From: a phage | Sequence record: PZ049713.1 | Length of the DNA: 59,621 bases | Reading direction: 5' to 3' (one strand) | In this document: one piece after another, positions 1 to 59,621 of the stretch | How positions within the stretch are numbered: position 1 is the stretch's first letter | Layout of the letters: each line of letters begins with the position of its first letter | Program-made: the position numbers and the translations under genes | Notes under the pieces: model-generated | Database searches by the model: none | The model's input: the letters and a program-made list of their open reading frames with translations, nothing else | Told to the model about the DNA's origin: nothing

Positions 1-242
1 ATTCCAATATAAGGCAACCATGCCCAAGCTATATGCGATGTGATAAAAGAAATATCCTGGGAACAGCACCGAATAGAAAGATGCCTGACGCGCTTCTCAT
101 ATACCCATCCTTGTAATAACAGCTAAAGAGTCGCTGCTCAGGAAGTCGTGGATTATGCCCGAATGGGGCGACTATCACCACCCGATTGAGACATTCGTTT
201 ACGTCCCGCCAGTCGGGTTTTTTTTCGTCTGAAGGATTACCC

Positions 243-720
243 ATGACCCTCTCTGAAATACGGAGCGCGCCATAGCGCCCGCTCTCGCGCTGCTGCCTGC
301 GCGAATGTCGAGCCGAGAGGCAGAGATCATGCTGCTTGCTATTACTCAGCAGGAAGATCCGGAACAGCGCGCCGCCAGTGGCCGACCGGGCCGGCCCGCG
401 GGCTGCTTCAGTTCGAGCAGGGCGGTGGTGTGCGTGGTGTGCTGAGCCACCCTTCGAGCCGCGACCACGCCCGTCGAGTGTGTGCTGCTCGAGGCGTTGC
501 GCCTGAGCCTGCCGCCGTGTGGGCTGCGCTCGAGCGTGACGACGTGCTGGCGTTCGCCTTCGGCCGGCTTTTGCTATGGACTGACCCGAAGCCTCTGCCA
601 GGCGAGCATGACGCTGCGGGCGGCTGGGATCTGTACCTGCGTACATGGCGCCCTGGAAAACCGCATCCGGATCGCTGGCCAGCCCGATTCGCCGCGGCCG
701 TGCGTGAGGTGATGCGATGA
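243..720 (+). pseudogene. SLT-type endolysin copy, frameshifted
   Basis: ATG at 243 reads MTLSEIRSAP then stop; one G missing relative to the 14364-14843 copy; C-terminal 96 aa intact in another frame (ORF 430-720). Confidence 0.6.
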
Positions 721-1412
721 CCGCCTGGCTGAAGTTCGTGCCCAGCTGGGCCTGGTGGGTGCTGGCTCTGGCTGCCGTGGCCGGCGGGCAGCAGATCCGG
801 GGCGCTATCGGCGCAGTCTGACGCCGCGCAGGCGCAGGCCGATCTGGCCTCCTACCGCACCGAAGTCAGCGAGCGCGACCGCCGCGCTGCGCTGTTCGTC
901 ATTCAGGAAAACCAGCGGCGCCAGGCCGCGACGGAGAAAGCAGATGCAGAGGCACAGGAACAACTGGCTGCGGCGCGTAGCGATGCTGAGCGCGCTGGTA
1001 GTGCTCTTGAGCGGCTCAAGTTGCGCCTCGCAGCATCTGAGCAGCGCAGTCGTGACGCCGGCAATGCCATCACTGCCCAGCTCAGCCAGGCAGCCGAGGA
1101 CGCCGCCAGAGTGCGAGCCGACTTGTTCGGCCGGATTGGAACGGCTGCTCAACTCTATGCCGCTGTCGCCGATGACCGAGGAATAGCTGGGTCGGCGTGT
1201 GAGAAAGCTTATGACGCGGTGAGGGGAATCGAGATTGCCCGGACGGGCTGAGATAGGGGGAACCTCGGGCAATTTTTGGGCAGGGTACGGTTTTTCGAGG
1301 GCCCGTGAGGGCATGCAGCCCAGTAAATACGGGAGCATACCCCGCCAAAACCCCCATTAGAACTGCATGGTGATGTTGGCGGTAGAAATCAAGAGGCTTT
1401 ATCTCGCGGGTT

Positions 1413-2602
1413 TCAGAGGCGTAGCGCTACGCTTGGGCACTTTCGGGCAAACTGCAATTTGCGCATCTCAGCCCAATCGCCTTCGCCGTCGATCCAGCGG
1501 GCATACCGAGACAGCAGAATCTGTATCGAATGGCCGAGCTGCTTGGCGATGAATGCCGGTGTCATTCCGGCCATCAGGCACATGGTTGCGTAGGTGTGGC
1601 GCGCATTGTACGGGGGCCGGTAGCGAATACCCAGCGCCTTTAGCGTCGGTCGCCACTGGTGATGCAGGTCGCTTGTCTGCTGCACGAACTGAGAGTTTTT
1701 GCTTGGCGGGAAGCAGAACGGAAAATCTGTCAGCCGCCCGCTGCCGGCCGCGCGCCGCTCGGCGTACTGCTTGGCGAACAGAAGGGCATGCACTGCCCGA
1801 TCATTCAGCAGCACAAACCTTTCCTTCTTGGTCTTCGTCCGCTCGACGACCTTCTTCTTTGCTACGGACCTGCAGACGTGGACCGTACGCCTCTTCAAAT
1901 CGACCTCTTCCCAGCGAAGGGCAGCGATCTCTCCTAACCGCATGCCGGTATAGAAAGCGAACTCGAAGAACGCAGCGTATATCTGGCTGGGCCAGCGCTC
2001 CGTTTCGTAGAGCCTGGCAATGATCCTGTCCGCCTCATCCTGCGTGAACGGGTCGACCTTCGCTTCCGTCCGCGTCGGTATGTCCAGCGCCTGAATTGGG
2101 TTCTCCGTCAGGAGCCTGTCCGAAACCGCCGACTCGAGAACGGCGTCAGCTTGTTCATGGCGTTCGCCTTCACGCCGTCCGAGGTCCATGGGATTTGAAC
2201 GACTAGCTCGCGCATGAAGGCGGTCGTCAGGTTGGGAAGGAGAGTTGTGGCCAGGTACGGCATCCACCAGACATTGAGCACTGACTTGTAGTTGTCGCGC
2301 GTGCCTTCCGAGATCGATCGGCTGTCGAGCCAGACCTGGGCGTACTGGCCGAACCCGCGCGAAACGCTCGATATGGCGTTCGGCGAGCCCGGAAGAGCTC
2401 GGCATACTTACGCTCGTCGAAGATGCCGTGCTTGATCTGCTGGACTACTTGATCGCGTAGACGGGATGCAGCGGCAATGCCCGCTTGCGTCGGGGAGGGC
2501 GAGGGTTTCTGAGCATCGCTTTCCGTTCCAGCTAAATCGGATGCGGATCGTATCGTTGCGTAGCTCAACTCCGGTGGGCAGTGCCATAGGCTTTCTTGCC
2601 AT
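1413..2602 (-). pseudogene. Tyrosine integrase copy disrupted by frameshifts
   Basis: ORFs 2408-2602 and 1413-2405 together match the N- and C-terminal parts of the intact 393-aa integrase at 12471-13652 but are in different frames with a diverged middle. Confidence 0.75.
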
Positions 2603-2793
2603 TCTTCGTACCTTGATCGGCTGTAGTAGATTCGTCCATTGATGCGATTCCAGACGCCCTCGGGAATCTGGTTCCGGCTTCGCCTGCCTTCTAGGGCTCG
2701 ATCGGTTGTGCCAAGTATCATGGCCATCTGCTGCTCAGTCACCTTGTCGGGGAACCACTCCGGCAGATTCTCTAGTTTCTCTGCGCCCATCCC

Positions 2794-3510
2794 TCACCCC
2801 CTCACCGTTACGCTGGCTGCTTCGATAACTTCAGGCAGCGTGTTCAAGTCCGTCAGCGTGAAATAGCCTTCATCCCGCCAGCCGACAGTGTCGATGTGAA
2901 CGACGTTGCCGAGGATTGCTGGCGTGCGCAGCGGGGTATGGCCGACCACAAGCGCGAGCAGGTCCGGTATCCCGCTTGTGTCGACCATCTCGATTCGAGT
3001 GCGCGACCACATACAGCTGTTCTTGACCAGTTTCAGGCGCTTCGGTGATTCCGGCGCGGTCAGCTCGGCGACCGTCTGAGCCCATGTCGGAAATGGGCAG
3101 TCGGCGTGCACGATGCCAACTAGCCCTGCGTCCGTCTCCAGTTCAATGGCGATCGGCAGCTCACGGAACTGGACGGCGTACTCTGCCTGCTCGTCGCTGT
3201 TGAGCGACAGGAACCAGCCGCCGCCGTTGATGAGCCAGTTGCCCAGCTCGCAGCTGTCGTACCGGCACACGTAGTCGTCGTGGTTGCCGCGCACCGGGTG
3301 GAACCAGGGCTTTGCCAGCCACTCCAGCGCCATGTCACATTCAGGGCCGCGATCAACCAGATCGCCAACCGAGAACAGACGATCGACTGCCGGGTCAAAG
3401 CCGATCCCGTCGAGCGCCTGCTGCAGCTTCGTAAAGCATCCGTGAATGTCGCCCACGGCAAAGTCACGGCCCGCCGTGTTCTTGGCGAACCGCTTGATGA
3501 GTTCGGGCAT
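2794..3510 (-). CDS. Ser/Thr metallophosphatase (duplicate of 11563-12279)
   Basis: 238 aa identical to the 11563-12279 product; motifs GDIHG, GDLVDRG, GNHD. Confidence 0.7.
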   Translation of the reverse strand: MPELIKRFAKNTAGRDFAVGDIHGCFTKLQQALDGIGFDPAVDRLFSVGDLVDRGPECDMALEWLAKPWFHPVRGNHDDYVCRYDSCELGNWLINGGGWFLSLNSDEQAEYAVQFRELPIAIELETDAGLVGIVHADCPFPTWAQTVAELTAPESPKRLKLVKNSCMWSRTRIEMVDTSGIPDLLALVVGHTPLRTPAILGNVVHIDTVGWRDEGYFTLTDLNTLPEVIEAASVTVRG

Positions 3511-3807
3511 GCTCTATCTCCTGCTGCGTGTGGGGTTAGGCGAGCTGAGCCGGCGCCCATCCTTTGATCTTGTCGACGGCTATCGACTTGCGTGTTTGGG
3601 CGTCGTACCACATGAAGAAGCACTCATTTCCCATGAAGACTAATGAGGTTGTGGCTGCGCGCGTCCTGCCGTCTTTAAGGAAAAGCTGAATCGGCTTACC
3701 GGCAGGCGGCGGCTCGGTAACGGGTCGCATGAATGGAATTACAGGCACGAGCAAATCCTCCCCGCCGACTCTCGCCGGCAGACTGTGGGTTTGGGTGGGG
3801 TTAGGGG

Positions 3808-4476
3808 TCAGTACGGAATGCACTCTAAGCAGTTGCCGGTCCAGCCTTTCGCTCCACAGCCCGAGCAGACGTGTTCAGGCTCGGCCTCCTTCGCAGCCAT
3901 GGCGGCGCCATTCAGCTCCCCGACAACCTCGCACGCAATTGCGAATGCGTCATCGCCAAGCCGTGTTGCCCGCATGATTCTGTTCATGCCATCGATCAGT
4001 TGTTCGCGCTCGTCAATGACCGTCTTTACACGTAGCGGTATGTCGGCATATCCGTACCGAGTAAGCTCCGGCTCAGGCCCTCGGAGTGCCACTGCTGTCT
4101 TGCTCAGTAGGCCCGACAGCTTATCGCGCAGAGCGTCCAGCTCTGTCACTTCCTCCAGCAGCCTATCCCGCTCGGCGGTCACGGCTGATAGGGCGGTTAG
4201 CGGGACCAGCTGGCGAAGCTCATAGTCATCGCGACGCCGAAGTATTTCCAAGGTCCGCTCATCAGCGGATTGCCAACAGCTCGGGCCTTCGTCTGGGCAA
4301 ACGTATCGTTGCTGCCAAGCCACCACCTCGACCCCTTCCGCCTCTGCGGGCTGTTCAAGAATGGCGCGCAAATCTTCCGCCACCGAACCTTCAACGCAGC
4401 CACCACCTGGCGCGTGCACCTCAAGCCATGTCGCCGCGCTGTCCAACAGCTCCCGATCAACCAATACCTTGCTCAT
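3808..4476 (-). CDS. Hypothetical protein (duplicate of 10595-11263)
   Basis: 222 aa, 1 aa different (V/I) from the 10595-11263 product; C-terminal CSGC...CLEC cysteine pairs. Confidence 0.5.
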   Translation of the reverse strand: MSKVLVDRELLDSAATWLEVHAPGGGCVEGSVAEDLRAILEQPAEAEGVEVVAWQQRYVCPDEGPSCWQSADERTLEILRRRDDYELRQLVPLTALSAVTAERDRLLEEVTELDALRDKLSGLLSKTAVALRGPEPELTRYGYADIPLRVKTVIDEREQLIDGMNRIMRATRLGDDAFAIACEVVGELNGAAMAAKEAEPEHVCSGCGAKGWTGNCLECIPY

Positions 4477-7467
4477 TCCACTGCCTCCAATGCCTTAGCC
4501 GGGTAAATCTGCACGCTGTTGCGATGGGCGCTGCTCTCGACTGCGTAGCCCTCTGGTGTCAGTTCCGTGGAGTAGGTGCCGCAGATATGGCCTTCCCACT
4601 CGCTGCCGGTGGACTTCTTCACGAGGTCGCCCATGCGGAACTTGCCTTGCGGGGCGGTCTGCGCGGAGCGGGTGAGTGACGCCGCGATGCGTTCGTGCTG
4701 GGCGACGGTCATATACTCCCCGTCGTCATCATCGGTCATATACGCCTCAACCTCAGAGGCGCGCCCGCAATGCGGCACGCTGGTCATCGGGCTGAACCGC
4801 TCCACCGCCTCCCGCTCATCCTGCGCCGGGCTGGCTCGTCGCCCTCCAGCTCTGCCGCTAGCTCGGGATTGCACACTGAGCAACCATCGCCAACCGTGCG
4901 CTCTCGCATCGTGCAGCGGCATTCCGACTCGGCCTGCTGGGATAGGGCGTCCTGATCCGTCCAGCCAGCGTGATCATGGAAAGGTGCAGGCCGCAGCCAT
5001 CGCCGTAGTGTTCGGCTTGGCAATCGACCACCTGCTGCGACGACCCGCGCATCGCTTCGTTCTCCGCCTTCGCAGCCCCCAGCTCAGCGCCGATTCGCCC
5101 GGCTACCTTCAGTGTGTCGTTCATTGCTCAATCTCCTTGATTGTGGCCAGCGGCAGCCCGCTCATTGCCAGCGGCTCGTCGTAGCAGACGCCCATCATCT
5201 CGGGCCATTTACGCGGCTCGCCCGGGTTTGATGGCGCCCTGGTATATGCCGGTCCCATGCCAGCCGATGCCGGATGACCTCGATACAAGTCCCACGCAAT
5301 GCCATCCTCGCGGCGCTTCGTGGCCTCCGGCATCAGTGTGCAGCCAGGCGCTGGATCTCGTGCCGCGTGGCGTGGACCTGCTCCCAGTCGCGCCGGTCGT
5401 AGAACCCGGCAGCCGCTCAATGGCGTGATCTGATCTGGCCGATCTTGATGCGTGCCAGTAGCTCACAGGCCTCTTGCAGCTCGGCGGCCTGGCGCTCGAG
5501 TTACGTGTGATGGTGTAGGTGCGCATTGGCGCCTCCTCGGCGGCTCCGGTGGGCGGCAGCGGAAACAGGGCGCATGGCCGATCCGCTTCCGTCTGTGCGG
5601 CAGAAGATTGGTGCGTTCACAGCGGCAGCGACCTGCACCGCAAGGCATTCGGCCTCGCCGTGGGGTGATGCAAGCCGATTCACTCGATCGCGCCACTCGT
5701 CCATCGACTCCCTGTGTCAGGGTGGCGGCCCGGCTTGTGGCATTCGGGCTGGAGAGGGCAGGCGCTGCAGCTGCTGCGGGACTTGAAGTTGTAGTGCTGG
5801 CGGCAGAGGGCCTTGGCGGTGTCGGATAGCTGGGTCACGGAGCAGATCCTTCGTAGCGGCTCACGCGGCGCAATGCGCGGCTCGACGTCGATGAACCGGA
5901 GCCTCGGAAGTCGCCATCGGTAGCGCGGCGACTGTCCACCTCAAGGCGCGCCGTGGCGTTAACCTCGGCCGCGACCTCGGCTACAGCCTTCGCTTGTCTC
6001 AATCGAGTAGGCTGCCGGCCAGCACGCCCTCCATCGTCTTGCCGAGGCATGGCGCGCAGATCACTGAGGTTGTTCATGGTGCTCTCCAGTTTGTCGAGCT
6101 TCCGCTCGAACCAGCCGAGCGTTATGGCTGCCTGGCGACCCTCGGGCGGATAGCGTTCGATTGAGTTGCGGCGCATGTCTTGTGCGGGTGACTAGCTCGA
6201 GGTTGTCGATTCCAGATGTTGGCGGGGTTGCGATCCTTGAAGACGAGGAAGTGCCCAGCCGGCACTGGGCCGCTGTGCCTTCCCACAACATCACGTGGAC
6301 CGGGCGCCAGTCAGTGCGCTTGTTGCCGGTGTCCGCCACCTTGCGGTAGAGGATGCCGCCCTTGTCGGTGCGCTCCGCTCCGATGGGGCGCCAGGTGTTC
6401 GATGGTCGGTGACCCAGCTTGAACTGCGTGTCCTTGGCCCGGCCTCCTGCCTGCCATCCTTTGCGGCCAGAGTTCCATGTCTGGTGGCCAGGCTTGAACC
6501 TGCCGCAGCCTGTGATTTCCTTGAACTCATCCGGTCGCGTTAGCTCCGAGTTTCGACACGCGATCGTGAATCGAGCCAGTGCCGCGCCCCATCAAGGCTG
6601 CTATCTCGGTGATGGGGCTTGGTGGCATAACAGTTCTGCCAGTGTTGCTGTCCTCTGCCGGCGTCCAGTGCCGGTATTCCGTGCGCCTCCTGCCGGCCAG
6701 TGGGCTCATTTCTTCCGTCTCCCGTGCGTTGTGGCTGTCCAGCCCGGCGCTGGCTACTTGGTTGCCGTGGTCAGCTATCAGGCTGTCGATCAGGGCGCCC
6801 ATGTAGGCGACTAGGCCAGTGACTGTTTCACCACGGGCCATCGCGCTGTGGGTGTGCTTCTCGCCGTTGGGCAGCACGAACCACGCGCTGGCGTTCCAGC
6901 TCGGAAGGGCGCCGAGGCTCAGTGCCGCGAACTACTGGCCGCGACACTCGGTTGTCGATTGAATAGAGCGTCACGATGCAGCTCATGGCTGGCACACCTC
7001 CAGCAGTGCCGCGTCGCTCAGATCACCAAGCGGCGCAGCGATGTATTGAGCAAGCGCGTAGACGCCCCACGGCTTGCCAGCGATTTCCGCCCGGTACGCC
7101 GCGTGACGGATGGCGTCGAGCACGTCGGGGAATCTCATGGCCACTCCTGCCGCAGCACGTCGTTCTGCTTGGCCTGCGGAGTGCCGCGCTTGCGCAGAGG
7201 GAGGCTGTTCGATACGGCAGAGTTGCGGGCGCCACGCTTGCGGCTGCGCTGGTCCGCCTCCGCGTTTCCGGCGTTGTTGAAGACGGCAGGCTTGATCTCT
7301 ATCGGCTTGCCGATGCTGTCGGGCAGCAGCTGGATCTTTCCGCCAGCGCTCAGGAATGCAGCCGGGCCGCGTCATCTGCGCGCGCGGAGCCTCGCCCTGC
7401 GCGACGGCATGGTTGTCGATGAGCGTGGGTGCGTACCGGGGAGGGGGCGGTGGCGCCGGGTGGATCA

Positions 7468-7603
7468 GATCAGCAGCAAGGGCAGCCGCAGCAACAGCGT
7501 CAAGGCCAGCCACAACGCAGCCAGCAGGCGGCGCCTCCAGCCTATGATGACGATGTGCCATTCGCCAACCCCTACTGCGGCGCCCGCTCGCTGCTGATCT
7601 GAT
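7468..7603 (+). other. 3' fragment of the 58480-58818 gene, truncated at the inversion junction
   Basis: 7468 onward is collinear with 58684 onward (Gln-rich C-terminus ...DQQQGQPQQQRQ...); sequence immediately upstream of 7468 is inverted-copy DNA. Confidence 0.8.
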
Positions 7604-7646
7604 CCACCCCGGGCGCCCAGCGCGCCCTCCTCCCCGGTACACACCC

Positions 7647-7940
7647 ATGCTCATAGACAACCATGCCATAGCGCAGGGCGAGGCTCTGCGCGCGCAAATT
7701 GACGCGGCCACGGCTGCATTCCTGAACGCTGGCGGAAAGATCCAGCTGCTGCCCGACAGCATCGGCAAGCCGATAGAGATCAAGCCTGCCGTCTTCAACA
7801 ACGCCGGAAACGCGGAGGCGGACCAGCGCAGCCGCAAGCGTGGCGCCCGCAACTCTGCCGTATCGAACAGCCTCCCTCTGCGCAAGCGCGGCACTCCGCA
7901 GGCCAAGCAGAACGACGTGCTGCGGCAGGAGTGGCCATGA
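7647..7940 (+). CDS. Hypothetical early protein
   Basis: 97-aa ORF; identical copy at 58863-59156; stop overlaps next start (ATGA). Confidence 0.45.
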   Translation: MLIDNHAIAQGEALRAQIDAATAAFLNAGGKIQLLPDSIGKPIEIKPAVFNNAGNAEADQRSRKRGARNSAVSNSLPLRKRGTPQAKQNDVLRQEWP

Positions 7941-8092
7941 GATTCCCCGACGTGCTCGACGCCATCCGTCACGCGGCGTACCGGGCGGAAATCACTGGCA
8001 AGCCGTGGGGCGTCTACGCGCTTGCTCAATACATCGCTGCGCCGCTTGGTGATCTGAGCGACGCGGCACTGCTGGAGGTGTGCCAGCCATGA
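7937..8092 (+). CDS. Hypothetical small protein (51 aa)
   Basis: Not in ORF track (below 60 aa); ATG 7937 overlaps upstream stop, TGA 8090-8092 overlaps next ATG; reads MRFPDVLDAIRHAAYRAEITGKPWGVYALAQYIAAPLGDLSDAALLEVCQP. Confidence 0.4.
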   Translation: MRFPDVLDAIRHAAYRAEITGKPWGVYALAQYIAAPLGDLSDAALLEVCQP

Positions 8093-8367
8093 GCTGCATC
8101 GTGACGCTCTATTCAATCGACAACCGAGTGTCGCGGCCAGTAGTTCGCGGCACTGAGCCTCGGCGCCCTTCCGACTGGAACGCCAGCGCGTGGTTCGTGC
8201 TGCCCAACGGCGAGAAGCACACCCACAGCGCGATGGCCCGTGGTGAAACAGTCACTGGCCTAGTCGCCTACATGGGCGCCCTGATCGACAGCCTGATAGC
8301 TGACCACGGCAACCAAGTAGCCAGCGCCGGCTGGACGGCCACAACGCACGGGAGACGGAAGAAATGA
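8089..8367 (+). CDS. Hypothetical early protein
   Basis: ORF-track frame 8080-8367; ATG at 8089 overlaps upstream stop. Confidence 0.4.
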   Translation: MSCIVTLYSIDNRVSRPVVRGTEPRRPSDWNASAWFVLPNGEKHTHSAMARGETVTGLVAYMGALIDSLIADHGNQVASAGWTATTHGRRKK

Positions 8368-9011
8368 GCCCACTGGCCGGCAGGAGGCGCACGGAATACC
8401 GGCACTGGACGCCGGCAGAGGACGCAACACTGGCAGAACTGTATGCCACCAAGCCCATCACCGAGATAGCAGCCTTGATGGGGCGCGGCACTGGCTCGAT
8501 TCACAATCGCGTGTCGAAACTCGGACTGACGCGACCGGATGAGTTCAAGGAAATCACAGGCTGCGGCAGGTTCAAGCCTGGCCACCAGACATGGAACTCT
8601 GGCCGCAAAGGATGGCAGGCAGGAGGCCGGGCCAAGGACACGCAGTTCAAGCTGGGTCACCGACCATCGAACACCTGGCGCCCCATCGGAGCGGAGCGCA
8701 CCGACAAGGGCGGCATCCTCTACCGCAAGGTGGCGGACACCGGCAACAAGCGCACTGACTGGCGCCCGGTCCACGTGATGTTGTGGGAAGAGCACAGCGG
8801 CCCAGTGCCGGCTGGGCACTTCCTCGTCTTCAAGGATCGCAACCCCGCCAACATCTCAATCGACAACCTCGAGCTAGTCACCCGCGCAGAGAACATGCGC
8901 CGCAACTCAATCGAACGCTATCCGCCCGAGTATCGCCAGGCAGCCATAACGCTCGGCTGGTTCAAGCGGAAGCTCAACAAACTGGAGCAGCACCATGAAC
9001 AACCTCAGTGA
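8364..9011 (+). CDS. HNH endonuclease (HNH_3-like) with N-terminal Myb/SANT-like HTH
   Basis: 215 aa; C-terminal ...HFLVFKDRNPANISIDNLELVTRAEN... resembles the HNH_3 core. Confidence 0.6.
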   Translation: MSPLAGRRRTEYRHWTPAEDATLAELYATKPITEIAALMGRGTGSIHNRVSKLGLTRPDEFKEITGCGRFKPGHQTWNSGRKGWQAGGRAKDTQFKLGHRPSNTWRPIGAERTDKGGILYRKVADTGNKRTDWRPVHVMLWEEHSGPVPAGHFLVFKDRNPANISIDNLELVTRAENMRRNSIERYPPEYRQAAITLGWFKRKLNKLEQHHEQPQ

Positions 9012-9234
9012 TCTGCGCGCCATCCTCGGCAAGACGATGGAGGGCGTGCTGGCCGGCACCTACTCGATTGAACAAGCGAAGGCTGTAGCCCAGGTCGCGG
9101 CCGAAGTTAACGCCACGGCGCGCCTTGAGGTGGACATGGCCCGCGCTACCGATGGCGACTTCCGAGGCTCCGGTTTCATCGACGTCGAGCCGCGCATTGC
9201 GCCGCGTGAGCCGCTACGGAGGATTGCTCCGTGA
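8995..9234 (+). CDS. Hypothetical early protein
   Basis: 79-aa ORF in operon orientation. Confidence 0.35.
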   Translation: MNNLSDLRAILGKTMEGVLAGTYSIEQAKAVAQVAAEVNATARLEVDMARATDGDFRGSGFIDVEPRIAPREPLRRIAP

Positions 9235-9452
9235 CCGAGCTATCCGACACCGCCAAGGCCATCTGCGCCCAGCACTACAACTTCAAGTCCCGCAGCAGCT
9301 GCAACGCCTGCCCTCTCCAGCCCGAATGCCACAAGCCGGCCGCCACCCTGACACAGGAGTCGATGGACGAGTGGCGCGATCGAGTGAATCGGCTTGCATT
9401 ACCCCACGGCGAGGCCGAATGCCTTGCGGTGCAGGAGTCGCTGCCGCTGTGA
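9231..9452 (+). CDS. Hypothetical Cys-rich small protein
   Basis: 73 aa; GTG start overlapping upstream stop; CNACPLQPEC motif. Confidence 0.35.
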   Translation: MTELSDTAKAICAQHYNFKSRSSCNACPLQPECHKPAATLTQESMDEWRDRVNRLALPHGEAECLAVQESLPL

Positions 9453-9543
9453 ACGCACCAATCTTCTGCCGCACAGACGGAAAGCGGATCGGCCAATGCG
9501 CCTGTTTCCGCTGCCGCCCACCGGAGCCGCCCAAGGAGGCGCC

Positions 9544-9948
9544 ATGCGCACCTACACCATCACCGTAACCGAGCGCCAGGCCGCCGAGCTGCAAGAGGCC
9601 TGTGAGCTACTGGCACGCATCAAGATCGGCCAGATCGATCACGCCATTGAGCGGCTGCCGGGCTTCTACGACCGGCGCGACTGGGAGCAGGTCCACGCCA
9701 CGCGGCACGAGATCCAGCGCCTGGCTAACACACTGATGCCGGAGGCCACGAAGCGCCGCGAGGATGGCATTGCGTGGGACTTGTATCAGGTCATCCGGCA
9801 TCGGCTGGCATGGGACCGGGCATATGACCAGGGCGCCATCAAACCCGGCGAGCCGCGTAAATGGCCCGAGATGATGGGCGTCTGCTACGACGAGCCGCTG
9901 GCAATGAGCGGGCTGCCGCTGGCCACAATCAAGGAGATTGAGCAATGA
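9544..9948 (+). CDS. Hypothetical early protein
   Basis: ATG at 9544 preceded by AAGGAGG; in frame with ORF-track 9394-9948. Confidence 0.45.
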   Translation: MRTYTITVTERQAAELQEACELLARIKIGQIDHAIERLPGFYDRRDWEQVHATRHEIQRLANTLMPEATKRREDGIAWDLYQVIRHRLAWDRAYDQGAIKPGEPRKWPEMMGVCYDEPLAMSGLPLATIKEIEQ

Positions 9949-10598
9949 ACGACACACTGAAGGTAGCCGGGCGAATCGGCGCTGAGCTGGGGGCTGCGAA
10001 GGCGGAGAACGAAGCGATGCGCGGGTTGTTGCAGCAGGTGGTCGATTGCCAAGCCGAACACTACGGCGATGGCTGCGGCCTGCACCTTTCCATGATCACG
10101 CTGGCTGGACGGATTAAGGACGCCCTATCCCAGCAGGCCGAGTCGGAATGCCGCTGCACGATGCGAGAGCGCACGGTTGGCGATGGTTGCTCAGTGTGCA
10201 ATCCCGAGCTAGCGGCAGAGCTGGAGGGCGACGAGCCAGCCCCGGCGCAGGATGAGCGGGAGGCGGTGGAGCGGTTCAGCCCGATGACCAGCGTGCCGCA
10301 TTGCGGGCGCGCCTCTGAGGTTGAGGCGTATATGACCGATGATGACGACGGGGAGTATATGACCGTCGCCCAGCACGAACGCATCGCGGCGTCACTCACC
10401 CGCTCCGCGCAGACCGCCCCGCAAGGCAAGTTCCGCATGGGCGACCTCGTGAAGAAGTCCACCGGCAGCGAGTGGGAAGGCCATATCTGCGGCACCTACT
10501 CCACGGAACTGACACCAGAGGGCTACGCAGTCGAGAGCAGCGCCCATCGCAACAGCGTGCAGATTTACCCGGCTAAGGCATTGGAGGCAGTGGAATGA
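9945..10598 (+). CDS. Hypothetical protein, Cys-rich
   Basis: 217 aa; ATGA overlap with upstream gene. Confidence 0.45.
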   Translation: MNDTLKVAGRIGAELGAAKAENEAMRGLLQQVVDCQAEHYGDGCGLHLSMITLAGRIKDALSQQAESECRCTMRERTVGDGCSVCNPELAAELEGDEPAPAQDEREAVERFSPMTSVPHCGRASEVEAYMTDDDDGEYMTVAQHERIAASLTRSAQTAPQGKFRMGDLVKKSTGSEWEGHICGTYSTELTPEGYAVESSAHRNSVQIYPAKALEAVE

Positions 10599-11263
10599 GC
10601 AAGGTATTGGTTGATCGGGAGCTGTTGGACAGCGCGGCGACATGGCTTGAGGTGCACGCGCCAGGTGGTGGCTGCGTTGAAGGTTCGGTGGCGGAAGATT
10701 TGCGCGCCATTCTTGAACAGCCCGCAGAGGCGGAAGGGGTCGAGGTGGTGGCTTGGCAGCAACGATACATTTGCCCAGACGAAGGCCCGAGCTGTTGGCA
10801 ATCCGCTGATGAGCGGACCTTGGAAATACTTCGGCGTCGCGATGACTATGAGCTTCGCCAGCTGGTCCCGCTAACCGCCCTATCAGCCGTGACCGCCGAG
10901 CGGGATAGGCTGCTGGAGGAAGTGACAGAGCTGGACGCTCTGCGCGATAAGCTGTCGGGCCTACTGAGCAAGACAGCAGTGGCACTCCGAGGGCCTGAGC
11001 CGGAGCTTACTCGGTACGGATATGCCGACATACCGCTACGTGTAAAGACGGTCATTGACGAGCGCGAACAACTGATCGATGGCATGAACAGAATCATGCG
11101 GGCAACACGGCTTGGCGATGACGCATTCGCAATTGCGTGCGAGGTTGTCGGGGAGCTGAATGGCGCCGCCATGGCTGCGAAGGAGGCCGAGCCTGAACAC
11201 GTCTGCTCGGGCTGTGGAGCGAAAGGCTGGACCGGCAACTGCTTAGAGTGCATTCCGTACTAA
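10595..11263 (+). CDS. Hypothetical protein with C-terminal CxxC...CxxC
   Basis: 222 aa; ATGA overlap with upstream gene. Confidence 0.45.
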   Translation: MSKVLVDRELLDSAATWLEVHAPGGGCVEGSVAEDLRAILEQPAEAEGVEVVAWQQRYICPDEGPSCWQSADERTLEILRRRDDYELRQLVPLTALSAVTAERDRLLEEVTELDALRDKLSGLLSKTAVALRGPEPELTRYGYADIPLRVKTVIDEREQLIDGMNRIMRATRLGDDAFAIACEVVGELNGAAMAAKEAEPEHVCSGCGAKGWTGNCLECIPY

Positions 11264-11538
11264 CCCCCCCTAACCCCACCCAAACCCACAGTCTGCCGGC
11301 GAGAGTCGGCGGGGAGGATTTGCTCGTGCCTGTAATTCCATTCATGCGACCCGTTACCGAGCCGCCGCCTGCCGGTAAGCCGATTCAGCTTTTCCTTAAA
11401 GACGGCAGGACGCGCGCAGCCACAACCTCATTAGTCTTCATGGGAAATGAGTGCTTCTTCATGTGGTACGACGCCCAAACACGCAAGTCGATAGCCGTCG
11501 ACAAGATCAAAGGATGGGCGCCGGCTCAGCTCGCCTAA
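11248..11538 (+). CDS. Hypothetical protein (start uncertain)
   Basis: ORF-track frame; GTG at 11248 or ATG at 11344, neither with a clear SD. Confidence 0.3.
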   Translation: MHSVLTPPNPTQTHSLPARVGGEDLLVPVIPFMRPVTEPPPAGKPIQLFLKDGRTRAATTSLVFMGNECFFMWYDAQTRKSIAVDKIKGWAPAQLA

Positions 11539-11562
11539 CCCCACACGCAGCAGGAGATAGAC

Positions 11563-12279
11563 ATGCCCGAACTCATCAAGCGGTTCGCCAAGAACACGGC
11601 GGGCCGTGACTTTGCCGTGGGCGACATTCACGGATGCTTTACGAAGCTGCAGCAGGCGCTCGACGGGATCGGCTTTGACCCGGCAGTCGATCGTCTGTTC
11701 TCGGTTGGCGATCTGGTTGATCGCGGCCCTGAATGTGACATGGCGCTGGAGTGGCTGGCAAAGCCCTGGTTCCACCCGGTGCGCGGCAACCACGACGACT
11801 ACGTGTGCCGGTACGACAGCTGCGAGCTGGGCAACTGGCTCATCAACGGCGGCGGCTGGTTCCTGTCGCTCAACAGCGACGAGCAGGCAGAGTACGCCGT
11901 CCAGTTCCGTGAGCTGCCGATCGCCATTGAACTGGAGACGGACGCAGGGCTAGTTGGCATCGTGCACGCCGACTGCCCATTTCCGACATGGGCTCAGACG
12001 GTCGCCGAGCTGACCGCGCCGGAATCACCGAAGCGCCTGAAACTGGTCAAGAACAGCTGTATGTGGTCGCGCACTCGAATCGAGATGGTCGACACAAGCG
12101 GGATACCGGACCTGCTCGCGCTTGTGGTCGGCCATACCCCGCTGCGCACGCCAGCAATCCTCGGCAACGTCGTTCACATCGACACTGTCGGCTGGCGGGA
12201 TGAAGGCTATTTCACGCTGACGGACTTGAACACGCTGCCTGAAGTTATCGAAGCAGCCAGCGTAACGGTGAGGGGGTGA
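11563..12279 (+). CDS. Ser/Thr protein phosphatase (calcineurin-like metallophosphatase)
   Basis: 238 aa; motifs GDIHG, GDLVDRG, GNHD in canonical order. Confidence 0.8.
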   Translation: MPELIKRFAKNTAGRDFAVGDIHGCFTKLQQALDGIGFDPAVDRLFSVGDLVDRGPECDMALEWLAKPWFHPVRGNHDDYVCRYDSCELGNWLINGGGWFLSLNSDEQAEYAVQFRELPIAIELETDAGLVGIVHADCPFPTWAQTVAELTAPESPKRLKLVKNSCMWSRTRIEMVDTSGIPDLLALVVGHTPLRTPAILGNVVHIDTVGWRDEGYFTLTDLNTLPEVIEAASVTVRG

Positions 12280-12282
12280 GGG

Positions 12283-12630
12283 ATGGGCGCAGAGAAACTA
12301 GAGAATCTGCCGGAGTGGTTCCCCGACAAGGTGACTGAGCAGCAGATGGCCATGATACTTGGCACAACCGATCGAGCCCTAGAAGGCAGGCGAAGCCGGA
12401 ACCAGATTCCCGAGGGCGTCTGGAATCGCATCAATGGACGAATCTACTACAGCCGATCAAGGTACGAAGAATGGCAAGAAAGCCTATGGCACTGCCCACC
12501 GGAGTTGAGCTACGCAACGATACGATCCGCATCCGATTTAGCTGGAACGGAAAGCGATGCTCAGAAACCCTCGCCCTCCCCCCGACGCAAGCGGGCATTG
12601 CCGCTGCATCCCGTCTACGCGATCAAGTAG
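12283..12630 (+). CDS. xis: Excisionase-like DNA-binding protein (3' end uncertain, overlaps int)
   Basis: N-terminal ~65 aa (...VTEQQMAMILGTTDRALEGRRSRNQIPEGVWNRINGRIYYSRSRYEEW) resembles excisionase-family HTH proteins; immediately upstream of int. Confidence 0.5.
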   Translation: MGAEKLENLPEWFPDKVTEQQMAMILGTTDRALEGRRSRNQIPEGVWNRINGRIYYSRSRYEEWQESLWHCPPELSYATIRSASDLAGTESDAQKPSPSPRRKRALPLHPVYAIK

Positions 12631-13652
12631 TCCAGCAGATCAAGCACGGCATCTTCGACGAGCGTAAGTATGCCGAGCTCTTCCCGGGCTCGCCGAACGC
12701 CATATCGAGCGTTTCGCGCGGGTTCGGCCAGTACGCCCAGGTCTGGCTCGACAGCCGATCGATCTCGGAAGGCACGCGCGACAACTACAAGTCAGTGCTC
12801 AATGTCTGGTGGATGCCGTACCTGGCCACAACTCTCCTTCCCAACCTGACGACCGCCTTCATGCGCGAGCTAGTCGTTCAAATCCCATGGACCTCGGACG
12901 GCGTGAAGGCGAACGCCATGAACAAGCTGAGCACCATTCTCGAGTCGGCGGTTTCGGACAGGCTCCTGACGGAGAACCCAATTCAGGCGCTGGACATACC
13001 GACGCGGACGGAAGCGAAGGTCGACCCGTTCACGCAGGATGAGGCGGACAGGATCATTGCCAGGCTCTACGAAACGGAGCACTGGCCCAGCCAGATATAC
13101 GCTGCGTTCTTCGAGTTCGCTTTCTATACCGGCATGCGGTTAGGAGAGATCGCTGCCCTTCGCTGGGAAGAGGTCGATTTGAAGAGGCGTACGGTCCACG
13201 TCTGCAGGTCCGTAGCAAAGAAGAAGGTCGTCGAGCGGACGAAGACCAAGAAGGAAAGGTTTGTGCTGCTGAATGATCGGGCAGTGCATGCCCTTCTGTT
13301 CGCCAAGCAGTACGCCGAGCGGCGCGCGGCCGGCAGCGGGCGGCTGACAGATTTTCCGTTCTGCTTCCCGCCAAGCAAAAACTCTCAGTTCGTGCAGCAG
13401 ACAAGCGACCTGCATCACCAGTGGCGACCGACGCTAAAGGCGCTGGGTATTCGCTACCGGCCCCCGTACAATGCGCGCCACACCTACGCAACCATGTGCC
13501 TGATGGCCGGAATGACACCGGCATTCATCGCCAAGCAGCTCGGCCATTCGATACAGATTCTGCTGTCTCGGTATGCCCGCTGGATCGACGGCGAAGGCGA
13601 TTGGGCTGAGATGCGCAAATTGCAGTTTGCCCCAAAAGTGCCCCAAGCGTAG
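12471..13652 (+). CDS. int: Tyrosine-type phage integrase
   Basis: 393 aa; C-terminal catalytic region with ...ARHTYATMCLMAG...LGHSIQILLSRYARW... (R, H-x-x-R, Y). Confidence 0.9.
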   Translation: MARKPMALPTGVELRNDTIRIRFSWNGKRCSETLALPPTQAGIAAASRLRDQVVQQIKHGIFDERKYAELFPGSPNAISSVSRGFGQYAQVWLDSRSISEGTRDNYKSVLNVWWMPYLATTLLPNLTTAFMRELVVQIPWTSDGVKANAMNKLSTILESAVSDRLLTENPIQALDIPTRTEAKVDPFTQDEADRIIARLYETEHWPSQIYAAFFEFAFYTGMRLGEIAALRWEEVDLKRRTVHVCRSVAKKKVVERTKTKKERFVLLNDRAVHALLFAKQYAERRAAGSGRLTDFPFCFPPSKNSQFVQQTSDLHHQWRPTLKALGIRYRPPYNARHTYATMCLMAGMTPAFIAKQLGHSIQILLSRYARWIDGEGDWAEMRKLQFAPKVPQA

Positions 13653-13851
13653 CACTACACCTCTGAAACCCGCGAGATAAAGCCTCTTGATTTCTACCGC
13701 CAACATCACCATGCAGTTCTAATGGGGGTTTTGGCGGGGTATGCTCCCCGTATTTACTGGGCTGCATGCCCTCACGGGCCCTCGAAAAACCGTACCCTGC
13801 CCCAAAAATTGCCCCGAGATTTGCCCCCTATCTCAGCCCGTCCGGGCAATC

Positions 13852-14367
13852 TCAATTCCCCCTCACCGCGTCATAAGCTTTCTCACACGCCGACCCAGCT
13901 ATTCCTCGGTCATCGGCGACAGCAGCATAGAGTTGAGCAGCCGTTCCAATCCGGCCGAACAAGTCGGCTCGCACTCTGGCGGCGTCCTCGGCTGCCTGGC
14001 TGAGCTGGGCAGTGATGGCATTGCCGGCGTCACGACTGCGCTGCTCAGATGCTGCGAGGCGCAACTTGAGCCGCTCAAGAGCACTACCAGCGCGCTCAGC
14101 ATCGCTACGCGCCGCAGCCAGTTGTTCCTGTGCCTCTGCATCTGCTTTCTCCGTCGCGGCCTGGCGCCGCTGGTTTTCCTGAATGACGAACAGCGCAGCG
14201 CGGCGGTCGCGCTCGCTGACTTCGGTGCGGTAGGAGGCCAGATCGGCCTGCGCCTGCGCGGCGTCAGACTGCGCCGATAGCACCCGGATCTGCTGCCCGC
14301 CGGCCACGGCAGCCAGAGCCAGCACCCACCAGGCCCAGCTGGGCACGAACTTCAGCCAGGCGGTCAT
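13852..14367 (-). CDS. Rz-like i-spanin
   Basis: 171 aa; N-terminal TM (WAWWVLALAAVAGG) followed by Ala/Gln/Arg-rich coiled coil; embedded +1-frame ORF; adjacent to endolysin. Confidence 0.6.
   Translation of the reverse strand: MTAWLKFVPSWAWWVLALAAVAGGQQIRVLSAQSDAAQAQADLASYRTEVSERDRRAALFVIQENQRRQAATEKADAEAQEQLAAARSDAERAGSALERLKLRLAASEQRSRDAGNAITAQLSQAAEDAARVRADLFGRIGTAAQLYAAVADDRGIAGSACEKAYDAVRGN
13899..14102 (-). CDS. Rz1-like o-spanin embedded in Rz
   Basis: Alternative-frame ORF: MLSALVVLLSGSSC signal/lipobox-like start then Pro-rich stretch ending ...PPECEP; the lipobox is not canonical. Confidence 0.4.
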   Translation of the reverse strand: MLSALVVLLSGSSCASQHLSSAVVTPAMPSLPSSARQPRTPPECEPTCSAGLERLLNSMLLSPMTEE

Positions 14368-14843
14368 CGCATCACCTCACGCACGGCCGCGGCGAATCGG
14401 GCTGGCCAGCGATCCGGATGCGGTTTTCCAGGGCGCCATGTACGCAGGTACAGATCCCAGCCGCCCGCAGCGTCATGCTCGCCTGGCAGAGGCTTCGGGT
14501 CAGTCCATAGCAAAAGCCGGCCGAAGGCGAACGCCAGCACGTCGTCACGCTCGAGCGCAGCCCACACGGCGGCAGGCTCAGGCGCAACACCTCGAGCAGC
14601 ACACACTCGACGGGCGTGGTCGCGGCTCGAAGGGTGGCTCAGCACACCACGCACACCACCGCCCTGCTCGAACTGAAGCAGCCCGCGGGCCGGCCCGGTC
14701 GGCCACTGGCGGCGCCGCTGTTCCGGATCTTCCTGCTGAGTAATAGCAAGCAGCATGATCTCTGCCTCTCGGCTCGACATTCGCGCAGGCAGCAGCGCGA
14801 GAGCGGGCGCTATGGCGCGCTCCCGTATTTCAGAGAGGGTCAT
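14364..14843 (-). CDS. Endolysin candidate (lytic transglycosylase / SLT-like)
   Basis: ATG at 14843 (MTLSEIRERAIAPALALL...); SLT-like ...LLAITQQEDPEQ... region; ATGA overlap with Rz. Confidence 0.5.
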   Translation of the reverse strand: MTLSEIRERAIAPALALLPARMSSREAEIMLLAITQQEDPEQRRRQWPTGPARGLLQFEQGGGVRGVLSHPSSRDHARRVCAARGVAPEPAAVWAALERDDVLAFAFGRLLLWTDPKPLPGEHDAAGGWDLYLRTWRPGKPHPDRWPARFAAAVREVMR

Positions 14844-14985
14844 GGGTAATCCTTCAGACGAAAAAAAACCCGACTGGCGGGACGTAAACGAATGTCTCAA
14901 TCGGGTGGTGATAGTCGCCCCATTCGGGCATAATCCACGACTTCCTGAGCAGCGACTCTTTAGCTGTTATTACAAGGATGGGTAT

Positions 14986-16146
14986 ATGAGAAGCGCGTCA
15001 GGCATCTTTCTATTCGTGCTGTTCCCAGGATATTTCTTTTATCACATCGCATATAGCTTGGGCATGGTTCCTTATATTGGAATCTTCACAATCACTCTAG
15101 CCATTGCGTGTGGCTACTTCCTAATTAAGCTATTTATTGGACTTCTGAGAAATCCTTACCCGATAGTGTCATTTGCAGATGCATGCTTTGTTCTGTTAAT
15201 AATCACGCTGTCTGCAATTACCATCGTGAACCACACGCTTAATGACGGTGCGTATATCGATACGGACGGACTTGTGTTTAGCGCATCAATCATCGTATCG
15301 ATGACTGGGCTTTATTTTTTAGGGAGAAATATAGTTCTGGAGCAGCAAAAGAAATCGACGCTTGCAGCGCTGGCTTTACTAGCCGGATACCTCGCATGCG
15401 CGATAATTTTCTATCAAGAAAACGGCGGCTATATGCTGCTCCCCACTCCGAGCGAATCGGCGCCGGAGCCCTCAAATTATCAGGGCCTTGCCCGCTCGGT
15501 TATGTACTCGCTGATTTTCACTTTGCCCTTTATCAAGTCTGGGCTCATGAGATTCGTCTACGCTGCAGCCAGCCTAGCCTGCTTGTATTTGATCGGTTCA
15601 AGAACGGACTTCGCACTTTGCGCTATGGTGTTCCTGGTTTCGATGCTGATAAGGTCAAGCATTAGAGGCGCAGTTATGGCATATGGATTGATGATACTCG
15701 CCTTACCAGCCGCGCTTTATTTTCTCTACCAGTCCGACAGATTCGCGATCAGCTCCACCGACCCGTCACTTGTTGCGCGTGGAATATTCACCGAATCATC
15801 AATAGACGGAATTTCGGGTTCACCTATCCTTGGTGATTACCTCGGGCAGGTTAGAGACTTCGGCGACATTGGAAGTTACGCGCACAACGCTCTTTCCATG
15901 TACCAGCAATTCGGACTAATACCGTTCATTGCTTACATTGCATTCATTATTTTTAGCTTATTGATCGCAATCAAGTCTCTCGCTATAAATCGTCGATCTC
16001 CATACACAGAGCTTCTGCTGCATCTTTCCGTCGTTGCGCTGGCCGGGGTCTTGGTGGCGAAGTCAATACTCTGGACGACCCCAGTACTGGCCTGGGGTCT
16101 TGCGGTGAGCATAAGGAGAAATCGCTACGCTTGTATTAGGCCGTAA
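14986..16146 (+). CDS. Polytopic membrane protein, Wzy-like (O-antigen polymerase/ligase family)
   Basis: 386 aa from ATG 14986 with AAGGA SD; many hydrophobic helices; markedly AT-richer than flanks; between lysis genes and tailspike. Confidence 0.5.
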   Translation: MRSASGIFLFVLFPGYFFYHIAYSLGMVPYIGIFTITLAIACGYFLIKLFIGLLRNPYPIVSFADACFVLLIITLSAITIVNHTLNDGAYIDTDGLVFSASIIVSMTGLYFLGRNIVLEQQKKSTLAALALLAGYLACAIIFYQENGGYMLLPTPSESAPEPSNYQGLARSVMYSLIFTLPFIKSGLMRFVYAAASLACLYLIGSRTDFALCAMVFLVSMLIRSSIRGAVMAYGLMILALPAALYFLYQSDRFAISSTDPSLVARGIFTESSIDGISGSPILGDYLGQVRDFGDIGSYAHNALSMYQQFGLIPFIAYIAFIIFSLLIAIKSLAINRRSPYTELLLHLSVVALAGVLVAKSILWTTPVLAWGLAVSIRRNRYACIRP

Positions 16147-18182
16147 CCCTTCCATGATCCAGGCGAGCCCGCTACCACGCAAACCCAGCCGCTGTACTGG
16201 CCTGCGGACGGATATCTATTAACTACTCTGTCGCCGGAGTTCCATGTGCCGGTTGTAGGTATGGCTGTGCCGAACCATTCCTTACCGAAGTTGCCCGCTT
16301 GGAGGGTTTCGTAAAGGTACAGGACACCCCCTACAAATTGATTGTCAGCATAATATCGAAGCGGCTCGGCAGGGTTCTTAAAGCGCATTGCAGTTACACG
16401 GAAGCCACTCACAGTATTGCGCGCCACTGACATTGTTGACTGAGTGCCCGATTCGATGAATATGCCGTGCTCCATGAGCGTGGCGTTACCGCGAATGGTA
16501 TTCCCAGTGATTTCTTTCTCTGACCCTGCGGTGATATGAATACCCAAGCCAGCACCGATGCCGCCTGCACGCCCAACATCCTCCAGCTTGTTATTGCTTA
16601 TCTTTGCACCTACACCGTTTGCGTCGAAAATGCCTTGATACTGGGTTTGGCGAATACTGTTCCCGGTCGCAACTAGGTTCGAATACTGATCAAAATAAAG
16701 GCCGGAACGACCCACTACGGCGACAGAGTTGCCTGTAACGTTGGCGTCGGCCGCATACCGAACCGCAATACCATCTTGACCAACGTTAGCAATCGTATTG
16801 CCCGTAATGGACAAGACCTTGCAGCGCATAGGAGTAGCCGTTGGCCCGGTGTTGATAACCTGAATACCGTCACCACCAGACACACCGCTGATCGTGTTAC
16901 CCGTGATTGAAACCGAACCGCTGTTGCCGCCGCCAGCGTCATAATTTTGAACTTTCAGACCTGACGCAACGGTGTTGCGGATAGTGTTACCAGTAATCGA
17001 AAGCCCAAAAATGCCCGTGTCGCAGTACAAGCCATGCTCGGTAACGATGTCGTGTATCACGTTGCCAGTGACGGTCACATTCTCTGAAAGCTGCCCGATG
17101 ATTCCGCCAGACGCTGTTCCCGATATTCTATTACCAAACACATTTATGTTTTTGCCAACCAGGGTGAAGCCTGTTGTGTTTCTGTAGTTGGGGTCGTTCA
17201 GTACCGCGGCACCCGGACCATGAACAACGTTGTACGCGAAGGTCGCACCGTCGACAGGGAGGTTTGTCATCACCGGCGAATATCGGAAATCACGGAAGAC
17301 GTTACCGATAATTTGCAGATTGATCGCTTCGGAGCCGCTGACCCCGATAGCTTGCGATGCTGGGCTATTTACATAGGTCGCCTCGTCGGCACCAATCAAC
17401 TCCAAACCGGTCACGGTTACATCAGACAGGCCATCAGCATCGAACAGTACCGTTTGCACCGCCGTTTGCCGGATCACTGCATGCCGCCCTGACAGATAAT
17501 GGCCAGACCTTAGCTGGAGCTTCCCATTGACCAGGTAATGATCACTCGCGTCACCGAAATCGACGTATAAGCCTGCATTCAGCGCAGCTTGGATTGCCAC
17601 CGTATCATCAGTAACCCCGTCCGCTACCGCGCCGTAAGAACGAGGGCGCACCGTCTTGTCGCTTTCTAGTATTTCAGCGACGGTCCGCGTACCCAGTCGT
17701 ACAAGACTAGCGCCTTCCGCTGCCGCCAACTCCTGCCGCAGCACGTCATCCCCAAGCAGCACGAGGCTGGCAGAGTCAGTCGCCCAAGTGCCAGTGAGCT
17801 CCAGAGGAAGCGTAGCGTCAGGGCCGGGCCGGTAGAGGCCTGCGGTCGTACCGGTAGTGGCCGCATTGACTGCAACGTACTCGTTCCGCTCCTCCAGTAC
17901 GACATTGGCCGCATAGTCGCCCTTGCTCACATAGCCGGAAGACACGAGAAACGCCTGGAACCGGCTCTCCTTATCGGCCTGACTCAGTGTGAACGCGGTT
18001 TCGCGGCCTTCCTGCGCATTGTTGAAGCTGTTTTCCATGCCGGACCACGACTCGCGCAGCTTGCCCAGTCGGTCGGCATAGAACGGATCTGCGCCGTTGA
18101 CCAGCTTGTCGAGGTTCTCGGCGTTGTCGTACAGGTCGCGCGGATCGGTGGACGGGACGTTGTTGCCGGTATTGAATGTCAT
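16125..18182 (-). CDS. Tailspike protein with right-handed beta-helix (depolymerase-like)
   Basis: 685 aa; repeated ...TGNTI/TGNV... strands (VTVTGNVI, SITGNTIRN, SITGNTISG, ITGNTIAN, VTGNSVAV, ATGNSIRQ, ITGNTIRG); last gene of the tail operon. Confidence 0.7.
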   Translation of the reverse strand: MTFNTGNNVPSTDPRDLYDNAENLDKLVNGADPFYADRLGKLRESWSGMENSFNNAQEGRETAFTLSQADKESRFQAFLVSSGYVSKGDYAANVVLEERNEYVAVNAATTGTTAGLYRPGPDATLPLELTGTWATDSASLVLLGDDVLRQELAAAEGASLVRLGTRTVAEILESDKTVRPRSYGAVADGVTDDTVAIQAALNAGLYVDFGDASDHYLVNGKLQLRSGHYLSGRHAVIRQTAVQTVLFDADGLSDVTVTGLELIGADEATYVNSPASQAIGVSGSEAINLQIIGNVFRDFRYSPVMTNLPVDGATFAYNVVHGPGAAVLNDPNYRNTTGFTLVGKNINVFGNRISGTASGGIIGQLSENVTVTGNVIHDIVTEHGLYCDTGIFGLSITGNTIRNTVASGLKVQNYDAGGGNSGSVSITGNTISGVSGGDGIQVINTGPTATPMRCKVLSITGNTIANVGQDGIAVRYAADANVTGNSVAVVGRSGLYFDQYSNLVATGNSIRQTQYQGIFDANGVGAKISNNKLEDVGRAGGIGAGLGIHITAGSEKEITGNTIRGNATLMEHGIFIESGTQSTMSVARNTVSGFRVTAMRFKNPAEPLRYYADNQFVGGVLYLYETLQAGNFGKEWFGTAIPTTGTWNSGDRVVNRYPSAGQYSGWVCVVAGSPGSWKGYGLIQA

Positions 18183-18255
18183 GCGTTTACTCCAGGCGTG
18201 AAAATCCGCACGGCGTCCTTGCGGGCCGTGTCCGGTATGTGGTGTTGGCTAGTGG

Positions 18256-20958
18256 TTAGGCGGGTGGCGTTGCGTCGTCGTAGGCGTAGACTTCTGGCGC
18301 GTAGTTGACTGCCTCTACTGACGCCCCATCTGTGCCGTTCGGGCTGATTGACGTGATCAGTGCCGGATAGCTCCAGCGGTTGACCGGCCCGAACAAGAGG
18401 TGCGGCGGTTCGATGCTCCACGAGGTGTCGGGCTCAAAGTCCAAGCCGGTGATCGACAGCCGATACTCATCGATGCGCGTCGCGGCGTATGGCCCAGAGA
18501 GCGTGCCATCAGGACGGCGAATACCGACCACATGCGCGCCACCGGCTGACCAGTCGAACGGCTCGGATGACTCGATGATGCCGCTGTCGTAGCTCAGCAT
18601 CAGCGCGCTCTGGCCGTAGCCCGGCACGTCGTCGGCCACATGGCAGAACGACATAAACCCCGAATTCAGCGCATCCAGCTCGGTCGCCCAGCGATACGCC
18701 CAGCGCCTATGTTTGTGCGCCATCCGCTGCCGCATCCCGAGGCGCCAAGCGCGCGTCCTGCTAGTGATGCCCTCTGCCGTAAGCTTCTCGACCTTGCGCC
18801 CGATATCGCCCGGCAGGCGGCACTCAACGGTCTCCACCGCCCAGGTGTTTTCGTCGACGTATTCCACATCCACGCCGTCGAAGTCGTCCGGGCCTACGGC
18901 GGAGAAGTCGCGCTCCAGCTCTTCTGTCATGTTCTGCGGCGTGTACAAGTCGGTTTTCGGCGCGAAGGTCTGCTGTGGCGTGTCGCGCGGCTCATCACGA
19001 GCAGCAGACAAGCGCCCGCGCTCGATAGTCAGGTCGGCAAAGCCGGCTTTTAGCGCATGGCCGATGATCTGCTTGACCGTGGACGCGGACTCGTAGGCCA
19101 TGTCAAAGCGGTCGCCGCGCTGCGCCCATAGGGCTCCGAGGCGATCCAGTTCGGCGAAATCCAGGTCGTCATCGGTATAGCCGATGGATCGTGCAACGTA
19201 GGCCACGAACGGCACGATATCGCGCGTCGGCGTCTCGACATCCCATGCGCCGTCACCTGTTCGAACAGGCAGCACGCGCGTGACCTCAGCGGAAATCAGC
19301 TGCTCTGACTGTGCGGCCAAGCGGTTGCCGCCCTTGACGCGCACGGCCATCACCGTGACGCCCTCGTATGCGGTCGGCGCCTGCAACTTGGCGCGCAGCC
19401 CGTACCACTCCACGCCATCAATGATCTGCGTGCTGTCGGATTTCGCGCCGATGCGCCTCAGCCGCACTTCGGGCCGCATCATGCTCGGCAGCGTCAGCGA
19501 TTCGGTGTAGCCGAGCTGGTCGACCTGCGCGCCGCTGTAGCTCTTGGTGATCGACGTCCAGGCGCCCGCCAGCGCGGCGTCGCGATACTGCATCTCCACG
19601 GTCACGGTAATCGAGAATTTGCGGCCCTTCTTATCGACGCCGCACAGGCCGCCGGGGAACATCACGTCCCACTCGATATGGCTGGCCACCTCGTTCGGCG
19701 GGCAGGCCATGAACGGCCCGGTCCAGTCGCCCTCCTGCGTGGATGCGTCGAGGCTGATCGAGGCGTCGGCACTGTTGAAGTCATCGAATCCCGGCCATGC
19801 GACCGGATCAGGCGCGCCGGTATCGGTCAGGCGCTCAACCGATATGGCCGATATGCCGGCCGCAACGATGCGATAGCGTAGGCCCGCATAGCCCACGCTC
19901 AGGCTCGCAGGGCCAGCCGGCAGCGCCGTAACGGGCGAGCCATTTAGGTAGTTCAGTGTGAGCTGGTCAGGCGCGCCTGGCGTGTAGCTGTGCACGACGA
20001 ACGAGCCGGCATAGTCGCCAGCCACCTCAATGACCATGCCCGCAAACGGCGCCATCCAAGCGAAGCTTCCTTCGATGATGTCTCGATCCGCCCCGCCGTC
20101 GATGACGGTAAAAGGTCGCGGAGCCTCGATGCGGACGATCATGCCCGGCGCCCATCCGGCTGGGAACGAGCCGGCACCGGACGGGATAGTGATGGTGTCG
20201 CCGCTGAAGATGTAGCTGGTTGCCGTAGGTTCTGGGTCGACGGCGTAGGTTGCCGTCAACTCCAGGCCTGCGGAGCCGGTCGAGGTAGCGCCCACTTCGT
20301 CAGCCGAGTGCCACCACTCTGCCGCAGCCTCGCCGGCCAGCGATTGGCCGGGCTGGTAGATCGAATATTCCGCATCGCTGCCGAGGGAAATCAGCGGAGT
20401 ATCGCCGACCAGGATGCGGCTGGCCGGGATTTCGAATTTGCCCTTGCCGATGCACAGCAACATTTCCACCCACTGATCGCGCGGGGCCGAGAAGAAGCGA
20501 TGCGGCGGCAACAGGTAATCGGGGTACACACGCCGCTTGCCTGCAACCTCTCGAATTGGGTCGTTGATTCGGACCTTGTTGCCCTTGGCCGAGGCCTCGT
20601 TGAGCGCATCGCCACGCCCCACTCCGCCGCCGCCTTTCGTCTGCGGCTTGGGCATCATCGAGACGACGAGCACCGCGGCCGCCACTGCGACGGCCGCATA
20701 GACGAGCATCGCGGTCGCGCTGATCGGCTCTTTCGGCTCAGGCGTGATATCCACCACATCGTCCGGCGCGATGACGAAGCTATCCCACTCCCCGGACGGC
20801 ACCAGGGCGCCATTCACCTCGAAGCTGATCGGGTGAACGTCGCGCTCGCTGTATGACGGGACGTTCGCGCGCAGCCAGGCGCCGATGGTCATCGCCGAGC
20901 CGATGTGATGCGTCTCCAGCGGCTCACCTTGGAGCTTGGACGGATAAATCCGAATCAT
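18256..20958 (-). CDS. Tail tip / host-specificity protein (lambda I/J-like)
   Basis: 900 aa; position after the NlpC/P60 tail protein and before the tailspike; N-terminal hydrophobic segment as in gpI-like proteins. Confidence 0.6.
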   Translation of the reverse strand: MIRIYPSKLQGEPLETHHIGSAMTIGAWLRANVPSYSERDVHPISFEVNGALVPSGEWDSFVIAPDDVVDITPEPKEPISATAMLVYAAVAVAAAVLVVSMMPKPQTKGGGGVGRGDALNEASAKGNKVRINDPIREVAGKRRVYPDYLLPPHRFFSAPRDQWVEMLLCIGKGKFEIPASRILVGDTPLISLGSDAEYSIYQPGQSLAGEAAAEWWHSADEVGATSTGSAGLELTATYAVDPEPTATSYIFSGDTITIPSGAGSFPAGWAPGMIVRIEAPRPFTVIDGGADRDIIEGSFAWMAPFAGMVIEVAGDYAGSFVVHSYTPGAPDQLTLNYLNGSPVTALPAGPASLSVGYAGLRYRIVAAGISAISVERLTDTGAPDPVAWPGFDDFNSADASISLDASTQEGDWTGPFMACPPNEVASHIEWDVMFPGGLCGVDKKGRKFSITVTVEMQYRDAALAGAWTSITKSYSGAQVDQLGYTESLTLPSMMRPEVRLRRIGAKSDSTQIIDGVEWYGLRAKLQAPTAYEGVTVMAVRVKGGNRLAAQSEQLISAEVTRVLPVRTGDGAWDVETPTRDIVPFVAYVARSIGYTDDDLDFAELDRLGALWAQRGDRFDMAYESASTVKQIIGHALKAGFADLTIERGRLSAARDEPRDTPQQTFAPKTDLYTPQNMTEELERDFSAVGPDDFDGVDVEYVDENTWAVETVECRLPGDIGRKVEKLTAEGITSRTRAWRLGMRQRMAHKHRRWAYRWATELDALNSGFMSFCHVADDVPGYGQSALMLSYDSGIIESSEPFDWSAGGAHVVGIRRPDGTLSGPYAATRIDEYRLSITGLDFEPDTSWSIEPPHLLFGPVNRWSYPALITSISPNGTDGASVEAVNYAPEVYAYDDATPPA

Positions 20959-21350
20959 GGTTTTTCCCTGTAGTAGACGACCCGTGCGAAGCGGGATTCG
21001 AACCTGGCCACGGTCGACCAGCTCGGGCCTGTCTTGCTGCCGGTGTCGAGCACGGCCAGGCGCCCGTCAATCTCGACAACGATGGCGATATGCACGCAGA
21101 TGCGCCCGCGCCAGACTGTGGCGATAGCACCAGGCCCAGGCCGGCACTCTTCGAACTCTGTCGCCGCCTGCTTGACGCAGCGCGTGAACTCGGCGGGCAT
21201 GGTGTTGCGGACATGGCCGAACGCAGGCAGATCGGCCTTACCGAACACCTCCTGTCGAACCAGCCGCACCAGGCCGTAACAATCCACGAACGGCAGTTCG
21301 CGCCCGCCGTCCCGATATGAGGAGGCGAGGTATTTGGTGAGCCAGGTCAT
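20955..21350 (-). CDS. NlpC/P60-family tail protein (lambda K-like)
   Basis: 131 aa; DCYGLV cysteine motif and downstream His; ATGA overlap with J-like gene. Confidence 0.5.
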   Translation of the reverse strand: MTWLTKYLASSYRDGGRELPFVDCYGLVRLVRQEVFGKADLPAFGHVRNTMPAEFTRCVKQAATEFEECRPGPGAIATVWRGRICVHIAIVVEIDGRLAVLDTGSKTGPSWSTVARFESRFARVVYYREKP

Positions 21351-21838
21351 AGGTAGCGGATGCCGGGAGCGAATGTGGCGGTGTACAGATCGCGCGGGAA
21401 TGCGGTATTGATCAGGTCGAAGAAGCCGGCCGTAACCTGCACCGTAGAGCCCTTGATCTTTCCGTTCAGCACCGTGGCGCGGTATACCTGATCGCTCGGT
21501 GCGGTCAAGTCGCTGGCCAGGTACACGCGGAAAATCAGGCTCACCTTCGCCTCCGCCTCCAGTGCCGCGTCAATTTTCCGCTGCGCCTCGCCGGTCACGT
21601 TGTCGATGGCGAAGGTCAGGTTCTGCGCGCCGGAGTTGGTCTTCTTCGGCAGCGCGACGGCAATGCCTGACGCCAGGAACGTCAGCTGCCGGCCGTCCTC
21701 GGTGATGCAGTGCTGATCATCGAACCCTTCGGCCAGCAGGATCGGCTCTGCCCATGCCTCGCATGTCAGCTCAAGCGTATAGAGGATGGTGTCGCCGCCC
21801 GAGGCATAGACTTTTTCAAGGACTGTCATTCGGGCCAC
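21347..21838 (-). CDS. Minor tail protein
   Basis: 163 aa, between tape measure and tail-tip genes. Confidence 0.45.
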   Translation of the reverse strand: MARMTVLEKVYASGGDTILYTLELTCEAWAEPILLAEGFDDQHCITEDGRQLTFLASGIAVALPKKTNSGAQNLTFAIDNVTGEAQRKIDAALEAEAKVSLIFRVYLASDLTAPSDQVYRATVLNGKIKGSTVQVTAGFFDLINTAFPRDLYTATFAPGIRYL

Positions 21839-22332
21839 TCCTCGTTAATCCCCTCGTCAAACGCACCCATGAAAGTCTGGTATTTCGATTCGGGCCATTC
21901 GCGGTTCATGGACTTGTCAAATAGGCTCGATAGCAGAATGTACTGCGGCGCATAAACCGCCCAACCAGGCGCAACCTTCGGTTTATCGCGCAGCTCAACC
22001 CTCGCCGTGTAGGCCCATCGATCGATCCCGAACAGAGCCGGCCCTTGCGGGCTTTCGAGGAATCTCGCCTGGTGCTCGGTTAGGCCGATCGGTGTCCTGA
22101 GCGTGAGCGCGAACCAGCCGGCGCCAACCACGTCGTCTGCCCAGCCTTCGAACAGCTGGGCCTGAGGCGTCGTGAATATCCAGCGCAACGACACGAATGA
22201 CGGGACGCTGGTGAACCTTATCCGCTGCCTAGCGCGACCGCTCTGCATCTCGGTGCGAAGGATTTTGTTTGCCGCCTCAAGCGCAAAGCCATCCCTGGTC
22301 GGAAACGGAAGCTCTACTGGATACTCAATCAT
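21826..22332 (-). CDS. Minor tail protein
   Basis: 168 aa, immediately downstream of tape measure. Confidence 0.45.
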   Translation of the reverse strand: MIEYPVELPFPTRDGFALEAANKILRTEMQSGRARQRIRFTSVPSFVSLRWIFTTPQAQLFEGWADDVVGAGWFALTLRTPIGLTEHQARFLESPQGPALFGIDRWAYTARVELRDKPKVAPGWAVYAPQYILLSSLFDKSMNREWPESKYQTFMGAFDEGINEEWPE

Positions 22333-25300
22333 CGACCCACTCCAGATATGCCGAACTTCCGTCCGATTGCTTGCGATGCAGGTCCGTCGCTATAGATGTC
22401 AGCGACGAATGCGTTCACGTTCCACGAGCCATCGCTGTTTTTAGTCTTCTCGACCTTGCCAGCCTTGCTTGAGTCCTCGATCAGGTTGACGTTGACAGTC
22501 ATGTCGCCGCCACCCTCACCGCCGCTTGAAAGGAAATCCTTCAGGTCGGCGTTCGTGCGCTGGTCAACGACTCGCTCTCCCTTGTCGAGTAGCCATGTGC
22601 CTTCCCGAGGCACGCTGTCGATACCGTCGTGCGCCATGCCGGCAAGCGCCAAGCCAGAAACCGCGGCAGCCATTGGCTCAGTTACAGCGAGCGCCGATGC
22701 CATTGCGGCAGGGGCCATCGCCCACCCAGTGATTGGTATCGCCGCGGCGCTCGCATAGGCGTTAATCCCAGCTTGCAGCGCGGAGGCTTGCGCATTTGTT
22801 GCCATAGCCGAGGCGGCGCTAGATTGCGTAGTCTTTCCGACTAGCAGCTGTACAGCCTGATAGGCAAGCCATTGCGCAGCCATCTGCCCAAGAGCGTTGA
22901 CTACAGAGCGCGCCATCCCTTCAGCCATGCCAGAAACTGCATCGCTCAACGATTCGGCGTCGAATACCATTGATTCGAAGGCATCGCCGAAGCGGCTGCT
23001 GAATCCTTCCACGACATTGCCGGCCAGCTCGTCGAAATTGCCAAGGCTTTCCTCGGCCGCGGCAAGGTATCGCTCCCAGTAGCTGCCATTGACCTCAAGC
23101 AGCTTCTCGTCGCGCTCCTGCTCCAGCCTGATCATGGCCTCGTTGCGCTCTTCTGCAGTGAGCAGCGTTGCGTCCATGATGATCTGGCGGCGGCGCTCGT
23201 AAGACGCTAGGATGGCCTCCTCTTCGGTCATTAGGGCATCGATGATCGATACCGCTTCCCGATTGGTATTTTCCTCAGCCTCGTTGACCTGACGGAGCGC
23301 CTCCGCTTGCTTCTCGTAAGCCTCAACCGCCTGCAAGGCATTGCGAGCACTAGCCAACTGAGACTCTGATGCGCCGTCCATTGACAGCTTGTACAGCGTC
23401 GCCTCGGTCGCGCTCATGCCAAGCATCTGCGCCTGCAGCTCAAGAGCCGATATCTGCTGCTTGAGGTTCTTCTCGGATGTCTTGCCGCGGGCGCGCTCGG
23501 CTTCTTCTAGTCGATAGAGCTGCGTAGCGAGCTGTTCGGCCTCTTCGCGTTCCTCCTTGGTGGCATCAGCGCCAAGCGACTGGATAGCTGCCAGGCGAGC
23601 CCTGGCTTCACCTTGCAGTTTCGCCAGGTCAAGCTGCTCACGCATCCGGGCAATTGCTTTCTGCCCCTCAGTGCTGGTCGTTGGCTCTTCCTGGTCGCTC
23701 AGTTCAGGTGCCTTGCTGCGCTTCGCTATCTCGTCATCGACGGCGCGCAGGCGCTTGCGGTACTTCTCCAGCGCCTCATCAGCGATCAGTGCCTTCTCTG
23801 CCGTGCGCTCCAGTTCTTCACGCCACTCTTGCGCCTTCGCGCTGTTCGGGTAGCGCTGCAGATTGTTGCGCAGCGTTTCGACGCGGGCGTTTAGTGCGGT
23901 GAGTTCGCCGGCCGCGCCGCTGGATTCGGTTTCAATCTTGGTCAGCAGATCCGCGCGCAGAGCGCGCAGCGTTGCATCGCCGAGGTCATTGACCGACTCG
24001 GTAAGCAGGTCGACCGGCTGCTTGGCGTCACGGGCGTTGCTAGCGAAGGTGTAGAGCGCCCCGGCGGCGAGCAAAACCACGCCGGCCGGGCCGCCGAGCA
24101 ACGCCATGGCACTGCGCAGCCCGCCGGCAACGATGGTTCCGACACGCATTGCGCTGTTGAGTGCGTTCTGTGCTGCGGCCTGGTTGGCTGCAGCCTGAAG
24201 CGCCACGGCTTGCGCGGCCGACAGGTTGCGGGCTGCGATCGCGTGGGCGTTGGTGCCCTTGGCGGCCTCGAACTCTGCCCTGGCGACAGCAAGGGCTGCC
24301 ATGGCCGACTGACGCTCAGCGGTAGCACTGGCAGCCGAAACAGCCAGCACCTCGCGCTCTTTTATGAGGCGCGCCCGCAAGGCAAGAAGAGCCTGCCCAT
24401 TCGCTGCGGTCCACGCCAGCATAGCGCTAGTCAGGCGCGCACCGTACGCAATGGCGACGAGTTCAGCAGCGGTACTGATGCCGTCGAGCGCACCCTTCAT
24501 CGCCTCAGTGTCTTCGCTGAACGCGAGTACTGAGTCAGCGGCTGCGATGATGCTATCGGTGACGCTCTGGATCGCCCCGCTCTGGTTCTCGAATGCGACG
24601 AGAATCGCGGTTGTCGCTGTCTTGGCGCGAACACCTGCATCGGTCAGGTTGCTCGCCATATTGGCGGCGGCCTTGGCGTTCTCGTCCAGCGACTTGCGCA
24701 GGCCTTCGGACAGATCACGCGCAGAGAGCTTTCCGGCGGCGCCCATTGCGCGGATCTCTGCCGAGGAACGACCTGTTGCCGCAGCGATGTCATTGATCAC
24801 CGATGGCAGGGCATTGGTGATTGTTTCCCACTGATCGGCGGCCACCTTGCCGGTGTTCATCGACTTGGAGAATGCGCTGATTGCCGTCTCGGCACGCTCG
24901 GCACTGGTGGCGTTCTTCACGAACGCATAGGACATAGAGTCCGTCACGTCCAGCGCCTGCTGAGTCGAGTAACCCATGCTCCGAAGGCTGTCGGCGGTGC
25001 GGATGTACAGCTCCTGGGCTTCCGACAGCGAACGGTAAGTGCCGTTAGCGGTGGCCAGCAGGCGGCGCTGCACAAGCTCGAACTCGGCTTGGCTGCTTGT
25101 GGCCATCTGCACGCGCTCGGCCATCTCCTGGTACGTCTGCACCAGGCCGGCAGCAGAGCGCAGCGCAGATACCGAAACAGCGGCGGCAAGGGTTGTGCCA
25201 AGCGCAGCCACGGCGGTCTTCAGTTGCCCGGTAGCAATGGCATTGCGGCGCGTCTGGCGCTCCAGCTGATCGAACCCACCTTCAGCCTTGCGGGATGCAG

Positions 25301-25382
25301 CTTCCAGGCGATCCAGATCGCTTGCAGCCTTCAGGCCGCTTGTGCTGTCCACGCTCAGGACAAGGCGGGCGTATTCGGTCAT
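22329..25382 (-). CDS. Tail tape measure protein
   Basis: ~1017 aa, Ala-rich helical; in-frame ATG at 25382 preceded by GGAGAAAA; ORF-track start 25412 lies inside an upstream hairpin. Confidence 0.85.
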   Translation of the reverse strand: MTEYARLVLSVDSTSGLKAASDLDRLEAASRKAEGGFDQLERQTRRNAIATGQLKTAVAALGTTLAAAVSVSALRSAAGLVQTYQEMAERVQMATSSQAEFELVQRRLLATANGTYRSLSEAQELYIRTADSLRSMGYSTQQALDVTDSMSYAFVKNATSAERAETAISAFSKSMNTGKVAADQWETITNALPSVINDIAAATGRSSAEIRAMGAAGKLSARDLSEGLRKSLDENAKAAANMASNLTDAGVRAKTATTAILVAFENQSGAIQSVTDSIIAAADSVLAFSEDTEAMKGALDGISTAAELVAIAYGARLTSAMLAWTAANGQALLALRARLIKEREVLAVSAASATAERQSAMAALAVARAEFEAAKGTNAHAIAARNLSAAQAVALQAAANQAAAQNALNSAMRVGTIVAGGLRSAMALLGGPAGVVLLAAGALYTFASNARDAKQPVDLLTESVNDLGDATLRALRADLLTKIETESSGAAGELTALNARVETLRNNLQRYPNSAKAQEWREELERTAEKALIADEALEKYRKRLRAVDDEIAKRSKAPELSDQEEPTTSTEGQKAIARMREQLDLAKLQGEARARLAAIQSLGADATKEEREEAEQLATQLYRLEEAERARGKTSEKNLKQQISALELQAQMLGMSATEATLYKLSMDGASESQLASARNALQAVEAYEKQAEALRQVNEAEENTNREAVSIIDALMTEEEAILASYERRRQIIMDATLLTAEERNEAMIRLEQERDEKLLEVNGSYWERYLAAAEESLGNFDELAGNVVEGFSSRFGDAFESMVFDAESLSDAVSGMAEGMARSVVNALGQMAAQWLAYQAVQLLVGKTTQSSAASAMATNAQASALQAGINAYASAAAIPITGWAMAPAAMASALAVTEPMAAAVSGLALAGMAHDGIDSVPREGTWLLDKGERVVDQRTNADLKDFLSSGGEGGGDMTVNVNLIEDSSKAGKVEKTKNSDGSWNVNAFVADIYSDGPASQAIGRKFGISGVGR

Positions 25383-25402
25383 GCTTTTCTCCGGGCATGA
25401 AA

Positions 25403-25423
25403 AAGCCCGCACTAGGCGGGCTT
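25403..25423 (-). terminator. Intrinsic terminator-like hairpin after lipoprotein moron
   Basis: Minus-strand RNA AAGCCCGC-cuagu-GCGGGCUU followed by UUUCAUG; 8-bp perfect stem. Confidence 0.5.
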
Positions 25424-25434
25424 CGTGAGGTCAT

Positions 25435-25815
25435 TTACTGCTGCTTTGGTGGCTGGGACTGCTGCATGACTTTGTAAGAGGCCTCAATTGTTTTCTGACT
25501 GGCCTCCATCATATCGGCTGTCAGCGTCTGGTTCCCCCATCGCGCAACCTTCCCGTTCTCAAAGGTCACGACCAATCGATCCTGGGCGAGCTGCTCGTTA
25601 TCTACCGGGGTGAAGCCAATCACGACCGGGTTCCAGTAGATCCAACGCTCGCGATCTTCGTTCACATCAGTTCTTCGGGGGAGGCCCATGGTCGCCTGTA
25701 CGTCAGCTTTTGACATTCCCAGCGACAAGTTCATGGACTGCCGGTTGTAGTCGATACGGTTGTTCGCGCAGCCTGCGATGATGAGCATCGCGGCAAAGAT
25801 GAGAATCTTGCGCAT
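25435..25815 (-). CDS. Lipoprotein moron (possible superinfection-exclusion factor)
   Basis: 126 aa; signal peptide MRKILIFAAMLIIAGC with lipobox; own SD (GGGAGAGG); between tail chaperone and tape measure. Confidence 0.65.
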   Translation of the reverse strand: MRKILIFAAMLIIAGCANNRIDYNRQSMNLSLGMSKADVQATMGLPRRTDVNEDRERWIYWNPVVIGFTPVDNEQLAQDRLVVTFENGKVARWGNQTLTADMMEASQKTIEASYKVMQQSQPPKQQ

Positions 25816-25847
25816 GGTTCCTCTCCCTGTTTGAAAGGGTCAGATTA

Positions 25848-26240
25848 TCACCGATTCTCGGCCATCGCCTTCAGTGCAGCGCGCTCCATGATCTGGATCG
25901 CCTCCAGGTGGTCGCGTTGCTGCTTGCGCTTGACGCGGTTCATTCGAAACAGCGACTCAAGGGCCGAGTAGTCAAGCCCTGTCGGCCCATTCATACCCAT
26001 GCGCCACTGGGTCTGCATCGAAAGGAAGATGTCGAACACCTGCCAGTTCTCTGGCCAGATTCCGAACCGCTCTTCCGGGAAGTCTTCGGGGCGAAGGCCG
26101 AAGCGGGCCATCTCTTCGGGGTCGGCGTCCTTCCTGAAAAGCCGCTCGACCGCCCCCTCTAGTTTCCCCGGCGGCCGTCCACCAGGGCGGTGATGTACGC
26201 GGAGAAGATGGCTTTCGGGGCCATGACGTAGTTCTTGCAC
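25848..26240 (-). CDS. Tail assembly chaperone -1 frameshift extension (T-like part of G-T fusion)
   Basis: Overlaps G by ~80 nt in the -1 frame; after slippage at GGGAAAC (26162-26168) reads ...GKLEGAVERLFRKDADPEEM..., matching the ORF-track translation. Confidence 0.6.
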   Translation of the reverse strand: MQELRHGPESHLLRVHHRPGGRPPGKLEGAVERLFRKDADPEEMARFGLRPEDFPEERFGIWPENWQVFDIFLSMQTQWRMGMNGPTGLDYSALESLFRMNRVKRKQQRDHLEAIQIMERAALKAMAENR

Positions 26241-26470
26241 AGCAGCTCGATGCTGGCCGGGCTGAATTCTTCGTCGAGATCCCAGCCCGCCAGGATTTCT
26301 CCAAGCAATGCGGGGTCTTTGATGCTCTTGTTCTTGACCAGGGCGTCGAGGCTGTCCTTGTCGCGGTGCTTGAACTCCATCACCGGCTTGGCAACCTGGC
26401 CATCAGGCAGCGGGATTTCTACCGGCGCCTTGAAGGTAGGGTTCGGGGTCAGGGTGAATTTCACGCTCAT
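26159..26470 (-). CDS. Tail assembly chaperone (G-like)
   Basis: 103 aa; ends ...RRGN* with slippery heptamer GGGAAAC in the last codons. Confidence 0.7.
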   Translation of the reverse strand: MSVKFTLTPNPTFKAPVEIPLPDGQVAKPVMEFKHRDKDSLDALVKNKSIKDPALLGEILAGWDLDEEFSPASIELLCKNYVMAPKAIFSAYITALVDGRRGN

Positions 26471-26524
26471 GGATAGTCCCTATCTGGAATTGGTAGGCCC
26501 GCCTAGTGACGGGCCTTAGCTGCC

Positions 26525-27172
26525 TTATGCGGCGTAACGCATCGGCTCCGAAGTCAGCGAAACGGTGCTCTGCAGGCCCATCAGCTCGTTCTTGGTGAGC
26601 GTCGGGGTCTTGTTCAGGGTCACATAGCCGTTGTAGTAGATCGCCGAGCCGGACGGCAGCACGACCGACACAGCACGCGGAATGCGGTCGTCGTTGGCGT
26701 CGGACAAGATGCTGTACCAGGGCAGCTCGGCGTCGTCGCCGATGGTCATGGCGAAGCTCGACGCGCTCTTGACGGTCGGGATCTGGTGCTCGACATCCTC
26801 CTCGAGGAACGAGTAGGTGACGAACTGCTGCTCGCCGCCCGAAGTGGTGAATTCCAGAACCTGGGTAATCTGCTGCCAGGTGCTGACCTTGCGCACGGAG
26901 CCGGCGCCACCGCCAGCCGGGTACAGGTTGGTCGAGGCGGTGTTGATGCCTTCCAGCTCGAAGGTGTCGGCGGTCACGTTGGCGACCCGAGCGACGCGGC
27001 TGTTCAGGCGCGACCAGCCGGAGGTGACTTCGACGATATCGCCATTGGCCAGGCCGTGGCCCACTGCAGAGGCGACCGCCGGATTGGCGTTGGATACAGC
27101 AGTAACTGTGATCGGCGCGGCATACGCGGAAGCGATGGATACTACGGCGCCGTTGGGTAGGCTCACACTCAT
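26525..27172 (-). CDS. Major tail protein
   Basis: 215 aa; position directly upstream of chaperone genes. Confidence 0.6.
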   Translation of the reverse strand: MSVSLPNGAVVSIASAYAAPITVTAVSNANPAVASAVGHGLANGDIVEVTSGWSRLNSRVARVANVTADTFELEGINTASTNLYPAGGGAGSVRKVSTWQQITQVLEFTTSGGEQQFVTYSFLEEDVEHQIPTVKSASSFAMTIGDDAELPWYSILSDANDDRIPRAVSVVLPSGSAIYYNGYVTLNKTPTLTKNELMGLQSTVSLTSEPMRYAA

Positions 27173-27234
27173 GGGTTTTTCCTCTGGGTATAAAAAAACC
27201 GCCTTTCGGCGGCTCTGGATTGCCCAACGGGCGG

Positions 27235-27648
27235 TTAAATCGTGTCGGCTCGGTAGGTGAAGCTAACCGGGAGCATGAAATGGGTGTCTTCATTGATCGG
27301 CGGGCCTTCACTGCAGGGGCTCGTGATCTGCAGGGCGAAGCTGCCGGACGTGAGGCGATCGTTCAGCGGGAACAGCTCGGCGATGTCAGCGGCCAGCGTT
27401 TCCGCCTCTGTCGGCCCCTTGCCTTTCGGCACGAACACGCTGATCTGGCACACGCCGCTGTACTCGCGGTGCGCTCCGGCCAGGTCGGCGCTGTCGGTCG
27501 GCGCTTTGAGCAGGTTGAAGCGAAGGTATTGCCCTGCAGGAGGCACGAACTGAACGTTTTCCCAGGCAACCGGCAACGTGCGCGCCGTAGCAAAGGTGTT
27601 CAGCCTGCCTTGGAGCAGCGAGCGAATCAGCTTTTGAGACATGGTCAC
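27235..27648 (-). CDS. Tail terminator / completion protein candidate
   Basis: 137 aa; position between neck proteins and major tail protein. Confidence 0.35.
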   Translation of the reverse strand: MTMSQKLIRSLLQGRLNTFATARTLPVAWENVQFVPPAGQYLRFNLLKAPTDSADLAGAHREYSGVCQISVFVPKGKGPTEAETLAADIAELFPLNDRLTSGSFALQITSPCSEGPPINEDTHFMLPVSFTYRADTI

Positions 27649-28040
27649 ACCTTGTTCTTGGCAACGGCCACGGCGACCATCTTCTGCACTCTGGCGAAGT
27701 TGATCCGGACCATCCCGGCGGGGGCTTGGGTGCTGCTGCCGTATTCAAGCGAGTAGATGTACGGCAGGTTGTTGGTCAGGAACACCTCCTGTCCCGCGCC
27801 CTCGGGCGTTTTAGCCTGCACCTCTGTCAGCGCCTGCGCGCCACTCTTGTCGTCTCGGTCGATCTCGTTTGGCGTTGGCTGGCCGACCGACGTCTGCCAG
27901 TTACCGCGGGCTCGGCCGGTATCGACAGGAGTCGAGCGGATCACGCTAGAGAACAACTCAAGGGCTGCAGTACGGGCGATTTTGTCGTGTGCCTCCGCAG
28001 CTTTAGCGGTAAACCTGCGGATGTCTTCGGAGAACGACAT
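27645..28040 (-). CDS. HK97 gp10-like head-tail joining protein
   Basis: 131 aa; ...GRARGNWQTSVG... motif; position. Confidence 0.5.
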   Translation of the reverse strand: MSFSEDIRRFTAKAAEAHDKIARTAALELFSSVIRSTPVDTGRARGNWQTSVGQPTPNEIDRDDKSGAQALTEVQAKTPEGAGQEVFLTNNLPYIYSLEYGSSTQAPAGMVRINFARVQKMVAVAVAKNKV

Positions 28041-28426
28041 CAGCGCCTCCCCTGGACCTCATAGGCCAGCACTTCACCGGTTGGATTGAGCGTGGAGACG
28101 GCAACGACTGTCCACACCTGGCCGGCTGCGGTGATCGTCGTCTCCAGCGTTGGCGGCCATTCAAGGCCAGCAGCGCCGAAGAAGATCTTCTTGTCGTCGC
28201 GCAGGATCATCGAGCCATCCGCGTACTGCGTGCCGGATGACTGCAGGGTGTAGTTGTCGAGGATTGCTTTCGCGGTCTGGGTTAGCGTCTGCCCCGGCGT
28301 GACGGAACCAGTCACAGGGTCGTAGCCACCAGCCTGCTCGAGCGTCAGCGTGATCGTTTCGCCGATCTCCTCGACGACAGCCAGCGCCTCGGCAGCACCT
28401 TCTAGAATCTCGTCGCGCAGCGCCAT
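28040..28426 (-). CDS. Head closure / head-tail adaptor protein
   Basis: 128 aa; position. Confidence 0.4.
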   Translation of the reverse strand: MALRDEILEGAAEALAVVEEIGETITLTLEQAGGYDPVTGSVTPGQTLTQTAKAILDNYTLQSSGTQYADGSMILRDDKKIFFGAAGLEWPPTLETTITAAGQVWTVVAVSTLNPTGEVLAYEVQGRR

Positions 28427-28427
28427 G

Positions 28428-28802
28428 TCAGACCCTCTTTAGGAGCGTGGTTGCCGACCGCCGCGTCCATGGCACCAGTAGCGCCAGGGCAAACGACTCG
28501 GCCGCGCTTACCGCCTTTGCACCCTTTGCATAGGTCTTCGAGCTGGTGACCGGCCCAGCGGTAACGCTCGTGCTGACAACCTCTCGATCTTCCGTGGCAA
28601 ACAGCCTTCCGGCTGCCGCCTCTTTTGCTACCTGCGCCCCTGCCAGCTTGATCTCGCCAGGTGCCGGGTCAGGCACAGGCCGCGTTATCTTGGCCGTCAA
28701 CCAGGCGTTGGCCATGGTCACGGCAAGGACCGCATCACCAGTGCCAGCCCAGTCAGGACCAAGCAGGGCATCCACATCGGCAGCGGTGATGAAGTCAGTC
28801 AT
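28428..28802 (-). CDS. gp6-like head-tail connector protein
   Basis: 124 aa; position downstream of capsid gene. Confidence 0.45.
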   Translation of the reverse strand: MTDFITAADVDALLGPDWAGTGDAVLAVTMANAWLTAKITRPVPDPAPGEIKLAGAQVAKEAAAGRLFATEDREVVSTSVTAGPVTSSKTYAKGAKAVSAAESFALALLVPWTRRSATTLLKRV

Positions 28803-28805
28803 GAA

Positions 28806-28937
28806 TCAGTCCTCGGCTTTTGCGGCTTTCGGCTTCGGAGCCGGCTTCTTCTGCTCGACCAGCTCAGGCTTTGCCTTCTCGGCTTTTGCGGCTTTCGCGT
28901 CTTTCCGTCGCCGCGCGTTGTGTGCTGCAAGTCCCAT
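28806..28937 (-). CDS. Small Lys/Ala-rich protein (43 aa)
   Basis: Not in ORF track; ATG 28937 with AGGAGG 5 nt upstream; reads MGLAAHNARRRKDAKAAKAEKAKPELVEQKKPAPKPKAAKAED; 3 nt from next gene. Confidence 0.45.
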   Translation of the reverse strand: MGLAAHNARRRKDAKAAKAEKAKPELVEQKKPAPKPKAAKAED

Positions 28938-28979
28938 CACATCCTCCTAATGGGGCGACCCGAAGGCCGCCCCGTCCGG

Positions 28980-29954
28980 TTAGGCCTTGGAAACCAGGCT
29001 GGCGATGCGGATCTGCTTGCGGTCGTAGACGCGGTTCCAGTTCGCAGCGGCAGCCAGCTCGGTGTTGGACGGCGCAGCGCCTGCAACCGAAGCGCCCAGC
29101 CAGCGGATGCCGCGCGGATGCATCAGGAAGTGGCGGCGAGTGATCAGGTACTCGATACCAGCCAGCGAGTCGCGGTCGGTTTCGGTGGGGACCTTTGGAG
29201 CGCCCTCGCCGTAACCGATGGCGCCATCACCGAACAGGTAGCTGGTGAACACGCGATCAGCGCCGGAGCCGCTTACCGGCATACCGTCATCGACCAGCAC
29301 GCGCTTGCCCATGTAGACGGCAATGGTCGGCTTGCCTTCGGAGTCAGGCAGGAAGTCGATCAGGTTCTGTTTGCGCATGGCGTTGTAGATGACGCTGTGC
29401 ACAGCCACGCCAGCAACCTGGCCGATGGCATCGCCAAAGGTCGCCTCGGCATCCAGATAAGCCTCTGCGCTGAACTTGGCGCCGTCGCCGACGACTGCAG
29501 ACACGTCGTGCACCATGTCGCTTGCATCGTTGGCCACGTTGTCAGCGAACACGCCACGCAGCGAGGAGATCAGGGTCTTCTGCTGCTGGCGAGCCCAGTA
29601 GCCGGCGACCAGATCAGCTACGCCGCGCATCGGGTCGTCACCAGCCAGAGCAGCAGCCAGGTCGTTGACGGCCCATGCCTTACCACGCAGATGCAGGACA
29701 GCAACGTCCTGGCCGGCAGTGATAGCCTCAGGGGTAAGCGGCGCGGAATCGTCCAGCACCTCATCAGCGCCGGTCAGGTCGTTCCAGAACGGCATGTTGA
29801 GGGTGTTGCCGCCAGTCGATGCCAGGCGGTCAAGCTCCGCATCGTTGGACACGATGCCGCCCATGCGGAGCAGGGTCAGTTCTCGGGTCAGGTTCCAGAC
29901 ATAGGGGTTGAATACCTCGGGAACGATTACGTCCGAGATTTTGGTGTCAGCCAT
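28980..29954 (-). CDS. Major capsid protein
   Basis: 324 aa; follows scaffold gene; order terminase-portal-scaffold-capsid. Confidence 0.7.
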   Translation of the reverse strand: MADTKISDVIVPEVFNPYVWNLTRELTLLRMGGIVSNDAELDRLASTGGNTLNMPFWNDLTGADEVLDDSAPLTPEAITAGQDVAVLHLRGKAWAVNDLAAALAGDDPMRGVADLVAGYWARQQQKTLISSLRGVFADNVANDASDMVHDVSAVVGDGAKFSAEAYLDAEATFGDAIGQVAGVAVHSVIYNAMRKQNLIDFLPDSEGKPTIAVYMGKRVLVDDGMPVSGSGADRVFTSYLFGDGAIGYGEGAPKVPTETDRDSLAGIEYLITRRHFLMHPRGIRWLGASVAGAAPSNTELAAAANWNRVYDRKQIRIASLVSKA

Positions 29955-30052
29955 GGGAAATTCTCCAGTATTGGCGGGGTTTGTTTGGTTTCAGGGTCGG
30001 CGCAGCCGATAGGGTTGCGGTCGGCAGCGCAGCCGCCAGCACCGGGGATTTA

Positions 30053-30826
30053 CTAGGCCGCTGCCTCGGACTTGAGGCGCGCGGCCAGTTGCGGGTTCTC
30101 ACGCTGAATGCGGGCCTGTTCGGTCAGATTCAGCGAGTCTTTCTTGAATGGGTTGCTTGCGATTTGGGCGCCTTGCTTGCCGCCCTGCGAGCCAACACCT
30201 TTGGCGGTAGGCAGGAGATAGCCGTGTTCTTGGCGAACGATGCGGTCGATCCACTCTTTTTGCGTGATCGGGCCTTTTTCGCCGGTCACGATTTGGCCGT
30301 CTGCGTCGCGCATGATCGGCTGCCCGTCTTCGACCTTGAACGCCTGGCGCGCGAGCATCGTGATGATCTTCAGTTTGCCTTCGCCCTCGATGCCGAACTC
30401 ACTGGCGGCTTGAATGGCGGCGTTGTCGATCATGATCTCGGCCAGCTTGGCGTCACGCTCAGACAGCGCTGCTTCCAGCTCAGCAACGCGCTTTGAGCTG
30501 CTTTCGAGAGCCGCTTTATGCTGCGCGCTCACCTTCTCAATCTTGCGGTCGATGACCTCTTGGGTTTTGCCCTCGGCGATCAGCTTGGCCTCCTCGTCAT
30601 TTTCGAAGCGGCTCATGATGGCCCGCACCTGGGCGGGGTCGATACCGTCGAACTCTTTGAGCTTGTCGGCCTGCTGCTGGCGAGCTTTGCGCTCTTCCTT
30701 CAGTTCGTCGAGGATCTGCTGCTTGTTGGTTTCAAGGCCGGCACGGTCTTGCTTGATCGCGTTGAGCAGCTGGCTGCGCTGGGCTTCATCGGTCACCGAT
30801 TGAGCCAACAGTTCTTCCAAGGTCAT
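30053..30826 (-). CDS. Capsid scaffolding protein
   Basis: 257 aa; acidic, Ala/Glu/Lys-rich coiled coil; directly upstream of capsid gene. Confidence 0.6.
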   Translation of the reverse strand: MTLEELLAQSVTDEAQRSQLLNAIKQDRAGLETNKQQILDELKEERKARQQQADKLKEFDGIDPAQVRAIMSRFENDEEAKLIAEGKTQEVIDRKIEKVSAQHKAALESSSKRVAELEAALSERDAKLAEIMIDNAAIQAASEFGIEGEGKLKIITMLARQAFKVEDGQPIMRDADGQIVTGEKGPITQKEWIDRIVRQEHGYLLPTAKGVGSQGGKQGAQIASNPFKKDSLNLTEQARIQRENPQLAARLKSEAAA

Positions 30827-30867
30827 GCGTGTCTCCTACCCCGCAGGGGATTGATGCGGCGCGGCCG

Positions 30868-30898
30868 CAAACGAAAAAGCCCCGCACGATGGCGAGGC
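30868..30898 (-). terminator. Intrinsic terminator (minus strand)
   Basis: Minus-strand RNA GCCUCGC-caucgu-GCGGGGC then UUUUUCGUUUG; motif shared with 38515 and 38760. Confidence 0.55.
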
Positions 30899-30951
30899 TC
30901 TAGAAATGGAAAACCCGGCGCGGGCCGGGTCTGGTGTCCTGTTCTGGCGGT

Positions 30952-31203
30952 TTAGGCCAAAACCACGTGCTGCCCCTTCATCAGGCAGAAGGCGCACAGA
31001 AGCTGCTTTGTGCCGCCCTGTGGCTTGCCATTCTTTACGATCATGCCGGTCTTTACCTCGACGACGCTCGAGCTGCCGCACCTATGGCAGTTGAGCAGGT
31101 ATGCAGTATCGGGCCTCGCCTTCTTTAGCTTTTCAGCCTTGATGCGCGGCGTTTCGTCTGTAGCGGTGCCGTCGATGACGGTGAGGCGTGGTTTGTTGGT
31201 CAT
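30952..31203 (-). CDS. Zinc-ribbon small protein
   Basis: 83 aa; CHRCGSS...CAFC cysteine pairs; start overlaps GIY-YIG stop. Confidence 0.45.
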   Translation of the reverse strand: MTNKPRLTVIDGTATDETPRIKAEKLKKARPDTAYLLNCHRCGSSSVVEVKTGMIVKNGKPQGGTKQLLCAFCLMKGQHVVLA

Positions 31204-32184
31204 TCAGCCATCATAGGCCGGCATGGCTATCGGCGCCAAGATGGGCAGGTGCCTCCACGACTTCCCGATGACGATGCCGCGAATGACGGACCTATGCTTC
31301 CCGTAGTCGCGCGCAATCTGAACCAAGGGCTCACCCCTCTGCGCTCTCCGCCTGATGTCCATGATCTCAGCTTCTGTGAAGGCCGCGTTGTAGACCTTTT
31401 CGCCACGGTGGTTTATTGGCGGGGTATCGCCTAGCGGGAGGTGCCTCCATGTTTCGCCGCTAATAATCTTGCTTACAGCACTCCTGCTCACCCCGTACAT
31501 CTCGGCAATCTTTGCAGCGCTATTGCCGGCCGCCCGCAGACGCCTTATCTCCAGAACCTTTTGATCATTCAGCTTGGCCGATGAGATGTGCTCGCCCTGC
31601 GCGGTCCCCTCTGTCCGCCTTTGCTCCCAGTTGGCACGGCCAGCTATGGAGCTTATAGCTGACCTCTTGGCGTCGGATATCGCCATGCGCCCTCGGCGCG
31701 CCCTTTCGCTGCGCACCGCCGGGCCTACCATCATGCGGGCTTCGTGCTGCGCGTCAGTCCATGGAACATCTTTCTTCACAGCAGACATGCGAGCGCGGTA
31801 CTCATCGCAGCTCCACAGCCTCTGCACTGCCGACCTTATTCGGTCTCTGAGCTCTGGCGGAGCATCCAGCATCCCTTCGCCGCCCGCTGTGTGATTGACC
31901 AGATTGGCGCCGCCGGCCTTGAGCTTTGCTATCCAGTAGCGCTCAGATTCGTTCCATGTGGCGTCTCGCTGCAAGACTCTCACGCAGGCCTCATCGCCCC
32001 GCGCTATAACTGACCGGACCCAGTAGTCGCGGTGGGTTGGCCTGCTGGTTGACCCTGAGCGGGTTACGTGCTGGCGCAGCCGTCGCTCCACGGAGACCAC
32101 GGTCTGCCCGACATAGCGCATCAGTCCGTCAGATTTTGCATATAGCGCGTATACCGTGCACGTGCGAGAATTGGCGTCAGCCAT
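31204..32184 (-). CDS. GIY-YIG homing endonuclease with tandem C-terminal HTH repeats
   Basis: 326 aa; N-terminal VYALYAKSDGLMRYVGQT...RLRQH; two repeats of ...(I/V)A(E/R)xYG(V/K)xRS(A/V)(V/I)...(E/K)(T/S)WRHLP. Confidence 0.75.
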   Translation of the reverse strand: MADANSRTCTVYALYAKSDGLMRYVGQTVVSVERRLRQHVTRSGSTSRPTHRDYWVRSVIARGDEACVRVLQRDATWNESERYWIAKLKAGGANLVNHTAGGEGMLDAPPELRDRIRSAVQRLWSCDEYRARMSAVKKDVPWTDAQHEARMMVGPAVRSERARRGRMAISDAKRSAISSIAGRANWEQRRTEGTAQGEHISSAKLNDQKVLEIRRLRAAGNSAAKIAEMYGVSRSAVSKIISGETWRHLPLGDTPPINHRGEKVYNAAFTEAEIMDIRRRAQRGEPLVQIARDYGKHRSVIRGIVIGKSWRHLPILAPIAMPAYDG

Positions 32185-32263
32185 GGCCGTGACTCCTTAA
32201 CAGTCAGGTTGTGGTTAGAGCCCGCACGGTGTTGGTAGCACCTGCGGGCTCGCTTATTCTAGC

Positions 32264-33349
32264 TTAAAGCCCAGCCTTCTTGAACGCTTCGGCGTCCTTC
32301 CTGCGCAATTCCTCAATCGTATATTCCCTACCCTTTGAGTCCACGAACCTGTCAAGGGTTAGGCCGCCATCACGGAACAGCTTTCCCTTAGTCGGGCCTA
32401 GGATGTCATCCTGAAACGCAGCCGGCTTCGACTTTAGCCAAGACTGGTAAGTCGTTGATCCAGCGACCTGGCCATCCATAGACGCCCTGTCAGCTTCGGC
32501 TATCTCGGTCTCGCTCAACCCGAGCGCCTCCCAGGCTGACTTCAAAACCGGCGCAGTCGACGAGCGGCAGCCCCAATGAGCAGGAGGTCGCGGACCCTTG
32601 TCTATCGGGAACACCTGACCGTCTCTGGCCTGACAGACGCTGGATGTCCTGCCGTCGAGTGTGCTGACCCATTGAACCTCTTTCACGATGTCGGCATTTG
32701 CCTCGAACACCGCCTGCCTGGCGTAGTTAGCCGTGTGGTTGACCGCGGTGCGCACCAATGCCTCGGCGCCTCGCCGGTCGATCTCCATCAGCCCATCGGC
32801 ATACCCTAGCGCGCGAGTGCCGCGCAGCCGGCGAACCATCTGGCTAATCGTCTCGCCTTCCACGAACCCCATGCGGATTGCATCGCGGATGCGTATCGCC
32901 TTCGCGGTCTCGATGTCCTTCAGCGCCTCCTTCAGCAGCTTGCCCTGGAATGGCCTAGCCATCGCCGCGGCATAGACCTGATTGGCCGAAACCGTGTTCA
33001 GGACCAGGGCGTCAGCCACTTGTGCAGGCAGAACGCTCTGTAGGACTCGATGCTGATAGCTCGCCTCATATCCAGCAAGCTCCAGCAGCGCCCCATCCAG
33101 CTCCTCTCCAGCGGCGCGGTAAGCCTCAGCGTTAAGGCCCCGCACCTGCACTAGCATCTGATCGAGACGCTGAACCGTGAACGACTCTGGTGGCAGACGC
33201 TCAAGCGCTTCGGTCAGCCTGGCGAACAGATCATCATCCACCCGGTTGAGCAGCTGCATGAAGCGCCGCACGACGCCGCCGCCGTAACGCTGCAGGTAAA
33301 TCTGATGAGAGATGGCAAGGTCAGCCAGCTTTTCGTTGGCAGTGGGCAT
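32264..33349 (-). CDS. Head morphogenesis protein (Mu F / SPP1 gp7-like)
   Basis: 361 aa; immediately downstream of portal. Confidence 0.55.
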   Translation of the reverse strand: MPTANEKLADLAISHQIYLQRYGGGVVRRFMQLLNRVDDDLFARLTEALERLPPESFTVQRLDQMLVQVRGLNAEAYRAAGEELDGALLELAGYEASYQHRVLQSVLPAQVADALVLNTVSANQVYAAAMARPFQGKLLKEALKDIETAKAIRIRDAIRMGFVEGETISQMVRRLRGTRALGYADGLMEIDRRGAEALVRTAVNHTANYARQAVFEANADIVKEVQWVSTLDGRTSSVCQARDGQVFPIDKGPRPPAHWGCRSSTAPVLKSAWEALGLSETEIAEADRASMDGQVAGSTTYQSWLKSKPAAFQDDILGPTKGKLFRDGGLTLDRFVDSKGREYTIEELRRKDAEAFKKAGL

Positions 33350-34692
33350 TACATACCTCCAAGGCCCGGCCCCTGCTCCTGAATCAGCTCAAGCTCAGCC
33401 AGCCAGTCGCGCTCAGGCAGCTTCCCGGTCGAGATGTAGCGCCAGAACGAGTCATGGCTAACGATGCCGGCCTGCGCCGCGGTGAGCAGCTGAGCCGCAA
33501 TCTGAGGATCAACGCCGGCGGAGGAAAAGTCAGGCTTAACAGCGAATCGCAGGTCACCGCTGGTAGCGACGATCTCAGCCGCATAGCGCAGGCACTGCTC
33601 GATAGCCTCTGCAACGGTGATAACAATCGTGTAGAGCGTGCTGTGCTGATCGCTTTGACGCGCCAGTCGCGCCTCGCCGGACTCGGTGCCACCGAGATCC
33701 ACGACGCGCGCCCCAGCCTCAAGCGCTGCATTGCGCTGCTGCTCCATCAGGCGCTCATTGATCGCGCTGCCAGCCCCGCTCGGCTCCAGATAGAACGCAT
33801 TTCCGCCAGTAGGCAGGCACCACGCAGCGGACGGCCCAGTGACGCGCAGGTCTTGATCATCATCCAGTCCAACCACAACAGGCTGCGCATGACAGGTAGC
33901 GTGCGCATTGCTGAACAGGTCGGCGCTGAGCTGGTAGCTCTTGAGCGCGGCCTTGGCCATGGTCAGCAGCGGGATCTCGTCAACGTCAGCGGCATTGTCG
34001 GTCGAACCGGCAATCACCATCGGGATGTAGCGGATAGCGCCGGCTACGCCACGAGCTGACTGCGGCTCCTCAATGGCAGCCCCCTTGTCGTCGAAAAGCT
34101 GCGAGGCATACGCCCCATCTTCCAGGCTCAGCACGCGGTAAACCGTGTCGACTTCATGGGCGAACCGATCATCACCCTTGCGGCGATCTTCCTGCAGGAC
34201 GACCAATGCCAAGTCCTGCCGGCCGCGCTGGTCGCTGAGCCCCCAATTGATGAGACTGAGCGCTGGATATAGCGTGATGTACGGGGCGCCGTCTGAGTCG
34301 ACGTCCACGAGCAGGCCAGCCCGTCCGAACAGAATCACATCGCGACAGGCGCGCATGAAGAGCTGACGCAGGCCGAAACCATCAGCGGTCGCGTCATCTT
34401 CCATCCGAGCGATACCAGCCGGCAGCGTGATCTCAGGCTGCAGGCGGGACACCATGCCGATCATGCTACGCAGCGCGTCCTTTACCCAATGCGGGTATTG
34501 GGCACGGAGCGTGTAGGCTTCGTACAGGTATGAGTTGGTCGGGTCGTCCTTCTCAGCTTCGACCATGCCGGCCGGCTTCGGCAGATTCGCCGGGTTCGCC
34601 TTTACGGCAGACTCGCCTTTTACCGCTTCGGCCATTATCAGCCAGTCGGCCAGGTGTGCCGTGTAGTCTGGATGACGGCTTGATACGGGCAT
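33349..34692 (-). CDS. Portal protein
   Basis: ~447 aa from ATG at 34692..34690, which overlaps the TerL stop (TAATG); ORF-track start 34860 is an upstream in-frame extension. Confidence 0.65.
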   Translation of the reverse strand: MPVSSRHPDYTAHLADWLIMAEAVKGESAVKANPANLPKPAGMVEAEKDDPTNSYLYEAYTLRAQYPHWVKDALRSMIGMVSRLQPEITLPAGIARMEDDATADGFGLRQLFMRACRDVILFGRAGLLVDVDSDGAPYITLYPALSLINWGLSDQRGRQDLALVVLQEDRRKGDDRFAHEVDTVYRVLSLEDGAYASQLFDDKGAAIEEPQSARGVAGAIRYIPMVIAGSTDNAADVDEIPLLTMAKAALKSYQLSADLFSNAHATCHAQPVVVGLDDDQDLRVTGPSAAWCLPTGGNAFYLEPSGAGSAINERLMEQQRNAALEAGARVVDLGGTESGEARLARQSDQHSTLYTIVITVAEAIEQCLRYAAEIVATSGDLRFAVKPDFSSAGVDPQIAAQLLTAAQAGIVSHDSFWRYISTGKLPERDWLAELELIQEQGPGLGGM

Positions 34693-35978
34693 TATGTGAG
34701 TCCTCGGATGCGGCGGGTGCCCGCTGCGCGCTTGATGATCGGGAAGCGGTGAACGACGAAGTAGCCGAAGGCATCGGCCGGGTCTTCCGTGCCGTCCTTG
34801 TTGGGCTCTCCGTGTTCGTTGTATGCCTGCTGCTCGAGCACCTGGGTGGTGACCGGGCATTTGTCGGTATTGACCTTCAGCCGGCGCACGCCCTCGCCAT
34901 TGAGGAACATGGCGTTAACGGCCAGAACGCGGTCACGAACCATTGGGTTAGCCGGGTTGACGCGAACCGTGAAGCCGGCCTGCTTGAGCAGGCTGTGATC
35001 CGACTCGCTGCCGTTGACGCTCTTGCGGTTCTTGCCGCTGGCGTCGGGGTAGACGGTGATCTTGTGGCCGGGGAATCGCTCCAGTAGCGCAGCGATCATT
35101 GCAGGCGTGTCGAACAGGCTGGTCAACTCATCCAGTTGCCGCGGCTCACCATCACGAATGACGAACACGCAGGCCGCCATCCGATTGATGTTGAAGTCCA
35201 TACCTACATGCAGCTCTTCACCCGGGCGAATCGTCTCGTCGGTGTGATTCAGGCGCCGGCAGAAGTTCGGATAGACCGATCCGCTCACTAGGTTGACGAA
35301 CTGGCCGTCAATGTAGGCGTCGACCAGGTTGGCCGGGTACGACTCGCGCAGCGAAGGGATGTAGTCCTTCGGCAGGTTCTTGGCGTTCTGCCGCGTGCTG
35401 GCATGGACGATGCCATACAGCGGGCGCTGGCTCGGATTGGCGGCCAGCTCCTTGACGAACTTGCGATATACCCAGTTGAACCCCTCCGGCGTGGTCGTCA
35501 CGTCGATGGTGTTCTCTCCGCGCGTCGGCCAGACAGTCGACATACGGGCGATGATCTTTTTCCAGGCGCTGTCAGCCTTCTTGATCGGCATGCAGTCGAT
35601 CTCGTCGACCAAGGCGTGCGCAATGTTGAAGCCGACGATGCGGCCAGGGTGCTCCATGCTCTTGCAGACGATCGTCGACAGGCAGCGGCCTTTCGAGTCG
35701 CGCAGATGCACCCGCTTGTTGCTCGGCACGATGTCAGCGAACAGCCCGAAGGCCTCGGCAACGCCCGGTATCGTGTCGTAGAAGATGTCCGCGATCTGCG
35801 GATAGGTAGGCGCGAAGTAGCCCTGCGGAATGCCGGGGTGCTCCAGCGCGTTGATACACAGCCGCACGCAGCCTACGAACGTCTTGCCGCTTCGATACCC
35901 GCCGACGAACGCTGAGAACTTCTTCGGGTGGCTGATAAACTCGAACTGCGGCTTATTCAGCTTCAGGGTCGCTTGCAT
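34692..35978 (-). CDS. Terminase large subunit
   Basis: 428 aa; Walker A VGGYRSGKT near N-terminus; followed by portal. Confidence 0.85.
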   Translation of the reverse strand: MQATLKLNKPQFEFISHPKKFSAFVGGYRSGKTFVGCVRLCINALEHPGIPQGYFAPTYPQIADIFYDTIPGVAEAFGLFADIVPSNKRVHLRDSKGRCLSTIVCKSMEHPGRIVGFNIAHALVDEIDCMPIKKADSAWKKIIARMSTVWPTRGENTIDVTTTPEGFNWVYRKFVKELAANPSQRPLYGIVHASTRQNAKNLPKDYIPSLRESYPANLVDAYIDGQFVNLVSGSVYPNFCRRLNHTDETIRPGEELHVGMDFNINRMAACVFVIRDGEPRQLDELTSLFDTPAMIAALLERFPGHKITVYPDASGKNRKSVNGSESDHSLLKQAGFTVRVNPANPMVRDRVLAVNAMFLNGEGVRRLKVNTDKCPVTTQVLEQQAYNEHGEPNKDGTEDPADAFGYFVVHRFPIIKRAAGTRRIRGLT

Positions 35979-36426
35979 CTTCCACCCCGATGATGACTTG
36001 CTTCGGCTCAGGCAAGCCCTGATTCGGGTCTTCCAGTTCGCGGCGCAGCTTCTCGTTGGTCAGACGCTTGGTGTCGAGCTCTTCGCGCGTCTTGGTCAGC
36101 GACTCGATGCGCGCCAAGTAGCGGTCAGCCAGCAGGTCGTAGCCGTCCGCCTTCGCCATCAGCACGCGATTCAGCAGAACCTTCGTCAGCCGAAGCTCTT
36201 GGTCGATCTGGTCAATCTCGGCAGCATGGAAGTCGGCCTGCTCTTCATCCGTCAGGTACTTGCTATAAATCGATCCAGGCTTGGCGGCATGCCTGTTGCC
36301 GTACTGCCTTGCAGGCTCTTTCGGCCCCGTGCTTTTACCGCCATGAAGGGAGCAGCGGCTTTTCCCCGCAACAGCATCTCTTTGGCATTCCCCGCCCGCA
36401 CGGGTACGAGCCCAGCACTTAGGCAT
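35953..36426 (-). CDS. Terminase small subunit candidate (HGGxSTG-domain protein)
   Basis: 157 aa; N-terminal Cys-rich ...CSLHGGKSTGPK... motif; overlaps TerL start. Confidence 0.5.
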   Translation of the reverse strand: MPKCWARTRAGGECQRDAVAGKSRCSLHGGKSTGPKEPARQYGNRHAAKPGSIYSKYLTDEEQADFHAAEIDQIDQELRLTKVLLNRVLMAKADGYDLLADRYLARIESLTKTREELDTKRLTNEKLRRELEDPNQGLPEPKQVIIGVEDASDPEAE

Positions 36427-36470
36427 GGTTCAACCTCGCTCATGGGGTTTCGTTTTCTCAGATCAGCGAA

Positions 36471-37205
36471 TCACATTAGAAGCGTGAACTGCCCATCCCA
36501 CGAATCGGACTTCTTTAGGTTCAGCTTGGCCCACATGGGGCGCAGGTTGTTTAGGCTGTTTGCAGCTTTTAGCTGCACGGGGTCAGTCAGATCAAAGGAT
36601 GACAGCGGTCTAATGTGGTCGATATGCCACTTATCCCTGTTGTGCCAGCCCATTCCACTATGGAATAGCGCTTCAAGGTGCTGGGCAAGGTCAGAGGCTG
36701 AATAGCCTAGGCATTCGGCAGTAACGTCTTCTTTCGCCTTCCCAACAAGCTCCAAGCAGCGCCTTATCATGCATCTTGATGCCTCTGCCGCCATCCCTTG
36801 CGGCGTCGATCTTCGACGCTTGCCTCTAATTGAGATTGACACTCTGCCCTTTTCAGACTTGGCATACTCAGCCTTGCGCTGGCGATACTCTTTAGTTTTG
36901 CGTTTGGCGCGAATCTTCTCTTGGAATTCAGGAGAGTAGTATTTCCTCCTAAGGCGCTCTTTTGCTTGTGGCGTAGCGTTTCTGGACTTCGCCCTTGCGC
37001 TACGCTTCGCCCGGTACTCCTCAGACTCTTCGCGTCTTGCTGCTCGCTCTCTCTCGCACTCTAGACAGTGCCCGGTTGCAGAAGACCTTTCCGAGTAATG
37101 CTCTCTGCGGCACGGGATGCCCGTAAAGTATTTGCTGAGCCCGACCTCTTTCGCTACTGAGCGCGAGACAATATGAATGCACGCGGATAGACTTGCGTCA
37201 GTCAT
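36471..37205 (-). CDS. HNH endonuclease, terminase-associated, with N-terminal zinc module
   Basis: 244 aa; C-terminal ...WHIDHIRP...NLRPMWAKLN...; N-terminal KYFTGIPC...GHCLEC module. Confidence 0.7.
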   Translation of the reverse strand: MTDASLSACIHIVSRSVAKEVGLSKYFTGIPCRREHYSERSSATGHCLECERERAARREESEEYRAKRSARAKSRNATPQAKERLRRKYYSPEFQEKIRAKRKTKEYRQRKAEYAKSEKGRVSISIRGKRRRSTPQGMAAEASRCMIRRCLELVGKAKEDVTAECLGYSASDLAQHLEALFHSGMGWHNRDKWHIDHIRPLSSFDLTDPVQLKAANSLNNLRPMWAKLNLKKSDSWDGQFTLLM

Positions 37206-37238
37206 TGCCGTGATCCTCGACCGATCAGGTGGTGGCTA

Positions 37239-37271
37239 GAAGCCCGGAAGTGTTAGCGCACTCCGGGCTTC
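37239..37271. other. Perfect 10-bp stem / 13-nt loop hairpin upstream of HNH-terminase genes (cos/pac candidate)
   Basis: GAAGCCCGGA-agtgttagcgcac-TCCGGGCTTC; no U-tract on either strand. Confidence 0.35.
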
Positions 37272-37294
37272 GTCATTATAGCGCTTCGCTTAAT

Positions 37295-37480
37295 CTATTT
37301 CCCCACCATTTCCATCCACTCCTCCACGATCCGCTGCAACACGGGCTCGGTCAGGATGCTGGATGGCTGCCTTCCGGCTATTACGTCGCGAAGGAGGCTG
37401 TGCGGTATCTGGTGCACTGCGTCAGACGCATCGATGATGACGTGCGGCTGCCTGTCGGCTAGATCGACGACGTTTTGCAT
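37295..37480 (-). CDS. Hypothetical small protein
   Basis: 61-aa ORF in operon orientation. Confidence 0.3.
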   Translation of the reverse strand: MQNVVDLADRQPHVIIDASDAVHQIPHSLLRDVIAGRQPSSILTEPVLQRIVEEWMEMVGK

Positions 37481-37579
37481 GGGCGCGCTCTCGGTTTACT
37501 GCCAACCACACCTCTTTCCCGATCATCACAGCGACACAGGCTGCGATGTATAGGAACAGGATGGTGGCGTGCAGGCGTT

Positions 37580-37795
37580 TCACTTCGGCTCACCAGTCAC
37601 CTTCGGCTGCGACACCACCCGGGCGACAGCCATAGCCACGCCGAGAACCATGTTCACGCTGGCCCATGCGACGGGGCTGATGTGGCCCTCGAACGCTACC
37701 CATGCACCGGCTGCGGCGTTGAGCACTGCGGTCAGGATGGCGAGCTGCACACTGGTCAGACGCCAGCACTTGCGCCATTCAGGAATCAGGTTCAT
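37580..37795 (-). CDS. Holin-like small membrane protein
   Basis: 71 aa with two hydrophobic segments; ATGA overlap with upstream gene; early in the late operon. Confidence 0.4.
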   Translation of the reverse strand: MNLIPEWRKCWRLTSVQLAILTAVLNAAAGAWVAFEGHISPVAWASVNMVLGVAMAVARVVSQPKVTGEPK

Positions 37796-38106
37796 GAGCC
37801 GAACCCCTTAGCCACGAACGGCCATAGCTTGTCGAAAACTGCCACCATCACCACGCCGGCGCCAATCCCATAGGTGAGCTTGTTGCTCAGTGTGTCCACC
37901 TTCCCGGCTACCTCGTCCTGGCTCTCTCCGATTGCGGTGAGCTGGCGGGTCATGTGCTCGAACTGCTGCTCGAGCTTGGTGAGGCGGTTGGGTGACTGGG
38001 CGTGGTCGCGGTCGAATCTGTCTAGGCGGTGCCGGGTTACGGCTGCCTCTTGCTCCAGGGCGCCGACTCGCTCATGCACTGTCCTGCCCTCATGGCTGTC
38101 GGTCAT
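37792..38106 (-). CDS. XhlA-like membrane protein (coiled coil plus C-terminal TM)
   Basis: 104 aa; N-terminal charged helix, C-terminal YGIGAGVVMVAVF TM. Confidence 0.35.
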   Translation of the reverse strand: MTDSHEGRTVHERVGALEQEAAVTRHRLDRFDRDHAQSPNRLTKLEQQFEHMTRQLTAIGESQDEVAGKVDTLSNKLTYGIGAGVVMVAVFDKLWPFVAKGFGS

Positions 38107-38213
38107 AGTGGAGTCTCGTTGGTGTTTGGTCCGGCCTCACATGCGCGTGCGATCCGCTCGGGGCAAGGAGGCAGGCATGGGGCCGGAATAGGGTTTAGGC
38201 GCGTGCGCCTGAA

Positions 38214-38462
38214 TCAGTCAGCTGGGGAAATGTCCACGTAGTAGGCTTTCCCCAGCTCAAGCTTGTTAGCCACCTCAGTGACCATGCCTGCCCGGAACTC
38301 ACCGTAAGGGGTCAGCCTGCCGAACACAGCGTTTTCATCTTCTTCCGTCCCGGTTACGCCGCTCGCATATACCGCGCCGAACCGAACGAGCGACATGCCT
38401 TCGGTGTGCTGGTTAAGCGAGATTTCGTGACAGATCATCTTGCAGCGAATGCGATGGGTCAT
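38214..38462 (-). CDS. Hypothetical protein, first ORF of late operon
   Basis: 82-aa ORF directly downstream of the tandem terminators. Confidence 0.35.
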   Translation of the reverse strand: MTHRIRCKMICHEISLNQHTEGMSLVRFGAVYASGVTGTEEDENAVFGRLTPYGEFRAGMVTEVANKLELGKAYYVDISPAD

Positions 38463-38514
38463 CTTGTGGTCCTTTGGTTGGTGCAGGATGGCCTATCAGT
38501 CTTTCGCCTGCTGA

Positions 38515-38544
38515 AACGAAGAAAGCCCCGCACTTGGCGAGGCC
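38515..38544 (-). terminator. Intrinsic terminator, late leader (downstream copy)
   Basis: Minus-strand RNA GCCUCGC-caagu-GCGGGGC then UUUCUUCGUUUC; the stem closes only on the minus strand (G-U wobble vs C-A mismatch on plus). Confidence 0.55.
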
Positions 38545-38759
38545 GAAAGATGTAGATCCCGATTCCCCGCACGTCTACGGGGCGATACCTGTTATCAGGT
38601 CGCGCAGTGTGCTGCGTGTGGCGCGTAGCCGATCGCAAGCAGGCCGGGGATTTGATGCGCTGTATTGGATGACGCGAGTATTAGCAGCGCTTGCCGTCGC
38701 ACGGCGTGGTGTTTGATGGGCGCAGGATGGCGAGGCCTTCGTCAGCCAGGTTCCGCCCG

Positions 38760-38789
38760 AAACGAAAAAGCCCCGACCGAAGTCAGGGC
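38760..38789 (-). terminator. Intrinsic terminator, late leader (upstream copy)
   Basis: Minus-strand RNA GCCCUGAC-uucg-GUCGGGGC then UUUUUCGUUU; 8-bp stem with UUCG tetraloop. Confidence 0.6.
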
Positions 38790-39035
38790 TCTTGAAGTTG
38801 TCCAAGGGGACTCTCCCCCTTGAGGCCACACCACTTTCTACTTGCGCTGATCAGACGCTTTCGCAGCAGGTGTCGCTGTATGCCGCGCCCGTAACGACAT
38901 TGGACCGGGACGATTCGCGACTCTCGGCCATCTCAACGCGAGAAATGACCAAGATAGGCATAGGATGGCTCATTGGCTCACAGGATGCAATAGCTGATTT
39001 GCACAAATCTGCGCTTTTTTGAGCAAATCTGCTGT

Positions 39036-39581
39036 TTATGCCGCTTGCTCAGCAATCAACCCCTCATTACCGAGGATCTCCTGCGCCTCAACCAGCGCTT
39101 GATCCACTTGGCGCTCCAGGTCACGGCGAATGTCCCGGCGCCACCGCTCCAGTGTCTTTTGCGGGCGGCCGTCTTCGTCCCAGCGGTCAAGCTCATACCA
39201 TGCGGCCGGCAATACGCTCGTGCTTCGCTTCCCTTCCGCGCCGGGCAGCTTCGGGAATGCCCAGGTGGCTACGGCGCACTGGATGAACCGGCCAGGTGCT
39301 GGCGACTTCACCGATCCGGCCAGCGCCATCATCGCATCGTGCTTGCGCTCCAGATGGGTGCTGTACTTGGCGACGAGCGCCAGCCACAGACCAACCGGCA
39401 GCGCCTTGTGCAGGCGACCATGGACCCAGCAGTCGGTTAAGAATGCCTCTTCCTTGCCGCAGATCGCCCCAGGCACTCGCTGGTCTTGCACCTTGGGGTC
39501 AAAGTCCACGCCGCCAGCGCTATTGATCGTCTCCGCAGCCAGAGCCCGGACTACTGCTGATACAACTGATGGGTAGGTCAT
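39036..39581 (-). CDS. Putative late-gene regulator (Q-like antiterminator candidate)
   Basis: 181 aa; positional only, last gene before the terminator-containing late leader; no motif recognised. Confidence 0.25.
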   Translation of the reverse strand: MTYPSVVSAVVRALAAETINSAGGVDFDPKVQDQRVPGAICGKEEAFLTDCWVHGRLHKALPVGLWLALVAKYSTHLERKHDAMMALAGSVKSPAPGRFIQCAVATWAFPKLPGAEGKRSTSVLPAAWYELDRWDEDGRPQKTLERWRRDIRRDLERQVDQALVEAQEILGNEGLIAEQAA

Positions 39582-40723
39582 CAGAACAATCTCCCAAGGG
39601 ATGCTGCGAATTCGTAAGGGTCTTTAGCGCTCTTGCGCAGGTTGCAAGGCGGGCACGCGATAACCAGATTGTCGACCACGTGCATTCCACCCTTCGATAG
39701 CGGCTGATAGTGGTCAACGTGATAGTTGTTTTCACACTTTGATTTGCACCAGTGGCAAAACTTTGGAACTGATCGCTCCCAGGCCATAATCACGGACGTA
39801 CTATCGCCACCAGCCTCTAGCTGTCTGCGCCTAGCCTTGTACGCTTTAGATATCGCCTTCCTGATCTCTGGATTCTTCTTTGCCCACTCTTTGGCTTTCT
39901 GCGCCCTTACTTCCCTGTTTTGTTCGTTGCGAATTCTCGCAAGTTGAATGATCCGATCCCTGTTTTCAGCAAGGTATTTCCGGTCGTACTCTTTTTTAAG
40001 TTCAGACCGTGAGAAAATTGCCAAGCACTCGACACATGATCCGGAGGCTGTATATTTCATGCCGCTGTGGCCCTTCGAGCACGGCCGTCCGACATACATT
40101 AAGGCGCCGCTTTCGAGCGCTATCTTTCGTGCGCTCTTGGCTATCCTGCGCTCCTTGCGACGAGCAGCTACCTCCGCCAGCCGAGACGATCGCTCTTCTG
40201 AGATTCGCTTGCGCTCTGCCTTCCCCTTCTCGTACTCCTCCAGCGTCATTCCGAACTTGGCGGCTGCCGATATAGCCTCGCATGTCCGGCAGCGATCAGT
40301 TGATACGTAGCGCTCTGCTGAATGTCCGTTAACGCACGGCAATCCGATGCTGTAGAACATCAGCCCGGCATCCATAGCAGCTTGCCGGAGAGAAGCGCGC
40401 CGTTCCCTCTCAGCTTTCCGCACGGCCAGCCCTGGATCTCGCTTCAGCCGTCGCGACATTTTCTTCTCTGCGCACAAAGGGTCAGAGTCACGCCGCAGCT
40501 TTTGCTCAGCGCGCTCGGCCTCTATGTTCGCGTGATACTTAGCTTTCCTCTTCAGCCTGGCGCACTCACAGCACGCGCCATTGATCGTGGCCCTGCTGGC
40601 GACGTGACCGGCAGGGCAAGGCTTGCCAGTGAAATAGGATTTGCTGCCGGCCTCCTTCGCCTCTTTTCGGCTGCAAGGAAGGTTCAAGTCATCTTGATCT
40701 TTGTTAGAATTCAAATCAGCCAT
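39581..40723 (-). CDS. HNH endonuclease with three N-terminal zinc-module repeats
   Basis: ~380 aa from ATG at 40723; C-terminal HVDHYQPLSKGG...NLVIACPPCNLRKS; three YFTG/YSIG/YVGxPC...GH...CxEC repeats. Confidence 0.65.
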   Translation of the reverse strand: MADLNSNKDQDDLNLPCSRKEAKEAGSKSYFTGKPCPAGHVASRATINGACCECARLKRKAKYHANIEAERAEQKLRRDSDPLCAEKKMSRRLKRDPGLAVRKAERERRASLRQAAMDAGLMFYSIGLPCVNGHSAERYVSTDRCRTCEAISAAAKFGMTLEEYEKGKAERKRISEERSSRLAEVAARRKERRIAKSARKIALESGALMYVGRPCSKGHSGMKYTASGSCVECLAIFSRSELKKEYDRKYLAENRDRIIQLARIRNEQNREVRAQKAKEWAKKNPEIRKAISKAYKARRRQLEAGGDSTSVIMAWERSVPKFCHWCKSKCENNYHVDHYQPLSKGGMHVVDNLVIACPPCNLRKSAKDPYEFAASLGRLF

Positions 40724-40806
40724 TTGTCGCTCCCATATAGCGCTAATGGTTAGGGCCGGCAGTGTGTTCCCGCACTCTGCTGGCCCGTTCAATTCTACCA
40801 AATTAA

Positions 40807-41934
40807 TCAAGCACATAACATTTCCGGCACAACTTCGTTAACTGCTACTCGCCCATATTCCTTGTGGTAGGTAATACCTATTGCGCGGCGGTTAGAGGCA
40901 TAGCCGAGTCTGGCTGCATATGATCCGGTCGCAGTCAGCGTCGGATGCCTGCGAACTATCATTCCGTTATGCGTAGCGACCTCTTCCTTGTGGTAGTGGC
41001 CGGTGTGCGCCTCTCTGTGCTTTGTGCAGCCCCAAATCTCGGGGAAGTTCGCCGCGAAGATGCCCGGCAGGTCCGAATTGCGCGCCTTGTGGCCGTGATG
41101 AAAGCCGAGCATCGTCTTGCCGTGCTGGTAGACGTAATACGGCGTCTCGCTCATGTTCACTTTCAATCTCGGCTCGTTTTCATATAGAGCCTCGAACATA
41201 TGGCGCAACCACAGCGATCCGGCCAAGTCATGGTTGCCCTCTGCAATTACCAGATGGACTTCCTCGTGCTTTGCCAGCGCCATATCAATAATGCTGCGTA
41301 GAACTTTGATACTAACCCGCACCAACTCTGCATATATGCCAGAGACGTTGAGCGGGTGCCGATTGGTTGGCGTTACTGGCTCCAGTCCGTCAAACGTCAG
41401 GAAGTCGCCTAGCTGGTTGATGACGCAATATCTCGCCTTGGCCGATGCGTTGATCATTGCGGCAAAGCAGCCGACAAGCACGCGCTCGGCTTCTTCGAGG
41501 TTCCAGTCGGCGCCACCCTGGATGGCAGTCGCGTATTCCCCGATGTGACAGTCCGTCAGGGTGTACAGGTTGCACAGCGCGTCGTCGGTTTGGGCAGGCC
41601 CGCCCATTGGCGCCAAGCGGTCTATCTGTTCGCCCATTGCTGCGGCTGCGGCGTGCATTAGCTCTAGCTGCCGTTCGTGGTCGATGCTGGACTTGACCCA
41701 CTGCAGCTTCTGCTCGCCGTCCTTGCCGTACAGTGTCGACGTGCCTTTCAGGTGGAAGCCGTCCGGCACGCTCTTGGTCATGTCGTGCTCCGGGCTCCAC
41801 CCCTGACGAGCCAAGCGCGCCTTATGGGTGTAGACGTTGCGCTCGTGCAGCCCAAGGATCTGCGCAGCCTCTGCCACAGTGCGGCCAGTCAGCGCGGCCT
41901 TGATTTCGTCGTCTGTCGCTTTGCGTGCGGCCAT
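40807..41934 (-). CDS. HTH-containing calcineurin-like metallophosphoesterase
   Basis: 375 aa; N-terminal HTH-like stretch; TDCHIG, GDFLTFDG, EGNHD, GFHHGH motifs. Confidence 0.5.
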   Translation of the reverse strand: MAARKATDDEIKAALTGRTVAEAAQILGLHERNVYTHKARLARQGWSPEHDMTKSVPDGFHLKGTSTLYGKDGEQKLQWVKSSIDHERQLELMHAAAAAMGEQIDRLAPMGGPAQTDDALCNLYTLTDCHIGEYATAIQGGADWNLEEAERVLVGCFAAMINASAKARYCVINQLGDFLTFDGLEPVTPTNRHPLNVSGIYAELVRVSIKVLRSIIDMALAKHEEVHLVIAEGNHDLAGSLWLRHMFEALYENEPRLKVNMSETPYYVYQHGKTMLGFHHGHKARNSDLPGIFAANFPEIWGCTKHREAHTGHYHKEEVATHNGMIVRRHPTLTATGSYAARLGYASNRRAIGITYHKEYGRVAVNEVVPEMLCA

Positions 41935-42299
41935 TAGGCTGCCTCCCCCGAGGTGTACTGCATGATGCGAACGCGTACCGCGCCGCCCTTCACGGTTTCG
42001 TCGCTCACGCTGAGCTGAGTCACGAACCGGTTGTCATCGATGCCCAGCGCGTCTGCCAGGCCGTCTCTGCCCGCCTTGAACGCGGCGAGCATGTTGTCGT
42101 CGTCCCGCTTGCGCCGATCGGGCGGCAGGAACTCGATTGCGAGCAGTGCGCGGCCTTCCGGCATTACCAGCCCGGCCGCCTTGCAGAGCAGGTGGCAGTC
42201 GGCTCGGTACTTCTTGGCGATCGGCGCCTTTGCTCGCCAGTGCTTGCGCGAGTTCGGGCTGAGTTCCTTCGGCGGCCAGGGCAGCAGGACTTCGGTCAT
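41934..42299 (-). CDS. rusA: RusA-like Holliday junction resolvase
   Basis: 121 aa; N-terminal ...PPKELSPNSRKHWR...; position in nin-like region. Confidence 0.65.
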   Translation of the reverse strand: MTEVLLPWPPKELSPNSRKHWRAKAPIAKKYRADCHLLCKAAGLVMPEGRALLAIEFLPPDRRKRDDDNMLAAFKAGRDGLADALGIDDNRFVTQLSVSDETVKGGAVRVRIMQYTSGEAA

Positions 42300-42523
42300 C
42301 TACTCCCCCTCGCCTTCGCTTCCAGCGCAGCGCGCACCATCTTGCGCAGCAGCGGGCTCATCCTCGACAGTTCGGCCGATACCCACTGGCGCCACTTCGG
42401 CAGACCCATTGGCTTGCAGCGCTCCCGCATCTTGTCCGCGATTGCGAGAGCAAGTGCTTCCGCATTGGCCTTTGCAGTCAGGCCTTCCGCTGTTAATCCA
42501 CGCCTCGCCGCAGAGCACTTCAT
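42296..42523 (-). CDS. Hypothetical protein
   Basis: 75-aa ORF, ATGA overlap with rusA. Confidence 0.35.
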   Translation of the reverse strand: MKCSAARRGLTAEGLTAKANAEALALAIADKMRERCKPMGLPKWRQWVSAELSRMSPLLRKMVRAALEAKARGSR

Positions 42524-42559
42524 CGCCTAGCCTCGCCTGTACGTCGATTCGAGAGAGCT

Positions 42560-42889
42560 TCATACGATGTACGCCTTCTCTTCTGGAGTGCGGCAGTCGA
42601 TGGTGTTCTGCTGGCCGAACTCTGGCGGCAGGCGGTCCTCGGCCAACTTCGCGTAGCCTTGGATGTCGTGCCAGTTGTCGGCGTAGTTCGGGTCGCCTGA
42701 GAGGATGCGCCCCACCTTGTCTGCGATTACCTCGAGCGATTGCTTCTGCACGTCAGTCAGGCGATCCCAGCCGGCTTCGGCGCACATGGTGCGTTTCAGG
42801 TTCTGGCAGATCCGGGCGTGGTCGGTGAAGTCGCCGTAACGGCTGCCGCGCTCTGCCAGGGTTTGTGCGAGTTTGTTTGCGTCAGTCAT
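42560..42889 (-). CDS. Hypothetical protein
   Basis: ~109 aa from ATG at 42889 (MTDANKL...) with AGGAAG SD; ORF-track frame 42560-43054. Confidence 0.4.
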   Translation of the reverse strand: MTDANKLAQTLAERGSRYGDFTDHARICQNLKRTMCAEAGWDRLTDVQKQSLEVIADKVGRILSGDPNYADNWHDIQGYAKLAEDRLPPEFGQQNTIDCRTPEEKAYIV

Positions 42890-43043
42890 TGCGGCTTCCT
42901 GTCTTGTCTGTTGTTTGCGATCAGGGGGAGCTGGCCGGGCTTTAGCGGCCATGGGTGTTCCTTGCGGCAGTCGTGGCACCAGACGATCTGGCGGCTGCTG
43001 AATGCCGTGGTGTCGTGGTTGGCGTTGGTGGGGCATGGGACTT

Positions 43044-43349
43044 TCAAGCTGCACCCCGCACAGTCAGCACGCCGGCCTGAATCAGCGCGATATGCGTTTC
43101 GGCGATTGCGCGCGGCATGTCCTGCCAGTCCACCTCGCCCCGGCCACGGCCATCGATTGCGTCGTGGCACGAGCTGCAGGCGAACACAGCAACGGTGTCC
43201 AGCCCTTTCATACCGACCCCGCGCTGGCCACATGGCAGGTGTGCCAGAACGGTGGTCTCGGGGTTGAAGTTGCAGACGCCCGGAATGCGGACGGTACAGT
43301 CCTGGCCGCGGGCGCTGTCGCGGAGCTTCTTGGAGACGATGCGGGTCAT
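43044..43349 (-). CDS. Cys-rich nin-region protein (DUF1364/YbcO-like candidate)
   Basis: 101 aa; cysteine clusters CTVRIPGVC and CSSCHDAIDG. Confidence 0.35.
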   Translation of the reverse strand: MTRIVSKKLRDSARGQDCTVRIPGVCNFNPETTVLAHLPCGQRGVGMKGLDTVAVFACSSCHDAIDGRGRGEVDWQDMPRAIAETHIALIQAGVLTVRGAA

Positions 43350-43786
43350 GCTGCCCTCCGCTCGCCATAGATGGCGTACATCAGGTCTTCCGGGTGCGGC
43401 AGCAGCAGGCCCAGCTGCTCGGCGCAGTAGGCGTCAAGCAGCTCCAGGTAAGTGGTCATCTGCTGGATCGTGAAGGCTCGAGTCTTGGCTCGGCCTACCC
43501 GGTACCGGGCGCCGTCCGGCAGCTCTACCGGGTGCACCTCGGACGGCCATAGCTTGCTGACCAGGATCTCGTGCCATTCCTCAGCGCTGGCGATCTGCCC
43601 GAACGACTCGCGAAGGTGCTGCTGGATCAGGCCGTTCCACTGCCAGAGCAGACGGTTTTGGGCGTCGGAGCGCTTGCTGCGAATCTCGGTGATTGCGACC
43701 TTGCGAGGCTTGGAGAGGTCCAAGCCCTGCAGGAAGCTGATCAGGCGCTGGCGGTCCATGTCGGAGCGGAGCATGAGGTCAGCCAT
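43346..43786 (-). CDS. ninB: NinB (Orf) family recombination protein
   Basis: 146 aa; ...RSDAQNRLLWQWNG... parallels the lambda NinB ...RSLDQNRKLWACLG... region; same length. Confidence 0.7.
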   Translation of the reverse strand: MADLMLRSDMDRQRLISFLQGLDLSKPRKVAITEIRSKRSDAQNRLLWQWNGLIQQHLRESFGQIASAEEWHEILVSKLWPSEVHPVELPDGARYRVGRAKTRAFTIQQMTTYLELLDAYCAEQLGLLLPHPEDLMYAIYGERRAA

Positions 43787-44480
43787 TTACGCGGCCTCCT
43801 TCAAAGCTGGCAGCGAGCTCAACGAATGCTGCGTAAGCCACTGCTGCCACTTGCCCGTTTCCAGAGGAGCGGTATCGGTCCACCCTTCCGGCCATCCCAT
43901 CAGCCACTCGTGGATTTCCGGGCTCGGACGCCCAAACACTCGCCGGAACTCGCGCGCGGCCGGCCACTTCTGCATTGAATCGGCGCAGTAGTTCGCCTTG
44001 GTCGTCGGCGTGTGCAAGTAGCCAGTAGCGCTGCCGAACGTGGTCAGCACCCAGGTCTGCCGCGGAGAGGGGAAGCATTCGGACTTGGTAACCCATGCGA
44101 ACGAGGTCGCGTCCGGCTTCTTCAATTGCTCGCTCGGCGACGTTCTCGGCGAAGACAAGCCTGGGAGCGACATCTGCCACGATCCGGCGCATCTCCGGCC
44201 AAAGGTTTTCAGCGTTGTTGCGTCCAGCAGCGGCAGTGCTGAAGGCCTGGCAGGGAAAGCCTCCAGATACGACGTCAACAATTCCGCGCCACGGTAGGCC
44301 GTCAAACGTTCGAACGTCATCCCAGATGGGGAACGGCGGGAGGACTCCATCGTTTTGTCGCTGGACCAGTACCCGCTGACAGTGCTCGTCGTGCTCGACG
44401 GCGCAGACAGGAGTGATGCCGAGCAGGTGGCTTGCGAGCAGGCCGCCACCAACGCCCGCGAATAGAGAAAGCTCATACAC
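43779..44480 (-). CDS. Compact DNA (cytosine-5)-methyltransferase, orphan
   Basis: 233 aa; motif I LFAGVGGG, motif IV GGFPCQAFS, motif VI ENV, motif VIII RQRYWLL; no adjacent restriction endonuclease recognised. Confidence 0.8.
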   Translation of the reverse strand: MYELSLFAGVGGGLLASHLLGITPVCAVEHDEHCQRVLVQRQNDGVLPPFPIWDDVRTFDGLPWRGIVDVVSGGFPCQAFSTAAAGRNNAENLWPEMRRIVADVAPRLVFAENVAERAIEEAGRDLVRMGYQVRMLPLSAADLGADHVRQRYWLLAHADDQGELLRRFNAEVAGRARVPASVWASEPGNPRVADGMAGRVDRYRSSGNGQVAAVAYAAFVELAASFEGGRVNG

Positions 44481-44736
44481 GGCGCGCCTCCCGCTTGTCG
44501 TGGTCGTCCTGGCATTCCTTGCAGCGCACGGCGTTCTTGACTGCGTGTAGCCGGCGCGGGTCGATGTCCTCGCCGCAATCCAGGCAGTCCGGCCGGCTTT
44601 CGCCAGTCATGCGCGACAGCACCATCGCCACGCCACCGATACGATCCGCTTCCTCTAGGCCAGAGGCGCGGTCTGTTACGTCGGGAGCCGTGCGGGCCTG
44701 CTCGAAGGCTTCGGCCATTTCCATGTAGTCGGTCAT
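44473..44736 (-). CDS. TraR/DksA-family C4 zinc-finger protein
   Basis: 87 aa; CLDCGEDI...(17 aa)...CKEC. Confidence 0.65.
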   Translation of the reverse strand: MTDYMEMAEAFEQARTAPDVTDRASGLEEADRIGGVAMVLSRMTGESRPDCLDCGEDIDPRRLHAVKNAVRCKECQDDHDKREARRV

Positions 44737-44891
44737 TTCCGTGCTCCTACGCCGCGCTGGGTGCTTCCGTCAGCACAGACGACGCGATGGTCATTGCCGC
44801 GTGATAGGCCTATGCCGGTCGCGGTGGTTTTTCGTATCTGGTAGCCCTGGCGCTGCAGGAGCTGGATGGCGTGCTGCTGGATAGGGGTCAT
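44733..44891 (-). CDS. Small protein (52 aa), translationally coupled between dnaB and traR-like gene
   Basis: Not in ORF track; ATGA overlap with dnaB stop and ATGA overlap with the traR-like start; reads MTPIQQHAIQLLQRQGYQIRK... Confidence 0.35.
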   Translation of the reverse strand: MTPIQQHAIQLLQRQGYQIRKTTATGIGLSRGNDHRVVCADGSTQRGVGARK

Positions 44892-46258
44892 GCGAAATCC
44901 CCCGATGCACTGCGACTGCGGAACCGGCCCATCTCAACTTCTTCCTGGCTGATCTCGCGCGCACCCGCGAAGCTCACGAACCGCGCGAACTGGCCTTGCT
45001 GCTGAAGGAGGCACGAGCCAACTTGCGCATGACGGCACTTTGTCATCAGGATTTCGGTGACGCCGTTCTGGCCTTCCTCGGTGTCCATGTCCCGGTGAAC
45101 CATGAGGATGCAGTGGGCGTCTGCCTCGATTTCGCCAGAGTCGCGCAGGTCAGCCGAGACGGGCTTTTTGCCTACGCGTTTGGTCGAATCACGGTTGAGC
45201 TGGGAAAGCAGGATTACGGGAATCCCAAGCTCTTTGGAGAGGTTCAACATCGCTTTGCTGATCTTGCCGACCTCTTCCGAGCGACTGCGCCCCTTCGCGT
45301 CAGCCGGGATCAGGCCGAGGTAATCGACCATCACGATGTCAAGGCCATGGTTGCGCTGAACCTGACGGGCTATCGACCGAATGCGCGCCGGGGTCATTCC
45401 AGGGCGGTCGCAGACGTAAAGTGGCTTGTCGACACACTTGGCTACTGCGGCGGTCATGCCCTGCCAATCGCCGTCCTGCATGTCTACGCCAGAGTCGAGC
45501 CGGCCGATATCAACCGACCCGAGAGATGCAATGACGCGCTGGCCAAGCTCTTCCTCTGGCATTTCCAGACTGAAGACCAGGCCAACACCCGCGCCGATCA
45601 TTGCGATGTTCTGAACGATCTGCAGGCCAAGCGTCGTCTTGCCGCTGCCAGGCAGGCCGGCAATCACGGTGACAGTACGGGGACGTAGGTGTCGGGTCAG
45701 CTTGTCGAGGTCAGGCAAGCCGGTGGAAAGCCCCACGACGCGCTTACCGTTGTGCTTCTCGTCGATCGTGTCGACGTTCTTGCGCACGATTTCGTCGATT
45801 CGCTTGTAGCCTGGCTCTCCGTCTTCCAAGTCGCGCAGGTCGGCCATCGCCTGCTGTGCGCTCGCGATAATGTCTGCAAGCGGCTTTTCCTCGGTCGCCA
45901 TCTCTGTCACGGCATTGGCGGCGTCCACCAGTCGGCGCAGAACGGCACGCTCGCGCACGGCTTTGGCATACGCTTCCCAGTTCGCCGTGCTGTAGGTGGC
46001 CTTTGCGATCTCTCCGGCATAGGCGATAGTCGAGTCGCCAGAAGGCAGCTCAGGGCGGAAGATCCCGACCGTCACAGGGTCGATAGGCTCGCCAGCGGCG
46101 TGGCAGTCGAGAATGGCCTGATACAGCGCGGCGTTTTCGATGTCGTAGAAGTCAGCCGCCACGACCTTGCCGCTGATCGCGTCAAACAGGCTCGGGTCGA
46201 GCATCATCGCGCCAAGCACGCCCCATTCGGCTTCGACGCTGTACAGTTCGCGGCTCAT
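44888..46258 (-). CDS. dnaB: Replicative DNA helicase DnaB
   Basis: 456 aa; Walker A GLPGSGKTT; RecA-like C-terminal domain. Confidence 0.9.
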   Translation of the reverse strand: MSRELYSVEAEWGVLGAMMLDPSLFDAISGKVVAADFYDIENAALYQAILDCHAAGEPIDPVTVGIFRPELPSGDSTIAYAGEIAKATYSTANWEAYAKAVRERAVLRRLVDAANAVTEMATEEKPLADIIASAQQAMADLRDLEDGEPGYKRIDEIVRKNVDTIDEKHNGKRVVGLSTGLPDLDKLTRHLRPRTVTVIAGLPGSGKTTLGLQIVQNIAMIGAGVGLVFSLEMPEEELGQRVIASLGSVDIGRLDSGVDMQDGDWQGMTAAVAKCVDKPLYVCDRPGMTPARIRSIARQVQRNHGLDIVMVDYLGLIPADAKGRSRSEEVGKISKAMLNLSKELGIPVILLSQLNRDSTKRVGKKPVSADLRDSGEIEADAHCILMVHRDMDTEEGQNGVTEILMTKCRHAQVGSCLLQQQGQFARFVSFAGAREISQEEVEMGRFRSRSASGDFA

Positions 46259-47046
46259 ACCTCACCCCCGCGCGCCGAGTCCCAATCAAAGATCACTGCT
46301 AGGCCTCCGTTTTCGCGCAGCCGGTCAAGCGCGCGATCGCCGATGTATGCAGCCAGCTCAGCGCTTGGCAGGTTCGAAGTCACGATGGTGGGAAACATGT
46401 TCCGGTAGCGGGCGTCGATGATCGTGTGCAGCGCCTGGCGCTCGAACTCGGTTCCGCCCTGGGCGCCGATCTCGTCGATCAGCAGCAGATCAACACTTGC
46501 CAGCTCTTCGAAAATCGCCTGCTCAGTCACCGCAGAGTCGCGCCCAAAACTGGACTTGATTGCGGCGATGATGTCGGCGGCCGGCACATAGAGCGCCGTC
46601 GCGCCGTACTGGCGAACCACGGCCTTGAGCACGGCGCAGCCAAGATGGGTCTTGCCGTTGCCGAAGTTCCCCAGCAGCAGCAAGCAGCGGCCTGCGTCGT
46701 AGTTCTCTTGGAACTGATCGACATAGGCTCGGCACTCATCGAGAGCGGCCTTCTGTCCAGCCAGCGGCGTGCGGTAGTTATCCAGCGAGCACTGACGGAA
46801 ACGTGCGGCGATGCCAGTTGCAAACAGAGCAGCGTTGACCGCCTCCCACTGCTTCGACTCGACGGCAGCGGCACGTGCAGCTTCGTCCGTCCCGTGGATG
46901 GCATCGAACCGGCAGCGCGGGCATCCGGTGACGCGGTGCTTGTCGTCAAATGATTCGATCAAGGTACGCTGGTACTCGCCGTGCAGTTCGCACTGCTCCG
47001 GGCGAGATTTGATCCGCGGCGAGGCGCCGAAGTTAGAAGTTCGCAC
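46255..47046 (-). CDS. DnaC/IstB-like helicase loader ATPase
   Basis: 263 aa; Walker A GNFGNGKTH, Walker B LLLIDEIG. Confidence 0.7.
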   Translation of the reverse strand: MRTSNFGASPRIKSRPEQCELHGEYQRTLIESFDDKHRVTGCPRCRFDAIHGTDEAARAAAVESKQWEAVNAALFATGIAARFRQCSLDNYRTPLAGQKAALDECRAYVDQFQENYDAGRCLLLLGNFGNGKTHLGCAVLKAVVRQYGATALYVPAADIIAAIKSSFGRDSAVTEQAIFEELASVDLLLIDEIGAQGGTEFERQALHTIIDARYRNMFPTIVTSNLPSAELAAYIGDRALDRLRENGGLAVIFDWDSARGGEV

Positions 47047-47842
47047 GACGAACCCCCAGGCGCTTGTTCTCTTCGGTCTTGGCGCGGATCTCTGCGGCGT
47101 TCACGGGCGGCAGGTTGGTGAATCGCGACATCTGGATCGGGCGGACATTGGCGGTCACCTTCTCAGGGAACAATCCGGTCCAGCCATTGGTGATCGAGAG
47201 CAGGATCACGGCGTCAGGGCTCGCGTGACCTTCCAGTTCCTTCGCCTGACGCTTGCAGCTCGTTTCGGTCAGCGGCTTGCGGATTTCCTTGCGGTGAGCA
47301 ACCCAGTCTGCCCAAACCTCAGCGGACACGTTGGCAGGCTTTGCAGCCAGAGCATCAAACTTCTTTCCCTTCGCCGGCGCGTCAGCGCCGTGCTCTTTCG
47401 GATCATTGATGGTTAAAGGATGGTTAAAGGACGGATTGGGTGCAGGAGCTGCACCCCGTTCTGTCGTGAGCTGCACCCCGTTCGTGCATGAGCTGCACCC
47501 CGTTGTGTCGTCAGATTCACCCCGTTCAGAACCGGGTGCATCTGCTGCACCCCGATCCATGCACAGGTCATATACCACTGGACGGCGGTCGTGGCGGTCA
47601 ATGTAGGCCGCAGCGATCGCCTGATTGCCCAGGGTGATTACCTCAGCCTCACGCAGAGACTCCAGCGCCGTGCGGATCGTGCGAACGGACAGGCCGGTGT
47701 CTTCGCTCAGGCTGCTTGCGGAAGGGAATGCGGCCTTACCATTCTTATCGGCGTAGTTCGCCAGGCACAGAAGAACATGGCGCGCCGTTGGCGAGGTAAC
47801 GATGCGCTGCTCAAGCGCCCAGGTCATGGCTTGAACACTCAT
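47033..47842 (-). CDS. Replication initiator (lambda O-like) containing ori iterons
   Basis: ~269 aa from ATG at 47842 (MSVQAMTWALEQ...); N-terminal HTH-like region; iterons in mid-gene. Confidence 0.6.
   Translation of the reverse strand: MSVQAMTWALEQRIVTSPTARHVLLCLANYADKNGKAAFPSASSLSEDTGLSVRTIRTALESLREAEVITLGNQAIAAAYIDRHDRRPVVYDLCMDRGAADAPGSERGESDDTTGCSSCTNGVQLTTERGAAPAPNPSFNHPLTINDPKEHGADAPAKGKKFDALAAKPANVSAEVWADWVAHRKEIRKPLTETSCKRQAKELEGHASPDAVILLSITNGWTGLFPEKVTANVRPIQMSRFTNLPPVNAAEIRAKTEENKRLGVRRANF
47446..47555. repeat. Iteron array (origin of replication candidate) inside initiator gene
   Basis: GAGCTGCACCCCGTT at 47446, 47468 and 47490 (22-bp period), with degenerate copies near 47516 and 47541; adjacent tandem ATGGTTAAAGG x2 at 47409-47430. 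Confidence 0.65.
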
Positions 47843-47843
47843 C

Positions 47844-48074
47844 TCAAATCTCCAGCTCGTCAGTGACGCGCTTGATGAACTCGTCGTAGCTCTCGGCCAT
47901 CTGAATACCCAGCTCTTCCAGGGCGCCGCGATAAGCCTTGGCCGATCCGTAGAGAGCCCAGCGATCACGCTCATGCAGATGCTTGAATGCCGAGTAGGAA
48001 GGCCACGGCCCTGCGATAACGGCGCTTGCGCGCTGCTGGTCGATGGTGTTGCGGTGGAAGTCGTGTTGGCGCAT
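47844..48074 (-). CDS. Hypothetical protein
   Basis: 76-aa ORF ending 1 nt before the initiator start. Confidence 0.4.
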   Translation of the reverse strand: MRQHDFHRNTIDQQRASAVIAGPWPSYSAFKHLHERDRWALYGSAKAYRGALEELGIQMAESYDEFIKRVTDELEI

Positions 48075-48145
48075 AATTCACTCCAGTTCAGTTGTACCGC
48101 TGTTGAGAGCCCACCCTGTCCGGTGGGCTTTTTATTGCCTGCGAT

Positions 48146-48568
48146 TCAGGCGACCTTTACCGACTCGATCAGCACGTCGAGGCTCTTTTGCGCCTCTCCG
48201 ATCTCGCGCTTGATCAAGGCTTTCTCGGTTTGGGATACATGGCCGTCTTCCAGCGCTGCGGTGACGGCGCGGGTCACGTCGGCGACCTCTGCGTGCATGT
48301 GCAGGACGGCTGTGGAAAGCTGTTCCGACTTGGGGCGCTCCTTGGCTACCAGCTCGAAGCCGAACGAATCAGCCAGCGCTTCCAAGGGGCGCATATCGCC
48401 TGTGTGCAGCAGGATTCCGAACAGGTGCTCGATGGTCAGGTGATGGGCATCGTTGTCCGGGTTTGCGCGCTGAAGCAGGCTCACATGCGGAACGCCCATC
48501 TTTGCTGCCAGGGCCTTGGCTTCGTGGTCCAGCACTGCGGACTGGGTGGCTCTGAGGAAATCTTCCAT
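48146..48568 (-). CDS. CII-like regulatory protein candidate
   Basis: 140 aa; position between cro and replication genes; resemblance to CII (CP76)-type regulators recalled, not verified. Confidence 0.4.
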   Translation of the reverse strand: MEDFLRATQSAVLDHEAKALAAKMGVPHVSLLQRANPDNDAHHLTIEHLFGILLHTGDMRPLEALADSFGFELVAKERPKSEQLSTAVLHMHAEVADVTRAVTAALEDGHVSQTEKALIKREIGEAQKSLDVLIESVKVA

Positions 48569-48655
48569 CGCGTAAAACCTCTTTTCTCTTTCCGTGGAGC
48601 CCTACCGTTCGTCGGGCAATACTGGATTCATGGAAACCACTGACAGGGATGTCGC

Positions 48656-48838
48656 TTATGCAGCTACTGGAGCCTTGCGAACCGCCTTGAACTTGCCGCG
48701 GGACAGGACCTGAATTTGGTACTGGCGAGACTCGGGAACCGTCTCCCCCCACATGGTTACTGCGCTGGGGCGGATACCGAGGGCGTCCGCTAGCTTCTTC
48801 TTGCTGCCGAAGAAATCGGCCACGTCTTGAGTCTTCAT
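48656..48838 (-). CDS. cro: Cro-like HTH repressor
   Basis: 60 aa; HTH ...KKKLADALGIRPSAVTMW...; divergent from cI across an operator region. Confidence 0.7.
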   Translation of the reverse strand: MKTQDVADFFGSKKKLADALGIRPSAVTMWGETVPESRQYQIQVLSRGKFKAVRKAPVAA

Positions 48839-48859
48839 TGCTCGACCTCGGGTTAGCTT

Positions 48860-59621: not shown

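Follow-up and report, generated by a model that had tools for sequence, protein, structure and literature searches.

A putative zinc module links two optional, apparently selfish nuclease genes of a Pseudomonas-type phage

What are two phage nuclease genes that share a repeated Cys/His motif doing next to the terminase genes and a phosphoesterase-like gene, and why does their genome hold five nuclease-like genes in all? The window, i.e. the whole 59,621-nucleotide stretch of PZ049713.1 analyzed here, begins with 7.5 kb that are a fold-back duplicate. Open reading frames and Pfam or PHROG matches support all five genes listed by the first-pass annotation; they lie in one genome of ~51.2 kb and occupy ~8% of it. 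Their density, which that annotation considered unusual, is high but has precedent: nuclease genes account for 11% of T4, where this share was termed an oddity (PMC2988022). Three of the five are an HNH_3-type nuclease-like gene (8364..9011, plus strand; Pfam HNH_3 1e-15, phrog_1891 2e-51), a GIY-YIG and HTH nuclease gene (31204..32184, minus strand; Pfam GIY-YIG 1.5e-5, HTH domains) downstream of the terS-terL-portal-MuF block, and an "HNH endonuclease"-like gene (55893..56462, alternative start 55749, plus strand). The latter is supported solely by PHROG 3377 (2e-50), as the Pfam search gave zero matches. Because its translation reads SLDRID where HNH_3-type proteins have their histidine, the canonical residue is missing and catalytic competence is doubtful.

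The remaining two, here called p1 and p2, are real open reading frames on the minus strand, as are all their features given below. The p1 gene (36471..37205; phrog_1035 2.6e-20) encodes 244 amino acids, comprising one putative zinc module (residues 13-56, 37038..37169, also recovered in alignments; proposed ligands C32, H36, C47, and C50), a basic all-helical linker (residues 57-159, 36729..37037; model helices H48-154), and a C-terminal His-Me-finger-like domain without cysteines (36492..36728; WHIDHIRPL...NLRPMWAKLNLKKSD), which was assigned from conserved residues and the model. This domain contains an invariant D-H...N...N motif, with D196, H197, and N220 unchanged across 57 homologues, and the AlphaFold model (pLDDT 93) displays the beta-beta-alpha elements (E193-197, E221-225, and H226-232). 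Pfam HNH_4 scores 10 bits, under its cut-off of 22, none of 116 p1 homologues contains a Pfam domain, and the top Foldseek matches (Cas9 HNH domains, SspE, and ColE7) all have E>0.3 and are not significant. The p2 gene (39581..40723) encodes 380 amino acids with three modules (residues 17-60, 40544..40675; residues 111-154, 40262..40393; residues 196-239, 40007..40138), helical linkers, and a canonical HNH domain (Pfam HNH 2.5e-9, above cut-off). Its start at 40723 is preferred to an upstream ATG at 40816, since a GGGAG Shine-Dalgarno sequence lies 6 nt upstream and homologues measure 370-380 aa. The catalytic core (39626..39757; CHWC...HVDH...N...CPPCN; PF01844), whose residues are invariant in the alignment, also matches PDB 4h9d and HNH domains of the IscB/Cas9 type. 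T4 endonuclease VII (PF02945) belongs to the same His-Me finger superfamily; nevertheless, neither protein matches PF02945 and we rejected this assignment for both, the corresponding name of phrog_1035 and PS-1 gp48 being annotation carry-over.

The YFTGxPC...GH...CxEC motif noted initially marks a true shared module of ~44 aa (consensus sRxeAxxxGlxxYfTGxPCxxGHxxxRxxxxGxCxxC), although p1 reads EH (RREH) instead of GH. We ran an HMM built from 42 modules of other proteins, excluding those of the window and near-identical sequences, over the full set of 1158 ORF segments in the six frames of the window and obtained four matches only, corresponding to modules 1, 2, and 3 of p2 (i-E 1.1e-21, 6.9e-14, and 9.9e-16) and the single module of p1 (4e-20), while the next best match scored 0.31. 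One copy in p1 and three in p2 are thus borne out, and because an independent HMM finds just these four, the repeats are not low-complexity artefacts. Models of module and protein are confident (pLDDT 92-93), homologous ORFs are intact, and dN/dS ratios of 0.071 (p1) and 0.086 (p2) indicate purifying selection and retained function. Chance similarity or gene decay, which the first-pass annotation had named as its possible undoing, finds no support in these data; with relatives intact and under purifying selection, we regard both as refuted.

The module itself is widespread yet uncharacterized: Pfam, NCBIfam, and PDB yielded no match to it, and its profile detects 20,463 protein clusters at E<=1e-3, with 1-7 copies per protein, mostly placed on the N-terminal side of an HNH or EndoVII-type nuclease. 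The top 147 module proteins also carry HNH (41), HNH_5 (40), Endonuclease_7 (11), and HNH_4 (11) domains, and their 436 module copies conserve C22 (100%), H26 (94%), C37 (99%), and C40 (100%), the four proposed zinc ligands, along with R30 (94%) and an R/K-rich helix past the CxxC. AlphaFold predicts a treble-clef-like layout (pLDDT 92.4, module 1 of p2) in the order helix, strand, PCxxGH knuckle, beta-hairpin, and long helix beginning at the CxxC, and structural matches in BFVD comprise, among others, proteins whose annotation reads group I intron (GIY-YIG) endonuclease, endonuclease VII, or HNH, as well as stand-alone forms of 65-145 aa. The HMM and structure comparison called for by the first-pass annotation describes a conserved, confidently folded unit.

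The N-terminal halves of both proteins are basic (pI 9.9 in p2; pI 10.4 for residues 1-155 of p1, with 41 K+R vs 19 D+E), and the module probably helps p1 and p2 to grip DNA. A role in DNA recognition is plausible, and the fusion of the module to several unrelated nuclease types speaks in its favor. Alternatively, the module could be a structural, oligomerization, or RNA/protein-binding zinc domain, leaving specificity to the helical repeats and the nuclease core. Stand-alone module proteins of only 55-72 aa would fit such a function, as would the gamma-phage HNH protein that retains specificity without its zinc-ribbon domain (PMC3592412) and the fact that HNH genes with zero to three modules share one locus. 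We nonetheless consider this quite unlikely, given that the module is joined to at least three unrelated nuclease folds, usually at their N-terminus, and combines an invariant arginine with a strongly basic flanking helix. Moreover, in contigs L221 and L108, the gene upstream of terS begins with MTDASLSA and its N-terminus is 56% identical to that of p1 over 50 aa, module included, whereas its C-terminus is a Cys4 HNH unlike the nuclease domain of p1. Judged from these sequences, a p1-like N-terminal module has been combined with another nuclease domain by modular exchange.

Directly downstream of p1 lie terS (small terminase subunit; 35953..36426, minus strand; phrog_1889 3e-6) and TerL (large subunit; 34692..35978, minus strand), which is of the Terminase_6N/6C type (Pfam 2.9e-26 and 3.4e-12). 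The gene sits within a segment of ~870 nt (36427..37296, minus strand) that is missing from more than ten contigs with 90-95% identity on both flanks, and blastn against contigs L172-L179 and L204 together with junction alignment placed clean breakpoints at the stop codon of the upstream gene and ~125 nt into terS. The segment brings its own TATAAT (37275-37280) and a hairpin (37239-37271), both read directly from the sequence upstream of p1 on the minus strand. The 5' ~125 nt of terS (36301..36426, minus strand) differ between p1-bearing and p1-less alleles, and the identity to p1-less contigs returns only downstream from 36301, which makes this stretch a candidate co-conversion tract or target region.

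Upstream of terminase genes lies a hot spot of HEG-like nucleases (PMC10448857). Terminase-adjacent HNH genes can also be packaging components, and the two readings are not exclusive (PMC3592412, PMC10448857). Like p1, HK97 gp74 is of the HNH type and encoded directly upstream of the terminase genes; it is conserved with the HK97-type terminase and stimulates cos cleavage. Could p1 likewise help its terminase to cut concatemers, its location reflecting its function? A p1-like gene occupies the same position in four phages with different terminases, namely that of the window, PS-1 (gp48, 41% identity), L002 (73%), and L007 (TerL only 27% identical). Against this stand the Terminase_6N-type TerL, which is not of the HK97 type, and the rarity of the gene: a p1-type gene upstream of terS is absent from all 31 viral contigs whose terS is a full-length relative (48-85% aa identity), none of 44 contigs sharing the conserved terS C-terminus carries one within 3 kb, and phiPSA1 lacks it despite a TerL 84% identical to that of the window. 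Furthermore, members of the p1 family occupy unrelated sites, of which one separates the tail sheath and tube genes and another follows RecT/YqaJ, both non-packaging, and a third separates TerL from portal, and p1 differs from its L002 homologue by a dS of 2.6 (saturated, as is any value >1), about six times the 0.41-0.46 of the adjacent TerL and TerS genes. A packaging function of p1 is therefore improbable, and the functional label "terminase-associated HNH" given at first pass comes down to position.

At the second locus, p2 follows exo704, an HTH and metallophosphoesterase-like gene (40807..41934, minus strand; phrog_704 3e-120; DxH, GD, GNHD, HHGH, and GHYH motifs). In almost all loci, p2-type HNH genes are found immediately downstream of exo704 family members, even at 33-50% protein identity, and since those at this locus have 0, 1, 2, or 3 modules, the modules are not the sole determinant of the location. 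The two genes lie close together, with 84 nt at their boundary in the window and 2 nt in L012, and because all four exo704 genes at least 96% identical to that of the window have the HNH gene, the pair is fixed within this clade, which would also fit a functional partnership. In such a two-gene DNA-processing cassette, p2 would be a non-selfish partner recruited by its modules to DNA or to exo704, with a proposed job in recombination, replication restart, or anti-defence. We deem this unlikely: only six of 78 exo704 loci have the HNH gene and 72 do not; in L002, Lar and Q genes take the downstream place instead. Compared within one genome pair, dS is 1.36 for p2 (again in the saturated range above 1) but 0.20 for exo704, a roughly sevenfold difference, and PADLOC returned no system match except a generic likeness to the PtuB HNH domain.

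Both genes have evolutionary histories that differ from those of their flanking genes, and their clean presence/absence polymorphism at fixed loci strengthens the homing-endonuclease-like interpretation proposed at the outset. On balance, we favor as the probable explanation that p1 and p2 are free-standing, selfish nuclease genes of the homing-endonuclease type with DNA-binding zinc modules. Zinc binding, DNA binding, cleavage, target sites, and homing are all inferred features of the following model. The two proteins would share a three-part layout of N-terminal module(s), a long, strongly basic helix after each, and a C-terminal nuclease. Each module is predicted to bind one zinc via Cys-x3-His...Cys-x2-Cys in its treble-clef-like fold, and modules and basic helices may act as nuclease-associated DNA-binding units that anchor the protein beside the insertion site, adding affinity or extending specificity. 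The nuclease, presumably a beta-beta-alpha-metal (His-Me finger) enzyme (for p2 a canonical Cys4 HNH, for p1 a Cas9-like HNH variant without cysteines), would then nick or cut alleles without its own gene. The target of p1 would be terS at its 5' end or the stretch that separates it from the lysis genes, and that of p2 the 3' flank of exo704. A co-infecting or resident copy could finally serve as the template for recombinational repair, by which the nuclease gene would be copied into the cut site.

Among the closest known counterparts are the phage and prophage zinc-ribbon HNH nickases such as N.phiGamma and N.BceSVIII (Xu and Gupta, 2013; PMC3592412), which are phage-encoded, often beside terminase genes, and combine N-terminal zinc site(s) with a C-terminal HNH, as p1 and p2 are predicted to do. 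Their zinc domain influences both DNA affinity and specificity, a feature only proposed for p1 and p2, and its deletion weakens activity and relaxes specificity (PMC3592412). Compared by motif alone, the nickases use CxxxxC, CxxxxH, CxxxC, HxxxH, CxxC, and CxxH, whereas the module has Cx3H...Cx2C and a leading helix; they are 95-300 aa long and hold one or two sites, while module arrays reach seven units ~64 aa apart, and the HNH core of p1 lacks [CxxC]2. NUMODs and the I-TevI finger are likewise small modules, occurring singly or in tandem, that HNH and GIY-YIG nucleases exchange and that tether their catalytic domain to DNA. However, NUMODs are helical or HTH-like and not zinc-dependent, the I-TevI finger consists of just one Cys4 linker element, and p1 and p2 gave no match to Pfam NUMOD1, NUMOD3, or NUMOD4. 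In genomic behavior, p1 and p2 resemble the T4 Seg/Mob genes (PMC2988022) and ICP1-like HEG islands and their turnover (PMC10448857), being intergenic, optional, and located beside conserved or essential genes, with promoter-like signals of their own, mosaic boundaries, and histories at odds with their flanks; their DNA-binding region is different, and their homing and cleavage are predicted. As optional and apparently selfish genes for nucleases, p1 and p2 of this Pseudomonas-type phage add a further version to an already familiar class of mobile genes and do not amount to a new system.

The two minus-strand genes at 36471-37205 (p1, 244 aa) and 39581-40723 (p2, 380 aa) share a unit of ~44 aa with the consensus (I/V)sRxeAxxxGlxxYfTGxPCxxGHxxxRxxxxGxCxxC, in which Cys, His, Cys and Cys are the putative zinc ligands. 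One copy in p1 and three in p2 had been noticed by eye in the first-pass annotation, and independent HMM matches bear this out. A profile built from 42 copies in other proteins, with the window's own sequences excluded, matched four places in the six-frame ORF segments of the window (i-E of 1e-21, 7e-14 and 1e-15 in p2, and 4e-20 in p1) and found no further copy there with a value better than 0.3. The family behind these copies is large: when 1.84 billion cluster representatives were scanned exhaustively with HMMER, the module turned up in 20,463 proteins at E<=1e-3, of which 8,037 reach E<=1e-10, and a single protein can hold as many as seven copies. This size is visible only by such a scan; a homologue search based on word indexing, run with the profile of the module, returned just seven stand-alone proteins.

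Among the best 147 matches, proteins carry 2-6 copies at a median spacing of 64 aa, the first copy begins at a median residue of 5, and a median of 107 residues lies C-terminal of the last. The putative ligands are essentially invariant in this set (C 100%, H 94%, C 99%, and C 100%), as are A8, R30, G25, G12, and Y16 of the module, and the CxxC is followed by an Arg/Lys-rich helix. The Pfam domains that accompany the module in these proteins are HNH (41), HNH_5 (40), Endonuclease_7 (11), and HNH_4 (11). Structural matches to the module in BFVD include proteins with the annotations group I intron (GIY-YIG) endonuclease, endonuclease VII, and HNH, together with many uncharacterised proteins of 65-145 aa. 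Searches of Pfam (even at E<=10), NCBIfam, and the PDB sequences gave no match to the module itself; among PHROGs it corresponds to families 1081 and 23777, neither of known function, and to part of phrog_1035 ('endonuclease VII'). The module is a candidate treble clef, a fold in which a two-ligand zinc knuckle and a loop lead to a beta-hairpin, after which a helix provides the last two ligands from its first turn (definition from PMC5714182).

The module could in principle be a decayed or degenerate HNH domain, but hhalign gave this a probability of 1% against the HNH domain of the p2 type and 0.1% against the domain of the p1 type, which lends the idea no support. The general architecture was described by Xu and Gupta, who reported phage genes near the terminase in which one or more zinc domains are combined with HNH, and in which deletion of the zinc domain weakens activity and relaxes specificity (PMC3592412). 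p2 has the organisation of these zinc-ribbon HNH nickases, that is, N-terminal zinc site(s) and a C-terminal HNH with [CxxC]2, whereas p1 lacks the [CxxC]2. However, the ligand pattern of the module, Cx3H...Cx2C, is absent from the zinc-motif list of that study, and unlike the zinc domains described there, the module has an extended, conserved N-terminal helix and forms long arrays. It also differs from NUMOD1, NUMOD3, and NUMOD4 in that it has no match to these Pfam profiles. Searches of the accessible literature with motif strings and with NUMOD, zinc, and HNH themes did not retrieve a description of the module, which does not prove that none exists. With moderate confidence, we read p1 and p2 as new members of the free-standing HNH homing-endonuclease kind that carry a widespread, uncharacterised, tandem module predicted to bind zinc. 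A further reading, which we regard as rather unlikely, is that each module together with its basic helix reads a few base pairs, making it an array-forming unit of DNA recognition.

The nuclease domain of p2 and the putative one of p1 are of different types. At its C-terminus, p2 carries a canonical HNH domain with the features of the HNH/His-Me finger group: it matches PF01844 (2.5e-9, 37.6 bits, cut-off 21.4), the motif CHWC...HVDH...N...CPPCN is invariant in the alignment of its homologues, and HNH structures are found among its PDB matches. The start at 40723, already chosen in the first-pass annotation, is preferred within the longer ORF (39581-40816), given its GGGAG Shine-Dalgarno sequence and the length of the homologues (370-380 aa). 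A weak Pfam ICEA match on p2 (E 0.0017, below cut-off) was treated as compositional, and membership of p1 or p2 in a known defence system was discarded since nothing beyond a generic resemblance to the HNH domain of PtuB came up in PADLOC.

In the full-length model of p1 (pLDDT 93), the module is followed by a run of helices (residues 62-154) and, at the C-terminus, by a beta-beta-alpha unit. The C-terminal domain is devoid of Cys; p1 lacks the [CxxC]2 of the HNH core. The top Foldseek matches of this unit in the PDB are Cas9 HNH domains, the SspE C-terminal domain, and colicin E7, none of them significant (E 0.36-5), and the best Pfam match of p1, HNH_4, falls short of its cut-off of 22 with a score of 10 bits. 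None of 116 p1 homologues has a Pfam match. The motif W-H-I-D-H...N-L-x-P...N-x-x-K is kept in 57 p1 homologues, with D196, H197, and N220 invariant. Neither p1 nor p2 matches the T4 endonuclease VII profile (PF02945) at E<=1, which only 11 of the 147 other module-bearing proteins do, and the 'endonuclease VII' label of gp48 of the related phage PS-1 and of phrog_1035 is therefore unsupported. The stretch between modules and nuclease domain (residues 62-154 in p1, 240-320 in p2, and likewise in homologues) consists of repeated basic helices with recurring Y...N.E and NPE...R, and is also found in HNH-only relatives without the module; it may constitute a second nucleic-acid-binding element.

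Module and nuclease domain are combined in more than one way. In two contigs, L221 (1286-2011) and L108 (6322-7074), the gene upstream of terS begins with MTDASLSA, as p1 does, and its module is closely related to that of p1 (56% identity over 50 aa), whereas its C-terminus is a canonical Cys4 HNH instead of the Cys-less domain of p1. We read this as a swap of the nuclease domain at the same locus. Other relatives, L204 and L028 among them, have the module joined to another kind of zinc ribbon, CxxC...F...DG...CxxC. These combinations support the view that the module is an exchangeable N-terminal unit, which keeps its place at a locus when one nuclease head is replaced by another.

p1 lies directly upstream of the small terminase subunit gene terS (35953-36426, minus strand, phrog_1889), which is followed by terL (34692-35978, minus strand, Terminase_6N/6C), and the first-pass annotation had called it terminase-associated. 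PS-1, the closest sequenced phage (87.6% nucleotide identity across 37139-39567), also has a p1-type gene in front of terS (gp48, 41% identity), as does the prophage L002 (73%); in L007, such a gene (37%) precedes terS and TerL is unrelated. phiPSA1, another related phage, has no p1-type gene. Within 3 kb upstream of terS, a p1-type gene was found in none of 31 IMG/VR contigs with a full-length relative of the window's terS, and in none of 44 IMG/VR contigs sharing the terS C-terminus. More than ten contigs are 90-95% identical to the flanking stretches 34729-36301 and 37305-38190 and lack the ~870 nt between; one breakpoint coincides with the upstream gene's stop codon (37295), the other lies ~125 nt inside terS. 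In p1-less alleles of the L178 type, a spacer of 57 nt separates this stop codon from the 5' end of terS. The segment brings its own TATAAT hexamer (37275-37280) and a GC-rich hairpin of 10 bp without a T-run (37239-37271); both lie in the gap that separates p1 from the stop codon of the gene upstream, within the stretch that relatives without p1 are missing. Other members of the p1 family reside between the genes for tail sheath and tail tube, behind RecT/YqaJ, or between terL and portal. Contig counts, clean breakpoints, and these unrelated sites argue against a functional tie between p1 and the terminase, and 'terminase-associated' is not supported as a functional label. Likewise, the conserved co-occurrence with one terminase type that characterises HK97 gp74-type proteins is not seen for p1, and the TerL next to it is of the Terminase_6N/6C type. 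Such cases caution against taking every HNH gene adjacent to a terminase for a packaging factor.

The first ~42 codons of terS (36301-36426) are homologous to the alleles without p1 but have diverged from them far more than the remainder of terS has (~95% identity), a pattern expected near the target or co-conversion tract of a putative homing-endonuclease gene. On the other side, the terS-terL-portal-MuF block is flanked by a GIY-YIG gene (31204-32184), and the bracketing by this gene and p1 corresponds to the 'HEG island' arrangement described earlier (PMC10448857). The examined parts of four other sequences (L001, L002, L005, and L009) yielded no homologue of this GIY-YIG gene, and in PS-1 the portal and head-morphogenesis genes are separated by a different HNH gene (gp52).

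p2 neighbours exo704 (40807-41934, minus strand), a 375-aa protein of phrog_704 ('DNA repair exonuclease') that combines an HTH at its N-terminus with motifs of metallophosphoesterases (DxH, GD, GNHD, HHGH, and GHYH), for which no Pfam phosphoesterase match was obtained. Relatives of p2 (49-93% identity) are almost always located directly downstream of an exo704-type gene of 375-389 aa, and only 6 of the best 78 exo704 loci in IMG/VR have an HNH gene at this place. The HNH genes at the exo704 site have 0, 1, 2, or 3 modules; since copy number varies at one locus, the module is not the sole determinant of the site. In L182 and L183 (304-942), a one-module HNH gene opens with MAARKATDDEIK, as encoded by the initial 12 codons of exo704, which suggests that a deletion or recombination joined the exo704 start to the HNH gene. 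An ENA contig (L010, 1-5140) contains the exo704-HNH pair twice, inverted around ~2320, another duplication of the fold-back type in a different assembly.

Both genes are optionally present at one fixed intergenic site among close relatives and have a history unlike that of their flanking genes, pointing to horizontal spread or turnover. The dN/dS ratios of p1 (0.071), p2 (0.086), and the modules (0.09) reveal purifying selection. Within the same genome pairs, dS is 2.6 for p1 and 0.41-0.46 for the terminase genes (TerL, TerS), and 1.36 for p2 and 0.20 for exo704, with values above 1 being saturated. Optional sites, purifying selection, and excess synonymous divergence together are the signature of free-standing homing-endonuclease genes, as in T4 (PMC2988022), and by this comparative evidence p1 and p2 behave like free-standing HNH homing-endonuclease genes. 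The initial interpretation is partly supported: the homing-endonuclease-like nature and the conserved module are backed by these results, 'terminase-associated' as a functional label is not. p1 and p2 also fit the picture of 'nuclease genes at boundaries of exchange', in which the region upstream of terminase genes is called a hot spot for HEG-like nucleases (PMC10448857).

The claim of an unusual density of nuclease genes needs qualification, for which the true genome length matters. The stretch 1-7491 matches 7575-15083 in inverted orientation (98.4% identity, 49 mismatches, and 62 gap openings) and holds frameshifted gene copies, and 58684-59604 exactly repeats 7468-8388. An artefact of assembly or of long reads is the probable cause of the fold-back, and given this duplicate and the end repeat, the real genome is ~51.2 kb, circular or terminally redundant. 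The second integrase and second NinI-like phosphatase are copies arising from the fold-back; two integrases do not indicate two prophages here, the second being the other arm of the duplication. The five nuclease-like genes (~4.1 kb) make up 8% of ~51.2 kb, and homing endonucleases account for 11% in T4, called an oddity (PMC2988022); the density is therefore high, yet with precedent. Two of the five may be catalytically altered or inactive: at the position of the HNH_3-type catalytic His, the 55893-56462 product (plus strand, PHROG match only) has SLDRID and the 8364-9011 product (plus strand) has LVFKDRN.

If the module binds DNA, it would represent a very large, unannotated family of nuclease-associated zinc modules in >20,000 protein clusters, improve the annotation of thousands of phage proteins now listed as 'hypothetical' or 'endonuclease VII', and offer compact natural arrays for nickase and nuclease engineering. 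Should the less likely array reading be true, combinations of 1-7 units with HNH, EndoVII-type, or GIY-YIG domains would be natural 'zinc-finger nucleases', whose target length would scale with module copy number and whose specificity could be read and re-engineered through the variable hairpin and helix positions. For the phages themselves, the window provides two clean cases of optional nuclease genes marking mosaic boundaries, one on the terminase side and one on the phosphoesterase side, and these support the view that such genes shape recombination among temperate Pseudomonas phages.

Follow-up and report, generated by a model that had tools for sequence, protein, structure and literature searches.

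How does a prophage transcribe its late genes when intrinsic terminators stand in front of the first of them? The question is raised by a gap of ~570 bases (38463-39035) in the window, by which we mean the whole stretch of 59,621 nucleotides analysed here (record PZ049713.1), a lambdoid Pseudomonas prophage, probably of the Stutzerimonas group, with its late genes on the minus strand and Pseudomonas phage PS-1 as its closest isolate. The gap separates the 181-aa ORF 39036-39581 from ORF 38214-38462, and a first-pass annotation, made from the letters of the sequence, had described it as a non-coding late leader with two tandem terminators, downstream of a possible Q-like gene, in a layout resembling a Q-dependent pR'/tR' region. 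We compared the locus with 53 viral contigs and 80 prophage loci that carry relatives (94-40% identity) of the 181-aa protein, which we call Q181. Our main reading, to which we would assign a probability of roughly 0.78, is that the gap is a late-gene control region with the same build as lambda pR'-qut-tR' and P. aeruginosa PalpB-tB. It turns on a promoter, a repeat element and a pause element that the present follow-up located and that the earlier description lacks.

Results

On the minus strand, the gap is preceded by RusA, an exonuclease-like gene, an HNH gene and the Q181 gene. The first ORF 3' of the leader (38214..38462, minus strand) encodes 82 aa without assigned function and has the lysis genes next to it; the order continues with a 104-aa ORF, the holin of the lysis region (37580-37795), another HNH gene, the small and large terminase, portal and head morphogenesis genes, a homing-endonuclease-like insert, a terminator designated T3 below, the scaffold gene and the major head protein gene. 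Comparison with the 53 related viral contigs found no conserved ORF in the gap, which bears out its description as non-coding and led us to reject a small coding ORF there; the gap is a mosaic of non-coding modules that differs even between close relatives. A tRNA scan of the window returned none, and Rfam searches, both at the gathering threshold and at E <= 10, gave no relevant match in the gap. Elsewhere in the window, the Rfam Proteo-phage-1 RNA is found at 54390-54469 (plus strand) with 70 bits against a gathering score of 42. We also note three HNH/homing-endonuclease-like genes in or next to the late region (39581-40816, 36471-37205 and 31204-32184, minus strand).

Q181 (gene at 39036..39581, minus strand) is a member of phrog_3412, a family without functional annotation; hundreds of Pseudomonas prophages and viral contigs encode members, labelled as no more than hypothetical. 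Searches with Q181 returned no Pfam family at E <= 0.01 (Antiterm, Phage_antitermQ and Phage_antiter_Q included), no NCBIfam family at E <= 10 and, by sequence or with a 35-sequence profile, no PDB chain at E <= 10. Similarity at the sequence level to any Q family or to AlpA was not found, nor did a literature search find the family described as an antiterminator. The AlphaFold model computed from the 35-sequence alignment is all-helical and of good confidence (pLDDT 86), and the predicted fold matches that of AlpA and, to a lesser degree, those of Q-lambda and Q21, with a Q/AlpA-type N-terminal ring-forming part and C-terminal DNA-binding helices. The top Foldseek match of the model was the Q-lambda loading complex, a weak one (E 0.63), and the structural alignment with AlpA has 14% identity. 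The predicted AlpA fold, the weaker Q-lambda and Q21 matches and the lambdoid gene order support the earlier suggestion of a Q-like gene upstream of the leader, and we consider Q181 a predicted processive antiterminator, a lambda-Q-like protein that probably overrides the stop signals of the gap. As a separate observation, residues ~22-42 (window 39455-39520) form a glycine-rich loop, GG.DF.PKVQ....G.I.GKE, that is almost invariant in the family and is modelled with low confidence (pLDDT 57-67); it is a candidate for an RNA polymerase contact or for the ring-forming part.

Following the Q181 gene, ~110 loci share a fixed unit, composed in order of a -35 hexamer, a 17/18-nt spacer with repeats, a -10 hexamer, 5 nt, a -10-like element, a hairpin-forming transcribed region and an intrinsic terminator. 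All 96 distinct related upstream sequences have a TTGnnn hexamer 17-18 nt 5' of an nAnnnT hexamer, the -35 being TTGACN in 60 of the 96, and distant prophages hold the same unit in compact form, with a -35 TTGACR that often overlaps the Q181 stop codon. In the window, the predicted -35 is TTGCAT (38985..38990, minus strand) and the predicted -10 is CATCCT (38962..38967, minus strand), whose counterparts in relatives are CAATAT, CATTAT, TAGAGT and TATTGT, with A2 and T6 always kept. Because the window's own hexamers match the consensus poorly (3/6 and 3/6, with neither called by a generic promoter scan), their assignment as a promoter rests on positional homology. The predicted transcription start is A 38955 (minus strand).

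The -10-like element of the window, TATCTT (38951..38956, minus strand), occupies ~-1..+5 and is presumed to induce a sigma-70-dependent pause. Its consensus is [CT]ATC[CT]T, placed 5 nt after the -10, with an invariant A and final T, and in 43 diverse sequences the columns A3, T4, C5 and T7 are invariant. We predict the pause role from its position, which is analogous to that in lambda pR', and from the geometry it shares with the -10-like CACGAT at -1..+5 that PalpB needs for its sigma-dependent pause (PMC9371919). Lambda pR' pauses at +16/+17 (PMC5001585), and the invariant C-G of the window transcript falls at +16/+17. The 96/96 promoter geometry, the invariant -10-like element and the terminator enrichment described below (80% versus 2%) bring support to the proposed resemblance to a Q-dependent pR'/tR' region.

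Other features of the promoter region were considered. A sigma-54 promoter, suggested by TGGCAG...TTGC in some relatives, was rejected, its GG-GC spacing being off by one and the sequence being absent from the other classes. The HNH gene that lies 23 nt upstream of the transcribed core at some loci might be thought to exclude a promoter there; this too was rejected, since the HNH-associated sequence brings a TTGACT -35 and repeats of its own. The -35 is contributed by an HNH gene in PS-1 and several contigs, where that gene lies between the Q181 gene and the late promoter. Farther upstream in the window (38993-39032, minus strand; ~-78..-40 of the predicted late promoter) are two GCAGATTTG direct repeats 20 nt apart, each entering a 10-bp palindrome TTTGnnCAAA. 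They are kept in the relatives L002, L003 and L011 and partly in L055 and L039, and the region may be a binding site for another regulator.

In every clade, the promoter spacer contains two direct repeats with an 8-bp period, in the window TGAGCC-AA-TGAGCC (38967..38980, minus strand), which we predict to be the Q181 binding element, equivalent to the QBE of Q systems and the ABE of AlpA; ABE and QBE likewise lie in the spacer between -35 and -10 (PMC7969949, PMC9371919). The repeats fall into six classes: TGAGCC, the window's own, TGGCAG, GTGAGA, GATAGA-like, ATGTCGC and the GCCTGCCGGTTCGCCG type. Across ~110 loci and with 0 exceptions, each class pairs with its own signature at Q181 residues 139-153, where the last long helix begins, e.g. 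(Q/V/I)KT(L/Q)ERWRRDIR with TGAGCC, ERT(K/Q)(H/Y)RWK(S/A) with TGGCAG and (D/E)ST(L/R)YRWRS with the GATAGA-like and GTGAGA repeats. The C-terminal domain swaps as a module: in L021, L035 and PS-1, which have repeat classes other than the window's, residues 56-125 of the middle domain remain 96-97% identical to the window protein and residues 126-181 are only 58-61% identical. Physical linkage of adjacent DNA could partly cause this correspondence; the match persists, however, where a gene of 0.5-1.4 kb lies between the Q181 gene and the promoter, and this speaks against linkage as the sole cause. AlpA reads DNA through a helix-turn-helix involving R128 and K138-H142 (PMC9371919), and the similar relative position of the signature segment suggests that the two are equivalent.

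Downstream of the promoter, a 37-nt initial transcribed region (38921..38957, minus strand; CTATCTTGGTCATTTC(A/T)CGCGTTGAGATGGCCGAGAG in the window's clade) with an invariant CG.GT at ~+16..+20 is present in one copy per locus, on the Q181 strand, at nearly all loci, and is far more conserved than its flanks. The transcript of this core can fold into a hairpin of 12-13 bp with three G.U pairs (38923..38953, minus strand; +3..+33; -18.4 kcal/mol), and almost all of 82 distinct variants form a hairpin over a shared GCGYG loop (mean z -2.3). Since the register shifts by one between clades, column-wise covariation over all clades is not possible; computed in one clade, it gives pairing in 85.8% of cells, whereas slid controls reach 35-58%; double changes are seen at three pairs, a modest number, so that covariation lends this hairpin moderate support. 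We know of no feature or role in Q systems that corresponds to a stable hairpin in the first 33 nt. Our guess would be that it stabilises the 5' end or serves as a stopper, holding the threaded RNA in the nozzle.

Both minus-strand terminators claimed for the gap are present. T1 (38760..38790, minus strand), which is the tR' equivalent because it is the first terminator after the promoter, consists of stem GCCCTGAC, loop TTCG and stem GTCGGGGC with an extra A-U pair (38790-38770), followed by the tail TTTTTCGTTT at 38769-38760 (folding energy -18.0 kcal/mol), and its 30-nt hairpin is 100% identical in many relatives. T2 (38514..38544, minus strand) has stem GCCTCGC, loop CAAGT and stem GCGGGGC (38543-38525; -13.4 kcal/mol). 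The first-pass annotation had given the two the same tail; that of T1 stands as TTTTTCGTTT, and that of T2, TTTCTTCGTTT at 38524-38514, has one extra C and hence is not identical to UUUUUCGUUU. Its strand call was correct, as each stem contains one U.G pair for which the plus strand would have mismatched C and A, and T-runs are confined to the minus strand. It had also noticed a third copy in the head operon at 30868-30898, and this T3 exists with corrected coordinates (30869..30898, minus strand), after the homing-endonuclease-like insert and before the scaffold gene, as GCCTCGC CATCGT GCGGGGC followed by TTTTTCGTTT (-14.5 kcal/mol). All three are G+C-rich hairpins with a tail of 8 U in 10 or 11 nt, as expected of intrinsic terminators. 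Just upstream of T3 lies another terminator-like hairpin, CCCGGC CCGC GCCGGG TTTT (~30905..30930, minus strand; -15.4 kcal/mol); between these tandem terminators (30930-30869) and the homing-endonuclease-like gene is a small ORF (30953-31100, minus strand) with the CxxC...CxxC spacing of a zinc ribbon.

The T1, T2 and T3 cassettes are related beyond generic terminator shape. Their local alignments score 49-56 against 18-20 +/- 4 (maximum 40) for shuffles, and two copies of the 16-mer AAACGAAAAAGCCCCG are present in the window, where 0.04 would be expected. Homology between the T1 and T2 cassettes extends ~50 nt beyond their U-tracts, and this bears on the box GCAGGATGGC, which had been described as preceding each leader copy. 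Of its two positions, 38483-38492 is as given before and the other is 38722-38731, off by one from 38721-38730; two copies are mildly unusual (5/100 shuffles reach two). Both lie within the homologous tails, one inside the T2 cassette tail and the other in that of T1 (38715..38759, minus strand), and most relatives read CACCAT, not CATCCT, within the box. We therefore rejected the box as a functional -10-like or pause element; it is no independent motif but a by-product of the T1/T2 cassette duplication. A degenerate terminator-like sequence (GGCCTCGCCATCCTGCGCCC) also lies in the T1 tail; it shares homology with the T2 tail as well as with the stem and loop of T3, and resembles a decayed T3-type copy.

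Terminators are a regular part of these loci. Under a strict definition and a 280-nt limit, 85 of 106 distinct loci (80%) have a terminator within 280 nt of the transcribed core, at a median distance of 40 nt, against 7 of 311 control windows (2%). The position is kept even where the sequence is unrelated, as in the L059-L134 prophages. T1, T2 and T3 all point in the direction of late transcription, each with a proper U-tract. In the window, a leader RNA of ~192 nt, from the predicted start at 38955 to T1, is a reasonable prediction. In L032, a tRNA-Met (1782-1858) directly follows the conserved initial transcribed region, and in L033 a tRNA-Asn and a tRNA-Thr (4613-4768) come after it, upstream of a T1-like sequence (4772-4849); the presence of tRNA genes 3' of the core implies that this stretch is transcribed. 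If they lie 5' of the first terminator, these tRNAs would be made without an antiterminator.

The remaining module of the gap is a structured RNA of 103 nt (38554..38656, minus strand), lying between the T1 tail and T2 and ending ~10 nt before the latter. T1 and T2 are not the single tandem pair they had been taken for: T2 closes a separate structured-RNA cassette. RNAalifold on 25 distinct copies gives a four-way junction (P1, P2/P2a, P3 and P4) of 29 pairs, and the window copy by itself gives the same fold. Of the cells, 99.4% are paired, against 29-42% in slid controls; seven pairs show compensatory changes (in P2, P2a, P3 and P4, several combinations), against at most one in the slid controls; the covariance model score is 128 bits, and G.U pairs restrict the fold to the late-transcript strand. 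The module remains at 95-98% identity even where the Q181 of a contig has no more than 69%. IMG/VR has it in 57 contigs; of the 80 prophage loci, that of S. stutzeri KOS6 alone carries it, and it is absent from 50,697 isolate phage records; a metagenome scan gave one true match in the 80 loci listed of at least 120 matching stretches. No Rfam 15 family matches 38554-38656 even at E <= 10.

The structured RNA is always 3' of the first terminator. At ~20 loci it is followed ~10 nt on by a T2-type terminator and then by a variable gene, and at the remaining loci by a different hairpin region and holin genes. In loci without T2 (e.g. L025 at ~5030-5100, L013 and L048), we observed after it a second conserved hairpin region, CCGGCCCCATGCCTGCCTCCTTGCTCATAGGCGG...GGCCGG, with an anti-Shine-Dalgarno-like CCUCCU in its loop, just upstream of the holin genes. 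Within the structured RNA, an AAUCCCC-GGGGAAU pairing was rejected, the changes being uncorrelated, as was an RsmA/CsrA-type GGA loop in P4, which is not conserved; T2 does not co-vary with P4. In size and multi-stem architecture the RNA resembles riboswitch aptamers and phage-associated structured RNAs among the Rfam families; the multi-stem fold is conserved, and looking for a ligand of a riboswitch gave no clue.

Discussion

The scenario we propose for this locus starts from what was observed, namely the structural match, an architecture kept across loci, the correspondence of signature and repeat class, the enrichment of terminators and the RNA covariation. From these we infer the steps of DNA binding, pausing and antitermination and any role of the +3..+33 hairpin. 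A sigma-70 promoter (-35 38990-38985, -10 38967-38962) would start transcription near 38955, and TATCTT at -1..+5 would re-capture sigma-70, so that the polymerase pauses near +16/+17, at the invariant C-G. Q181 would bind the two TGAGCC repeats of the spacer via the start of its last helix (residues ~141-150) and load onto the paused polymerase, which would become terminator-resistant, most likely by means of a nozzle at the RNA exit channel as with AlpA and Q21. Without Q181, transcripts would end at T1 as the ~192-nt leader RNA; with Q181, the polymerase would read through T1, the structured-RNA cassette, T2 and later the tandem terminators at 30930-30869, and the lysis, packaging, head and tail genes would be expressed. 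It seems to us quite probable, at the same level as the reading of the gap itself, that Q181 represents a further, sequence-unrelated family of Q/AlpA-type antiterminators together with its cognate promoter.

A competing thought is that Q181 is a classical activator of the late promoter, the terminators merely ending leaky or upstream transcription without any processive antitermination. The weak promoter hexamers of the window would fit this, as would the position of the repeats, which overlap the spacer and -35 region, a site used by some activators, and AlpA itself was long regarded as an activator (PMC7969949). Most relatives, however, have a good -35 (TTGACA or TTGACG) that needs no activator, a terminator stands between the promoter and all late genes in 80% of loci with additional ones inside the operon, the conserved -10-like element would have no role in simple activation, and the best structural matches of Q181 are antiterminators; we regard an activator as unlikely. 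One could also imagine that the 37-nt core works at the RNA level, in the manner of lambda nut or HK022 put, in a gap that has no promoter, its hairpin RNA, alone or bound by Q181, modifying polymerases that arrive from the early operon. An RNA stem-loop near the promoter and upstream of terminators is indeed what HK022 put and lambda N-nut share with these loci, and the hairpin is conserved and strand-specific by its G.U pairs, with some compensatory changes, in a core much more conserved than its surroundings. Yet the Q181 locus has a single stem-loop instead of the two of put, no boxA-like sequence, and no arginine-rich N-like protein, the fold of Q181 being AlpA/Q-like. Full -35/-10 geometry lies directly upstream in 96/96 sequences, and the class-specific element that tracks the protein is the DNA repeat upstream of the core, not the hairpin, so that the specificity determinant appears to be DNA. 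To this idea, in either of its modes, we give very little credence.

Least credible to us is the notion that a small repeated or mobile intergenic element gave rise by copying to T1, T2, T3 and the boxes, none of them having a specific part in late control. The paralogy of the three cassettes, which extends far past the hairpin, and the differences of the leader mosaic between close relatives could be read in this way, but the notion is compatible with terminator function rather than opposed to it, and neither the retention of a terminator at this position despite unrelated sequence nor the co-orientation of every U-tract-bearing copy with late transcription is expected of such an element.

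Returning to Q181 as a Q/AlpA-type antiterminator, we make two further proposals more tentatively, at somewhat short of even odds: that the 103-nt RNA is a new functional RNA class, and that the 5' hairpin is a stopper for a nozzle-type antiterminator. The latter, if true, would have no described counterpart among Q systems. The structured RNA is the truly new item at this locus, and its candidacy as a new family of RNAs in the late leaders of phages is well supported; if it is a new functional class, it would be one made only after Q-type read-through of T1, serving perhaps as a cis-regulator of lysis or accessory genes or as a processed late small RNA. For phrog_3412, the analysis provides a probable function and a full map of cis-elements. 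With its six repeat classes and six signatures on a near-identical scaffold, the family can be used as it stands to study DNA reading by Q-type proteins, and possibly to build orthogonal antitermination switches for Pseudomonas.

Lastly, the proposed system needs to be placed among its known counterparts. AlpA is a Q-like processive antiterminator that binds an element between the -35 and -10 of PalpB and, through a narrowed RNA exit channel, enables polymerase to pass the terminator tB (PMC7969949, PMC9371919). In the P. aeruginosa complex (PDB 7xyb), one AlpA protomer occupies a single GGGACG site, whereas the two direct repeats with 8-bp period at Q181 loci suggest two binding events; two Q21 protomers take part in loading (PMC9371919). 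No initial-transcript hairpin has been described for PalpB, in contrast to the conserved one at Q181 loci. AlpA is a chromosomal regulator of a cell-death locus and Q181 the predicted late regulator of a complete lambdoid prophage, which would extend the AlpA-type fold to phage late control and points to a likely phage origin of AlpA. With the lambdoid Q proteins of lambda, 21 and 82, Q181 shares its gene position, after rusA/nin genes and before the lysis genes, and, we predict, the pR'-qut-tR' logic of a constitutive promoter, a sigma-dependent pause, a short terminated leader and read-through at many terminators farther downstream. The predicted leader of ~192 nt compares with the 194 nt of lambda 6S RNA, and Shiga-toxin phages carry tRNAs and accessory genes in their late leader, as Q181 loci do.

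Follow-up and report, generated by a model that had tools for sequence, protein, structure and literature searches.

The methyltransferase locus examined here probably encodes a two-polypeptide DNA cytosine-5 methyltransferase (C5-MTase), with both chains specified by the same nucleotides in different frames. Comparison of homologous loci shows that both frames are kept open and that the amino acid constraint is split between them. The sequence examined was phage record PZ049713.1 (59,621 nt), hereafter referred to in its entirety as the window.

The locus and its two reading frames

The genes of interest lie on the minus strand, where we recovered the ORFs, coordinates and overlapping gene chain of the initial annotation. 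The chain runs from dnaB (44888-46258; profile match DnaB/DnaB_C) through a family-less 52-aa ORF (44733-44891) and an 87-aa TraR/DksA-type C4 zinc-finger gene (44473-44736; PF01258, E=1.2e-9; phrog_54, E=9e-17) to the 233-aa MTase ORF, which starts with GTG (frame A, hereafter alpha; 43779-44480; PF00145, phrog_363). The overlaps along it are 4, 4 and 8 nt, and the profile matches agree with the earlier naming of dnaB and of the TraR-like zinc finger. A further 8-nt overlap joins the 3′ end of the MTase gene to a NinB/Orf recombination-mediator gene (43346-43786; PF05772, phrog_72).

A second ORF in the ORF list, which the initial annotation had overlooked, runs end to end through the MTase gene in the +1 frame relative to alpha (frame B, hereafter beta; 43787-44476; 229 aa plus stop). 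Its ATG lies at 44476-44474 and its stop at 43789-43787. The TraR stop overlaps the start codons of both MTase frames, and the beta stop abuts the NinB ATG (TAA-ATG), which also overlaps the stop of alpha.

Profile searches with the 52-aa ORF gave no Pfam or PHROG match; tblastn found it in 11 related loci at 33-100% identity, the most distant matches being 33-35% identical (E ~1e-6 to 1e-7). The TraR-MTase junction is kept in 12 closely related loci, in which TraR itself is only 48-83% identical. Judging from these sequences, the pairing does not extend beyond a small set of near-identical MTase genes and is not a general functional module. The setting is an early replication/nin-type operon of a lambdoid prophage, with TraR, NinB, a YbcO-type nuclease, DUF6378, RusA, a repair exonuclease and a packaging-type HNH as MTase neighbors. 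As had been claimed, no partner restriction endonuclease was found among the 20 ORFs scanned (10 around the MTase and 10 elsewhere in the window). The operon placement and the lack of a nearby endonuclease make the earlier proposal of an anti-restriction or epigenetic module expressed with replication genes a reasonable one. An Rfam scan of window positions 42500-46500 and of the relative L091 gave no match. Megablast of the region against phage genomes returned a single 33-nt match only, indicating that no close phage has been sequenced.

Alpha matches phrog_363 (E=2e-49) and PF00145 (E=1.4e-20), the latter over residues 4-162 only, corresponding to profile positions 4-166 of 324. The C5-MTase motifs I (AdoMet loop FxGxG; FAGVGGG), IV (PCQ with the catalytic Cys; GGFPCQ), VI (ENV; AENV) and VIII (QxRxR; VRQRYW), which the initial annotation had correctly listed, are all present in frame A and align to M.HhaI, and their residues are invariant in 51 homologues. 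Motif X lies in the same chain (GNGQV, alpha residues 207-211, with G207 and N208 invariant), in a part that PF00145 does not align. The AlphaFold2 (AF2) model of alpha (pTM 0.67) shows a C5-MTase catalytic fold, matching the catalytic (large) domain of M.HaeIII, M.HhaI and DNMT1; it is confident apart from residues 172-209 (pLDDT <50) and places a helix at 209-226. At least 6707 alpha homologues were found, mostly 224-240 aa in length.

Between motifs VIII and X, a target-recognition domain (TRD) and motif IX are absent from alpha, residues ~158-202 being unconserved. The small size of the protein had been taken to imply a minimal TRD, a reading that does not hold: the VIII-X stretch is an unconserved, low-confidence linker, and selection there acts in the +1 frame.

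Stop depletion, divided constraint and the shared start

We found no Pfam or NCBIfam family for beta, and its 656 homologues are called "hypothetical protein." In 76 homologous phage loci (identity 36-98%, GC down to 47% in some), frame B contains 3 internal stops, compared to ~295 expected under a synonymous-shuffle null; this ~100-fold depletion is counted over phylogenetically related loci that are not fully independent, with 51 sequences mutually <85% identical. By gene quarter, 2, 0, 0 and 1 stops were seen for 27, 45, 82 and 59 expected. Control genes bear out the null: applied to 122 flanking genes, the test gave 1064 stops for 1114 expected (0.96). Within the window, frame B has 0 internal stops for 3.6 expected (P=0.007), and neighboring genes have stop numbers close to expectation. 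The third frame carries 8-21 stops where frame B stays open, in homologues down to 47-51% GC. A GC-by-codon-position frame plot of the window was not decisive because the MTase gene has a weak GC3 bias. Such a weak bias fits dual coding.

Codon-position entropy partitions the gene into three segments. Over 44010-44480 (alpha residues 1-157, motifs I-VIII), entropy follows H3>H1>H2 in frame A, and in frame B variation peaks at the second codon position; pairwise identity at the N-terminus is 0.94 in frame A versus 0.63 in frame B. On this signature, beta here is an open leader with a sequence dictated by alpha. The pattern changes over 43865-44038 (beta residues ~147-204, "GYLHTPTTKANY…SMQKWP…PSPEIHEWLMGWPEGWTD"), where the signature is that of frame B (HB3 > HB1 ≈ HB2) and identity is 0.70 in frame B versus 0.58 in frame A; segment 186-203 is likewise better conserved in frame B. 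This region holds the TPT…EWLMGWPxGW segment, which lies in the +1 frame and is under purifying selection there, and its length-variable, TPT-containing part also sits in frame B. Frame A over the same segment is an unconserved linker, yet it has 0 stops for 92.5 expected. In the motif X region (43803-43874), entropy returns to H3>H1>H2 and identity is 0.75 in frame A versus 0.50 in frame B; here the alpha motif X helix (…RYRSSGNGQVAAVAYAAF…) carries the dominant constraint and lies over the beta tail "PLETGKWQQWLTQH".

The frame-A signature thus covers alpha residues 1-155 and 203-224 and the frame-B signature beta residues ~147-204, so that constraint on beta falls precisely where alpha has its gap. 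The AF2 models are complementary in their confident parts, that of beta having pLDDT <50 for residues 1-144 and being confident only over ~156-200 (pLDDT 62-76). We note that ~145 residues with no constraint of their own make for an odd subunit design.

The two frames share an initiation region (44473-44492) with a single Shine-Dalgarno sequence, GGGAGG (44492-44487). The alpha GTG (44480-44478) is followed 4 nt on by the beta ATG, which forms ATGA with the TraR stop TGA (44475-44473). Across 87 loci the tandem starts are conserved: 63 have NTG-AAT-GAG and 7 have the GTG-TAT-GAG form of the window (together 70/87). A reversed form, ATGNCNTGG, occurs in 6 of the 87; these loci keep the beta N-terminus M[ST]W[LI]ISxAL, and their variation is synonymous in frame B. 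The codon ahead of GAG always ends in AT.

A candidate two-chain enzyme and alternative readings

We propose that ribosomes load at the one Shine-Dalgarno sequence and may start at either the frame A GTG or the frame B ATG. Frame A would yield alpha, and frame B would yield beta, with its first ~145 residues a passenger leader imposed by alpha. The conserved TPT…EWLMGWPxGW module of beta would then supply the small-domain piece missing from alpha, and the two chains would assemble into an active enzyme in the manner of M.EcoHK31I. Such an enzyme could methylate phage DNA during early (replication/nin) expression and shield it from host restriction. We infer beta translation, alpha-beta assembly, enzyme activity, a specific target and the protective role. 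The compactness of the MTase would be explained by a split, dual-frame gene and not by a minimal TRD.

Canonical motif IX reads RxLTxRExARLxGFPxxF/Y. The candidate in beta, LNPxWVEWLMGWPxGW, has no profile or fold match and is placed ahead of motif X in the single-frame relative L088. In that relative, frame A stops past motif VIII, and a single frame, B, encodes the TPT segments, then EWLMGWPxGW and then motif X, an arrangement that puts the beta module at the place of the TRD and motif IX in canonical enzymes. The segment at beta ~147-204 may be TRD-like and motif-IX-like. The beta model matched no PDB fold, and searching the beta-segment profile against PDB sequences gave no solved C5-MTase at E <= 10; because neither profile nor model matched a C5-MTase, we treat the motif IX of beta as putative. 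The segment does match phrog_26627 (4e-10), phrog_35493 (4e-9) and phrog_1008 (4e-5). An A-B-A chimera gave no gain against PF00145, a comparison that is uninformative since PF00145 leaves the C-terminal motifs IX and X unaligned even in native proteins. The constrained part of beta is probably a displaced piece of an ancestral methyltransferase and not a de novo protein. Predicted beta-specific peptides are ANYCADSMQK and VFGRPSPEIHEWLMGWPEGWTDTAPLETGK.

P0375 and P0281 (69-75 aa), considered as free-standing beta genes, were rejected as gene-calling fragments; their loci, L089 and L090, are contig-edge copies of the two-frame gene. P0335 (L087) is a weak candidate for a natural alpha-beta fusion: it lies on a Logan contig of 1.6 kb that is frameshifted upstream of motif I, and its beta-type part resembles a partial second copy of the gene, read in frame B.

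Alternatively, alpha could be self-sufficient or homo-oligomeric and frame B an overprinted gene of unrelated function, for example a regulator or an anti-defence protein. Dual coding is established, and it is the functional link between beta and alpha that we infer; the missing profile or fold tie between the beta module and C5-MTase small domains would fit a separate gene. We nevertheless consider this unlikely, as it leaves alpha with no conserved sequence at the expected place of the TRD and motif IX, and the beta constraint matches just that gap. Known C5-MTases rely on the small domain to recognize DNA, and alpha of M.EcoHK31I has no activity by itself (PMC2836561). Moreover, the beta-type module of L088 is in frame with motif X and so is part of the MTase polypeptide there.

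Programmed ribosomal frameshifting would join the same pieces in one chain, with translation in frame A, a +1 shift past motif VIII into TPT…EWLMGWPxGW and a shift back before motif X. The resulting A→B→A path gives the canonical order (I-VIII, TRD/IX, X), and in L088 a single +1 shift would suffice. Two opposite shifts would be needed within ~60 codons, however, and no conserved slippery motif is seen at the junction, which is the most variable part of the alignment. Frameshifting also leaves unexplained why frame B is open for ~155 codons ahead of the putative shift (2 stops versus ~154 expected), why an ATG in frame B is conserved beside the frame-A start and why frame A stays open across the frame-B segment. 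We regard this mechanism as quite improbable.

That the locus encodes just one orphan C5-MTase, compact at 233 aa and with a minimal TRD, frame B being an accidental opening in a GC-rich gene, is highly improbable and already contradicted by the comparative sequence data: all catalytic motifs do lie in frame A, the frame that most gene callers pick, and long shadow ORFs are common at the 60% GC of the window, but frame B is also open in the homologues of lower GC whose third frame is closed, its stop depletion is measured against a null validated on control genes, and segment 186-203 favors frame B.

Reach and relation to known systems

Literature searches found no phage account of a two-frame MTase architecture. 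Frame-A proteins of the clade number in the thousands and frame-B proteins, called separately, in the hundreds; databases label the locus either "DNA cytosine methyltransferase" or "hypothetical protein." More tentatively than for this one locus, we suggest that a very large phage C5-MTase clade may consist of two co-extensive same-strand genes with tandem starts and one ribosome-binding site, the ~150-codon beta leader staying translatable solely to let the recognition module share an mRNA with the catalytic chain. Sharing an mRNA possibly serves fixed stoichiometry or cis assembly.

For dsDNA phages and bacteria, claims of long overlapping genes are disputed, with good support for only a few. 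If our reading is correct, few overlapping gene pairs of dsDNA phages would exceed these in length or breadth of conservation, and annotation has consistently captured only half of each. Stop depletion with working controls and a reciprocal partition of constraint make a strong comparative case for the overlap, which also has a mechanistic rationale. The split architecture of M.EcoHK31I (and M.AquI) would be a common phage design, and thousands of "compact" phage C5-MTases would look incomplete for a reason. Annotation pipelines should permit both frames at the MTase locus, tandem dual-frame initiation becomes directly testable, and the clade would be a natural source of parts for split-methyltransferase tools.

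M.EcoHK31I (E. coli HK31; YGGCCR) is a rare two-polypeptide C5-MTase. Its beta chain, which contains motif IX, is read wholly from an alternative frame within the gene for alpha, and activity depends on both chains (PMC2836561, PMC3404938); catalysis does not need the beta N-terminal portion (PMC2836561). The locus described here likewise has an alpha with motifs I-VIII plus X and, within the alpha gene, a second selected ORF in an alternative frame, a likeness of architecture. The dispensable beta N-terminus of M.EcoHK31I fits the unconstrained beta leader. The two systems differ in that the ORFs here are co-extensive (229 versus 233 codons), with tandem starts 4 nt apart behind one Shine-Dalgarno sequence. 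The TRD of M.EcoHK31I is in alpha, whereas here a variable TRD-like segment is in beta and none is in alpha. Finally, M.EcoHK31I belongs to a restriction-modification pair, and the present gene is an orphan in a prophage replication/nin operon.

M.AquI (Agmenellum quadruplicatum; CYCGRG) is an alpha/beta C5-MTase. It is naturally split, its subunits must associate and its variable region is divided between them (PMC3404938). The relative L088 resembles it, one frame holding motifs I-VIII and its partner the TRD, IX and X. The window departs from the M.AquI pattern in keeping motif X on alpha; IX and X occur together only in L088.

Canonical C5-MTases, at ~300-400 aa, are single chains that include the TRD and motif IX. 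The present clade differs in having ~225-235 aa in frame A and a conserved +1-frame partner. With orphan phage Dcm-like C5-MTases (phrog_363/PF00145) it shares the catalytic domain, orphan status, early-gene location and the presumed role of protection from host restriction. As in long viral genes overprinted on the same strand, the same nucleotides are read in two frames, one frame dominates per segment and disorder is predicted for the passenger part; unlike in those genes, beta in its constrained part is probably not a de novo protein. Compared to other dsDNA phage genes, the overlap is unusually long, extending end to end over ~690 nt from tandem starts.

Genomic setting of the methyltransferase gene

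The 233-aa C5-cytosine methyltransferase (MTase) homologue (43779-44480, minus strand) lies in a packed minus-strand operon, delineated by ORF listing with families assigned by profile search. The operon comprises an O-like initiator (47033-47974), a DnaC-like loader (46255-47046), the DnaB helicase (44888-46258), a 52-aa ORF (44733-44891), a TraR/DksA zinc finger (44473-44736), the MTase homologue, NinB (43346-43786), a YbcO-type nuclease (43044-43349), DUF6378 (42560-43054) and RusA (41934-42299). The gene overlaps claimed in the initial annotation are exact (4, 4 and 8 nt), and its statement that the MTase lacks a partner restriction enzyme holds for the genes nearby. More distant genes encode a CI-like repressor (48916-49590), a repair exonuclease, a packaging-type HNH endonuclease, a terminase and a portal, and the phage is therefore a lambdoid prophage; its closest named relatives are from the Pseudomonas/Stutzerimonas group. 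We note that a gene flanked by the nin-type region and by the packaging genes (39581-40816, minus strand) encodes a 411-aa protein with an HNH/endonuclease VII domain at its C-terminus, preceded by approximately four Cys-rich repeats (…GxPCxxGHxxxRxxxxGxCxxC…); phrog_1081 matched it twice.

TraR and the MTase had also been read as one functional module. Their junction is restricted to a set of 12 loci, in which the MTase genes are 94-98% identical, TraR is 48-83% and DnaB 36-99% identical, and the downstream genes are variable. By sequence comparison, this looks like sharp mosaic exchange with the MTase cassette as the conserved unit, rather than a general functional unit of TraR and MTase. 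When homologous loci L007-L016 and L026 are compared with window positions 43000-47000, DnaC and NinB/YbcO are widely divergent or replaced around the cassette. Eleven of the TraR-MTase loci also contain the 52-aa ORF, at identities down to 33-35%. It is translationally coupled on both sides, to dnaB and to TraR, matches no Pfam or PHROG family in profile searches, and probably represents a genuine small gene.

Two overlapping frames under selection

Alignment to M.HhaI bore out the reported motifs I, IV, VI and VIII in the annotated product (alpha, frame A), and motif X is also present. PF00145 and TIGR00675 cover only the first ~165 residues. At least 6707 proteins belong to the frame-A family, most of them 224-240 aa long. 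An AlphaFold model of alpha from the family alignment (pTM 0.67) has a Rossmann-type core whose fold matches the catalytic domain of M.HaeIII, M.HhaI and DNMT1; residues 172-209 have pLDDT <50 and are followed by a C-terminal helix.

Within the stretch 43787-44578, the +1 frame of the MTase gene (frame B) reads "…LHTPTTKANY…SMQKWP…PSPEIHEWLMGWPEGWTDTAPLETGKWQQWL". The last ~40 residues of its putative product, beta (43787-44476, minus strand), match phrog_26627 (4e-10), phrog_35493 (4e-9) and phrog_1008 "DNA methyltransferase" (4e-5), and frame A over the same nucleotides matches phrog_32758 and phrog_363. In Pseudomonas phage PS-1, the frame-A protein is only ~68% identical to that of the window, yet both frames are open, and around LHTPTTKANY the +1 frame is better conserved than frame A. 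The picture is the same in Klebsiella, Ralstonia, Salmonella and Stenotrophomonas phages (51-58% GC), where the +1 frame opens with an ATG right where the MTase gene begins ("MSWLFSQAL…") and ends a few codons from the MTase stop.

We examined stop codons in 80 IMG/VR loci and six phage records. The third frame contains 7-27 stops per gene, and frame B contains them only at its two ends. As a null model, synonymous codons were shuffled within each gene, preserving the frame-A protein and codon usage. Across 76 homologues, 3 internal frame-B stops were observed compared to ~295 expected; in 51 sequences with mutual identity <85%, counts by gene part were 2/0/0/1 compared to 27/45/82/59. The null behaves correctly on controls: 122 flanking genes of the same loci gave 1064 stops against 1114 expected (ratio 0.96), and every ordinary window gene was close to expectation, with the MTase alone deviating (0 frame-B stops, 3.6 expected, P=0.007). 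Where frame B is constrained, frame A has 0 stops compared to 92.5 expected from frame-B-synonymous shuffles. The depletion in each frame indicates, at the sequence level, that both are actively kept open by selection from end to end.

Codon-position entropies computed on the 51-sequence alignment divide the gene into three regions. Over alpha residues 1-155 the third position is most variable, the classical pattern of a constrained frame A, encompassing motifs I-VIII. Over beta residues ~147-204 ("sGlwpTPTa…lnP.wvEWLMGWPlGWTDL"), frame A's first position is most variable, a frame-B coding signature, and alpha residues 203-224, with motif X, return to the frame-A pattern. Mean pairwise identities of the two frames, compared over the same nucleotides, follow these regions: 0.94 in frame A and 0.63 in frame B at the N-terminus, 0.58 and 0.70 in the EWLMGWP segment, and 0.75 and 0.50 in motif X.

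The start is (A/G/T)TG-AAT-GAG in 63/87 loci and GTG-TAT-GAG in the window group (7 loci), and the Asn or Tyr codon after the frame-A start always ends in AT. The frame-B ATG therefore lies 4 nt after the frame-A start, and one Shine-Dalgarno sequence precedes both; in the window this is GGGAGG, separated by 6 nt from the GTG and by 10 nt from the ATG, and the beta ATG and TraR stop form ATGA. Six loci have the reverse order, frame B first (ATGNCNTGG). There beta still begins with M[ST]W[LI]ISxAL although frame A is unrelated at this point, and the variation is synonymous in frame B, a small-sample hint that the extreme N-terminus of beta matters in its own right.

Gene callers have picked frame B for 656 proteins in the databases, most of them ~220-230 aa long; those with a name are all "hypothetical", and no Pfam or NCBIfam family covers any of them. 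In public records each of the two products is named without reference to the other, as "DNA cytosine methyltransferase" or "hypothetical protein". Annotation is inconsistent (protein clusters P0001 and P0121; P0028; P0126), with the frame-A product annotated in some genomes (e.g., Stutzerimonas nitrititolerans) and only the frame-B product in others (e.g., P. aeruginosa PCP56_27945); phrog_1008, a frame-B-type family, is labelled 'DNA methyltransferase' in PHROGs. Apparent free-standing short beta genes were rejected as gene-calling fragments.

A candidate two-chain enzyme

The AlphaFold model of beta from its family alignment has pLDDT <50 at residues 1-144 and 62-76 only at ~156-200; the alpha and beta models are complementary. 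In homologous locus L088 (JGI 3300023210 contig, 1501-2829), which shares the tandem start (ATGAATGAG), frame A terminates just after motif VIII. Its 442-aa frame B carries, in one frame, several W/xTPT segments, two copies of EWLMGWPxGW in tandem and, after these, RLKAVGNGQVPQVAA (motif X); the duplicated unit, 'LNPDWVEWLMGWPxGWTDLAPLP…GSTPRVT', is present in two tandem copies. The beta module thus appears at the canonical position of the target-recognition domain (TRD) and motif IX, which supports the beta assignment.

The window gene fits the scheme of the two-polypeptide M.EcoHK31I, with frame A as alpha and frame B as beta. Based on this fit and L088, we propose that the locus encodes a heteromeric orphan C5-MTase of alpha and beta protecting phage DNA, a reading we hold to be reasonably probable. 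Translation of the two chains would start at adjacent sites on one early mRNA; we infer that beta is translated and assembles with alpha into an active, sequence-specific enzyme, which would protect phage DNA from restriction.

We take the beta module to be motif IX from its position and its resemblance to the motif IX pattern; profile and fold methods gave no connection between the two. That beta is instead an unrelated overprinted protein seems unlikely. Programmed frameshifting from A to B and back to A would restore the canonical motif order in a single chain, but leaves the open frame-B leader, the conserved frame-B ATG and the open frame-A linker unexplained, and we consider it improbable. 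The single 233-aa chain with a minimal TRD, as initially annotated, is contradicted by the comparative data and is very improbable.

Two contigs show variant organizations. In L091 (JGI 3300023548 contig, ~200-1340), an insert with an HNH motif (HHINHDPRDNRPENIKILCQECH) in its third frame splits the alpha frame immediately ahead of motif X, precisely at the boundary of '…GVASRV' and 'DRLRCIGNGQVP'; the frame-B ORF runs through the insert into motif X. The insert may represent a mobile intervening sequence or a homing endonuclease, and a scan against Rfam yielded neither a group I nor a group II intron. In L087 (Logan SRR17509919 contig, 540-1560), an alpha-type protein does not end after motif X: without a change of frame it is extended by a beta-type segment (GYVHTPTTMANY…AEYLMGLP), which resembles a further, incomplete copy of the gene in its frame-B reading; the alternative frame of this segment is full of stops. 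This sole apparent alpha-beta fusion comes from a doubtful contig, which has a frameshift upstream of motif I and may be a decaying copy or assembly error.

Comparison with known split methyltransferases

M.EcoHK31I is the sole enzyme with such logic described in the literature. Its alpha chain carries motifs I-VIII, X and the TRD, its beta chain, with motif IX, is read from a different frame within the alpha gene, activity needs both chains, and the N-terminal tens of residues of beta affect association, not catalysis (PMC2836561; PMC3404938). No description of phage methyltransferases with this architecture was found in the literature searched. Because M.EcoHK31I is a clear precedent, we regard it as a variation on a known scheme, of interest because it is prevalent, because the overlap spans the full length with the starts in tandem, and because it offers a well-supported case of two long overlapping genes. 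Compared to M.EcoHK31I, the window ORFs are co-extensive, their starts are tandem, and the length-variable TPT-containing (TRD-like) region is in beta rather than in alpha. The split in L088 is M.AquI-like.

Follow-up and report, generated by a model that had tools for sequence, protein, structure and literature searches.

The segment at 47393-47557 of the phage DNA in record PZ049713.1 (~165 bp) very likely serves a lambdoid prophage as its vegetative replication origin, and it lies inside the part of the initiator gene that codes for the linker between two protein domains. In this segment the window, that is, the whole stretch of 59,621 nucleotides that was analysed, carries an array of five copies of the core CGGGGTGCA on the minus strand (47438-47557), and a low-GC stretch adjoins the array on its downstream side in the sense of the gene. 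We are highly confident that the array is a cis element bound by the N-terminal domain (N-domain) of the initiator. The features of the region, together with the arrays of some relatives, are collected in Table 1.

Table 1. Genes and repeat sites of the replication region in the window, and arrays at the equivalent place in related loci
Feature	Position	Strand	Description
S24-type cI repressor	48916-49590		divergently transcribed
Cro	48838..48656	-	Pfam P22_Cro
CII	48568..48146	-	Phage_CP76
Small ORF, 76 aa	48074..47844	-	phrog_7732
Initiator gene, 269 aa	47033..47842	-	Pfam HTH_36, PHROG 678
Site 1 (promoter-proximal)	47534..47557	-	palindromic, GATCGGGGTGCA-GCAGA-TGCACCC
Site 2	47505..47526	-	22-bp direct-repeat unit AACGGGGTGAATCTGACGACAC, core degenerate
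Site 3	47483..47504	-	22-bp unit AACGGGGTGCAGCTCATGCACG
Site 4	47461..47482	-	22-bp unit AACGGGGTGCAGCTCACGACAG
Site 5	47438..47460	-	palindromic, AACGGGGTGCA-GCTCC-TGCACCC
Low-GC stretch, proposed DNA-unwinding element	47393..47437	-	AATCCGTC-CTTT-AACCATC-CTTT-AACCATC-AATG-ATCCGAA
DnaC-like helicase loader	46255..47046	-	Pfam IstB_IS21 / Bac_DnaA ATPase; phrog_50 E 3.8e-73
Phage DnaB-type replicative helicase	44888..46258	-	Pfam DnaB_C E 1e-68 and DnaB N-domain
L025 array			TGTAGGCCC x4, spacing 21, 21, 24
L027 array			GGTCGGAAAAA-N-ATCCGA x5, ~22 bp apart
L029, L030, L031, L034 array			CCTATTCGGAAAAGG x4, spacing 20, 22, 23
L028 array			palindrome CCTCCAGAATCTGGAGG, 3 x 33-bp direct repeats, palindrome again, then AT-rich

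What kind of module surrounds the array? The genes on the minus strand follow the order Cro, CII, small ORF, initiator, DnaC-like loader and DnaB, and siphovirus-type tail, tape-measure, portal, terminase and integrase genes are found elsewhere in the window. From this gene order and the siphovirus-type genes in the rest of the window, the region 44888-48838 is the early-right replication module of a lambdoid prophage. The first 14 nt of the DnaC-like gene are shared with the end of the initiator gene. The gene order and gaps or overlaps of 1-14 nt suggest that Cro, CII, the small ORF and the initiator share one rightward-type operon, whose upstream part is 47844..48838, and transcription from the Cro promoter region would then cross the array, as in lambda. 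The host is probably Pseudomonas-like, since every one of the nearest relatives comes from Pseudomonas or an allied genus.

The true start of the initiator ORF is 47842 (MSVQAMTW), because all homologues begin with MSVQ(A/S)M.W and an identical 269-aa protein is present in the protein database; the upstream ATG at 47974, taken from a mechanical ORF list, is wrong. The protein matches HTH_36 (PF13730) over residues 17-66 with 50.7 bits against a cutoff of 25, and phrog_678, described as 'replication initiation O-like', over residues 1-261 with an E-value of 1.1e-51. In an AlphaFold2 model built from an alignment of 44 sequences, residues 1-95 form a confident winged-helix domain (pLDDT 80-92) and residues 160-231 a confident helical C-domain (pLDDT 85-92), while residues 99-156 have pLDDT below 50. 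The array and the 11-mers that follow it code for residues within the stretch ~96-156. Because these repeats fall in the stretch of pLDDT <50 between the two confident domains, the model indicates an inter-domain linker that is probably disordered. Structure searches returned only generic winged-helix proteins, for example DnaD-N and RctB domain 1, and sequence searches of the PDB with the protein and with the 44-sequence profile gave no significant relative. Rep_3 had no match in Pfam, and RP-C remained below threshold (18.7 bits, cutoff 24.4); the modelled architecture has one winged-helix domain and a helical C-domain, in contrast to the tandem winged helices of the Rep_3 type. The protein has roughly 950 homologues, and in public records related initiators are annotated merely as 'helix-turn-helix domain-containing protein' or 'hypothetical protein'.

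Read in the sense of the gene, the array covers nt 286-405, i.e. codons 96-135 of 269, or ~35-50% of the gene. Together with the phrog_678 and HTH_36 matches, this bears out the original prediction that the repeats sit in the middle of an O-like initiator ORF. Exact copies of the 15-mer GAGCTGCACCCCGTT are found on the plus strand at 47446, 47468 and 47490, and degenerate copies with 3 mismatches each at 47512 (CAGATTCACCCCGTT) and 47542 (CTGCTGCACCCCGAT). The three exact and two degenerate copies are thus as first described, but the uniform 22-bp spacing claimed for them is not: the cores are 22, 22, 22 and then 30 bp apart. A tandem duplication reported beside the array was recovered by Tandem Repeats Finder as GATGGTTAAAG x2.2 at 47408-47431, with an 11-bp period, and the same program ranks the array itself as the top-scoring tandem repeat of the window. 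When up to 3 mismatches were allowed, GAGCTGCACCCCGTT had 10 matches in the window, against 2.95 +/- 1.8 in 100 dinucleotide-preserving shuffles, of which none (0/100) reached 10. Six exact GGGGTGCA 8-mers occur in the 59.6 kb, and four of the six are inside 104 bp with identical orientation. Three further motif matches with 3 mismatches at 43046-43540 were set aside as chance, since outside the array the motif is found just as often as the shuffles lead one to expect.

The five sites are of two kinds. Sites 1 and 5 are palindromes of the form GGGTGCA-N5-TGCACCC, at 47534-47552 and 47438-47456, respectively, while sites 2-4 repeat directly and have no mirrored half. The difference is also seen in the relatives, where the halves were scored in the 17 loci with canonical layout. 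The right half mirrors the left at 7.2 of 8 positions in site 1 and at 6.9 of 8 in site 5. In sites 2-4 only 1-2 of 8 positions are mirrored, and the right part ...CACGAC... is common to them instead. The palindromic nature of the outer copies was not part of the original prediction.

The stretch after site 5 has the lowest 30-bp GC content (0.33-0.40) of the block 44888-47842, compared with 0.60 for the gene, and 30-bp windows at GC <=0.40 make up 2.2% of all such windows in the whole sequence. Within 47393-47437 the motif CCRTC recurs every 11 bp, and the 11-mers are held by codons 136-150. Note that a step of 11 bp is one helical turn and is no multiple of three. In the relatives the low-GC patch is kept (0.35-0.52 vs 0.55-0.65), and in most of them CCRTC stands at +3, +14 and +25, counted from the last palindrome. 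The candidate element is ~37-42% GC over 30-48 bp, while the lambda tract is 23% GC. All matches to the DnaA box TTATCCACA at <=1 mismatch lie more than 3 kb from the array, and their total number is at chance level. Terminator-like matches in 44800-49100 numbered 6, near the 3.5 +/- 2.0 expected from shuffles. The cumulative GC skew, which has a broad minimum at ~42.5-48 kb, was dropped as origin evidence, since this minimum coincides with the switch of transcription strand at cI/cro and is therefore uninformative.

Could the array be a regulatory element, with the origin elsewhere? In this case the initiator would bind it for autorepression, as a transcriptional roadblock, or for 'handcuffing' in the control of copy number. 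Palindromic sites of plasmid Rep proteins often serve as operators (reviewed in PMC4980987), and the outer two sites here are palindromic; the low-GC tract is also modest. Against this, the tandem-repeat scan found no second iteron-like array in the window. The array begins ~290 nt inside the gene, and a sigma-70 promoter scan of 44800-49100 found no site. What is more, the last site is always followed by a conserved low-GC, 11-bp-phased element, which operators do not need. We therefore consider a purely regulatory array improbable, while the origin may have a regulatory role as well.

If the array is an origin used by this initiator, which part of the module does it follow in evolution? A megablast search of 50,697 phage records with the 4-kb replication module returned nothing, so relatives were compared through the protein. 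The set sharing the same N-domain has 25 members, consisting of the functional P. aeruginosa phage JBD68 and 24 genomic loci from Pseudomonas, Azotobacter, Stenotrophomonas, Achromobacter, Bordetella and Gluconobacter, with 35-74% overall amino acid identity. The array is kept in all of them (25/25) at gene nt ~290-386, with the spacing 30, 22, 22, 22 in most. The density of GGGGTGCA at these loci drops ~570-fold from the array (25 per kb) to the 8-kb flanks (0.044 per kb). The parts of the module (N-domain, C-domain, DnaC-like, DnaB, CII and small ORF) were then matched to all loci by tblastn, and the resulting matrix reveals that they recombine freely. The N-domain is paired with other C-domains in L014, L020-L022, L024 and JBD68, and the C-domain with other N-domains in L025-L034 and L039. 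The DnaC-like, DnaB, CII and small-ORF genes vary in presence between loci, and DnaC/DnaB neighbours of the C-domain can be detected at some loci but not at others. The distribution of the array follows neither the C-domain nor DnaC, DnaB, CII or the small upstream ORF.

No GGGGTGCA cluster was found in any locus that has only the C-domain. These loci carry different arrays at the equivalent position of the linker, each followed by a low-GC stretch (Table 1). In more distant relatives of the N-domain, one or two bases of the core are changed, for example to GGGGTGTA and GGGGTGGCA, and AAGGGTGCA is another variant of the core. An actinobacterial MAG has ACGGGGTGGCA x3 followed by GAACCGTCC 11-mers, and a Bifidobacteriaceae MAG has GGGGTGTA x5. 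Gp72 of Burkholderia phage phi1026b has AAAGGGTGCAAA x6 with a spacing of 21-22 bp, and a Klebsiella lambdoid rep gene with the same C-domain has five TTACCTGATTCGGGTAA palindromes in its middle. The plasmid collection contained no bona fide plasmid with the initiator; its matches were phage-like, including a 4.6-kb lambda-dv-like record from Klebsiella. As judged from the sequences, the covariation of array and N-domain is the pattern expected of cognate initiator-iteron pairs.

The same comparison bears on the question whether the sites are bound by some protein other than the initiator, such as a host factor, a protein that serves partition or packaging, or the product of the small upstream ORF (phrog_7732). 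The small ORF has a transcriptional-regulator annotation and comes close to being translationally coupled with the initiator, and Foldseek matches to the N-domain include the centromere-binding winged-helix proteins TubR and pNOB8 AspA. But the small ORF is present in L026, which has no array, and is missing from many loci that have one; the array does not track CII, DnaC-like or DnaB either. It goes with the N-domain in 25/25 loci, and the iteron cores change when the N-domain changes. Such a binder is thus quite unlikely, even more so than an array with a purely regulatory role.

Is it the DNA or the peptide that is conserved? The 22-bp period is no multiple of three, so the core 9-mer is translated in three ways, ERGA, TGC and NGVQ, one per frame. 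Third codon positions have an entropy of 1.1-1.7 bits over the N-domain but of only 0.2-0.7 bits in codons 97-144. Codon identity was calculated at degenerate codons where the window protein and a relative have the same amino acid. It reaches 87% in the array, compared with 49% and 52% for the N-domain and the C-domain, respectively, and the contrast is significant in 13/13 pairs (p 0.007 to 2e-6). The residues that are invariant in the 44 proteins (R97 G98 A99, G115 C116, R129 G130 A131) sit in the linker of pLDDT <50. Their invariance is easily accounted for by selection on the DNA itself, but not by protein function. The constraint acts on DNA, not on the peptide.

Selection on DNA might also reflect a structure in mRNA or single-stranded DNA, serving to control translation or as a single-strand signal for initiation or primosome assembly. 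In the predicted fold of the sense-strand RNA, sites 1 and 5 are paired, and the energy is -67 kcal/mol (z = -2.84, equalled in 2/200 shuffles). However, two identical palindromes pair automatically. The stems are invariant in sequence, with no compensatory changes in relatives, while the N5 spacers vary. The three inner cores are equally conserved without any conserved partner, and the unrelated arrays of other N-domain types keep the repeat grammar with no common fold. We regard this explanation as very improbable. The least credible of all is a repeat or amino-acid constraint of the linker at the protein level with no role for the DNA: sites 1, 2 and 5 do all encode ERGA and some linker residues are invariant, but the period would not keep one frame, the core gives three different peptides, synonymous positions are frozen, and the stretch has pLDDT <50. 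The repeat architecture, the selection at the DNA level and the co-inheritance with the N-domain are established, as is the position of the array in the linker, a probably disordered stretch.

How would such an origin work? By analogy with lambda O and ori-lambda and with iteron plasmids, we infer how the DNA is bound and melted, how the helicase is loaded, and which sites take dimers and which monomers. The N-terminal winged-helix domain would occupy the five CGGGGTGCA sites, with the outer palindromes most likely bound by dimers. The inner 22-bp direct repeats are two helical turns apart, which would place the bound protein on one face of the DNA. The nucleoprotein complex would then melt the adjoining low-GC stretch with its 11-bp-phased CCRTC motifs. 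After that the C-terminal domain may recruit the phage DnaC-like loader and the phage DnaB, and host primase and polymerase would take over once the helicase is loaded.

There is a further idea, which we put forward only tentatively and consider doubtful at present, that this family uses a fixed origin grammar unlike that of lambda and of iteron plasmids. Two dimer-type palindromes would bracket three monomer-type direct repeats, followed by 3-4 CCRTC copies phased at exactly 11 bp, making up a portable cassette with a sequence-specific single-strand step. The CCRTC copies could then be an element that the initiator recognises as a single strand in a sequence-specific way, or a site for a host factor. 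On this view the grammar is kept from Proteobacteria to Actinobacteria and arises anew with unrelated sequences at every swap of the N-domain, for example in L028. If the idea is true, the N-domain, the iterons and the unwinding element form a specificity cassette that recombines as one unit, and there would be a rule to predict origins and incompatibility groups for thousands of prophages. Apart from the grammar, a large, widespread group of temperate phages from Pseudomonas, Burkholderia and Bordetella gains a precise candidate origin with the matching initiator domain, and the array is a clean case of a DNA element constraining a protein-coding sequence. The N-domain-iteron cassette might be used in phage-derived Pseudomonas replicons, for better annotation, and in predicting replication incompatibility or exclusion between co-resident prophages.

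An origin within the initiator gene is textbook knowledge for lambdoid phages, and the concept as such adds little beyond the lambda paradigm. The original prediction had likened the arrangement to ori in the lambda O gene. This likeness is supported by gene context, relative position, the use of several frames, the low-GC tract, DNA-level selection and co-inheritance with the N-domain, while the initiator is no sequence homologue of lambda O. Lambda O (NC_001416) has 299 aa, and four 18-bp palindromic iterons lie at nt 349-433 of its gene, with spacing 20, 24, 23 and in frames 0, 2, 2, 1. The 40 nt after them have 23% GC, compared with 48% for the gene. The two architectures match in that the lambda iterons take up 39-48% of the gene and the window array 35-50%. 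As in ori-lambda (also in the Stx phages 933W and P27), the repeats occupy the centre of the initiator gene, flanked by the parts for the N-domain and the C-domain; there are 4-6 of them, about two turns apart and in several frames, with the tract of lowest GC downstream. The gene is likewise within a Cro-CII operon, so that rightward transcription would cross the origin. The differences are that all four lambda sites are palindromic while only two of five are so here, that the tract here is milder in GC and has an 11-bp-phased motif, and that a DnaC-like loader and a phage DnaB are present here while lambda P hijacks the host DnaB. The protein families also differ: lambda O matches PF04492 (Phage_rep_O) with an E-value of 5.7e-36, while the window initiator belongs to HTH_36, has no PF04492 match at E <= 0.01 and has no similarity to lambda O in blastp (E >= 0.49). 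In lambda, O binds both the iterons and single-stranded DNA, and unwinding occurs in the AT-rich tract (PMC7466680).

For the Pseudomonas lambdoid phage MD8, internal repeats in the O-like gene were argued to mean lambda-like replication (PMC8508860). MD8 has an O-like and P-like pair without the helicase, unlike the window, and its iteron sequence is not given (PMC8508860). Apart from this general remark on MD8, the literature search found no description of the iteron of this array or of the family grammar in Pseudomonas or Burkholderia phages, and a search with the iteron sequence itself gave irrelevant primer matches only.

Iteron plasmids (RK2 TrfA, F RepE, pPS10 RepA, R6K pi) share direct repeats spaced by ~22 bp and a winged-helix initiator with the present system. 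In both, helically phased repeats adjoin an unwinding element, here three steps of 22 bp and then the 11-bp-phased low-GC stretch. The short repeats of the plasmid unwinding elements can be recognised by Rep proteins as single strands (PMC4081077, PMC4980987), and plasmid Rep proteins bind one strand of the repeated motifs in a sequence-specific way (PMC4081077). This single-strand binding by Rep offers a model for what the 11-mers may do. Unlike the plasmids, the present system has no Rep_3-type domain and no DnaA box near the array. Its origin is inside the initiator gene, while the plasmid origin is beside rep, and its context is a phage lytic module, while theirs is copy control. A further parallel is given by the Bacillus phage SPP1, where oriL is within gene 38 and the proteins are the initiator G38P, the loader G39P and the DnaB-type helicase G40P. 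SPP1 thus has initiator-binding repeats inside the initiator gene and the same trio of initiator, loader and helicase as found here, in an unrelated host and with unrelated sequences.

Relatives of the winged-helix N-terminal domain (N-domain) of the initiator, with 38-45% identity, were found on two contigs of actinobacterial metagenome-assembled genomes (L035, 3172-; L036, 4001-). The cores of their sites are altered (GGGGTGTA five times; ACGGGGTGGCA three times, with GAACCGTCC 11-mers), and the in-gene grammar is kept. Therefore the initiator family spans Proteobacteria and Actinobacteria. Among the records listed with a match, 44 are from Arthrobacter phages.

Is the specificity of the repeats followed by the small gene upstream? 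A gap of one nucleotide separates the end of this 76-aa ORF from the initiator ATG. Its homologues lie 5' of initiators with differing N-domain types in five related loci (L012, L015, L016, L023 and L026) and in the P. aeruginosa phage JBD68, and thus the ORF does not track iteron specificity.

Copies of the core also occur outside the array. In several closely related Pseudomonas loci a lone additional GGGGTGCA lies about 430-550 bp 5' of the initiator start. Either chance or an outlying initiator site could account for it, and this upstream copy has no counterpart in the window. Clustered within 500 bp at 43046-43540 in the window, about 4 kb from the array, there are three matches with 3 mismatches to the 15-mer repeated exactly in three array sites, one of them including an exact GGGGTGCA at 43050. 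These are taken as chance because, the array aside, the window has just as many matches as shuffled sequence would be expected to give.

Other features are collected in the table. The 921-bp repeats may have arisen by a recent duplication, or they may mark where the prophage ends. The ORF within the repeat had no match in Pfam and PHROG searches, and the integrase gene is out of place for a simple attL-int layout. The DUF3800 and P63C-domain genes look like accessory cargo of the immunity region, either "moron" or possibly defence genes. The methyltransferase gene lies a short way 3' of DnaB in the same orientation, with two small ORFs between them.

Coordinates of features in the window and of the upstream core copies in related loci
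Feature	Position	Strand	Remark
76-aa ORF	47844-48074	-	phrog_7732 "transcriptional regulator"
Exact direct repeat, 921 bp	7468-8388 and 58684-59604		start-to-start distance 51,216 bp
ORF within 921-bp repeat	8116..6983	-	
Integrase	12471-13652	+	
DUF3800 gene	49620-50330	+	with P63C-domain gene, immediately 3' of cI repressor
P63C-domain gene	50952-52010	+	with DUF3800 gene, immediately 3' of cI repressor
C-5 cytosine DNA methyltransferase	43779-44480	-	
HNH_3 gene	8364-9011	+	HNH-endonuclease type
HNH-endonuclease-type gene	39581-40816	-	endonuclease VII / HNH PHROG match
Additional GGGGTGCA	locus nt 3572 (L003, L006, L007); 3447 (L004); 3494 (L010)		

A Klebsiella pneumoniae record of 4627 bp labelled "plasmid" (NZ_CP080357.1) is made up solely of cI, cro, cII, a replication protein, a DnaC-like ATPase and ren. 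Its replication gene has the C-terminal helical domain in common with the window initiator and carries five TTACCTGATTCGGGTAA palindromes mid-gene. Its gene set resembles that of lambda-dv, and the record may represent either a naturally occurring mini-replicon or a fragment produced by assembly.
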